Shown: positions 1 through 32,000 of the stretch, piece by piece | Numbering within the stretch: position 1 is the first letter of the stretch | Layout of the letters: the number at the start of each line of letters is the position of its first letter | Assembly (NCBI RefSeq): GCF_000025925.1 | Contig: NC_014033.1 | Location: 1,710,001 to 1,742,000, forward strand | DNA: 32,000 bases | Reading direction: 5' to 3' | Source of the DNA: Xylanibacter ruminicola 23 | GTDB lineage: Bacteria; Bacteroidota; Bacteroidia; Bacteroidales; Bacteroidaceae | Notes under the pieces: model-generated | The model's database searches: none | Told to the model about the DNA's origin: nothing | Seen by the model: the letters and a program-made list of their open reading frames with translations, nothing else | Made by a program: the position numbers and the translations under genes

Positions 1-264
1 TTGCTTTTTTAGATAAACGAATATTTTCTTAAAAAAAGAGCAAGTCCATAGTTCTTCAAAACCAATATCCAAATTGACTACCTTTACCTTATCAGAAAGT
101 GGATAGAATAGCGGTTTATCTTTTCCTTCAGTTAAGATAATAGTAATATCATAACCATAATGATCTGCAAAATAATTGGCTTTTAATGTCAAAACACGTT
201 CAACACCGCCTGCCATATATAACGCAGGTGTACAATAAACTATTTTATATTGTTTGAAAGACAT
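1..264 (-). CDS. glycosyltransferase (GT4/GT1-like), N-terminal 88 codons only; the gene continues past the window start
   Basis: Absent from the ORF track because it is open-ended. The reverse complement of 1-264 starts at ATG (rc of 262-264) and reads MSFKQYKIVYCTPALYMAGGVERVLTLKANYFADHYGYDITIILTEGKDKPLFYPLSDKVKVVNLDIGFEELW... with no stop. The IVY-TP-L-GG-ERV N-terminus is typical of capsule/LPS GT4 enzymes. A TAnnTTTG box lies 21 nt upstream. Confidence 0.5.
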   Translation of the reverse strand, partial: MSFKQYKIVYCTPALYMAGGVERVLTLKANYFADHYGYDITIILTEGKDKPLFYPLSDKVKVVNLDIGFEELWTCSFFKKIFVYLKKQ

Positions 265-284
265 ATGCTAAATTATTTCTTTGG

Positions 285-292
285 CAAAAATA
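285..292 (-). promoter_or_regulatory. Bacteroidota -7 promoter box (TATTTTTG on the minus strand) for the partial GT gene
   Basis: The rc of caaaaata (285-292) is TATTTTTG, matching the TAnnTTTG consensus. It lies 21 nt upstream of the ATG at 264. Confidence 0.4.
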
Positions 293-681
293 CAAAAAAA
301 AAACGAAAATTGCAAATAATTCAGTAGTTTTTGCTTTCTTTGTGGCAAAAATATTCTACAATGATTAAAATTAGTACCAAACACTAATAACACCGGCATT
401 AGAAATGCGTCAACAATTGGAAAGTTTTTTTCTAAACAGGATTTGGATAATTACCTAACAGTAATTGTTGAACTACTTAAATATCAGAAATCTCCAATTA
501 TTAAGAATTTCACAAGACACACATTAAGCAAGTTTTTTATACTTGACATATTCCACCCTAATAGACTATTTTTCTGTATATGAGAAAACTCCAAAATCTG
601 GTTACCTTAAAGTTATCGGATTAAAATAAACTCTCATCTTTTGACTTAAATGAACATATTTAATAGAAATATTGCATAAAA

Positions 682-713
682 TTTGGAATAATCCAAAAAT
701 ATTTGTACTTTTG
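682..713 (+). promoter_or_regulatory. Bacteroidota promoter: -33 TTTG (682-685), 20 nt spacer, -7 TACTTTTG (706-713)
   Basis: Matches the TTTG-N19-21-TAnnTTTG architecture known for the Bacteroides primary sigma factor. It lies 30 nt upstream of the ATG at 743. Confidence 0.5.
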
Positions 714-742
714 TCAACGATAATTTGGCTGATTATACATGT

Positions 743-1936
743 ATGAAGAGTATTTGTTTTATAACAGATAGTATTTTTAAGTCGGGCGGCATGCAGAGAG
801 TGACTGCCGTAATTGCCGAGGAGCTATCAAAACAATATGATGTGACCATCGTAAGTTTTGAAGAACCGGAGCAAGAAGACTTATCGATGTATGGGTTGAA
901 AGACTATCCCGTGAAGATTGTGTTTACCCATTTTCGTAAAACCGAAAAATGGAAAAGCATGTTATACAACGCATACAGCTATCTGTATAAAAACGCTCTG
1001 CCAAAAACAGCCATCACCTCCGATTTATATGCGCACAGCTCTTTTCCCAGAGAGATGCGAGAAGCTGTTGTAAAAATACTAAAAGAAGGCGATTTCGACA
1101 CGATTATTGCAGTAAACTCATATCTCTCCATGCGACTGGCAACCATCAAAAGAGACTTGGGCGATGTAAAAGCTATCGGCTGGATTTACAACTCGTTCAA
1201 TGCTTTCCTGAGAGAGGGTTCACCTTACTTAGGCACTGAGCTAAAATACCACTACGGTAGACAGTTGCAGAAATTGGATGAGACAGTACTGCTGTACCTG
1301 CAGGATTCGGAGATGTACTATCATGCCTACGGATTCTCACCTTTTGTGATTCCAAATCCACTGACACTCAAACCAGGCGCTCCATCAACAGGAAAGAATA
1401 AACGATTCTTAGCAGTAGGAAGATTAACCCCAAAACATAAGGGATTCGACCTGCTGATAAAAGCCTTCGACAAGTTTGCTCAGCGCAATTCCGACTGGTA
1501 TCTGGATATTGTAGGAGATGGACCAGAGAAAGAGGCACTGAACAAGATGATTGAGAATCGCTATCTGACGAAAAGAATAAAGATACATCCCTTTACCGAG
1601 AACATCCAGATGTTCTATTCGCAGGCCAGCATCTATGTATCAAGTTCGAGATGGAAAGACTTCGGACTGGTATTGGTACAGGCAATGGCACACGGACTGC
1701 CAGTGATTTCGTCGGACCTACCATCGAGTAAAGAGATACTGGGCGATTTCGGCATGTACTTTAAGAATGGTGATGTGGACGATCTTGCCAAACGACTGGA
1801 GGAAGCCACTTACATGGATTGGCAGTTAAAATCGAACGAGGCAATTATGATATCGCAACGTTTCAATGCGAACGTGATTGCTGAGCAATGGAAGACGCTG
1901 ATAGAAAGTGATGGACAACGAAACCGTAAGAGCTAA
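743..1936 (+). CDS. glycosyltransferase family 4 (group 1 GT) with a degenerate EX7E motif
   Basis: ORF 725-1936. I prefer the ATG at 743 ([10 protein letters not shown]...) over the TTG at 725. The C-terminal half has the GT4 fold signature (...[22 protein letters not shown]...[11 protein letters not shown]...[26 protein letters not shown]). Confidence 0.85.
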
Positions 1937-2501
1937 TTTAAAAAATAGTCCCAAGCTTAAAAAGCTGATTGATTGGGTGATTATGAACCAGGTGCAGACA
2001 AGACCACGCTGGTTTGTAAGATTATTGGCTCCATTATACCAGCACCGAGGTAAACACTCGGTGATTCACCGTTCGGCCAGAATGGACACTCCACCCTACC
2101 GAAAATTCTCACTTGGCAATTATTCGGTGGTGGAATCGTTTGCCTGCATCAACAATGCTGTGGGCGATGTGCTGATTGGCGATTACACCAGAATAGGTCT
2201 ACACAATACGATTATCGGTCCGGTAAAGATTGGTCACCATGTAAACTTAGCGCAAGGCATTACCGTAACAGCATTGAACCACAATTTTGACGACACCAAC
2301 AAACGGATAGACGAGCAAGGTGTAAGCACCAATGCCGTAACCATCGAGGATGACGTATGGATTGGTGCGAATGCCGTGATATTGCCAGGCGTTACGATTG
2401 GTAACCATTGCGTAGTAGCAGCAGGTGCAGTAGTAACCAAGGATGTACCACCCCACTCGCTTGTAGTAGGGGTACCAGCAAAAGTGATCAAGCAGATATG
2501 A
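1911..2501 (+). CDS. hexapeptide-repeat (LbH) acyl/acetyltransferase, WcaF/sugar O-acetyltransferase-like
   Basis: ORF 1908-2501, with GTG at 1908 and ATG at 1911. Left-handed beta-helix repeats are visible ([31 protein letters not shown]...[32 protein letters not shown]). It overlaps the upstream GT by 26 nt and the downstream GT by ATGA. Confidence 0.85.
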
Positions 2502-3640
2502 GAATAGGTATCGAAGCACAAAGGGTGTTCCGCCGTAACAAGCACGGTATGGACTACGTGGTTCTGCAAGAGATTAAAGAGCTACAGCAGATAGACACGC
2601 AGAACGAATACTTTGTGTTTGTGGCACCAGGTATTGACCGATGCCTGAAGGATACCAAAAACGTACATATCATCGTTATCGGCGAAAGTTTCTACCCCGT
2701 TTGGGAACAGATAACCCTGCCAAGGGCTGTAAAGAAATACCATCTTGACATCCTGCACTGCACCAGTAATACAGCACCGATATTCTGCGACGTTCCATTG
2801 ATACTGACGCTGCACGACATTATCTTCCTAGAACCAAGAGATAAGAACAACAAGTCTATCTACCAGAACCTAGGCTGGCTGTACCGACGCAAGGTGGTGC
2901 CTAAGATTCTGCAGAAATGTCGTCGCATCATTACAGTGTCGAACTTTGAGAAACAGAATATCATTAACAAACTGCACATCCCCGAAGAGCGGATGGCGAT
3001 GATTTATAATGGCTATAACGACTGGTTCAAGCCTTTAAGGGATGTGGCTGATATCTACCAATCGTATATCGAAAAGCCCGGCTATTTCTTCTTCCTAGGT
3101 AACACCGACCCCAAGAAGAATACAGAGCGTACACTGATTGCTTATTCGAAATACCTGAAGGAATCGACCATAAGACGTAAGTTGCTGATGGCAGATTTAG
3201 ACCAAAGCTACCTGAATGGCATTATTGAACGAAACAACATTGAGAACATCAGACCGTATATCGTGATGCCAGGTTATATCGTAAACAGCGATCTGCCATA
3301 CATCTATAACAGCGCCTTTGCCTTTCTGTACACCTCGCTCAGAGAGAGCTTTGGTATTCCACTCCTTGAGGCGATGGCCTGCGGCACACCCGTGATTACT
3401 TCTAACACCTCGTCGATGCCAGAGATTGGTGGCAGCGAGGCTATCCTCATCAACCCAGAGAATCCTGATGAGATTGCCGCACAGATGTTACGTCTGGAAT
3501 ACGACGAAGCCTACTATGAGGCACAAAAAGTAGTTGGACTAAAAAGAGCAGGTTTGTTCTCGTGGCGCAAAACTGCCGAACAACTGCTGAAACTATACGA
3601 AACGGTTTACAAAGAACTACCGAATTCCAACATCAGCTGA
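2498..3640 (+). CDS. glycosyltransferase family 4
   Basis: ORF 2408-3640. The real start is most likely the ATG at 2498 ([11 protein letters not shown]...), which overlaps the previous stop as ATGA. A canonical EX7E motif ([21 protein letters not shown]) is present. Confidence 0.88.
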
Positions 3641-3888
3641 CGAGCATCGGGATTGTTCTGGGTATTTAAACGGTAATACCCACGACGACCTGTGGACTCT
3701 ATGAGCGACTGAGGCGACTTGGAATTCTTAAGCAGATACTGCTGCACATAAGCACGAATTTCATTGAGATCGGGTGTGTAGAAAAAACTCAAATTCATAT
3801 TATACACATGCTTGGACACCTGCATAACGCTGATGCCCTTATCACCCACACTTGTAAGTATACTTAATATCTGCTGATCGTATGTCAT
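3607..3888 (-). CDS. small hypothetical protein (93 aa), probable winged-helix/HARE-HTH-like DNA-binding fold
   Basis: ORF 3607-3888. The pattern ILSILTSVGDKGISVMQVSKHVY...GRRGYYRL resembles a wHTH (helix-turn-helix plus beta wing). I recognise no specific family. The 3' end overlaps the convergent GT by 34 nt. Confidence 0.5.
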   Translation of the reverse strand: MTYDQQILSILTSVGDKGISVMQVSKHVYNMNLSFFYTPDLNEIRAYVQQYLLKNSKSPQSLIESTGRRGYYRLNTQNNPDARQLMLEFGSSL

Positions 3889-3899
3889 TATATTCGCTT

Positions 3900-3934
3900 A
3901 AAAAAGGCCGGTAAAAGCGATTACCGACCTTTTT
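3900..3934 (-). terminator. rho-independent terminator after the H1-tail/wHTH gene
   Basis: On the minus-strand RNA the structure is GGUCGGUAA (rc of 3921-3929), a 6-nt loop, UUACCGGCC (rc of 3906-3914), then U6 (rc of 3900-3905). That gives a 9-bp stem with one G.U pair. Confidence 0.65.
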
Positions 3935-3953
3935 CTATCATTCGTTAAAAGGC

Positions 3954-4262
3954 TTAAGCCAATGTAACTTTTTCACCATCATTAGCGAGCTTGCCCTCCT
4001 TGAAGAGCCAACCCAAACCGAGAAGAGTCTCCTCCTCAGAAATCTTTGCAGCCTTAGCAATCTCCTTTACAGTGAGAGCCTTACCTGCTGCTGCAAGTGC
4101 CTGATATACATCACCTGCCTTGAAACCTACATTCTCAGCGTTGATTGCGAGAACTGCCTTTGCAGCTGCCTTAGGAGCTGCGGCCTTCTTTACGGTTGTT
4201 TTTTTAGCTGGGGCTGCCTTTGTCTCGGTAGCCTTCTTAGCTGTTGCTTTCTTTTCTGCCAT
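3954..4262 (-). CDS. histone H1-like Lys/Ala-rich tail fused to a DUF2582-type winged-helix domain (102 aa)
   Basis: The N-terminal ~36 aa, MAEKKATAKKATETKAAPAKKTTVKKAAAPKAAAKA, is H1/Hc1-like low complexity. The C-terminal GDVYQAL...LTVKEIAKAAKISEEETLLGLGWLFKEGKL matches my memory of the DUF2582 wHTH family. Confidence 0.7.
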   Translation of the reverse strand: MAEKKATAKKATETKAAPAKKTTVKKAAAPKAAAKAVLAINAENVGFKAGDVYQALAAAGKALTVKEIAKAAKISEEETLLGLGWLFKEGKLANDGEKVTLA

Positions 4263-4319
4263 AGTTCTAAAAAATTAATACTCTATTTGAAGTGTTATAC
4301 TTCTGTTAATTTTCGAATG

Positions 4320-4327
4320 CAAAAATA
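4320..4327 (-). promoter_or_regulatory. -7 promoter box (TATTTTTG on the minus strand) for the H1-tail gene
   Basis: The rc of caaaaata (4320-4327) is TATTTTTG. It lies 58 nt upstream of the ATG at 4262. Confidence 0.4.
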
Positions 4328-4430
4328 CCGCTTTTATTCCGGACAACTCGCTGATTTTTAGGCTTTTTTAGCAGAATGTAAATTATTCTTGATGTAGGTC
4401 AACCGACGAACGAAGCAAGCGCAGTGAACT

Positions 4431-6212
4431 TTATTCACTGCCTTGCAAGGAGGAGGTAGAACGCAGTTCAACCTTAAGCTGAAGTTCGTCAAGTTGTTTC
4501 TGATCCAACTCACCTGGGGCATCGAGCATCACGTCGCGACCGCTGTTATTCTTGGGGAATGCGATACAATCACGAATGCTATCGAGACCAGCCATGAGGC
4601 TGACGAAACGATCGAGACCGAAAGCCAGACCTGCGTGAGGGGGTGCTCCGTACTTAAAGGCATTGATGAGGAATCCGAACTGAGCCATAGCGCGCTCGGG
4701 AGTGAAGCCCAGAATCTGGAACATCTTTTCCTGCAACTTACCATCGTGGATACGCAGTGAACCACCACCAACTTCGACACCATTGCAAACAAAGTCGTAA
4801 GCAACGGCACGAACCTTAGCAGGATCGGTATCCAACAGAGGAATATCGTCGGGATTAGGCATTGTGAATGGGTGGTGAGTAGCCATCAGGCGCTGTTCCT
4901 CATCGCTCCACTCAAAGAGTGGGAAGTCGACAATCCACAAGCATACGAACTTATCCTTATCGCGCAGTCCGAGACGGTCACCCATCTCCAGACGGAGTGT
5001 GCAGAGCTGTACACGAGTCTTGTTGGCATTATCGCCACTGAGAATCAGTACCAGGTCGCCATCCTTGGCACCACATGCCTCCTTAACCTGAGCCCAAACC
5101 TCAGGAGTATAGAACTTATCGATAGACGACTTAACAGTACCATCCTCGTTGAACTTAACATATACCAAGCCCTTAGCACCTACCTGAGGACGCTTTACAA
5201 ACTCGGTGAGCTCATCGAGCTGCTTACGAGAATAGTTTGCGCAGCCTGGAACGCAGATACCACCGATATAAGTTGCTTCATTGAATACAGGGAAAGTACC
5301 TGTACCCTTAAGCTGATCCATGAGCTCAACAAACTCCATGCCGAAACGCAAATCGGGCTTATCGCTACCGAAGCGACGCATAGCCTCGTTCCATGTCATA
5401 CGCTGGAGTGCAGGCAGCTCGATACCACGAACCTCCTTGAACAGATGACGAGCAAGATCCTCGAAAATCTGGAGCACATCCTCCTGATCAACAAACGACA
5501 TTTCACAGTCGATCTGAGTAAACTCAGGCTGACGGTCGGCGCGCAGGTCCTCATCACGGAAGCACTTGGCAATCTGGAAGTAACGGTCGAAACCTGATAC
5601 CATCAACAGCTGCTTCAGGGTCTGTGGTGACTGTGGCAGGGCATAGAACTGACCTGGATTCATACGTGAAGGAACCACGAAATCGCGAGCACCCTCAGGT
5701 GTAGAACCAATCAGGATTGGTGTCTCAACCTCGATAAAGTTCTGAGCATCGAGGAAGTTACGAATCAGGATGGTCATGCGGTGACGCAGTTCGAGATTCT
5801 TACGAACAGCAGCACGGCGCAGATCGAGATAACGGTACTTCATACGGATATCATCACCACCGTCGGTGTTATCCTCGATGGTGAATGGAGGTGTGAGACT
5901 CTCGCTCAGCACGTTCAGTTCCTTTACCAGAATCTCAATATCACCAGTTGGCATCTTGGGATTCTTACTCTGGCGTTCGCTTACCTCGCCCTTAATCTGA
6001 ATACAAAATTCACGACCAAGTTTGTTGGCACGCTCGCACAGTTCAGCATCGTCAGCCTCGTTGAAAACAAGCTGAGTCAAGCCATAACGATCGCGAAGAT
6101 CAACGAAGGTCATACCACCCATCTTACGACTTCGCTGTACCCATCCGGCCAGTGTTACAACACTACCGGCATCCTGGAGCCTAAGCTCTCCACAAGTCTT
6201 ACTTCTGTACAT
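4431..6212 (-). CDS. aspS: aspartate--tRNA ligase
   Basis: 593 aa. The N-terminus [44 protein letters not shown] is the OB anticodon-binding domain. Class II motifs are present ([33 protein letters not shown]). Confidence 0.97.
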
Positions 6213-6241
6213 ATTTAATTGCTATTTATTCATTTAAGGTG

Positions 6242-6249
6242 CAAAATTA
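6242..6249 (-). promoter_or_regulatory. -7 promoter box (TAATTTTG on the minus strand) for aspS
   Basis: The rc of caaaatta (6242-6249) is TAATTTTG. It lies 30 nt upstream of the aspS ATG. Confidence 0.45.
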
Positions 6250-6314
6250 CATAAAAAATTGATAATAGACAAACATATTTCTTAATTCTTCGTGATTAAT
6301 TCATATTTTTATAG

Positions 6315-6322
6315 TAACTTTG
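6315..6322 (+). promoter_or_regulatory. -7 promoter box TAACTTTG for the DUF1573 gene
   Basis: TAACTTTG at 6315-6322, 30 nt upstream of the ATG at 6353. Confidence 0.45.
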
Positions 6323-6352
6323 CACTGATTTAATCATTTAAACGACAAAAAG

Positions 6353-6739
6353 ATGAAAAAGATTGCATTTATAGCATTGATGCTGATTTGCGGATTGACA
6401 GCCGCATTGGCACAGAAACCTGCAGAAATCAAGTTCGATAAACTGACACATGATTTCGGAAGTTTCTCTGAGAAAAGTCCTGTTGTTACTTACACCTTCA
6501 CCTATACCAACGTAGGCGAGCAGCCATTGGTTATCAATCAGGCTGTGGCCAGCTGTGGCTGCACCGTACCCGAGTACACCAAGGCTCCTATCAAGCCAGG
6601 CGAGAAAGGCGAAATCAAGGTAACCTATAACGGCGCAGGCAAGTTCCCCGGCCATTTCAAGAAGTCGATCACTATCCGCACCAATGGTGTAGTTGAGATG
6701 ACCCGCCTCTATATTGAGGGAGAAATGACGGAAAACTAA
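6353..6739 (+). CDS. DUF1573 domain-containing secreted protein (128 aa)
   Basis: Signal peptide MKKIAFIALMLICGLTAALAQ. The hallmark F.YTN.G..PL.I....ASCGCT.P...K.PI.PGE.G.I.V.Y pattern of DUF1573 is present. Confidence 0.8.
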   Translation: MKKIAFIALMLICGLTAALAQKPAEIKFDKLTHDFGSFSEKSPVVTYTFTYTNVGEQPLVINQAVASCGCTVPEYTKAPIKPGEKGEIKVTYNGAGKFPGHFKKSITIRTNGVVEMTRLYIEGEMTEN

Positions 6740-7914
6740 AAGCCGTAAGAGAATCCGATAGAGCTATACTCCTTGAACTGGAGGTAACCCAAGTCGTCGT
6801 CCTTCGTACCTGTATCGTCGAAACGAGGGAAGAAGAACAGGTTAGCTGAGATATACTTTGATACACGCAGAGCGAAAGTGTTTTCCCACTCAATCTCTGT
6901 ACGCTTATACGATGTGAATGCATAGAGGCGCGACTTCCATGTGATCACATCGTTTATTTTCCATGTCACATCAGCAGTGAGCTGCGAACCGAAATCAACC
7001 AGCGAATGACGACCTTCCTTCAAACCATAGCTGGTGGCAAGGTCTAAACGATCAACATAACGGTAGTTGATAGCCAATGGCGACAGGTTGACGGTACCCG
7101 ACCATTTCTTATCCTTGGTAGCCAGTTTATAATCCATACCAAGACCGAAGTTGAGGTTGAATGGCGACATAAAATCGGAATAGACATTACGATCGTTTGA
7201 CTTCAAACCCTGTGTAAACTGGCTATAAGCCAGAACCTGCAAGGTATAGTACCAATTCTTGGCAGCCTGCAAGCCGACCTTACTGGTGAGACGAATCAGG
7301 TCCTCATTCGACTTGAACTTATGAATCGAGTCAGTACGTGAACGCAGGAAACCTAGTTTCATCTCCAACTTATTATCCCACTTCCATTTGTTACGGTTAT
7401 CGTAGTTGGCCTCTAAGGTCAGCGAACCCACCATCGAGTAGTTACTTTCACCGCCCTTATACCAGTTACCACTTACATAGTTCTGCATAAACTGCAGATA
7501 GCCATCACCTTTCTTTGTCCAGAAATCGGGTTTCTGAACCAGAATGGTAGTAGGCACATCGTCGGGGGTATCGATAACAGGACTTTCAACCTTTTCAACC
7601 AGCTTTACCTGGTTCTTAATGGGCTGATCCACATCCTTACGAATATTACCGGTTTGCTGAAGTTCCGACTCGGTGGTATTCACCAGATCAGGACGGTTCA
7701 GATAAATATGCAACAAGGCTTCGTCAATAGCATCAGCCACAGGGTCCTGACCAGCCGAATCGGGCTGGATTGAAAGTGATTTGTTAGCCACATTGTGGTA
7801 GAAAGTGACTGGTGCAAACAAACGAAAATAGCGTCCGTCTAATGTATCTTTTGGTTGAGCAGCAGAGGCGCTAAGCGTCCAAAATGCTGCGAATAATAAT
7901 GCAACTTTTCTCAT
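6736..7914 (-). CDS. outer-membrane beta-barrel-like protein, DUF3078-like (392 aa)
   Basis: It has a signal peptide (MRKVALLFAAFWTLSASAAQ), alternating beta-strand patterning, a C-terminal aromatic residue (..IGFSYGF), and an NWYKGGESNYS motif that I associate with DUF3078. The family name is from memory and has not been searched. Confidence 0.6.
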   Translation of the reverse strand: MRKVALLFAAFWTLSASAAQPKDTLDGRYFRLFAPVTFYHNVANKSLSIQPDSAGQDPVADAIDEALLHIYLNRPDLVNTTESELQQTGNIRKDVDQPIKNQVKLVEKVESPVIDTPDDVPTTILVQKPDFWTKKGDGYLQFMQNYVSGNWYKGGESNYSMVGSLTLEANYDNRNKWKWDNKLEMKLGFLRSRTDSIHKFKSNEDLIRLTSKVGLQAAKNWYYTLQVLAYSQFTQGLKSNDRNVYSDFMSPFNLNFGLGMDYKLATKDKKWSGTVNLSPLAINYRYVDRLDLATSYGLKEGRHSLVDFGSQLTADVTWKINDVITWKSRLYAFTSYKRTEIEWENTFALRVSKYISANLFFFPRFDDTGTKDDDLGYLQFKEYSSIGFSYGF

Positions 7915-7922
7915 ATCTGGTG

Positions 7923-7930
7923 CAAAGATA
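7923..7930 (-). promoter_or_regulatory. possible -7 box (TATCTTTG on the minus strand) only 8 nt from the DUF3078-like ATG
   Basis: The rc of caaagata (7923-7930) is TATCTTTG. This spacing would give a nearly leaderless mRNA, so either the mRNA is near-leaderless or this is not the functional box. Confidence 0.3.
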
Positions 7931-7973
7931 CAATTTTTTGCCTATAGTATGCATTCTTTTCGCATTTTTTTCG

Positions 7974-7981
7974 TAATTTTG
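7974..7981 (+). promoter_or_regulatory. -7 promoter box TAATTTTG for yidC
   Basis: TAATTTTG at 7974-7981, 42 nt upstream of the ATG at 8024. Confidence 0.45.
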
Positions 7982-8023
7982 CACCTTGATTTACGCGTAC
8001 ATTAATAAAAAAGCAAAATAGAA

Positions 8024-9913
8024 ATGAATAAAGACACTATTATCGGCTTCGTCCTCATTGCGCTGGTGCTTATCGGCTTCAGCTGGTACAACCAGCCTTC
8101 GCAGGAGGAAATGGAAGCTGCGAGAAAACAAGACAGCATTGCTACAGTGATGCAACAGGATGCCGCCAAGAAGCAGAAAGCAGAAGCGGCTGCACGTAAA
8201 GCACAGGCTGCAGCAGCTGCTCAGGGTGACACAACAGCATTGTTCTATGCCGCACTGAACGGCAAGAACCAGCCCGTTGTTCTGAAGAACGACAAGGTTG
8301 AGCTGACCTTCAACACAAAAGGTGGTACACTTGCTAAAGCAGTGATTAAGAATTTCGAGAATCTGAACGACCAGATGGGTGTAACCCTGTTCGACGAGAA
8401 CACCCAGCAGATGAACTTTATGTTGGCTGGTAAGTCGGAGAACATCATCACCAAGGACCTGTTCTTCACTCCATCAAACGTTACCGATTCTACCCTCACC
8501 ATGACAGCTCTGGCTGGCAATGGTGGTAGCATCGAATTCAACTACGTCCTGGGTAAAGACTACATGCTGCACTTCAACATGAAGGCCAATGGCCTGCAGG
8601 GCATGTTTGCTCCTAACTATCAGGAGATGAGCATTGAGTGGACCGACTTGGCACGTCAGCAGGAGAAAGGTTTTACTTTTGAGAACCGTTATACTTCGGT
8701 TACCTATAAGGAGAAGAATGGTGGTACCGACTATCTGAGCGAGACATCTGAAAAGATTGACGAGAATATTGATGAGGCTTTGGACTGGGTGGCTTTCAAG
8801 AACCAGTTCTTCTCAGCTGCTCTGATTGCTAAGGATGAGTTTGCAGCCAATTCACTGCTTACCAGCATTCCTCAGCAGAAGGGTTCAGGCTACCTGAAGC
8901 AGTTTAATGCTAAACTGAAGACAGCCTTCGACCCCACAGGTGCTAAGGCTACTGAGTTCGAGATGTATATCGGTCCTAACGACTTCCGTTTGATTAAGGA
9001 CGTGGAGCAGCAGAGTGCATTCGGTAAGGACCTCGACCTGGAGCAGTTAGTAAACCTGGGTTGGTGGCTGGTACGCTGGATTAACCGCTGGTTTACCATT
9101 TACGTATTCGACTGGCTCACCTCATGGGGCTTCTCAATGGGTATCGTACTGATTCTGATTACCTTGCTACTCAAGGTCATCACCTTCCCAATGGTGAAGA
9201 AGAGCTACATGTCATCTGCCAAGATGCGTGTGCTGAAGCCAAAACTCGACGAGGCTACCAAGCAGTATGATAAACCCGAGGATCAGATGAAGAAACAGCA
9301 GGCCATGATGCAGTTATACTCACAGTATGGCGTATCACCTCTGGGTGGCTGTCTGCCAATGCTCATCCAGTTCCCAATCTGGATGGCTATGTTCTTCTTC
9401 GTACCTAACGCTATCCAGTTGCGTCGCGAGTCGTTCCTGTGGATCAGCGACCTTTCTACTTACGATCCAATCATCGAATGGGGCACTCAGATCTGGGGAA
9501 TCGGCGATCACTTGTCGCTTACCTGTATCCTGTTCTGTGTAGCCAACGTGCTTTATAGCTATATGACTATGCGCCAGCAGCGCGACCAGATGGTTGGTCA
9601 GCAGGCTGAGCAGATGAAGATGATGCAGTGGATGATGTACTTGATGCCAGTAATGTTCTTCTTCATGTTCAACGATTACTCATCAGGTTTGAACTTCTAC
9701 TACTTTATCTCACTGTTCTTCTCGGCTGCCATCATGTGGACACTCCGCAAGACTACCAACGACGAGAAACTGCTCGCCATCCTGGAGGCTAAGTACAAGG
9801 AGAACAAGAACAATCCTCAGAAGAAGACTTCTGGTCTGGCAGCCCGTCTGGAGGCTATGCAGAAGCAGGCAGAGGAACTGCAGAAACAGAGAATGAACCA
9901 ACAAAAAAGATAA
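8024..9913 (+). CDS. yidC: membrane protein insertase YidC (long Bacteroidota form, 629 aa)
   Basis: An N-terminal TM segment is followed by a large periplasmic domain. The C-terminal 60-kDa insertase core is present (ITLLLKVITFPMVKKSYMSSAKMRVLKPKLDE...GVSPLGGCLPMLIQFPIWMAMFFF), followed by a basic tail. Confidence 0.93.
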   Translation: MNKDTIIGFVLIALVLIGFSWYNQPSQEEMEAARKQDSIATVMQQDAAKKQKAEAAARKAQAAAAAQGDTTALFYAALNGKNQPVVLKNDKVELTFNTKGGTLAKAVIKNFENLNDQMGVTLFDENTQQMNFMLAGKSENIITKDLFFTPSNVTDSTLTMTALAGNGGSIEFNYVLGKDYMLHFNMKANGLQGMFAPNYQEMSIEWTDLARQQEKGFTFENRYTSVTYKEKNGGTDYLSETSEKIDENIDEALDWVAFKNQFFSAALIAKDEFAANSLLTSIPQQKGSGYLKQFNAKLKTAFDPTGAKATEFEMYIGPNDFRLIKDVEQQSAFGKDLDLEQLVNLGWWLVRWINRWFTIYVFDWLTSWGFSMGIVLILITLLLKVITFPMVKKSYMSSAKMRVLKPKLDEATKQYDKPEDQMKKQQAMMQLYSQYGVSPLGGCLPMLIQFPIWMAMFFFVPNAIQLRRESFLWISDLSTYDPIIEWGTQIWGIGDHLSLTCILFCVANVLYSYMTMRQQRDQMVGQQAEQMKMMQWMMYLMPVMFFFMFNDYSSGLNFYYFISLFFSAAIMWTLRKTTNDEKLLAILEAKYKENKNNPQKKTSGLAARLEAMQKQAEELQKQRMNQQKR

Positions 9914-9918
9914 ACTTT

Positions 9919-12087
9919 ATGAAGAAATTTAGAATTCCAGTTTTACTATTGGGAATGATGCTTTTAGCTAATCCCGTTAAAGCAGCAGAAAACGTGAAGA
10001 TAGGGAAACAGAATATCAAGCTTGCCAGCAACCTGATGACACCCGAGGCACTTTGGGCCATGGGTCGTGTAGGTGCTGCCGAGGCTTCGGCCGATGGTAA
10101 GCAGATTGTTTACCAGATTGGCTACTACAGCGTAAAGGCTAATAAGAGTCAGCAGAAGATTGCCATCATCAACGCTGATGGTACAGGCAACACCACTCTG
10201 ACCACTGGTAGCAAGAGCGAGACAGATCCTACCTGGTATAACGGAAAGATTGCTTTCCTGACAGGTGGACAGCTGTGGACTATGAACCCCGACGGTTCTG
10301 ACCGCAAGCAGATTTCGAACACCTCGAAACCTATCGAGGGTTTCAAGTTCTCGCCTGATGGCAAGAAGGTGATTCTGCTCCACTCACTCGAGTTCAACGA
10401 AATTATCAAGAAGAATCCCGACGATCTGCCAAAGGCTACTGGCCGCTTGGTAACCGATCTGATGTATCGCCACTGGGATCACTATGTAGAGAGCATCCAG
10501 CACCCCTTTGTTGCTGATGTAACAGAGGATGGCATCAAGGATGGTATCGACATTCTGGAGGGCGAGCCCTACGAGTGCCCCATGGAGCCATTCGGTGGTA
10601 TCGAGCAGTTAGACTGGGCACCCGACTCTAAGTCGATTGCCTATACCTGTCGTAAGAAGACCGGTCTGGAGTATTCTATCTCTACCGACTCAGATATCTA
10701 TTTATATATAATAGGTACGCGCGAGACCAAGAACCTTTGCAAGCCTGCAGATTACAAGGCACCTAAGGTTAATCCTACCAAGACCCTGAAGTATCAGAGT
10801 GTGAATGCCAAGGAGAACCTGAAGAATAACGTAGGTTACGATCAGAATCCTAAGTTCTCGCCTGATGGCAAGTATATTGCCTGGACTTCGATGGAGCGTG
10901 ATGGATACGAGGCTGATCGCCTGCGCCTGTGTGTTTACAACCTGGCTACTGGTGAGAAGAAATACGTAACCGAGAGCTTTGATTCAAGTGTTGAGGACTT
11001 TGTTTGGAGCGATTCTAAGGACGCGATGATTTACTTTATCGGTGTTTGGCACGCTACCATCAACCTCTACGCCGTAAACTGGAAGGGTGAACTGAAGCAG
11101 TTGACCAACACTTGGGACGACTTCGGACAGATTCACCTGATGAACAATGGAAAGCAGCTGCTGATGGAGCGTCATAACTACACATCACCTGCCGATCTGT
11201 ATATTGTTACTCCAAACTTCAAGAAGCCTGAGAAGACACAGACCAAGCAGCTTACTTTCGAGAACAAGCACATTCTTGATCAGCTGGCTAAGCCAACCGT
11301 ACAGCAGCGTTGGGTAAAGACCAGCGATGGCAAGCAGATGCTGGTTTGGGTAATTCTGCCACCAAACTTCGACGAGAATAAGAAGTACCCCACCCTGCTG
11401 TTCTGCGAGGGCGGTCCTCAGAGTCCTGTATCACAGTTCTGGAGCTACCGTTGGAACTTCATGATCATGGCTTCGCAGGGTTATGTAGTAGTAGCACCTA
11501 ACCGTCGCGGTCTGCCCGGATTCGGTCAGGAGTGGCTCGAGGAGATCTCTGGCGACTGGACTGGTCAGTGCATGAAGGACTATCTGGCAGCTATCGACGA
11601 CGCAGCCAACAATCTGCCATACGTAGATAAGGATAAACTGGGTGCCGTAGGTGCATCGTTCGGTGGATTCTCGGTTTACTATCTGGCAGGTCATCACGAT
11701 AAGCGTTTCAAGGCCTTCATCTCTCACGATGGTGCCTTTAACCTGGAGGCCATGTACACTGAGACCGAGGAGAACTGGTTCTCTAACTTCGAGTACGACG
11801 ATGCCTACTGGAACAAGGATCGTACCGCTAATGCCGACAAGACCTATAAGAACTCACCTCATCAGTTTGTTGACAAGTGGGATACACCTATCCTTGTGAT
11901 TCACGGCGAGATGGACTACCGTATCAACGCCACTCAGGGTATGTCGGCCTTTAATGCAGCACGCATGAAGGGTATTCCAGCCGAGCTGCTCATCTTCCCC
12001 GATGAGAACCACTGGGTACTGAAACCACAGAACGGTGTACTGTGGCAGCGCACCTTCTTTAACTGGTTGGACCGCTGGTTGAAATAA
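9919..12087 (+). CDS. S9 family serine peptidase (prolyl oligopeptidase/dipeptidyl-peptidase clan), secreted
   Basis: It has a signal peptide and PD40/TolB-like propeller repeats (FSPDGKKV, FSPDGKYIAWTS). The catalytic domain carries GASFGG (GxSxGG nucleophile elbow), HGEMDYRI (Asp) and DENHW (His). It starts only 5 nt after yidC. Confidence 0.88.
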   Translation: MKKFRIPVLLLGMMLLANPVKAAENVKIGKQNIKLASNLMTPEALWAMGRVGAAEASADGKQIVYQIGYYSVKANKSQQKIAIINADGTGNTTLTTGSKSETDPTWYNGKIAFLTGGQLWTMNPDGSDRKQISNTSKPIEGFKFSPDGKKVILLHSLEFNEIIKKNPDDLPKATGRLVTDLMYRHWDHYVESIQHPFVADVTEDGIKDGIDILEGEPYECPMEPFGGIEQLDWAPDSKSIAYTCRKKTGLEYSISTDSDIYLYIIGTRETKNLCKPADYKAPKVNPTKTLKYQSVNAKENLKNNVGYDQNPKFSPDGKYIAWTSMERDGYEADRLRLCVYNLATGEKKYVTESFDSSVEDFVWSDSKDAMIYFIGVWHATINLYAVNWKGELKQLTNTWDDFGQIHLMNNGKQLLMERHNYTSPADLYIVTPNFKKPEKTQTKQLTFENKHILDQLAKPTVQQRWVKTSDGKQMLVWVILPPNFDENKKYPTLLFCEGGPQSPVSQFWSYRWNFMIMASQGYVVVAPNRRGLPGFGQEWLEEISGDWTGQCMKDYLAAIDDAANNLPYVDKDKLGAVGASFGGFSVYYLAGHHDKRFKAFISHDGAFNLEAMYTETEENWFSNFEYDDAYWNKDRTANADKTYKNSPHQFVDKWDTPILVIHGEMDYRINATQGMSAFNAARMKGIPAELLIFPDENHWVLKPQNGVLWQRTFFNWLDRWLK

Positions 12088-12099
12088 GCAAGCAATATA

Positions 12100-12158
12100 T
12101 TCCCACGTTGGGAACAATTCATTCCCAGTGTGGGAATAATATGTTCCCAACGTGGGAA
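12100..12158. promoter_or_regulatory. three 15-bp palindromes TTCCCA-N3-TGGGAA at an exact 22-bp phase (12100-12114, 12122-12136, 12144-12158)
   Basis: Read directly from the sequence: TTCCCAcgtTGGGAA, TTCCCAgtgTGGGAA and TTCCCAacgTGGGAA. They sit between the S9 peptidase stop (12087) and the MFS start (12193). No TAnnTTTG box is present in this gap. Confidence 0.6.
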
Positions 12159-12192
12159 TAAATACGAAAAGTAATTAAATAGAAACAAAATA

Positions 12193-13815
12193 ATGACTCA
12201 AGCAATTCAAAAGACCCTTCGCGACAGCGCTGGAATGCGCTGGACTGCGCTTTTACTGCTGGCACTGGCCATGTTCTGTGCCTACATCTTTATGGACATT
12301 CTCTCACCTATCAAGGACCTGATGCAGGAGACCCGTGGTTGGGACTCAACAGCATTCGGAACCATGCAGGGTTCAGAGGTATTCCTTAACGTGTTCGTGT
12401 TCTTCCTCATCTTCGCAGGTATCATCCTCGACAAGATGGGCGTTCGTTTCACCGCTGTGCTTTCGGCTGCTGTAATGGTGGTTGGTGCCTGCGTAAAATG
12501 GTATGCCGTAAGCGAGAGCTTCATGGGAACCGGACTCGAGACTTGGTTTAACAACCATCTTAATTATATCCCCGTATTCGACGAACTGGGTGTATCACCA
12601 TTCTATGCTGGCATGCCTGCTTCGGCTAAGTTTGCTGCCTGCGGCTTCATGATCTTTGGTTGTGGCTGTGAGATGGCCGGTATCACCGTAAGTCGTGGTA
12701 TTGTAAAATGGTTCAAGGGTCGTGAGATGGCTTTGGCTATGGGTTCAGAGATGGCACTCGCCCGTCTGGGTGTTGCCACCTGTATGATCTTCTCGCCTTT
12801 CTTTGCCCGTTTGGGTGGTGAGGTTTCAGTAAGCCGTTCAGTAGCCTTCGGTGTGGTACTGATGTGTATCGCTCTCATCATGACCATCGTATATTTCTTC
12901 ATGGACCAGAAGCTGGATGCACAGACAGGTGAGGCTGAGGAGAAAGACGATCCATTTAAGATCAGCGACCTGGGTAAGATTCTTACCGATGCTGGTTTCT
13001 GGATTGTAGCTCTGCTTTGCGTGCTTTACTACTCAGCCATCTTCCCCTTCCAGAAGTATGCTGTAAACATGCTGCAGTGTAACCTGACTCTTACAGCCCC
13101 CGATGCTAACTCATTCTGGGCTCAGCCCGATGTTACCATCGTTCAGTACATCATCATGCTGATTGTGGCTGCTGCAGGTTTCGCCTCAAACTTCCAGAAG
13201 AAGGCCAACCTGAAGTACGGTCTGCTGGCTCTCTCAATCTTAGCACTCATTACCTACTGTTATATGGGCTTCATGCGTCAGTCAGCCGAGAGTATCTTTG
13301 CAGTATTCCCACTGCTGGCTGTACTCATCACACCTATCCTTGGTAGCTATCTCGACCACCACGGTAAGGCAGCCACCATGCTGGTACTGGGTTCAATCCT
13401 GCTGATTGCCTGTCACCTCACCTTCGCCTTCGTTCTGCCAATGTTCAAGGGCAATGCTGTTGGTGGTATCATCATCGCTTACACCACTATTCTGGTGCTG
13501 GGTGCTTCGTTCTCACTGGTACCTGCAAGCCTCTGGCCTTCAGTGCCCAAGCTGGTTGATGCCAAGGTAATCGGTTCGGCCTACGCTCTGATTTTCTGGA
13601 TTCAGAACATCGGTTTGTGGTTGTTCCCACTGCTGATTGGTAAGGTACTCGACCAGACAAACCCTGGCGTAACCGATCCTACACAGTTCGATTACACAGC
13701 ACCTCTGGTTATGCTGGCTTCGCTTGGTGTAGCAGCCCTCATCCTGGGCTTCGTGCTCAAGGTGGTAGATAAGAAGAAAGGTATTGGTCTTGAACTTCCA
13801 AACATCACAGAATAA
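12193..13815 (+). CDS. MFS transporter, MFSD1-like, long form (540 aa)
   Basis: A multi-TM protein. The blocks VKWFKGREMALAMGSEMALARLG, FWIVALLCVLYYSAIFPF and SLWPSVPKLVDAKVIGSAYALIFWIQNIG parallel human MFSD1 blocks that I recall (VSWFKGKELNLVFGLQLSMARIG; ALWPMVAFVVPEHQLGTAYGFMQSIQNLG). It is a paralogue of 15257-16612. Confidence 0.85.
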   Translation: MTQAIQKTLRDSAGMRWTALLLLALAMFCAYIFMDILSPIKDLMQETRGWDSTAFGTMQGSEVFLNVFVFFLIFAGIILDKMGVRFTAVLSAAVMVVGACVKWYAVSESFMGTGLETWFNNHLNYIPVFDELGVSPFYAGMPASAKFAACGFMIFGCGCEMAGITVSRGIVKWFKGREMALAMGSEMALARLGVATCMIFSPFFARLGGEVSVSRSVAFGVVLMCIALIMTIVYFFMDQKLDAQTGEAEEKDDPFKISDLGKILTDAGFWIVALLCVLYYSAIFPFQKYAVNMLQCNLTLTAPDANSFWAQPDVTIVQYIIMLIVAAAGFASNFQKKANLKYGLLALSILALITYCYMGFMRQSAESIFAVFPLLAVLITPILGSYLDHHGKAATMLVLGSILLIACHLTFAFVLPMFKGNAVGGIIIAYTTILVLGASFSLVPASLWPSVPKLVDAKVIGSAYALIFWIQNIGLWLFPLLIGKVLDQTNPGVTDPTQFDYTAPLVMLASLGVAALILGFVLKVVDKKKGIGLELPNITE

Positions 13816-13817
13816 TT

Positions 13818-15281
13818 ATGAAAATAGGTTTCGATAACGACAAGTATCTCAAGATTCAGTCTGAGCATATCAAGGAGCGCATCGCTCAGTTCGACGGCAA
13901 GCTCTACATGGAGTTAGGTGGCAAACTGTTCGACGACCACCATGCATCGCGTGTTCTGCCAGGTTTCAAGCCCGACAGTAAGCTGCGCATGCTGGGACAG
14001 TTGCGCGACAGCATCGAGATTGTCATCGTGGTTAGCGCCGAGGACATCGAGAAGAACAAGGTACGTGCCGACCTCGGCATTACCTACGACGAGGATGTAC
14101 TGCGTTTGCGCGATGAGTTCATGGGCCGCAACTTCATGGTGGGCAGTGTGGTTATTACCCACTACAACGGTCAGCATGCTGCCGATCAGTTCCGTCATCG
14201 TCTGGAGCGCGAGGGCATCAAATCATACATCCACTACCCCATCGACGGTTACCCACACAACGTGGAGCTGATTGCCAGCGACGAAGGCTTTGGAAAGAAC
14301 GATTACGTAGAGACCTCACGTCCACTCGTTATCGTAACAGCTCCTGGTCCTGGTAGCGGTAAGATGGCTACCTGTCTGAGTCAGCTCTACAACGAGAACA
14401 AGCGTGGCATCCGTGCCGGATATGCAAAGTTCGAGACCTTCCCCGTATGGAACCTGCCTTTGAAGCATCCTGTAAACATCGCCTACGAAGCTGCAACTGC
14501 CGACCTGAACGATGTGAACATGATCGATCCCTTCCACCTGGAGGCATACAACAAGACTGCCGTGAACTACAATCGCGACATCGAAATCTTCCCCGTGCTT
14601 AATGCTCTCTTCGAGGGCATCTATGGCGAGAATCCTTACAAGTCGCCCACCGATATGGGTGTGAACATGATTGGTTTCTGCATCAGCGACGATGAGATTT
14701 GCTGCAAGGCTTCGAAGGATGAGATCATCCGCCGTTTCTACGATGCAACCAACAAGATGGCCGACGGTGCTGATAACGAGAGCGAGGTAAACAAGATACG
14801 TATGCTCTTTAATCAGGCCAAGATTACTACCGCCTTCCGTCCGGTTACCACAGCTGCCTACGAGAAGAAGATCGAGACAGGTCTGCAGGCTGCTGCTATC
14901 GAGCTTGAGGATGGTACTATCATCACCGCCAAGTCGTCGCCACTGTTAGGTTGCAGTGCCGCTCTGCTTATCAATGCCATGAAATATCTGGCAGAGATAA
15001 ATCACGAGGAGAAGCTGATTCCACAGAGTCTGATTGAACCTGTACAGAAGACCAAGATTGAATACTTAGGTGGTAAGAACCCCCGCCTGCATACCGACGA
15101 GGTACTGGTAGCCCTGAGCGTACTCTCTAACGACGACGAGAAATGTCGCAAAGCCTTGGAGCAGTTGCCCAAGCTGCGCGGCTGTCAGGTACACACCACC
15201 GTTATGCTGAGCGAGGTTGACCGCAAGATCTTCAAGAAATTAGGTTGTGGATTGACATGCGACCCAGTAAAGAAAAAATAA
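13818..15281 (+). CDS. DUF1846 / UPF0371 family protein (487 aa), function unknown
   Basis: The N-terminus MKIGFDNDKYLKIQSEHIKERI....KLYMELGGKLFDDHHASRVLPGFKPDSKL and the ~490 aa length fit the UPF0371/DUF1846 family as I remember it. It starts 2 nt after MFS-1 and overlaps MFS-2 by 25 nt. Confidence 0.75.
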   Translation: MKIGFDNDKYLKIQSEHIKERIAQFDGKLYMELGGKLFDDHHASRVLPGFKPDSKLRMLGQLRDSIEIVIVVSAEDIEKNKVRADLGITYDEDVLRLRDEFMGRNFMVGSVVITHYNGQHAADQFRHRLEREGIKSYIHYPIDGYPHNVELIASDEGFGKNDYVETSRPLVIVTAPGPGSGKMATCLSQLYNENKRGIRAGYAKFETFPVWNLPLKHPVNIAYEAATADLNDVNMIDPFHLEAYNKTAVNYNRDIEIFPVLNALFEGIYGENPYKSPTDMGVNMIGFCISDDEICCKASKDEIIRRFYDATNKMADGADNESEVNKIRMLFNQAKITTAFRPVTTAAYEKKIETGLQAAAIELEDGTIITAKSSPLLGCSAALLINAMKYLAEINHEEKLIPQSLIEPVQKTKIEYLGGKNPRLHTDEVLVALSVLSNDDEKCRKALEQLPKLRGCQVHTTVMLSEVDRKIFKKLGCGLTCDPVKKK

Positions 15282-16612
15282 ATAACTCGCCTTTTGCGAG
15301 ATGGATAGTGCTCATCATCGTGGCAACCGCCATGATGATGGGCTATTTCGTTAACGACGTTATGTCGCCACTCGAAACGCTCCTTGAACTGCCCAAGGAG
15401 CAGGGAGGCTTAGGTTGGACACCATCCGACTATGGTTTCTTCTCAGGCGCAGGCAGTTTTATCAATGTATTTCTGTTGATGCTCTTCTTCTCGGGATTGA
15501 TTCTCGACAAGATGGGTATCCGTTTTACAGGCACGTTAGCCTGTTCGCTGATGGCCTTAGGCACACTGATAAAGTATTATGCCGTAACGGCCGAATTCGG
15601 TAACGAGCCCATAGCATTTCTCGATTATCAGCTGCCCGCCTCAGCCGTTTGGGCATCCTTGGGATTTGCTATATTCGGTGTAGGCTACGAGATGACAGGT
15701 ATCAGTGTATCAAAAGCCATGGTACGATGGTTCACTGGTCACGAGTTAGCCTTGGCCATGGGCATCCAGTTGGCCATGGCCCGTTTGGGCACCGCTGCAG
15801 CCCTGAGCATCTCAGCCCCCATCGCCCGCCACTACACACTCTCCATGCCACTATTAATATCACTGGCATTCTTAATCATCGGTCTGTTGGCATTCCTGGT
15901 ATTCTGCGTAATGGACCGCAAGTTAGATGATAGTGGACAAACAACAGAGGATAACGCTGATAACACGCAGTATGAGGAGCAATTCCATTTCTCTGATATC
16001 CTCGTCACCCTTCGTAATCCCGGTTTCTGGCTCATTACACTGTTCTGCGTATTGTTCTATTCGGCCGTATCTCCATTCCTCAAGTTCTCAACCAAACTGA
16101 TGGTGATGAAATATGGTGTTGATCCCGATATCGCAGGATTCTTCTCATCGATTGCACCCTTCGGTACCATTCTGATGACACCATTATTCGGACTGATTTA
16201 CGACCGCTATGGCAAAGGCGTAACCTTAGTAATTACAGGTGCACTTATGCTTACAGCCGTTCATTTCGGTTTCTCACTGCCTATTCACAGCAGCACCATC
16301 GCTATCGCTTTGATGGTAACACTCAGCATTGGCTACTCGTTGGCACCTGCCGCCTTATGGCCTTGCGTACCAAAGATTATCCCACTGAAGTGTTTAGGCA
16401 CCGCTTACTCCATGATTTTCTTTATCCAGAACTTCGGACGTGCTGTGATTCCCATGTGTGTAGGACGAGCTAATGAAACTGATCCTACCTACACTACCTC
16501 GATGCTGATTTTTGGATTTACGGCATTAGGCGCAGCTGTAACAGCGATTGCCATACTGGTAATCGACAAGAAAAAGAACTACGGGTTGCAACTGCCGAAT
16601 ATTAAAAAATAA
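15257..16612 (+). CDS. MFS transporter, MFSD1-like, short form (~451 aa)
   Basis: ORF 15245-16612 begins at a TTG; I prefer the ATG at 15257. It is clearly paralogous to 12193-13815, sharing DKMG(V/I)RFT, W(F)(K/T)G.E(M/L)ALAMG, LWP.VPK and the C-terminal DKKK..GL.LPNI. Confidence 0.85.
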   Translation: MRPSKEKINNSPFARWIVLIIVATAMMMGYFVNDVMSPLETLLELPKEQGGLGWTPSDYGFFSGAGSFINVFLLMLFFSGLILDKMGIRFTGTLACSLMALGTLIKYYAVTAEFGNEPIAFLDYQLPASAVWASLGFAIFGVGYEMTGISVSKAMVRWFTGHELALAMGIQLAMARLGTAAALSISAPIARHYTLSMPLLISLAFLIIGLLAFLVFCVMDRKLDDSGQTTEDNADNTQYEEQFHFSDILVTLRNPGFWLITLFCVLFYSAVSPFLKFSTKLMVMKYGVDPDIAGFFSSIAPFGTILMTPLFGLIYDRYGKGVTLVITGALMLTAVHFGFSLPIHSSTIAIALMVTLSIGYSLAPAALWPCVPKIIPLKCLGTAYSMIFFIQNFGRAVIPMCVGRANETDPTYTTSMLIFGFTALGAAVTAIAILVIDKKKNYGLQLPNIKK

Positions 16613-17537
16613 GTCGTACAACTAATGGCAGGTGGTCGCTGAAACCACCCTGGTAGCGAGGACCGATATACGTTCTTCGTGGTCGATACCCGCCATATCT
16701 GGCATCCTCTTCTAATAAGAACTTCGGTGCATGAATAAAAGCGGTATCCACCTTATTATTAATAGAGGAACTGCCTAATATATGATCGATACTCTCCCAC
16801 TCGCCTTTGTAACGATAGGTGCCACGAACACCATTGGCACCCTTGGCATGTTTGGTCAGGTTCACCAAACCATGTTGCTCGTACTGTAACAGACTTGGAC
16901 TAAGGGCACCATCATTAAAGTCGCCCGCAACCATCAGTTTAGCGTCAGGAGAGATGGCTCGGATAGAATCTATCGATTGGCAAAGTCGATCTGCCACAGC
17001 CAGTCTGAATGGGCGACTATGTTTCTCGCCACCAAACTTACTGGGCTGATGCACCACAAATACATGGAGTGTATCACCAGAAACAGTTTCGCCACAGGCA
17101 TACAGTATATCTCGTGTAACACGCATGCCCTCGACAGGATTCACACGAATAGCATAACTACGGATGGGTGCAAACGAAGCTGGCGCATAAAGGAGCGCCA
17201 CATCAATGCCGCGCTCATCGGGCGAAGAAGTCATCAGATACTGATAGCCAGCATGACGCAACAGCGAGCGACGCGTGAAATCACGCATCACCGAATCGTT
17301 TTCAACCTCACATAATGCCACCAAATCAGGGATACCATTACCTTCATCCGAACACGAAAGCAATTCCTGAGCCACCATATTCAGTTTATGCCAATAACGT
17401 CTCGACGTCCAATGTCTGTCCGATTCTGGAAGAAATTCAGTATCCTGCTTACCAGCATCGTGAGTATAGTCGAACAAGTTTTCGCAGTTCAACTCTACAA
17501 ATGTCAAGAAGCCCGATAACAGCAGACTGAGTATCAT
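16602..17537 (-). CDS. endonuclease/exonuclease/phosphatase (EEP) family protein
   Basis: 311 aa. It has the N-terminal LNCENLFD motif and the C-terminal SDHLPLVVRL motif characteristic of the EEP/DNase I-like fold. Its ATG overlaps the nhaC-family stop (ATGA). Confidence 0.8.
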   Translation of the reverse strand: MILSLLLSGFLTFVELNCENLFDYTHDAGKQDTEFLPESDRHWTSRRYWHKLNMVAQELLSCSDEGNGIPDLVALCEVENDSVMRDFTRRSLLRHAGYQYLMTSSPDERGIDVALLYAPASFAPIRSYAIRVNPVEGMRVTRDILYACGETVSGDTLHVFVVHQPSKFGGEKHSRPFRLAVADRLCQSIDSIRAISPDAKLMVAGDFNDGALSPSLLQYEQHGLVNLTKHAKGANGVRGTYRYKGEWESIDHILGSSSINNKVDTAFIHAPKFLLEEDARYGGYRPRRTYIGPRYQGGFSDHLPLVVRLIF

Positions 17538-18931
17538 TTACGCTTGATTTTCCAGCCAAGCCCTGCCACAAGGATACTCGTGATAGGCGACAGGATATTG
17601 AAGAAACAATAAGGCAGATAAGTGAGCGTAGCCACACCAAGCACGGTGCTCTGGGTAAGTCCGCAAGTGTTCCAAGGCACCAGTACCGAGGTTACCGTTG
17701 CACCATCTTCGCAACTGCGACTCAGCAAACGGGCCTCGTAGCCACCTTTCTTATATACATCCTTAAACATCGAACTGGCCAGCATAATCGACAGGTACTG
17801 ATCGGCCATCGCAATATTGCAGAACAGCGAGGTGCCAACCGTCGAAGCTACCAACGAAGCTGTACCACGCACCCAGCGCAGCACCACCTTCATCAGGTCG
17901 GCTAACTGTCCGGTTGCCGTCAGCGCGCCACCGAAAGTCTGTGCGCAAATAATCAGCCAGATAGTCGGCATCATGCCCCCCATACCACTGGTCTGCACCA
18001 GATCGTTCAGCATCGGCACACCCGTCTCAATATTCGTACTGCCGTAACATACCTGCATCATACCTTTGTAAGATGACAGGAAACCATCGTGACCCGAAAT
18101 CTGTCGGATCAGGTCGGGCTGTACCAACAAGCCTACCACGGCTGCCAACAGAATAGCCAGGAACAGTACCACCATCGATGGCCAACGGCGCGCAATCATC
18201 ACACCTGTCAGTACAGGTACTATCAACAACCAAGGCGAAATCACAAACGTATGCTGCAAGCCGTCCATAAACTCCTGCACATTGCCATGACCCGATACGT
18301 TCATCATCAGTCCTGCAATCAGGAAGATAGAAAGCGATACCAAGAACGAAGGCACCGTGGTATAAAGCATATAACGGATATGCGTAAACAACGGCGTACC
18401 CGATACACTCGAAGCCAACACAGTAGTATCGCTCAATGGCGACAACTTATCACCAAAATAAGCACCTGTGATGATAGAACCGGCAATCCAGCCATCATCA
18501 AAACCATGTGCCTTACCGATACCCATCAGCGCAACACCGATGGTAGCAACGGTAGTCCACGACGAACCGATCATCAAACTCACCAATGCACACAGCACAC
18601 TACTGCTCACCAAGAACACCTCGGGGCGGATAATCTGCATGCCGTAATAGATCATCGTAGGCACAATGCCCGATACCATCCAGGTTCCACCGATGGCACC
18701 GATCAACAAAAGGATAATGATAGCCGGTGTACAACTGGCTATCTTATCCGTTATCTCTTTTTCCAGATTCTCCCATTCCAGTCGTTTGGAGAAATGGCCT
18801 ATTAACACACTAACTGCCGATGCCGCCAACAACGACACCTGACTGGCACCATCTAAAGTTGCGTTGCCAAAAACGGCAACGCAACATGTAATGAGTACTA
18901 TCAGTACTATGAATGGGATAAATGAAATCAT
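17534..18931 (-). CDS. Na+/H+ antiporter NhaC family protein
   Basis: 465 aa, polytopic. The conserved NhaC block is present: LLLIGAIGGTWMVSGIVPTMIYYGMQIIRP...GSSWTTVATIGVALMGIG...GAYFGDKLSPLSDTT. Confidence 0.85.
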   Translation of the reverse strand: MISFIPFIVLIVLITCCVAVFGNATLDGASQVSLLAASAVSVLIGHFSKRLEWENLEKEITDKIASCTPAIIILLLIGAIGGTWMVSGIVPTMIYYGMQIIRPEVFLVSSSVLCALVSLMIGSSWTTVATIGVALMGIGKAHGFDDGWIAGSIITGAYFGDKLSPLSDTTVLASSVSGTPLFTHIRYMLYTTVPSFLVSLSIFLIAGLMMNVSGHGNVQEFMDGLQHTFVISPWLLIVPVLTGVMIARRWPSMVVLFLAILLAAVVGLLVQPDLIRQISGHDGFLSSYKGMMQVCYGSTNIETGVPMLNDLVQTSGMGGMMPTIWLIICAQTFGGALTATGQLADLMKVVLRWVRGTASLVASTVGTSLFCNIAMADQYLSIMLASSMFKDVYKKGGYEARLLSRSCEDGATVTSVLVPWNTCGLTQSTVLGVATLTYLPYCFFNILSPITSILVAGLGWKIKRK

Positions 18932-20464
18932 TTAGCAAACTTTTTCGAGACGCTTCATCATAGCGAACATGAATACTGCAGCTACCAAGCAAACGCCCAG
19001 GAACACACTCCAGCAGATCCAGAGGGGTACTGCACCCCACAGCAATCCACCTACTACAACAAGCTGATTACCGATGGCAGTAGCAACAAACCAGCCACCC
19101 ATCATCATACCCTTGTACTTTGGAGGTGCAACCTTTGATACAAATGAGATACCCATTGGGCTGAGCAGCAGCTCACCGAATGTCAGCACCAGATAAACCA
19201 TAATCAGCAGGTTTGGTGTAACATCAGCTACATGAACAGCAACAGGGTTACCATCAGCACCTACCTCGGTCTGAGGCATTGGCAGGCCGAATGATGAGAA
19301 GGCCATCAATGCATAAGCGATAGCGGCCACAATCATACCATAAGCAATCTTACGGGGAGCAGATGGTTCATTGCCCTTAGCTGCCAACGAACCGAAAATA
19401 GCCATCGATACTGGTGTGAGGGCTACTACATAGAAGGGATTGAACTGCTGGAAGATAGGAGCAGAAACAGTTACTGTACCCTCAGCATCATACTGAATAA
19501 ACAGGAAAGCCAGTGCCAACACAATCACACCCAGTGAGATAGCCTTTGCTTTTGGAGTCTTCGACTGGAACAGTGAGAACGAAGCATACACAATGAATAC
19601 GATGGCTACCAGGTTCCATACGTCGAAACACATGGCCTGCAGGCCCTGAGCACTCTGAGCAGTAAACTCATCGGCAAAGTATGTGAGCGACAAACCGTTC
19701 TGGTGGAAGGCCATCCAGAAGAAAATTACCACAGCAAATACCAGGCACAGAGCCACAATACGCTGCTTGGTTTCCTCCTTGGTGAGCTCAGGCTCGGTGC
19801 TTGCAGCATCAGCCTTAGCAGCCTTCTTGGTTCCACCCTCAGTATGACGGAAGGTTGAACGGAACATGTAATAGATGGCTATCGAGAGTACCAGCGATGC
19901 GCATGCCACTGCAAACGAGAAGTGGTAAGCATCGTTAGATGAATAACCAAGCGCGGTCTCGGCATACTCCTTGATACGGATAGCAGCAGTAGGTGCAAAC
20001 AGGGCACCGATGTTGATAGCCATGTAGAAGATAGAGAAACCGGCATCGCGCTTATCCTTATACTGCGGATCGTTATACAAGTCACCCACCATTACCTGCA
20101 GGTTACCCTTGAACAAACCGGTACCAAAACCAATCAGCAACAGGGCAGCCAGCATCACTACCAGCGCTACGGTATCGCCACCAAGGGGCACCGACAGCAA
20201 CAGATAGCCGGCAAACATAATGATGATACCTGTGGTAACCATCTTTCCGAAACCGAACTTATCAGCCAGGATACCACCAATCAGGGGCAGGAAGTAAACC
20301 AGCATAAGGAACGAACTGTAGATTGTGCCTGCCATAGCTGGCGACAATCCGTAATTAGCTCTCAAGAAAAGAGCAAACACGGCAAGCATGGTATAATAAC
20401 CGAAGCGCTCGCCTGTGTTGGCCAGGGCCAACGCAAATAAACCTTTGGGTTGATTTTCGAACAT
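18932..20464 (-). CDS. proton-dependent oligopeptide transporter (POT/PTR2 family, DtpT-like)
   Basis: 510 aa. PTR2 signatures are present: GERFGYYTM near the N-terminus, LIGGILADKFGFGKMV, and FYMAINIGALFAP. Its stop codon directly abuts the next start (TAA ATG). Confidence 0.88.
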   Translation of the reverse strand: MFENQPKGLFALALANTGERFGYYTMLAVFALFLRANYGLSPAMAGTIYSSFLMLVYFLPLIGGILADKFGFGKMVTTGIIIMFAGYLLLSVPLGGDTVALVVMLAALLLIGFGTGLFKGNLQVMVGDLYNDPQYKDKRDAGFSIFYMAINIGALFAPTAAIRIKEYAETALGYSSNDAYHFSFAVACASLVLSIAIYYMFRSTFRHTEGGTKKAAKADAASTEPELTKEETKQRIVALCLVFAVVIFFWMAFHQNGLSLTYFADEFTAQSAQGLQAMCFDVWNLVAIVFIVYASFSLFQSKTPKAKAISLGVIVLALAFLFIQYDAEGTVTVSAPIFQQFNPFYVVALTPVSMAIFGSLAAKGNEPSAPRKIAYGMIVAAIAYALMAFSSFGLPMPQTEVGADGNPVAVHVADVTPNLLIMVYLVLTFGELLLSPMGISFVSKVAPPKYKGMMMGGWFVATAIGNQLVVVGGLLWGAVPLWICWSVFLGVCLVAAVFMFAMMKRLEKVC

Positions 20465-20474
20465 AATTAATTAT

Positions 20475-21299
20475 TTATTTGATTTTAGAATTCTTTGTTC
20501 TGATGATGTCAAACAGATAAGTACACTTAATCACGATGTTACCGAAGTTAGATCGCGAAAAATAGTCGCGTTTTGTGTTGCCATATATGTTACCTAATCC
20601 GTAGTAGTAGCGGCCTTCTATCATGAAATGTCCAAAGTGGCGATTGCTGAACTCAAGTCCTGCACCTACAGCAATACCATAATCAAACTTATTCTCGATG
20701 GCCATGGTATCCTGTGCCACCACATGCGATGCACGCAGGTCACCATACACGTAGTCGGGACCGAATTTTCCATCTTTGATAGCTGGGTTAAAGGCAGGAT
20801 CGTGCACATCAAAGTTGCTCTCCACCTTATCGTTCAGATAGAATCCAATCTGAGGCCCCAGATGGATAAAGGCCTGCACGCCATTGCGCTCACGCCCCCA
20901 TCCCAGTCGGGCCAGCAGTGGTATCTGCACGTAGGTCATCTTACGTTTATACTCCAGATTCTGCGTAGGATCGGTATGCAGGGGCACGGGCTGATCGTTC
21001 ATATCCCATATCTTTTCCTGCCAACCTATCTGCGCAAAGTTCAGCTCAGCCGTTACGGCACAGATACTGCTGAAATATTTCTCACATGTGTAACGGGCCG
21101 TGATACCACCGGTAATGCCACCTAACATCGACTGTGGTACCTTCGACACAAACGACACATTACTCATCACATAACCGCCGTTCACACCAACAGCCAAGTC
21201 GTTACGATAGTCGCCTACCTGAGCAACAGCCGCTGCAATGAAAAAATGGAAAAATGAAAAAATTACAAATATACGCTTTATCATCCTTACATCCCTCAT
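20475..21299 (-). CDS. outer-membrane beta-barrel (porin-family, OMP_b-brl_2-like) protein
   Basis: 274 aa. It has a signal peptide (an alternative start MIKRIF at 21284 is possible) and alternating aromatic/Gly beta-strand patterning (YGIAVGAGLEF, FMIEGRYYYGLGNIY). Confidence 0.65.
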   Translation of the reverse strand: MRDVRMIKRIFVIFSFFHFFIAAAVAQVGDYRNDLAVGVNGGYVMSNVSFVSKVPQSMLGGITGGITARYTCEKYFSSICAVTAELNFAQIGWQEKIWDMNDQPVPLHTDPTQNLEYKRKMTYVQIPLLARLGWGRERNGVQAFIHLGPQIGFYLNDKVESNFDVHDPAFNPAIKDGKFGPDYVYGDLRASHVVAQDTMAIENKFDYGIAVGAGLEFSNRHFGHFMIEGRYYYGLGNIYGNTKRDYFSRSNFGNIVIKCTYLFDIIRTKNSKIK

Positions 21300-21302
21300 T
21301 CT

Positions 21303-22655
21303 TTAGAACTTAATCGTTTCCACGCGGCTATCGCGAGTGTAGTGAACAAACAATTGTGTATGGTTACGCAATCCGCCATTGCCATAACGCTCAAACTGCA
21401 ACGGTGTCTGCACATAGTCGGGATTACTCTCTGCGCCCAAGAACTTACGTCCCTCGCGGTGCAAGCCCATCAGGAAGAAGTAGGCATGGTCGAAACCGGT
21501 AAGTGCAAAACGTGGCAGATTATTCTGCATATCGGTATGGAAATTCCAACGGAACTTCTGCTGCAGACGCTTGGTTGATGCCGACAGCGGATTATAGTAG
21601 AACACCGACGGAATATAGGTATTAAACTTGTAGAAGTTCTCCAAATGTGTACGGGTGTACATCAACCACTCGGTATAACCGAACATCGTAATAGCCAGAT
21701 CAGGATCGGTAACCTTCAAGCCGTTCAGTTTAGAGAAAGCAACACCCAGCTCAGGCGAACGACCGGTATTCAGTATTACCACATTAGGCTTGGTACGACT
21801 GAATGCCTTTGAGAAATCGCTCTCGCCTGATTTCAGGTTGGTAATGTTACATGTCATCTTCTGCTGCTCCAACTGGCGGCGCAGGGCTGTGGTAAACTCA
21901 CCCTTATTACTGGTAGAGTCGTTACAGTCGATAATCACCGTATGGTAGTTCTTGAATCCCTTCACAAAATGCTCGATAGTGGCCGAGTTCTGGGTAATAT
22001 GACTCTGGTACACCTGATAGATGTACTTATTATCGGCCAACTGGGGCGCATTGATAGAGAATGGAATCAGCAGTTTAATCTTATGTTTCTCGACGAAAGC
22101 CGACAGGGCAGCCATCTGCTTAGAGTAGAGCGGACCGATAATCAGGTCGCACTTGGCAGCAGCCTCATCGTTCAGAATCTCGTTGATATTGCCGTCCTCA
22201 GCTGCATTCCAGGCATGGATATCAACCGAAACGCCACGCTGCTTCAAGCTGTCGCAAGCCATCAGCACACCACGGTAGTACTCTACCATGCGCTTGCCAT
22301 CGCCATTCACATTGTGCAGTGGCAGCATCACACCCAGTCGGATGGCACGCTTACGAACATCATCGGTAGCATCCATATCGGGTTCTTTGGCCACGGGGTC
22401 AGCTACCTGCAGGGTAGCAAACGGAATCTTCAGCACGTCGCCTTTCTTCAGTTCGTAGCCAGGCTCGTTCATCTCGGGGTTAGCCTTCATCAGCTGTTCG
22501 ATGGTGAGATCATACATACGCGATATGCCGAAGATGGTTTCCTTCTTCTTTACTTTATGCAATCCGCGTATCTGTTCACCCTCTTGAGCCGAGGCCACAC
22601 CAACTGTCAGACAGAGGGCAGCTAAGAACAAAAAATATCTTAAAACTCGCGTCAT
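21303..22655 (-). CDS. LysM domain plus type-1 periplasmic-binding-fold protein
   Basis: 450 aa. It has a signal peptide and a LysM motif (HKVKKKETIFGISRMYDLTIEQLMKANPEM...LKKGDVLKIP). The remainder is PBP1/ANF-receptor-like (IRLGVMLPLH...IIGPLYS...). Confidence 0.75.
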   Translation of the reverse strand: MTRVLRYFLFLAALCLTVGVASAQEGEQIRGLHKVKKKETIFGISRMYDLTIEQLMKANPEMNEPGYELKKGDVLKIPFATLQVADPVAKEPDMDATDDVRKRAIRLGVMLPLHNVNGDGKRMVEYYRGVLMACDSLKQRGVSVDIHAWNAAEDGNINEILNDEAAAKCDLIIGPLYSKQMAALSAFVEKHKIKLLIPFSINAPQLADNKYIYQVYQSHITQNSATIEHFVKGFKNYHTVIIDCNDSTSNKGEFTTALRRQLEQQKMTCNITNLKSGESDFSKAFSRTKPNVVILNTGRSPELGVAFSKLNGLKVTDPDLAITMFGYTEWLMYTRTHLENFYKFNTYIPSVFYYNPLSASTKRLQQKFRWNFHTDMQNNLPRFALTGFDHAYFFLMGLHREGRKFLGAESNPDYVQTPLQFERYGNGGLRNHTQLFVHYTRDSRVETIKF

Positions 22656-22682
22656 ATTTTCAAAATTTAGTCATTTCGCGTA

Positions 22683-22690
22683 CAAAAGTA
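22683..22690 (-). promoter_or_regulatory. -7 promoter box (TACTTTTG on the minus strand) for the LysM-to-EEP five-gene unit
   Basis: The rc of caaaagta (22683-22690) is TACTTTTG. It lies 27 nt upstream of the ATG at 22655. I saw no TAnnTTTG box in any of the downstream gene junctions, which are too short to hold one (3, 10, 0 and -4 nt). Confidence 0.45.
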
Positions 22691-22764
22691 CTAAATAATT
22701 ATCAAATATCCGCTCGGTTTTACCGCTTTTTTTAAAAAAGAATTGCCAATTATCATTTTTTTAG

Positions 22765-22772
22765 TATCTTTG
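22765..22772 (+). promoter_or_regulatory. -7 promoter box TATCTTTG for the CTD-only gene and uvrA
   Basis: TATCTTTG at 22765-22772, 19 nt upstream of the ATG at 22792. uvrA overlaps that gene and has no box of its own. Confidence 0.45.
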
Positions 22773-22791
22773 CACTTTAAATGAGTAAAAA

Positions 22792-23196
22792 ATGATATTT
22801 CGACAGATATTTCCTACCGTTTTAGCCTTGTTTGCATCGCTTTCGGTCAGCGCACAGACCGATTCGGCTGCCATCGACTCGACTACCAATACAGGCGTCG
22901 AAAGCAAGCTCATTATGCCCAATACCTTTACACCCAACGGCGATGGGCATAACGATATTTACAAGGCCAAGGAGTACCGCAACTTATCCGAGTTTCGCGC
23001 GTACATATTTAATAGGTGGGGACAGAAACTCTACGAGTGGACCGATCCTGCCGAAGGATGGGATGGCAAATATCATGGAAACGATGTGAAACCTGGTGTT
23101 TACTTTGTGCTGGTAAAAGCCCGTGGCACCGACGATGTGATATACAACATACGCAAAGACGTAAACTTACTAAGAGGAGATGAACAGAGAAGATGA
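22792..23196 (+). CDS. T9SS type-B sorting domain (gliding-motility-associated C-terminal domain) protein with no passenger domain (134 aa)
   Basis: A signal peptide [22 protein letters not shown] is followed by a ~20 aa linker. Then comes [15 protein letters not shown]...[11 protein letters not shown]...[22 protein letters not shown]...VNLLR, which matches the TIGR04131/CHU_C pattern (FTPNGDG.ND.F...I.NRWG..V......GWDG......L..G.Y.Y). Confidence 0.8.
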
Positions 23197-26020
23197 AAAG
23201 ATAAATGTGTACGGCGCACGCGTACACAACCTTAAGAATATTGATGTAGAGATTCCCCGCAACTCGCTCACGGTGATTACGGGATTGAGTGGCAGCGGCA
23301 AATCGTCGTTAGCCTTCGACACCATCTTTGCCGAAGGCCAGCGCCGCTATATCGAAACATTCTCGGCCTACGCCCGCAACTTTCTGGGTGGTATGGAGCG
23401 CCCCGATGTAGATAAGATTACCGGCCTGTCGCCAGTTATCAGCATCGAGCAGAAAACCACCAACAAGAACCCACGTTCAACAGTTGGTACTACCACCGAG
23501 ATTTACGACTATCTGCGTCTGCTCTTTGCCCGAGCCGGTCGTGCCTATAGCTTTGCTACAGGCGAGGAGATGGTACGCTACACCGAAGAGCGTGTGCTGG
23601 ATATGATTACGCACGACTATGCCGGTCATAAAATCTACATCCTGGCACCACTCGTTCGCAGTCGTAAAGGTCATTACCGCGAACTGTTCGAGAGTATGCG
23701 CCGCAAAGGCTATCTGCATATCCGTGTAGATGGTCAGATGCTCGACATTGTACAGGGCATGAAAGTGGATCGCTACAAGAATCACGATATCGAGGTAGTG
23801 ATTGACAAGCTCAAAGTACCCGAAACGCCCGATGTGGAGCGCTTGCAGAAGACAGTCACCCTCGCCATGAAACAGGGCGACGGACTGATTATGATTCTTG
23901 ATCAGGACACAGGCTCTGTCAAGCATTTCTCAAAACGTCTGATGTGCCCCACCACAGGTATCAGCTACAGCGATCCGGCACCTAACAACTTCTCGTTCAA
24001 CTCGCCCCAAGGTGCCTGTCCGCACTGTAAGGGATTAGGCGTCATCAACGAGATCGACCTCGACAAGGTGATTCCCAATAAGCAGGCTACCATCCGCGAG
24101 GGCGGCATCGTGCCTCTTGGCAAATACAAAAACCAGATGATATTCTGGCAGGTAGAGGCTATCCTGAAGAAGTTCGAGTGTGATTTAAATACCCCTATCG
24201 CCGACATCCCCGACGATGCGATGACCGAACTACTCTATGGTTCGCTAGAGGATGTACGTATCGATAAGGATCTGGTACGCACATCGAGCGACTATTTTGT
24301 ATCGTTCGATGGTATCATTAAATACCTGCGTGGTGTGATGGAGAACGACGACTCGTCGGCTGGACAGAAATGGGCCGACCAATTCCTGGCCGAAATCACC
24401 TGTCCTGAATGTCATGGTCAGCGACTGAATCGCGAGGCCCTCTCCTACACATTCGGTGGTCGCAATATCGCCGATTTGGCCAATATGGATCTGATTGATT
24501 TGCGTAAGTGGATCGACGAACTGGAAATAGGCAATAACTTATCGAAACAGGAATATACCATCGCCAAGGAGATTCTGAAGGAGATCAAAACCCGTTTGGA
24601 TTTCCTGCTCGATGTAGGTCTCGACTATCTGTCGCTCAACCGCCAGTCGGCAACCCTGTCGGGTGGTGAGAGTCAGCGCATCCGACTGGCTACTCAGATT
24701 GGTTCGCAACTCGTTAATGTGCTCTACATTCTCGACGAGCCATCAATCGGATTGCACCAGCGCGACAACGAGCGACTCATCAACTCGCTCAAGGAACTAC
24801 GCGATATCGGTAACACTGTGATTGTAGTAGAGCACGACGAGGATATGATGCGCAGTGCCGATTACATCGTGGATATTGGTCCCCGTGCCGGGCGTAAAGG
24901 TGGCGAGGTGGTATTCCAAGGCACTCCAAGCGAGCTGTTAAAAACCAATACCCTCACAGCGCAATACCTCAACAAATCGCTCACCACTCACGTTGCACCG
25001 CTCACCCCGAGAAAGGGTTCTGGGCAGAGTCTGGTACTGCGCGGTTGTACAGGTAATAACCTCAAGCATATCGATGCCGAATTCCCATTGGGTAAGCTCA
25101 TCGTCGTTACCGGTGTGAGCGGCTCGGGTAAGAGTACCCTCATCAACGAGACGTTGCAACCCATCCTATCGCACCATTTCTATCGCTCGCTCAAACGCCC
25201 CATGCCCTACGAGAGCATCGAGGGTCTCGACCTGATAGATAAGGTGGTGAGTGTGGATCAGAGTCCTATCGGTCGTACACCACGCTCAAACCCAGCTACT
25301 TATACAGGCGTATTCTCCGATATCCGCTCACTGTTTGTAAACCTGCCTGAGGCTAAGATTCGTGGTTACAAACCTGGCCGATTCTCGTTCAATGTCAAGG
25401 GTGGTCGTTGCGAAACCTGCGGTGGTAATGGATATAAGACCATCGAGATGAATTTCCTGCCCGACATCCAGGTGCCTTGCGAGGATTGTCATGGCAAACG
25501 TTATAACCGCGAAACCCTCGAGGTGCGCTACAAAGGTAAGTCGATTGCCGATGTGCTCGATATGACCATCAACCAGGCTGTGGAGTTCTTCGAGAACGTG
25601 CCAGACATCCTGCGAAAAATCAAGAGCATTCAGGATGTAGGTTTGGGTTATATCAAGTTAGGTCAGCCCTCTACCACCCTCTCTGGTGGTGAGAGTCAGC
25701 GCATCAAACTGGCCACCGAACTCTCCAAACGCGATACAGGCAAAACCATGTATATTCTCGACGAGCCTACAACCGGTCTGCATTTCGAGGATATCCGTAT
25801 TCTGATGCAGGTTCTGCAGCAGCTGGTTGATCGTGGTAACACAGTGATTATCATTGAGCACAACCTTGATGTAATCCGCCAGGCCGACTGGATTATCGAT
25901 ATCGGTCCCGAAGGCGGTCGCGGCGGTGGCGAAATTCTCTGTGCCGGTACTCCCCAGCAAGTAGCAAAAAGTAAGCGAGGCTACACACCTAGCTTTATCA
26001 AGGAGATATTAGACAAATAA
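23180..26020 (+). CDS. uvrA: excinuclease ABC subunit A
   Basis: 946 aa. Two ABC modules are present ([28 protein letters not shown]; [24 protein letters not shown]), together with zinc-finger Cys clusters (CPHCKG, CPECHG, CETCGG..CEDCHG). Confidence 0.97.
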
Positions 26021-26050
26021 GAATTGAAAAGCGGAAGGCAACTTCACCTC

Positions 26051-26107
26051 TACCCTAACACTAACCTTGTTCTACTATCAGGGTAAAGCATGGTTAGTAT
26101 TAGGGTA
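26051..26107. repeat. 16-bp imperfect inverted repeat (TACCCTAACACTAACC / GGTTAGTATTAGGGTA) with a 25-nt spacer
   Basis: Read directly: arms at 26051-26066 and 26092-26107 with one mismatch. AGGGTAAA also recurs at 26080-26087 and 26101-26108. It lies between the uvrA stop and its terminator. Confidence 0.5.
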
Positions 26108-26112
26108 AATTT

Positions 26113-26144
26113 GTAAGCAAATAGCAACTTTTGCTTACTTTTTT
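26113..26144 (+). terminator. rho-independent terminator of uvrA
   Basis: GTAAGCAAA (26113-26121), an 8-nt loop, TTTGCTTAC (26130-26138), then T6 (26139-26144). Confidence 0.75.
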
Positions 26145-26164
26145 ATTAAAAAGTTGGTAAAATG

Positions 26165-26196
26165 TTTGGCGGTTTGAAATTAAATATATACTTTTG
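26165..26196 (+). promoter_or_regulatory. trp operon promoter: -33 TTTG (26165-26168), 20 nt spacer, -7 TACTTTTG (26189-26196)
   Basis: A full match to TTTG-N19-21-TAnnTTTG, located 31 nt upstream of the leader-peptide ATG. Confidence 0.6.
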
Positions 26197-26227
26197 CAGC
26201 CGAAATGTTATAAAGACAACATAGAAT

Positions 26228-26293
26228 ATGAACAGAATTCAGAACAACTATTGGTGGTGGCAGAGCTCGAGATTAAATAGTCGCGAGGTTTAA
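26228..26293 (+). CDS. trp leader peptide, 21 aa, MNRIQNNYWWWQSSRLNSREV, with three consecutive Trp codons
   Basis: Hand translation: ATG at 26228, TGG TGG TGG at 26252-26260, TAA at 26291-26293. It is too short for the ORF track. It sits between the promoter and a terminator directly upstream of trpB. Confidence 0.7.
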   Translation: MNRIQNNYWWWQSSRLNSREV

Positions 26294-26323
26294 TGCCGTA
26301 TACCTATAGATATAGTATAAAAA

Positions 26324-26353
26324 GGCTCGTCGCGACAGCGACGGGCCTTTTTT
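26324..26353 (+). terminator. attenuator terminator (segments 3:4) of the trp leader
   Basis: GGCTCGTCGC (26324-26333), loop GACA, GCGACGGGCC (26338-26347), giving 10 bp with one G.U pair, then T6 (26348-26353). The alternative pairing of 26280-26286 (GTCGCGA) with 26330-36 (TCGCGAC) would disrupt it. Confidence 0.75.
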
Positions 26354-26355
26354 AA

Positions 26356-26376
26356 TTAAACATTGAAAATTGAAAA
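26356..26376 (+). repeat. heptad array TTAAACA-TTGAAAA-TTGAAAA upstream of trpB (contains AACATTGAAAATT, a 12/13 match to the trp box)
   Basis: Read directly. It lies between the attenuator T-tract and the trpB ATG (26388). Confidence 0.6.
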
Positions 26377-26387
26377 TATAAATAGAT

Positions 26388-27593
26388 ATGGAAAATTATT
26401 TTGCTGACGAGAGAGGTTTTTACGGAGAGTTTGGCGGGGCGTATGTTCCCGAGATACTCTACAAGTGTGTACACGACCTGCAGGAGGCTTACCTGCCTAT
26501 CATTGAAAGCGCAGAGTTTAAGGCAGAATACCACGCCCTGCTGAAAGATTATGTTGGTCGCCCCAGTCCACTGTACTTCGCTAAGCGCATGAGCGAGAAG
26601 TATGGTTGCCAACTTTACTTGAAGCGTGAGGACCTGAACCATACGGGTGCCCACAAGATCAACAACACTATCGGACAGATTCTGCTGGCCAAGAAATTGG
26701 GCAAGACACGCATCATAGCCGAGACAGGTGCCGGCCAGCACGGTGTGGCCACTGCCACCGTGTGCGCACTGATGAACATGAAGTGCGAGGTGTTTATGGG
26801 AGCTACCGACGTGGAGCGCCAGCACACCAATGTGGAGCGCATGAAGATGCTGGGTGCCGAGGTTCACCCCGTACGTACAGGTAACATGACGCTGAGCGAT
26901 GCCTGTAGCGAGGCTATACGCGACTGGTGCTGTCACCCTGCTGACACTTTCTACATCGTAGGTAGCACCATGGGCCCACACCCCTACCCCGACCTGGTGG
27001 CACGCATGCAGAGCGTGATCAGCGAAGAAATCAAATGGCAGCTAGAGGCCCAGATTGGTCGCGACTATCCCGACTATCTGATAGCCTGCATCGGTGGTGG
27101 TAGCAACGCAGCCGGCACTATCTATCACTACGTGAACGAAGAGCGCACCAAGATTGTGCTGGCCGAAGCTGGCGGACACGGTTGGCAGACCGACCATACT
27201 GCAGCCACCATCCATAAAGGTACAACAGGTATTCTTCACGGCTCAAAAATGCTGGTGATGCAGGATGAGAACGGACAGATACAGGAGGCCTTCACCATCA
27301 GCGCAGGTCTGGACTATCCCGGCGTTGGTCCCATGCACTGCAACATGGCGAAGAAAGGGCGCACACAGGTACTGAGTATCAACGACGATGAGGCTATCCG
27401 TGGCGGTTACGAGCTGACGCGTATGGAGGGTATCATCCCCGCCATCGAAAGTGCCCACGCCATTGCAGCACTCTCGAAACTCACGTTCAAGAAGGACGAT
27501 GTAGTAGTGCTGACGGTAAGCGGTCGCGGCGATAAGGACGTAGAGACCTATCTGAAGAATAAGGCTATGGCTGGTGAATACGGATATTTTTGA
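26388..27593 (+). CDS. trpB: tryptophan synthase beta chain
   Basis: 401 aa. It has FGGAYVPE, the PLP-lysine motif HTGAHKINN, and GGGSNA. Confidence 0.97.
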   Translation: MENYFADERGFYGEFGGAYVPEILYKCVHDLQEAYLPIIESAEFKAEYHALLKDYVGRPSPLYFAKRMSEKYGCQLYLKREDLNHTGAHKINNTIGQILLAKKLGKTRIIAETGAGQHGVATATVCALMNMKCEVFMGATDVERQHTNVERMKMLGAEVHPVRTGNMTLSDACSEAIRDWCCHPADTFYIVGSTMGPHPYPDLVARMQSVISEEIKWQLEAQIGRDYPDYLIACIGGGSNAAGTIYHYVNEERTKIVLAEAGGHGWQTDHTAATIHKGTTGILHGSKMLVMQDENGQIQEAFTISAGLDYPGVGPMHCNMAKKGRTQVLSINDDEAIRGGYELTRMEGIIPAIESAHAIAALSKLTFKKDDVVVLTVSGRGDKDVETYLKNKAMAGEYGYF

Positions 27594-27609
27594 TTGAACA
27601 TTGAACATT
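27594..27609 (+). repeat. heptad array TTGAACA-TTGAACA-TT filling the whole trpB-trpE gap (contains the 13-mer AACATTGAACATT at 27597-27609)
   Basis: Read directly. The array begins right after the trpB stop (27591-27593) and ends at the trpE ATG (27610). Confidence 0.7.
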
Positions 27610-29001
27610 ATGAGTAATTTCAATTATACAACTACAAGCAAAACCATTCTGGCGGATTTGTATACGCCAGTGGGGGTATATATGCGACTGAGAGATTTGT
27701 ACCCACAGAGCGCGCTGATGGAGAGTTCTGACTATCACGAGAAGGACAACTCACGCTCGTTTATCGGTATCGAGCCCATGGCCAGCGTAGCTATCGGTCA
27801 CGGCATGGCCACTATCACCTACCCTGATGGCACCACACTGCAGCACGAGGTAAACAAGGATTACCGCAGCGATAAGGCTATCCACGAACTGATAGATCGC
27901 ATACACGTAGAGGGTGACGATGCCAAGCTTTGCGGACTGTTTGGCTATACCAGCTTCAATGCCGTACGCTACTTTGAAGATATCAACGTAAAGGACGAGA
28001 CTCAGGCCAAGAACGATGCCCCTGACTTGCTTTATATATTATATAAGGTGGTGATTGTGTTCGACCACTTTAATAATACCATCAAGCTTGTTTCGCTGGA
28101 AGGCGATACCAAACTCGATGATGTAGTAAAGGCCATGAACAAGGCCAATGTAAAGGCATACGATTTCCACCCTGTAGGCGATGTGCGCTCTACCTTGACA
28201 GATGATGAGCATCGTGAGAACATCCGTCGAGGCATTAAGCACTGTCTGCGTGGCGATGTGTTCCAGATTGTGCTGAGCCGCCGATTCATCCAGCAATACG
28301 AGGGCGACGATTTCAAACTGTATCGTGCCCTGCGTTCAATCAACCCAAGCCCCTATCTGTTCTACTTCGACTTTGGCGGTTTCCGTATCTTCGGTTCAAG
28401 TCCCGAAACCCACTGTCGTATCGAAGGCCATAAAGCCTATATCGACCCTATTGCCGGTACCACCAAACGTACAGGTGATGCTGAGGCCGACCGCCAGGGG
28501 GCTGAATATCTGCGCAACGATCCTAAGGAGAATGCCGAGCACGTGATGCTGGTTGACCTGGCACGTAACGACCTGAGCCGCAACTGTCATGGTGTAAAGG
28601 TAGATTTCTATAAGGATTTGCAGTATTACAGTCATGTCATCCACTTGGTATCGCGTGTATCAGGCGAGCTCGATAACAACGCTGATCCTATCAAGGCTTT
28701 CATCGACACCTTCCCTGCAGGTACCCTTTCAGGTGCACCCAAGGTACGCGCCATGCAGCTTATCAGCGAGTACGAGCCACATAACCGCGGTGCCTACGGC
28801 GGTTGCATCGGCTACATCGGACTGGATGGCAGTTTGAATCAGGCCATCACCATCCGTACCTTTGTATCGCGTAATGGTGAGTTGTGGTTCCAGGCAGGTG
28901 GTGGCATCGTTGCTAAGAGCGATGTAGAGTACGAACTGCAGGAGGTGAACAACAAGCTTGGCGCCCTGCGCAAGGCTATACTGATGGCGGAGAAGATGTA
29001 A
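27610..29001 (+). CDS. trpE: anthranilate synthase component I
   Basis: The ORF track starts at the TTG at 27601; I prefer the ATG at 27610 (MSNFNYTTTSKTILADLYTPV...). The chorismate-binding core is present (GTLSGAPKVRAMQLI, GAYGGCIGY). Confidence 0.95.
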   Translation: MSNFNYTTTSKTILADLYTPVGVYMRLRDLYPQSALMESSDYHEKDNSRSFIGIEPMASVAIGHGMATITYPDGTTLQHEVNKDYRSDKAIHELIDRIHVEGDDAKLCGLFGYTSFNAVRYFEDINVKDETQAKNDAPDLLYILYKVVIVFDHFNNTIKLVSLEGDTKLDDVVKAMNKANVKAYDFHPVGDVRSTLTDDEHRENIRRGIKHCLRGDVFQIVLSRRFIQQYEGDDFKLYRALRSINPSPYLFYFDFGGFRIFGSSPETHCRIEGHKAYIDPIAGTTKRTGDAEADRQGAEYLRNDPKENAEHVMLVDLARNDLSRNCHGVKVDFYKDLQYYSHVIHLVSRVSGELDNNADPIKAFIDTFPAGTLSGAPKVRAMQLISEYEPHNRGAYGGCIGYIGLDGSLNQAITIRTFVSRNGELWFQAGGGIVAKSDVEYELQEVNNKLGALRKAILMAEKM

Positions 29002-29006
29002 TAAGG

Positions 29007-29034
29007 CACGGATTACACGGATTAACACGGATTT
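29007..29034 (+). repeat. three tandem CACGGATT(A/AA/T) units between trpE and trpG
   Basis: Read directly: CACGGATTA (29007-29015), CACGGATTAA (29016-29025) and CACGGATTT (29026-29034). The trpG ATG follows at 29038. Confidence 0.7.
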
Positions 29035-29037
29035 GTT

Positions 29038-29601
29038 ATGAAAATAGTCATTATTGATAACTACGACTCGTTTACATACAACTTGAGTCATTTAGTAAAG
29101 GAGCTGGGCGCAGAGGTAACGGTGCTGCGTAACGACCAGTTTAAGCTTGAGGATTTGGAGCCATATAGCAAGATTATCCTGAGTCCGGGGCCTGGTATCC
29201 CCAGCGAGGCAGGTCTGCTGCTCGACGTGATTAAGAGCTATGCTGGTAAGAAGCCTATCCTGGGTGTGTGTCTGGGACATCAAGCCATCGGCGAGGCATT
29301 CGGTGGTAAGCTGGAAAACCTGAGCGATGTGTTCCACGGCGTAGCAACACCCTGTCATATTACCGTAGAAGACCCCATCTTCAGTGGCATAGAGCGAAAT
29401 ATCACCATCGGTCGCTACCACTCGTGGGTGGTATCAAAAGAGAACCTGCCCGACTGCTTAGAGGTAACCGCCGAGAGCGACGAAGGACAGATTATGGCCC
29501 TGCGCCACAAAACGATGAACATCCGCGGCATACAGTTCCACCCAGAGAGCGTACTGACACCCGACGGCAAGAAAATGCTGCAAAACTGGATGTTTCTTTA
29601 A
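29038..29601 (+). CDS. trpG: anthranilate synthase component II (glutamine amidotransferase)
   Basis: 187 aa. It is a class-I GATase with GVCLGHQ (catalytic Cys) and the FHPES motif. Confidence 0.92.
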   Translation: MKIVIIDNYDSFTYNLSHLVKELGAEVTVLRNDQFKLEDLEPYSKIILSPGPGIPSEAGLLLDVIKSYAGKKPILGVCLGHQAIGEAFGGKLENLSDVFHGVATPCHITVEDPIFSGIERNITIGRYHSWVVSKENLPDCLEVTAESDEGQIMALRHKTMNIRGIQFHPESVLTPDGKKMLQNWMFL

Positions 29602-29631
29602 CATTGAACATTAAAGATTAAACATTAAAAG
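29597..29631 (+). repeat. five tandem heptads TTTAACA-TTGAACA-TTAAAGA-TTAAACA-TTAAAAG upstream of trpD (contains the 16-mer TTTAACATTGAACATT at 29597-29612)
   Basis: Read directly. The array overlaps the trpG stop (29599-29601) and ends 4 nt before the trpD ATG (29636). Confidence 0.7.
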
Positions 29632-29635
29632 AGAT

Positions 29636-30646
29636 ATGGCACAGACAATGAAGGACATCCTGAACAGGATGCTGAACCACGAGGAACTGTCTCGTGAAGA
29701 AATGAAAGAAATTCTGATTGGTATCACCCAGAGCGAGTATCCCAACGAGCAGATTACTGCTCTGCTCACCGCGCTGCAGATGCGTGGCGTAACAGTCGAC
29801 GAACTGTTGGGTTTCCGCGATGGTATCTTGGAAACAGGCGTGCCAGCCATTCTGAATGCCGATCGCTACATCGACGTGGTAGGTACAGGTGGCGACCGCA
29901 AGAACACCTTTAATATCTCGACCACCAGCTGCTTTGTGATTGCTGGTGCGGGCTACAAGGTAGCTAAGCATGGAAACTACGCAGCTACATCGGTATCGGG
30001 TGCATCGAACGTGATTCAGCACCACGGCATTAAGTTTACCGATGATATCGACAAACTGAACCGCAGCTTGAACGAGGCTGGCATCGTGTATCTGCACGCC
30101 CAGCTGTTTGCCAAGGCCATGAAGTTTGTAGGCCCCATCCGCAAGGCCCTGCAGTTCCCTACCATCTTTAATTTGTTAGGACCACTGGTTAACCCCTCAC
30201 AGCCACAGTGCCAGTTATTGGGTGTAGCCAACCTCGACCAGATGCGCCTGTACAACCAGGTATATCAAAAGATTGGAATCGACTACGGTATCGTGAACTC
30301 TATCGATGGTTACGACGAGATCTCGCTGACAGGCGACTTCAAGGTAACCACCAAGCATTACGAGCGTATCTTTAAGCCCAGCGACCTTGGCTTTGAAATT
30401 GCCAAGCCCGAAGAGTTGGTTGGCGGTGCTACCGAAGAGGAGGCAGCACAGATCTTCGACAGCGTACTGGAGAACCGTGCCCTGCCCGCTCAGAAGAATA
30501 TCGTACTGGCCAATGCCGCCTTCGGTATCCAGGTTCTGGAGAAGGGCGAGAAGAGCATCGAGGAGTGTGTAGAGATTGCCCGCGAGAGTATCGACAGCGG
30601 TGCCGCCCTCCGCACCTTCAAGAAGTTCGTTGAGTTGAACAGTTAA
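29636..30646 (+). CDS. trpD: anthranilate phosphoribosyltransferase
   Basis: 336 aa. It has the GTGGD motif (DVVGTGGDRKNTFNIST) and KHGN. Confidence 0.95.
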   Translation: MAQTMKDILNRMLNHEELSREEMKEILIGITQSEYPNEQITALLTALQMRGVTVDELLGFRDGILETGVPAILNADRYIDVVGTGGDRKNTFNISTTSCFVIAGAGYKVAKHGNYAATSVSGASNVIQHHGIKFTDDIDKLNRSLNEAGIVYLHAQLFAKAMKFVGPIRKALQFPTIFNLLGPLVNPSQPQCQLLGVANLDQMRLYNQVYQKIGIDYGIVNSIDGYDEISLTGDFKVTTKHYERIFKPSDLGFEIAKPEELVGGATEEEAAQIFDSVLENRALPAQKNIVLANAAFGIQVLEKGEKSIEECVEIARESIDSGAALRTFKKFVELNS

Positions 30647-30708
30647 TTTTGGGCAACGGACTACAGGACCTAAAGATTATGCACTACCTATTGTAAATAT
30701 AAATAACA

Positions 30709-31494
30709 ATGGATATATTAGAAGAGATAGTAGCGAACAAGCGCGTGGAAGTTGAAGCAGCCAAGTTGGCTGTAGCACCAGCAGTGCTGCACAAACAGGT
30801 GGAGGCGATTCTCGACTTTAGCGTGGCTTCGATGAAAAATGCCCTCACCGCATCCGACTCGGGCATCATCGCAGAGTTCAAACGCAAGTCACCTTCAAAG
30901 GGTTGGATCAAAGAGGAGGGCCAACCCGACATCATCCCATTGAGCTACCAAAAGAATGGCGCTGCTGCACTGAGCATACTTACCGACCAGAAGTATTTTG
31001 GCGGTTGCGACGACTTTATTCGCACGGCCCGTCACAGCGGTGTAAACATCCCCATCCTTTACAAGAACTTTGTGATAGATGAGTACCAGCTGTTCCAGGC
31101 ACGCTTGTGCGGGGCTTCGGCTGTACTGCTGATTGCCGCCGACTTGTCGATAGCCGAGTGTAAAAGTCTGCTGAACACCGCCCACCAGTTAGGTCTGGAA
31201 GTTCTTTTAGAGATGCACTCCAACAAAGAATTGGAATACGCTGGGTTAGAGCCAGATATGTACGGTATCAACAACCGCAATTTAGGTTCATTTGTGACCG
31301 ACGTAGAGAACTCATTCCGCTTGGCTGAGCTATTACCAAAGGATGCCGTAAAGGTGAGCGAGAGTGGTATTTCGAACCCTGATACGGTGAAGGCTTTACG
31401 TGAGGTTGGTTTCCGTGGTTTCCTGATTGGCGAGAACTTTATGAAGACAGCCGATCCAGGATCAGCATTACGTGAATTGATTGAGAAGCTATGA
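30709..31494 (+). CDS. trpC: indole-3-glycerol phosphate synthase
   Basis: 261 aa. It has IAEFKRKSPSKG, SILTD..YFGG, and the LLEMH / INNRNL motifs. Confidence 0.95.
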   Translation: MDILEEIVANKRVEVEAAKLAVAPAVLHKQVEAILDFSVASMKNALTASDSGIIAEFKRKSPSKGWIKEEGQPDIIPLSYQKNGAAALSILTDQKYFGGCDDFIRTARHSGVNIPILYKNFVIDEYQLFQARLCGASAVLLIAADLSIAECKSLLNTAHQLGLEVLLEMHSNKELEYAGLEPDMYGINNRNLGSFVTDVENSFRLAELLPKDAVKVSESGISNPDTVKALREVGFRGFLIGENFMKTADPGSALRELIEKL

Positions 31495-32000
31495 TAATCA
31501 AGGTTTGTGGTATGAGAGAGGCGGAGAACATCCGCGAGGTTGAACAATGTTCAATGTTAAATGATCAATGTTCAATTGATTGGATGGGCTTCATCTTCTG
31601 GCCTAAGTCGAGTAGGTTTGTGAGCCAAGTGCCAGCTTACTTGCCAAAGCACTGCCAGCGCGTGGGTGTGTTTGTTGATGCCAGCATCGGCGACATCATG
31701 TCGGCCGTAGATAGCTTTGCACTCAACTATATCCAGTTGCATGGTCAGGAGTCGCCCAGCTACATCATTCAGTTGAAGCCACATCTACCCGCCGATGTAA
31801 AAATAATTAAATCCTTCAACATCGCCACTACCAACGACCTGGCGCAGACCAAACCCTACGAAGGATTGGCAGATATCTTTCTCTTCGATACGAAAGGAAA
31901 GTGCGTGGGTGGCAACGGTGAGAAGTTCGACTGGACGGTACTCGACGCCTACACAGGCAACACACCTTTCTTGCTGAGTGGTGGTATCGGTCCCGATGAT
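31491..32000 (+). CDS. trpF: phosphoribosylanthranilate isomerase, 5' 170 codons; the gene continues past the window end
   Basis: Not in the ORF track because it is open-ended. The ATG at 31491 overlaps the trpC stop as ATGA. Hand translation gives MIIKVCGMREAENIREVEQCSMLNDQCSIDWMGFIFWPKSSRFV...IQLHGQESP...FLFDTKG...GGNGEKFDW...LLSGGIGPDD, which is typical TrpF apart from an extra segment. Confidence 0.85.
   Translation, partial: MIIKVCGMREAENIREVEQCSMLNDQCSIDWMGFIFWPKSSRFVSQVPAYLPKHCQRVGVFVDASIGDIMSAVDSFALNYIQLHGQESPSYIIQLKPHLPADVKIIKSFNIATTNDLAQTKPYEGLADIFLFDTKGKCVGGNGEKFDWTVLDAYTGNTPFLLSGGIGPDD
31540..31580 (-). repeat. inverted copy of the trp heptad array inside the trpF coding sequence (minus strand reads TTGAACA-TTGATCA-TTTAACA-TTGAACA-TTGTTCA)
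   Basis: Read directly. It contains the rc of the 16-mer (31546-31561), the 15-bp palindrome TTGAACAATGTTCAA (31540-31554), and a 21-nt-spaced duplication of CAATGTTCAAT (31545-31555 and 31566-31576). Confidence 0.7.

Follow-up and report, generated by a model that had tools for sequence, protein, structure and literature searches.

A predicted PyrJ-type CTP synthase gene situated between two MFSD1-like carrier genes in rumen Prevotella

The DUF1846/UPF0371 gene that lies between two major facilitator superfamily (MFS) genes in Xylanibacter ruminicola 23 is probably pyrJ, which encodes a predicted CTP synthase. We assign this identification and the history of the locus proposed below, taken jointly, a probability of roughly 0.7. 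The position of pyrJ between two MFSD1-like genes is a recent rearrangement present in some rumen Prevotella and is not a conserved module. The stretch of DNA analyzed (the window; 32,000 nt, positions 1,710,001 to 1,742,000 of NC_014033.1) combines genes of at least two distinct functions, and its interpretation as a single peptide-salvage module was rejected.

Results

Organization of the Locus

Four genes in the window, encoding a dpp5-type S9 peptidase, the carrier MfsA, the DUF1846 protein and the carrier MfsB, were arranged head to tail (Table 1). The mfsA stop codon (TAA, 13813–13815) was followed by two nucleotides, tt, and then by the pyrJ ATG at 13818, and the mfsB ATG at 15257 preceded the pyrJ stop codon (15279–15281). 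An alternative mfsB start, TTG, was present at 15245. The open reading frames and the sequence were in agreement with the original prediction of paralogous MFS genes around a 487-aa DUF1846 gene, separated from it by a 2-nt gap on one side and overlapping it by 25 nt on the other, and this spacing suggests that pyrJ is co-transcribed with mfsA and mfsB. The secreted S9 peptidase gene and the POT gene were also found where they had been predicted, the former directly upstream and the latter 2.3 kb downstream of mfsB on the other strand, in a separate convergent gene block. The POT gene product matched PTR2 (Pfam) and TIGR00924 (185 bits, cut-off 130).

Table 1. Features of the locus in window coordinates.
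Feature	Position	Strand	Evidence or remark
yidC (membrane protein insertase)	8024–9913	+	Pfam 60KD_IMP and YidC_periplas; synteny
dpp5, predicted periplasmic dipeptidyl-peptidase 5 (S9)	9919–12087	+	NCBIfam equivalog NF053518; Peptidase_S9
TTCCCA-N3-TGGGAA palindrome repeat, dpp5-mfsA spacer	12094–12161	.	Motif count, TRF, RNA fold
mfsA, MFSD1/Pht-family major facilitator, 540 aa	12193–13815	+	MFS_1; PDB 8R8Q
Insertion inside mfsA, two predicted extra hydrophobic helices	13078–13278 (approximate)	+	Alignment, BLASTP gap, hydropathy
pyrJ (DUF1846/UPF0371), 487 aa	13818–15281	+	PF08903 and PF20921; PRK13663; PDB 7F00, 3BH1
mfsB, predicted 12-TM MFSD1/Pht-family paralogue of mfsA	15257–16612	+	MFS_1; PDB 8R8Q
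EEP nuclease	16602–17537		In block with POT gene
NhaC	17534–18931		Same convergent block as POT gene
POT/PTR2 di-/tripeptide:proton symporter	18932–20464	-	PTR2; TIGR00924

Identity of the DUF1846 Gene Product

DUF1846 proteins have a P-loop ATPase-like N-terminal domain. Pfam searches of the pyrJ product identified DUF1846 (PF08903, E 1e-179, aa 3–334) and DUF1846_C (PF20921, E 9e-59, aa 341–486), and the NCBIfam equivalog PRK13663 scored 807 bits (cut-off 631). Using phmmer, the protein matched PDB 7F00 (SPD_0310 of Streptococcus pneumoniae) over 482 residues (aa 3–484, E 5e-182) and PDB 3BH1 (DIP2346 of C. diphtheriae, E 1e-176). The window protein shares with SPD_0310 its two-domain architecture, its length, 54% identity from end to end and an invariant P-loop, TAPGPGSGK. 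It differs in having a Bacteroidota host and a gene placed between two MFS genes in an old pyrG-yidC neighborhood.

The original prediction had regarded DUF1846 as a family with no assigned function, which is outdated, as the SPD_0310 orthologue was named PyrJ, an ammonia-dependent UTP-to-CTP synthase, in a 2024 preprint based on genetics and purified protein (bioRxiv 10.1101/2024.09.24.614635). In S. pneumoniae, pyrJ was synthetic-lethal with pyrG and cytidine rescued the loss, and the purified SPD_0310 protein made CTP from UTP with NH4+, not with glutamine (bioRxiv 10.1101/2024.09.24.614635). The same preprint, the only publication of PyrJ activity and for S. pneumoniae only, described the family as mainly from Firmicutes and Actinobacteria and found pyrG to be absent from ~31% of the genomes with pyrJ, a situation that the window resembles in that pyrG is missing from its usual position at yidC. 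SPD_0310 had earlier been described as a hemin-binding protein (PMC9238395). Based on orthology to the characterized S. pneumoniae enzyme, we infer PyrJ activity in Prevotella. With free ammonia, the predicted enzyme would aminate UTP to CTP in an ATP-dependent reaction, offering an alternative to PyrG, which depends on glutamine.

The neighbors of pyrJ outside Prevotella provided independent support for this identity. The gene directly adjoined pyrG in one locus (L082), a plasmid-borne NupC-type nucleoside transporter gene in E. faecium and a nucleoside hydrolase gene in Cetobacterium, and a dihydropyrimidinase gene was near it in Vescimonas.

History of the pyrJ Neighborhood

To follow the position of pyrJ, synteny was compared across about 230 loci from genomes and metagenomes (single loci are given as L-numbers), and layouts were counted in 80 rumen Prevotella species. 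The most common order was yidC-pyrJ-dpp5 (25 of 80 species), followed by the mfsA-pyrJ-mfsB sandwich seen in the window, which was present in 19 species plus four variants (19–23 of 80). Another 12 of the 80 had yidC-pyrJ followed by a different gene, and in 13 pyrJ had neither type of neighbor. In the PyrJ tree all Prevotella sequences formed one clade nested within Firmicutes, with the yidC/dpp5 layout on its deeper branches and the sandwich confined to a derived part.

In other Prevotellaceae pyrG lay directly upstream of yidC, the anchor of the neighborhood, and in the older rumen layout the gene directly downstream of it was pyrJ. The order pyrG-yidC-dpp5-mfsA, with no pyrJ, was found in oral taxon 299 and in L099, L212 and L220, and pyrG was likewise at the yidC locus in L095, which also lacked pyrJ. 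Both synthase genes, pyrG and pyrJ, flanked yidC in L067 and L223–225. By comparison, pyrG was absent from the yidC position in 52 of the 53 pyrJ-bearing genome loci that contained yidC, and also in L153. Tandem mfsA-mfsB pairs with no pyrJ were common (~17 metagenome loci), indicating that pyrJ was inserted into a transporter pair that already existed.

Based on these layouts, we propose that the ancestral order in Prevotellaceae was pyrG-yidC-dpp5-mfsA(-mfsB) and that pyrJ would have been acquired once by rumen Prevotella from Firmicutes. Its first position would have been the one between yidC and dpp5, at a locus that in some lineages retains pyrG to this day, with pyrG subsequently being lost from the yidC position. 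In one derived rumen subclade, to which the window belongs, pyrJ would then have come to lie between mfsA and mfsB.

This history bears directly on the original prediction, in which the dipeptides would be produced by DPP5 and imported by both MFS proteins, with the DUF1846 protein as a cytoplasmic processing enzyme or regulator. The tight spacing of mfsA, DUF1846 and mfsB in the window, the upstream DPP5 gene, the nearby POT gene and the MFSD1-like character of both carriers fit such a module, and a loose link is conceivable in that peptide catabolism could provide ammonia for PyrJ. However, the published activity of the DUF1846 orthologue, a CTP synthase using UTP, contradicts the model. The recurrent linkage of DUF1846 to MFS or peptidase genes that a neighborhood survey was to reveal was not found in any of 12 loci outside Prevotella (nine from Firmicutes, three from Fusobacteria). 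Within Prevotella pyrJ had at least four contexts, of which the sandwich is derived, and even inside the sandwich clade the spacing around it varied from -25 to +238 nt. We consider this single module very improbable.

The MFSD1-Like Carriers

Both carriers matched MFS_1 (PF07690) in Pfam and were paralogues of one another (32% identity, E 8e-91 by BLASTP). A search of all PDB chains identified MFSD1 (8R8Q) as the sole match of MfsA (E 2e-14) and the sole strong match of MfsB (E 1e-24), with no other MFS structure at E<0.01 for either protein. MfsB had one other, marginal match, a CD47-cytochrome b562 fusion (E 0.003). The blocks WF[KT]GxE[LM] and LWPxVP..LGTAY..IQNxG were present in the MFSD1 alignments and in the family alignment of MfsA and MfsB, as expected from the earlier description of the carriers as MFSD1-like. 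The extra segment ascribed to the longer paralogue was also confirmed. MfsA has 14 hydrophobic segments by hydropathy, and its insertion (aa ~296–362), which is absent from MfsB and from the Bacteroides and Parabacteroides homologues in the alignment, contains hydrophobic stretches at aa 314–332 and 343–361, between TM7 and TM8. MfsB aligned without insertions.

MfsA was strongly conserved among rumen Prevotella (84–100% identity), and homologues of MfsB (45–51% identity) stood alone in Parabacteroides, Bacteroides and Phocaeicola. MFSD1 homologues were very abundant in Prevotella. To our knowledge, bacterial MFSD1 homologues are uncharacterized.

MFSD1, together with GLMP, is a mammalian lysosomal dipeptide uniporter (PDB 8R8Q; PMC11252000, PMC10990142), and the roles of its binding residues have been described, D60, E150 and R181 being critical by mutagenesis (PMC11252000). 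All three of these clamp residues were present in both MfsA and MfsB. Among 92 family members D60 was retained in 96%, E150 in 97% (the remainder having D) and R181 in 100%, and these residues together with Y56 and Y276 were each kept in at least 95%. Of the 14 residues of the MFSD1 cavity, eight were identical in both paralogues (Y56, D60, E150, R181, Y276, W373, Q396 and N397), although W373, Q396 and N397 belonged to the motif used to search for the metagenome set. Four more were identical in one paralogue only (Q176, F280, Y365 and L400 differ in either MfsA or MfsB), and Y59 and Q393 were replaced in the Prevotella carriers.

MFSD1 is thus the only meaningful relative of MfsA and MfsB with a solved structure, and the residues critical by mutagenesis are shared. 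Unlike MFSD1, MfsA and MfsB are predicted to be bacterial inner-membrane proteins, and MfsA has the two additional predicted helices. We know of no partner of the bacterial carriers that resembles GLMP, a glycoprotein of eukaryotic lysosomes.

The dpp5 Gene and the Spacer Upstream of mfsA

DPP5 (MEROPS S9.012) consists of a beta-propeller and an S9 catalytic domain. The gene product upstream of mfsA scored 1048 bits against the DPP5 equivalog NF053518 (cut-off 900) and had Peptidase_S9, PD40 and DPPIV_N domains, the serine motif GASFGG and a hydrophobic, signal-like N-terminus, MKKFRIPVLLLGMMLLANPVKA. DPP5 is a periplasmic enzyme that releases N-terminal dipeptides (PMC8048996).

The position of dpp5 directly upstream of an MFSD1-like carrier gene recurred in oral, gut and rumen Prevotellaceae. 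At 7 of 20 informative metagenome loci, and at ~34 loci from genomes, dpp5 was immediately upstream of an A-type carrier gene, the spacers being mostly 3–60 nt long; the other 13 of these 20 A-type loci from metagenomes lacked the adjacency, as did genomes of the P0242 type. This pairing could be a gene order passed down by descent and devoid of functional meaning, as that of pyrG and yidC probably is.

The dpp5-mfsA spacer of the window contains three 22-bp tandem units (TRF: period 22, 3.1 copies), each with the palindrome TTCCCA-N3-TGGGAA, for which three exact matches were found against 0.08 expected. As RNA, the repeat was predicted to fold into a single long hairpin (dG -42.9 kcal/mol, z -9.0). 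It is a REP-like insertion. A role as a conserved operator was rejected as only 6 of 34 orthologous spacers carry it (7 of 35 including the window); it was found once elsewhere, in L028.

Discussion

What the Carriers May Transport

The conservation of the residues that bind dipeptide ends in MFSD1, together with the recurrence of dpp5 upstream, makes dipeptide import the most likely function of the carriers. As members of the MFSD1/Pht branch, MfsA and MfsB would carry dipeptides, or small zwitterions resembling them, inward across the inner membrane, which is our leading reading of their substrates, though a tentative one. The idea that DPP5 supplies an MFSD1-like carrier therefore retains moderate support: of the peptide module first envisaged, the MFSD1-like carriers, their clamp residues and the recurrent dpp5-carrier adjacency speak for it, and DUF1846 as its enzyme does not stand.

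This arrangement resembles the dipeptide pathway of P. gingivalis, in which periplasmic DPP4/5/7/11 act with an inner-membrane POT. The window encodes a DPP5 with a signal and, at a distance of 2.3 kb, a POT, and the scheme, in which dipeptides are freed in the periplasm and then taken up by an MFS protein, is shared. In contrast to the P. gingivalis POT, the carrier beside dpp5 is of the MFSD1 family and has no POT family signature. POT is the established type of dipeptide importer in Bacteroidetes, with its role shown for P. gingivalis, in which SstT, POT and OPT are the only recognized importers of amino acids and peptides (PMC8048996).

An alternative is that MfsA and MfsB import cytidine or uridine and that PyrJ makes CTP, the juxtaposition in the subclade being adaptive as a pyrimidine-supply operon. 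MFSD1 and the Pht transporters are homologous (PMC6819133), and it is on this published homology that we set MfsA and MfsB beside PhtC and PhtD. The Legionella pneumophila locus tdk-phtC-phtD-deoB, for thymidine salvage, is a precedent in this family for tandem paralogues beside a gene for a pyrimidine-nucleotide enzyme, and phtC restores pyrimidine uptake to nucleoside-transport-deficient E. coli (PMC3920079). In S. pneumoniae cytidine enters mainly through Spd_1425, an MFS protein that also suppresses the loss of pyrG and pyrJ (bioRxiv 10.1101/2024.09.24.614635), and the NupC-type gene beside pyrJ in E. faecium points the same way. In addition, a gene for a CTP synthase, pyrG and later pyrJ, has remained no more than a few kb from mfsA across the Prevotellaceae. 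However, the closeness of pyrG to mfsA comes about by way of yidC and dpp5 and seems incidental. Unlike the Legionella pair, the Prevotella tandem predates pyrJ, is mostly found with no adjacent pyrimidine gene and is otherwise associated with dpp5 instead of genes for nucleoside enzymes. The homologues in Bacteroides and Parabacteroides are beside secG or folC, the retained residues correspond to those with which MFSD1 holds a dipeptide by its amino and carboxyl ends, and mfsA has as its nearest conserved partner the gene of a peptidase that releases dipeptides. Nucleoside import is consequently an unlikely function. It is similarly doubtful that the locus is a rumen-adapted CTP-supply module, in which PyrJ replaced PyrG and shares an operon with two MFSD1/Pht carriers as its suppliers, the imported compounds being either pyrimidine nucleosides, as in Legionella, or peptide nitrogen.

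The carriers might instead move an unrelated small solute, with all the adjacencies (pyrG-yidC, dpp5-mfsA and mfsA-pyrJ-mfsB) being historical accidents kept by short intergenic distances. The heterogeneous, housekeeping neighbors of the family's MFS genes (SecG 6, FolC-type 5, and TPR, thioredoxin-like, PqqD and DUF4831 4 each) are consistent with this, as are the conservation of pyrG-yidC, a pair with no obvious common function, and the identity of only 8 of 14 MFSD1 site residues. It does not sit well with the nearly invariant D60/E150/R181 clamp, nor with L099 and L201, in which an MFSD1-family gene follows dpp5 even though the carriers are very divergent (12 TM, 43–47% identity, compared with 55–73% for dpp5 and yidC). 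We regard such an accident as improbable, and dipeptides or similar zwitterions as the preferred substrates.

Implications

As a function for DUF1846 has already been assigned, the context in the window is not a route to deorphanizing the family. Its value lies in pyrJ having been little documented in Bacteroidota so far. The series pyrG-yidC, pyrG-yidC-pyrJ and yidC-pyrJ has the appearance of a single locus at which an essential enzyme was displaced stepwise by a non-orthologous one. An ammonia-dependent, glutamine-independent CTP synthase would be physiologically sensible in the ammonia-rich rumen, and if pyrG is truly missing genome-wide, PyrJ would be the sole CTP synthase of abundant rumen Prevotella. 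For the carriers, the recurrent position after dpp5 and the conserved dipeptide clamp are grounds for the testable proposal that Bacteroidetes have a second dipeptide importer besides POT.

Gene content of the locus

The gene arrangement described in the original prediction was confirmed by the open reading frames and by the Pfam and NCBIfam identities of their products. Two nucleotides separate the stop of MFS-A from the start of the DUF1846 gene, and the start of MFS-B lies 25 nt ahead of the DUF1846 stop. An Rfam search of the window identified no riboswitch or other RNA family, and ARAGORN found no tRNA genes in it. A scan for sigma-70 promoters and terminators returned fewer promoter-like sites than were found in shuffled sequences; such a scan is unsuited to Bacteroidetes promoters.

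Features of the window, with coordinates, strand and the basis of each assignment
Feature	Position	Strand	Remarks
Low-GC segment	1–725		GC 0.305 versus ~0.48 elsewhere; all ORFs ≤46 aa; upstream of a glycosyltransferase cluster (725–3640)
yidC	8024–9913	+	First of five genes in a row
dpp5 (S9 peptidase, dipeptidyl-peptidase 5)	9919–12087	+	DPP5 equivalog (NCBIfam), 1048 bits versus cut-off 900
Repeat array	12094–12161		A 22-bp unit in three tandem copies, all containing the palindrome TTCCCA-N3-TGGGAA, inside the 105-nt dpp5-mfsA spacer
mfsA (MFS-A)	12193–13815	+	540 aa; MFS_1 (Pfam)
pyrJ (DUF1846 gene)	13818–15281	+	487 aa; DUF1846 N- and C-terminal domains (Pfam); equivalog PRK13663 (NCBIfam), 807 bits versus cut-off 631
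mfsB (MFS-B)	15257–16612	+	451 aa; ATG start, alternative TTG at 15245; MFS_1 (Pfam)
POT peptide transporter	18932–20464	-	Beyond MFS-B, in a convergent block with an EEP nuclease and NhaC
Tryptophan biosynthesis cluster	26388–31494		After uvrA (23180–26020); PALP-type trpB-like gene, trpE, a 187-aa ORF (presumably trpG), trpD and trpC; unrelated to the finding

Identity of the DUF1846 gene as pyrJ

We assigned the DUF1846 gene as pyrJ because its product matched the Streptococcus pneumoniae DUF1846 protein SPD_0310 (PDB 7F00) over the whole length (E 5e-182, 54% identity), with an invariant P-loop, TAPGPGSGK. SPD_0310 is synthetic-lethal with pyrG, the gene of the glutamine-dependent CTP synthase, and cytidine rescues the double defect; once purified, it makes CTP from UTP using ammonia but not glutamine, and was renamed PyrJ (bioRxiv 10.1101/2024.09.24.614635). 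The same study reported that the family occurs mainly in Firmicutes and Actinobacteria, and that approximately 31% of pyrJ-carrying genomes have no pyrG. The pneumococcal protein had earlier been named a hemin-binding protein (PMC9238395), and solved structures of the family already exist. The work on SPD_0310 overturns the earlier view that DUF1846 had no assigned function. The gene in the window adds one more member to an enzyme family that is already known, and its activity in Prevotella is predicted from likeness to the pneumococcal enzyme.

Neighbourhoods of pyrJ

A scan of the genome collection with PyrJ was evaluated for the best 80 matches at species level, all of which were from rumen Prevotellaceae and encoded proteins 86–100% identical to that of the window; the closest were those of Prevotella sp. 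P6B1 and Xylanibacter ruminicola Ga6B6. Among these 80 loci, the order yidC-pyrJ-dpp5, usually with mfsA next, was found in 25 species and the mfsA-pyrJ-mfsB order of the window in 19 species plus four variants. In 12 species yidC and pyrJ were followed by something else, and 13 species had none of these neighbours. Such close spacing as in the window is not general, since in the mfsA-pyrJ-mfsB group the mfsA-to-pyrJ spacer ranged from 1 to 171 nt and the pyrJ-to-mfsB spacer from -25 to +238 nt. Two metagenome-assembled genomes, RUG12981 (L011/L012) and Tb.RUG.460 (L025/L047), each had two pyrJ copies, one between mfsA and mfsB and the other elsewhere, which represent either a real duplication or mixed bins.

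Homologue searches with PyrJ, MFS-A and the PyrG of locus L067 returned relatives of 88–99% identity from Prevotellaceae metagenomes only (88–91% for PyrG), and taxonomic breadth came from plasmid and chromid records, viral contigs and a degenerate-motif scan of metagenomes. The linkage of DUF1846 to MFS or peptidase genes expected of a peptide-salvage module was not found in other phyla: neither type of gene adjoined pyrJ in any of 12 loci outside Prevotella (drawn from Roseburia, E. eligens, Vescimonas, C. butyricum, Cetobacterium, E. faecium, Fusobacterium, Peptoclostridium and three viral-collection contigs). Such an absence is what the original prediction had named as a refutation of its DUF1846 lead. 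Several of the genes found there instead relate to pyrimidines: pyrG directly downstream of pyrJ (L082), an adjoining NupC-type nucleoside transporter gene (E. faecium), an adjoining nucleoside hydrolase gene (Cetobacterium) and a nearby dihydropyrimidinase gene (Vescimonas).

The E. faecium pair is carried by a conjugative plasmid (NZ_CP019972, 4995–7920), so that an alternative CTP synthase is mobile among enterococci. Two IMG/VR contigs classed as viral (L082 and L083) had a pyrJ (68% identical) beside phage-like genes (DnaB-like helicase, recombinase); these are probably the host flanks of prophages.

History of the locus

Several lineages retain the locus without pyrJ. The order pyrG-yidC-dpp5-mfsA was found in Prevotella sp. 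oral taxon 299, metagenome contigs L099 and L212 and the human-gut lineage L220, and Prevotellaceae that lack pyrJ have pyrG immediately upstream of yidC (e.g., L095, 2236–5741). In two further lineages, L067 (3439–8461) and L223–225 (L223, 9001–14056), both synthase genes flank yidC in the order pyrG-yidC-pyrJ-dpp5(-mfsA); the latter lineage is common (78 collection blocks) and has spacers of 16–45 nt. Among the best 80 matches, pyrG was gone from upstream of yidC in 52 of the 53 genome loci in which yidC is accompanied by pyrJ, the window included, as it was in L153. In the 7915–9913 segment of the window, the gap between the DUF3078 gene and yidC is just 110 nt.

In the PyrJ tree the Prevotella proteins formed one clade nested among Firmicutes, beside Roseburia (72% identity). 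The deeper Prevotella branches had pyrJ between yidC and dpp5, and the mfsA-pyrJ-mfsB arrangement was limited to a shallow, derived part of the clade. Approximately 17 metagenome loci had mfsA and mfsB in tandem with no pyrJ between them. The simplest reading of these data is that pyrJ would have been acquired once horizontally and inserted beside yidC, after which pyrG would have been lost from the yidC locus; in one subclade pyrJ would then have moved between the two pre-existing transporter paralogues, and in other lineages elsewhere. The succession from pyrG to pyrJ beside yidC looks as though an essential enzyme had been displaced, step by step, by a non-orthologous one at a single locus.

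The repeat array upstream of mfsA

The palindrome of the array in the dpp5-mfsA spacer had three exact matches versus 0.08 expected by chance, and TRF found the same array. As RNA the array would fold into a single long hairpin (dG -42.9 kcal/mol, z -9). We considered whether it was the operator of an mfsA-pyrJ-mfsB regulon. This was rejected because the array folds as a hairpin, because 28 of the 34 orthologous dpp5-mfsA spacers, that of the closest relative (L002) among them, lack it, and because it occurs in an unrelated spacer, between the AspRS and DUF3078 genes of L028. The array is a REP-like insertion, not a conserved operator, because just six of the 34 spacers (L026 with four copies) and the one unrelated spacer contained it. 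These occurrences suggest a small family of REP-like repeats in rumen Prevotella, and in this strain the array may reduce the read-through that reaches mfsA from dpp5.

The MFSD1-like carriers and their substrate

MFS-A and MFS-B are paralogues (32% identity, E 8e-91). Alignment and hydropathy upheld the extra segment proposed for the longer one, an insertion of approximately 66 residues (aa ~296–362) that places two hydrophobic helices between TM7 and TM8 and brings the hydrophobic segments of MFS-A to 14. The MFSD1-like character of both was likewise supported by searches against all PDB chains, in which MFSD1 (8R8Q) was the sole match of MFS-A (E 2e-14) and the sole strong match of MFS-B (E 1e-24), with none of the many other MFS structures in the PDB reaching E<0.01 for either. 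Both carriers belong to an established branch of transporters and are themselves uncharacterised.

The MFSD1 structure paper named 14 cavity residues, and mutagenesis showed D60, E150 and R181 to be critical for holding the dipeptide (PMC11252000). Mapping these residues through HMMER alignments showed that both carriers keep Y56, D60, E150, R181, Y276, W373, Q396 and N397; Q176, F280, Y365 and L400 are retained in just one of the two, and Y59 and Q393 are substituted. The first five of the shared residues occurred in 96–100% of 92 metagenome family members, which had been collected with a search motif that included none of the five.

The most stable partner of mfsA was dpp5. DPP5 is a periplasmic, dipeptide-releasing enzyme, with Lys-Ala and Ala-Ala among its products. 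The two genes were adjacent in approximately 34 genome loci among the best 80 scan matches, with spacers mostly of 3–60 nt, in 7 of 20 informative A-type metagenome loci, and also in oral and gut Prevotella. The slot after dpp5 can be filled by differing MFSD1-family members: L099 (~5500–6950) and L201 had a very divergent 12-TM gene there, just 43–47% identical to the carriers of the window, although their dpp5 and yidC were 55–73% identical. P. gingivalis takes in nitrogen and carbon chiefly as dipeptides, with POT as their main uptake route (PMC8048996).

Based on the adjacency to dpp5 and the conserved MFSD1 clamp (D60/E150/R181), dipeptide import is our best guess for the substrate, at a probability of slightly under one half. 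The case is not strong, because neighbours across the family were heterogeneous (SecG, FolC-type ligase, TPR, PqqD and DUF4831 genes), the Bacteroides and Parabacteroides homologues stand alone, and gene order conserved within one family can be plain inheritance, as the pyrG-yidC order probably is. Pfam counts of the immediate neighbours of approximately 90 family members showed no recurrent peptidase or nucleoside enzyme except DPP5. A real rival is that the carriers transport pyrimidine nucleosides. MFSD1 shares homology with the Pht carriers of Legionella (PMC6819133), in which phtC and phtD lie in tandem between tdk and deoB and function in thymidine salvage, and phtC restores pyrimidine uptake in E. 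coli (PMC3920079); in the pneumococcus, loss of both CTP synthases is suppressed by an MFS cytidine importer (bioRxiv 10.1101/2024.09.24.614635). Of the peptide-salvage module originally proposed, the pairing of peptidase and carrier gained partial support from the recurrent dpp5-mfsA linkage and the clamp; a part in it for DUF1846, the orthologue of a CTP synthase, is not supported.

Modest follow-up is merited both for the carriers, as a candidate non-POT dipeptide importer, and for the way in which pyrJ took the place of pyrG beside yidC, step by step, in rumen Prevotella.

Follow-up and report, generated by a model that had tools for sequence, protein, structure and literature searches.

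Heptanucleotide arrays at the trp operon junctions of Xylanibacter ruminicola are probably simple-sequence repeats rather than a trp-specific regulatory site

Introduction

In the tryptophan operon of Xylanibacter ruminicola 23, short tandem heptads of the TTGAACA/ATTGAAC type adjoin the start codons of trpB, trpE and trpD and lie, inverted, inside trpF. Do they form a cis-regulatory box particular to the trp genes, or are they a repeat that is found irrespective of the genes around it? In Bacillus subtilis, the trp leader and the trpG initiation region carry (G/U)AG triplet repeats bound by TRAP. Heptanucleotides are the most abundant class of long simple-sequence repeats (LSSRs) in many bacteria, with polymerase slippage as the proposed origin, as the survey of Mrázek (2007) is relayed in PMC4679880 and PMC4692102. 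We addressed the question in a window of 32,000 nucleotides (NC_014033.1, positions 1,710,001 to 1,742,000), in other strains of the species and in related genomes.

Repeat copies in the trp operon

The identities of trpB, trpE, trpG, trpD, trpC and trpF were confirmed with NCBIfam, and the operon contains the following tandem arrays:

26354 to 26377, plus strand: heptad array AACATTG AAAATTG AAAAT.., downstream of the attenuator terminator and upstream of the trpB start (26388); TRF period 7, 3.4 copies
27593 to 27609, plus strand: heptad array ATTGAAC x2.4, occupying the entire trpB-trpE spacer; TRF period 7, 2.4 copies
29007 to 29033, plus strand: tandem repeat of a different unit, CACGGATTAA x2.8, occupying the trpE-trpG spacer; TRF
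29597 to 29629, plus strand: heptad array AACATTG AACATTA AAGATTA AACATTA, trpG-trpD; TRF 29600-29629, period 7, 4.3 copies
31545 to 31576, minus strand: antisense heptad array inside trpF; TRF period 7, 4.6 copies

The original prediction was built on 7-nt periodic arrays holding three exact copies of the 13-mer AACATTGAACATT and a 12/13 variant, and all of these were verified in the sequence. The exact copies lie at 27597-27609 (plus strand), with the last base directly 5' of the trpE ATG (27610); at 29600-29612 (plus strand), 23 nt upstream of the trpD ATG (29636); and at 31546-31558 on the minus strand, within trpF; the variant is found at 26359-26371, upstream of trpB. Direct reading likewise confirmed that the 16-mer TTTAACATTGAACATT at 29597-29612 is the reverse complement of 31546-31561. 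The copies do exceed chance, and they are confined as had been claimed: with up to 2 mismatches allowed, AACATTGAACATT has 8 matches in the window against 1.06 expected (a count reached by 0 of 100 dinucleotide shuffles), all 8 inside the trp operon, while the remaining ~27 kb of the window yields no match. The 16-mer includes a variant unit, TTTAAC, which hints at copying rather than independent slippage.

Together with TGAs at 27595 and 27602, the trpB stop TGA (27591-27593) blocks every reading frame of the trpB-trpE spacer; the trpG-trpD array overlaps the trpG stop TAA (29599-29601) and ends 6 nt upstream of the trpD ATG. The CACGGATTAA repeat between trpE and trpG, absent from the earlier account, is the same phenomenon with another unit, and the CACGGATTA unit of this spacer recurs in the trpD-trpC spacers of a sister species (L011) and of X. 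ruminicola strain D31d (L074).

Variation between strains of the species

Whole units are gained and lost between strains, as seen in the ~36 kb of the X. ruminicola genome covered within the species. Contigs that encode a 100% identical TrpD nevertheless carry arrays that differ by whole units (+7, +14 and +21 nt), and even the unit family that occupies a given spacer differs between them. Upstream of trpB, the array has one extra unit in D31d, and its site holds a 30-nt hairpin insert in L001, L003 and L007; the trpB-trpE spacer exists as ATTGAAC x2 or x3, or as AATTGAT/AATTGAC x3 or x4. Alleles of the trpG-trpD spacer include a 14-nt expansion (L006), five ATTGAAC-type units (L074), a period-8 AAAATGTA/AAAATTAG array (L001, L004, L008 and L010) and a 34-nt hairpin insert (L003 and L007). 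One of the assemblies is interrupted precisely at the trpF array. Judged from the alleles themselves, such whole-unit length changes would be the signature of slippage.

The trpF copy is a member of the same repeat family as the junction arrays; its translation, QCSMLNDQCS, lies in the alpha1-beta2 loop. Within the species an in-frame indel of 21 nt (3 units; 31556-31576 or an equivalent register) is polymorphic: L001 and L004 have the short allele EVEQCSIDW, the other strains the long one, and length changes in 21-nt steps only. An AlphaFold2 model of TrpF (pLDDT 91) places the insert between helix 11-19 and strand 31-35, predicting a surface-exposed loop at the TIM barrel's non-catalytic face. 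In the sense orientation TGA would fall in every reading frame, which is why the array is antisense. Of 77 taxa, 13 have arrays in the same loop, built from further units such as CTTCACT, GTCAATT and CTCAACT; mapped onto the tree, these amount to at least 11 changes. A TrpE loop is a second hot spot.

Arrays across related genomes and beyond

The clade-wide sample comprised 81 sources (1.16 Mb). Junction arrays are present across 80 related trp operons; their units, however, are other, lineage-specific ones (ATCGAAAY/ATAACGAA, CCCATWAG, AACTCCCC, ATTGAAG and others). The sample holds 119 arrays of period 7, 55 of period 8 and 53 of period 9, against 1.2, 0.8 and 1.2 in local-composition shuffles, an excess of ~100-fold for period 7; periods 6 and 10 are represented by 3 and 9 arrays. 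Typically an array runs from the upstream stop codon, or a few nucleotides off it, to a few nucleotides before the next start, and 69 of the 88 arrays in same-strand spacers have a sense-strand stop triplet within the unit. Sites within a locus have a unit in common in 23% of cases, versus 11% between loci (0/2000 permutations). In the rumen Prevotella/Xylanibacter, arrays with periods of 7 > 8 ≈ 9 nt thus make up many intercistronic spacers, and their unit sequences are lineage-specific and tend to recur at several sites per genome.

Per kb there are 3.9 arrays in trp spacers, 0.94 in intergenic DNA elsewhere and ~0.1 in CDS; among same-strand spacers of 12-100 nt, arrays are borne by 71/175 in trp operons versus 22/113 elsewhere (ranges 32–57% versus 17–22%), gene calls outside the trp genes being ORF-based approximations. 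Compared with other spacers between same-strand genes, the trp junctions are enriched 2-3-fold in arrays. This enrichment is more than pure neutrality explains, although orthologous trp operons are non-independent samples. A 45-nt AAATGTA-type spacer is identical in two species whose coding DNA is ~87% identical; this could reflect constraint, although mosaic recombination is evident in the same operon.

A metagenome scan for three ATTGAAH units matched at least 120 contigs from diverse biomes, and no trp genes were found among the contigs listed that carry ATTGAAM arrays. Among the matches listed, arrays reach 19 units, and the 44 that fall in open frames of at least 200 aa all lie on the opposite strand, none on the same strand. 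Arrays of this fast-evolving kind thus fill many spacers between genes, and some protein loops, within this bacterial group and beyond. Together with the variation of copy number and unit between strains and the other units in related operons, these non-trp sites argue against the trp-specific box of the original prediction. Its suggestion of a dispersed repeat came closest: arrays, the ATTGAAM unit included, do lie at many unrelated sites, as lineage-specific tandem repeats and not as a fixed mobile box.

Discussion

The TTGAACA/ATTGAAC “box” is probably a set of microsatellite-like heptanucleotide long simple-sequence repeats and not a trp-specific cis-regulatory site. To our knowledge, Prevotella is not described in the LSSR survey of Mrázek et al., and a literature search found no paper describing it there.

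The arrays are best read as a kind of repeat already known, the heptamer LSSR (Mrázek et al., 2007, as far as that survey is relayed by later papers) and the TAACTGA array (MacGregor, 2015). The parts of the survey so relayed describe head-to-tail 5-11-nt units, longer and commoner than composition predicts, with heptamers most abundant, mostly intergenic, variable between close relatives and attributed to polymerase slippage; near-complete occupancy of the intercistronic spacers of one operon and recurrent in-frame arrays in the same enzyme loops are described here and not in those parts. The TAACTGA arrays of marine Beggiatoaceae, some cyanobacteria and five Bacteroidetes (PMC4679880) are likewise tandem direct repeats of a 7-nt unit, in 2-6 or more copies, situated a few nucleotides directly upstream of starts, often overlapping the upstream stop, and lacking Shine-Dalgarno character; forward copies give stops in three frames and reverse copies are translated in ORFs at structurally peripheral positions. 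The present units differ (ATTGAAC, AACATTA and many others), as does the host, a rumen Prevotella/Xylanibacter; unlike BOGUAY, with its one dominant heptamer, these genomes have many unit families and periods of 8-9 as well, and we additionally document copy-number and unit polymorphism within a species. Dispersed intergenic tandem heptamer families are also known as the STRRs of Calothrix PCC 7601, found inside operons too (pecE-pecF; Mazel, 1990, as cited in PMC4692102), and as GGGAATC in Xanthomonas and GGGGAYT in Nostoc (Rehm, 2015; PMC4692102). All of these, the STRRs as cited there, vary highly in length and sequence between close relatives and occasionally form inverted pairs; their units, however, are G-rich, some of them G-quadruplex-forming, where ours are A/T-rich with a TGA/TAA core, and their host phyla differ (PMC4692102).

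Alternatively, the arrays may be landing pads for translation (re)initiation, at which an ssRNA binder with a ~7-nt footprint (an OB-fold protein of the bS1 or cold-shock type) binds the heptads and brings ribosomes to internal cistrons, or keeps them there, in this Shine-Dalgarno-independent lineage, copy number tuning the relative output of the Trp enzymes. Such a role would suit arrays that adjoin start codons in same-strand spacers, the specific over-representation of periods 7-9, units common to several spacers of one genome and the enrichment of trp junctions; MacGregor proposed S1, Csp or CsrA on TAACTGA arrays, B. subtilis CspB binds heptamers (PMC4679880), and in Bacteroidetes bS1 is the suspected reader of the A-rich stretch from -12 to -15 (PMC6847099). 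We nevertheless regard it as unlikely: unit sequence is unconserved even inside one species, arrays are no nearer the start than the stop codon (24 vs 39), initiation regions that carry arrays show no less structure than others (MFE -2.7 vs -3.2 kcal/mol, p=0.50) and have no better A(-3,-6,-12,-13) determinants (2.07 vs 2.37), and the same arrays occur in coding loops and non-coding contexts in many unrelated taxa. That a very small mobile element left the arrays as its footprint or carried them as cargo, or that they are the product of ectopic templated copying that spreads units in either orientation, is decidedly improbable. Unit sharing is higher within than between genomes, the shared 16-mer holds a variant unit, a ~30-nt hairpin repeat is inserted directly beside AACATT units with TTAAACATT flanking both sides, and TrpF and TrpE loops recurrently gain arrays; against this, the arrays come with neither a transposase nor terminal repeats nor fixed element boundaries, their lengths change by whole units as slippage predicts, and unit diversity is continuous rather than made up of a few discrete elements.

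The original prediction also offered two regulatory readings, and neither survived comparison. In one, the antisense trpF array and the initiation regions of trpE and trpD, all on one polycistronic mRNA, form duplexes that repress or coordinate translation of the two genes; in this strain the array is indeed perfectly complementary over 13 nt (trpE) and 16 nt (trpD). Complementarity of at least 13 nt is, however, limited to conspecific strains with the AACATT junction allele: the conspecific L008, with the long trpF allele and a different trpG-trpD spacer, has 6 nt only; in L011, the sister species, the trpF insert is identical and 7 nt are complementary; L001 and L004 are without the 21-nt insert; and ~10 other species with trpF arrays show at most 8 nt, matching the sense-strand control. 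The antisense orientation is accounted for more simply by the stop codons that sense units carry. Since the complementarity comes without covariation in relatives (6-8 nt), long-range pairing is rejected as very improbable. The other reading, a TRAP-like, Trp-activated oligomeric protein whose binding to the heptads blocks the trpB, trpE and trpD starts, we find scarcely credible. It draws on evenly spaced short repeats that adjoin three start codons of a trp operon, much as TRAP sites overlap trp initiation regions in B. subtilis, and on the array-rich trp junctions. Yet the arrays contain no (G/U)AG triplets and far fewer units (just 2-5 per site), their sequences vary between conspecific strains and are unconserved among orthologous operons, and the same arrays lie at non-trp sites and, among the matches listed, in contigs without trp genes. 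Unlike the operon under TRAP control, this one has its own leader-peptide attenuator (WWW leader peptide; terminator z = -5.8; RF01692 match of 42 bits in the orthologous locus), by which Trp sensing is already explained.

Under the simple-sequence repeat explanation, slipped-strand mispairing would both create the arrays and drive their turnover, supplemented now and then by ectopic copying or by recombination between arrays. Slippage alone explains neither the favoured periods of 7-9 nor how a 2-unit seed gained three in-frame units. Bacteroidia initiate translation without Shine-Dalgarno pairing (PMC6847099, PMC7797042). Between cistrons the arrays may persist because a spacer that is weakly structured, A/U-rich and poor in AUG, and that has stops in every frame, would be at least harmless in a lineage whose ribosomes ignore Shine-Dalgarno sequences. 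The trpF copy sits in the sole orientation compatible with an ORF, sense units carrying TGA, and Trp-responsive control is a separate matter, exerted by the upstream WWW leader-peptide attenuator.

The trp Operon and Its Repeats

A Bacteroidota-type trp operon occupies 26.0-32.0 kb of the window, and each of its genes has an NCBIfam equivalog-level match. Its genes, leader and repeats are arranged as follows.

Features of the trp operon (positions in the window)
26228-26293: leader ORF MNRIQNNYWWWQSSRLNSREV-stop (WWW), upstream of trpB
~26319-26354: G+C-rich terminator hairpin and U-run, after the leader ORF
26359-26371: 12/13 variant of the 13-mer
26388-27593: trpB
27597-27609 (+): 13-mer AACATTGAACATT, exact
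27610-29001: trpE
29007-29033: period-10 array, CACGGATTAA x2.8, in the trpE-trpG spacer (found by TRF; the unit differs from the heptads)
29038-29601: trpG
29600-29612 (+): 13-mer, exact
29636-30646: trpD
30709-31494: trpC
31491 to beyond the window end: trpF
31546-31558 (-): 13-mer, exact

The original prediction had located the 13-mer copies, the 12/13 variant and a 16-mer at 29597-29612 that is the reverse complement of 31546-31561; re-checked on the sequence, all of these coordinates are correct. Its statement that the other ~27 kb of the window hold no copy also stands: a window scan allowing up to two mismatches gave eight matches against 1.06 expected, a number reached in 0 of 100 shuffles, and all eight lie inside the trp operon. 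TRF reports period-7 arrays at four sites of the window, with 2.4-4.6 copies each; the units are ATTGAAC, AACATTA and AAAATTG. At the trpB-trpE junction, TGA triplets at 27591, 27595 and 27602 close all three frames, and the array stops at -1 of trpE.

The CACGGATTA unit of the trpE-trpG spacer array recurs in the trpD-trpC spacers of a sister species (L011) and of X. ruminicola D31d (L074). Outside the operon, a further short tandem array adjoining a start codon is AATGAAAA x3.4 (period 8, 21237-21263); the ORF concerned (20475-21299, minus strand) either has the array at its 5' end or starts shortly downstream of it. A 22-nt unit, AATATATTCCCAACGTGGGAAT x3.1, fills 12094-12161 between the same-strand ORFs 9919-12087 and 12193-13815, with a short hairpin in every unit; among intergenic arrays clade-wide, 15 have period 22, which forms a minor peak.

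Distribution of Arrays in Relatives and Metagenomes

A TrpF profile, searched against a single genome of each species, yielded 80 rumen Prevotella/Xylanibacter trp operons, in which the trp genes were identified by tblastn and genes beyond them by greedy ORF calls. The trp junctions of these operons are likewise filled with short tandem repeats, and the units are lineage-specific: ATCGAAAY/ATAACGAA (period 8) occupies as many as three junctions in a single operon, AACTCCCCYT arrays span 150-220 nt, and CCCATWAG, AAGAAGTTYA and ATTGAAG/ATTGAAA serve as units elsewhere. AACATTG is among the clade's commonest heptads, and these trp-centred loci have many unit families each.

Clade-wide counts were taken over 81 sources (1.16 Mb), the 80 loci being all trp-centred and phylogenetically related, with ~36 kb of the species' own genome covered. 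Arrays of period 7, 8 and 9 number 119, 55 and 53, against 1.2, 0.8 and 1.2 in shuffles preserving local composition, and there are just 3 and 9 arrays of periods 6 and 10. For periods 6-12 the density is 3.9/kb in trp spacers, 0.94/kb in other intergenic DNA and ~0.1/kb in coding DNA, trp and non-trp alike. Units are shared more often within a locus (23%) than between loci (11%; 0 of 2000 permutations).

Among same-strand trp spacers an array is present in 36/114 of those of 12-40 nt and 35/61 of those of 41-100 nt (32-57%), and the corresponding non-trp spacers have one in 13/59 and 9/54 cases (22/113 in total), for example TGAACTA x7.6 in locus L058, TGAAAAT x9.9 in L034 and a TGAAAAT array running into a start codon in L087. 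Since arrays stand in non-trp spacers too, they are not trp-specific; the trp operon is enriched 2-3x, yet its arrays are the same in kind. Scanning metagenomes for three ATTGAAH units, which provides contexts rather than frequencies, returned at least 120 contigs from very different biomes, with arrays of up to 19 units among the matches listed; a search for trp enzymes in 670 kb of these contigs found none among the matches listed. The unit thus occurs at many unrelated sites, which is what the original prediction had itself named as removing trp specificity. Its proposal of a dispersed repeat comes closest of the three it offered, in that the same kind of array is present at many non-trp sites.

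Variation within the Species

The TrpD of the window is encoded identically on many contigs, including GCA_019973335.1 and several bovine-rumen assemblies, and X. ruminicola D31d is the GTDB representative with a 98% identical TrpF. Conspecific contigs are near-identical in coding DNA and divergent in their arrays; those with identical TrpD differ at the arrays by +7, +14 and +21 nt, and such whole-unit changes of length among strains are the signature of slipped-strand mispairing. Alleles of the trpB-trpE spacer are ATTGAAC x2 or x3 and AATTGAT/AATTGAC x3 or x4. The AACATTG-type array of the trpG-trpD spacer has 4 units, +14 nt, or 5 units, and other strains have in this spacer a period-8 AAAATGTA/AAAATTAG array or an array split by a hairpin insert of 34 nt. 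Before trpB, strains have either an array of 3 or 4 units or an insert of 30 nt. That the unit sequence changes within one species argues against a sequence-specific ligand. In trpF two alleles lie 21 nt (3 units) apart in frame, EVEQCSIDW versus EVEQCSMLNDQCSIDW, and length alleles among 12 conspecific contigs are restricted to in-frame ±21 nt. A phase-variable contingency SSR was considered and set aside, there being no out-of-frame or ON/OFF length variants among these 12 contigs.

In locus L005 the scaffold gap (N) at ~11900-12000 coincides exactly with the trpF heptad array, suggesting that short-read assembly is interrupted by the repeat itself or by population heterogeneity there. The operon is moreover a recombination mosaic: trpB is 85-90% identical among conspecific strains and trpE-trpF 97-100% (L002 versus L004 and L074; mosaic trpB region at ~6850-7750 of L002), and the 45-nt trpG-trpD spacer allele of the sister species L011 is identical in L004 and L010, both of the window's species, with ~87% coding identity between the two species.

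A small two-hairpin dispersed repeat (consensus TCTTGGC-nnn-GCCAAGCGGCAAAGCCGAGCG) was also encountered in the compared loci; the window has no copy.

Copies of the two-hairpin repeat (positions in each locus)
L001: 6630-6670
L003: 6654-6695 and 9943-9985
L011: 2781-2820
L023: 6914-6945
L033: 7063-7095
L044: ~9560 (-)
L080: ~13535 (-)

In some strains it adjoins AACATT units in trp spacers, with TTAAACATT on either side; copies outside trp have compensatory stem changes (CTTCGC/GCGAAG), and the L023 copy is part of a MITE-like insert of ~160 nt that has long terminal inverted repeats. The 30-nt hairpin insert was therefore rejected as a trp-specific element, diverged copies with compensatory stem changes standing outside trp in L044 and L080.

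Orientation of Arrays and Insertions in Enzyme Loops

A unit in sense orientation holds TGA (or TAA), and three units close three frames; a sense array is therefore impossible inside an ORF, and the trpF copy is inverted. The same rule of orientation is seen elsewhere: among the metagenome matches listed, 44/44 arrays within open frames of at least 200 aa sit on the opposite strand and none on the same strand, and for the Prevotella loci, 69 of 88 arrays in same-strand spacers have a stop triplet on the sense strand. MacGregor gave this sense-stop explanation of ORF orientation for TAACTGA repeats too (PMC4679880).

Many relatives have an insertion in TrpF at the same point as the window, between NIREVE and MGFIF, and the DNA encoding it consists of arrays (CTTCACT x4, CTTCACC/G x6, CTCAACT, TCTCAAA, GTCAATT x4 and the period-8 TCAACTCG). 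AlphaFold2, run on a TrpF with the window's insert (pLDDT 91), places it in the loop between helix 11-19 and strand 31-35, the predicted alpha1-beta2 loop at the barrel's non-catalytic face, a site that tolerates insertions. A single inherited insert was rejected: the TrpF loop inserts are scattered over 13 of 77 taxa and need at least 11 changes on a single-gene NJ tree; this tree is noisy, and recombination is frequent. A second hot spot is the TrpE loop HCRIEGH|KAYIDP (window ~28430), where several species have 11-30-aa inserts derived from heptad arrays; that of Prevotella aff. ruminicola Tc2-24 (L071), EKCSMSNDQCSMY, is encoded by AATGTTC heptads, as is the trpF insert of the window. The site is polymorphic in the window's own species, a 13-aa insert (ASPLPPPKGRGAM) being present in L001 and L074 and absent from the window, as is the case at a second TrpE hot spot, VSLE|GDTK (window ~28100), with +8 aa (APSNLPQK) in the same two strains.

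Candidate Functions of the Arrays

The operon's own Trp sensor is a predicted classic leader-peptide attenuator upstream of trpB. Its leader ORF is followed by a strong predicted terminator, the fold having -50.6 kcal/mol and z = -5.8, and the orthologous leader of the conspecific L003 scores 42.1 bits against Rfam RF01692 (Bacteroid-trp leader, "Bacteroidete tryptophan peptide leader RNA"), where the gathering score is 49. A permissive Rfam search of the orthologous locus returned only this family, below threshold, and a search of the window returned no family at the gathering threshold, RF01692 included.

The arrays had been proposed as binding sites for a TRAP-like regulator. TRAP sites are made of 9-11 (G/U)AG triplets, 2-3 nt apart; the arrays, in contrast, are without a GAG or TAG triplet and have just 2-5 units per site, and their motif is not conserved in orthologous trp operons, the units differing by strain and species. 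Together with the non-trp sites and the predicted leader attenuator, this speaks against such a regulator. Long-range RNA pairing between trpF and the junctions, also proposed, draws on 13 nt and 16 nt of perfect complementarity in the window, but was rejected because the complementarity does not co-vary in relatives: lengths of 13 nt or more are confined to those strains of this species whose junction has the AACATT allele, and the value falls to 6 nt in the conspecific L008, to 7 nt in the sister species L011, whose trpF insert is identical, and to at most 8 nt, the level of the sense-strand control, in ~10 other species with trpF arrays.

A role in translation initiation was weighed against the known preferences of Bacteroidia, which use no Shine-Dalgarno pairing and favor adenines at -3, -6, -12 and -13 together with weak structure (PMC6847099, PMC7797042). 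The trpE junction of the window has adenines at all four positions. Across spacers, however, arrays do not loosen the initiation region (MFE -2.7 versus -3.2 kcal/mol, p=0.50, both classes lying near their shuffles), nor does the 7-nt period phase adenines onto the key positions (key-A score 2.07 in array versus 2.37 in non-array regions, with A at -12/-13 lower in the former). Arrays are not placed toward the start codon either, 24 being nearer the start and 39 nearer the stop (median distances 6 nt to the start and 2 nt from the stop), and their base composition is that of non-array spacers. The arrays are thus compatible with local initiation needs yet give no sign of optimisation for initiation. 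A low-specificity single-strand binder (bS1 or CSP) may act on them. We consider it improbable that the excess of 7-9-nt arrays is the footprint of an OB-fold ssRNA binder (bS1/cold-shock-type) for Shine-Dalgarno-independent (re)initiation, with slippage retuning stoichiometry. If it were, unit-number slippage would be a fast, heritable retuning of enzyme stoichiometry within an operon, and the trp operon, with its share of occupied spacers and several alleles per spacer in one species, would lend itself naturally to testing the idea.

Identity and Significance of the Repeats

The box is best explained as a member of the class of heptanucleotide long simple-sequence repeats (LSSR). As in that class, a unit within the range of 5-11 nt is repeated head to tail (TRF period 7, 2.4-4.6 copies, four sites), arrays exceed what composition predicts (8 versus 1.06 in the window, 119 versus 1.2 clade-wide), close strains differ by whole units (+7, +14, +21 nt), and arrays are mostly intergenic and tied to no single pathway (0.94-3.9 arrays/kb in intergenic versus ~0.1/kb in CDS). 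Slippage would generate the arrays, and occasional ectopic copying or recombination may spread units, which would account for the shared units and for the 16-mer with its variant unit; as stop-rich, AUG-poor, A/U-rich spacers, the arrays are probably harmless or mildly useful.

Among the long SSRs of many bacteria, heptamers are described as the most abundant class, with polymerase slippage proposed as their origin (Mrázek, 2007, as cited in PMC4679880 and PMC4692102), and repeat families of cyanobacteria (STRR) and Xanthomonas take intergenic and intra-operon positions (PMC4692102). TAACTGA arrays are known from Beggiatoaceae, cyanobacteria and five Bacteroidetes, where they stand a short distance before start codons and are reversed in the copies that fall inside ORFs (PMC4679880). 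Like these TAACTGA repeats (MacGregor, 2015), the forward copies described here stand shortly before start codons and close three frames, and the copies in ORFs are reversed and sit at the protein periphery (trpF alpha1-beta2 loop). The unit, however, is not TAACTGA but ATTGAAC, AACATTA or AAAATTG. In the TAACTGA case one heptamer dominates the genome; the trp-centred loci examined here have many unit families each. A literature search on heptamer repeats in Prevotella found no specific report; Prevotella/Xylanibacter would be a new host group for a known kind of repeat.

A striking and statistically solid repeat beside three trp start codons is thus not evidence for a trp regulator, and in Prevotella genomes such arrays are liable to mislead assemblers and motif searches as well as the annotation of operon junctions and start codons. 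The question of heptamer abundance and role before start codons, posed since the cyanobacterial STRR, gains a well-sampled and cultivable lineage. One species here offers a natural allelic series of 2, 3 and 4 units, alternative units, and ±21 nt in a TIM-barrel loop, so that effects on translation and the tolerance of the enzyme are directly testable.
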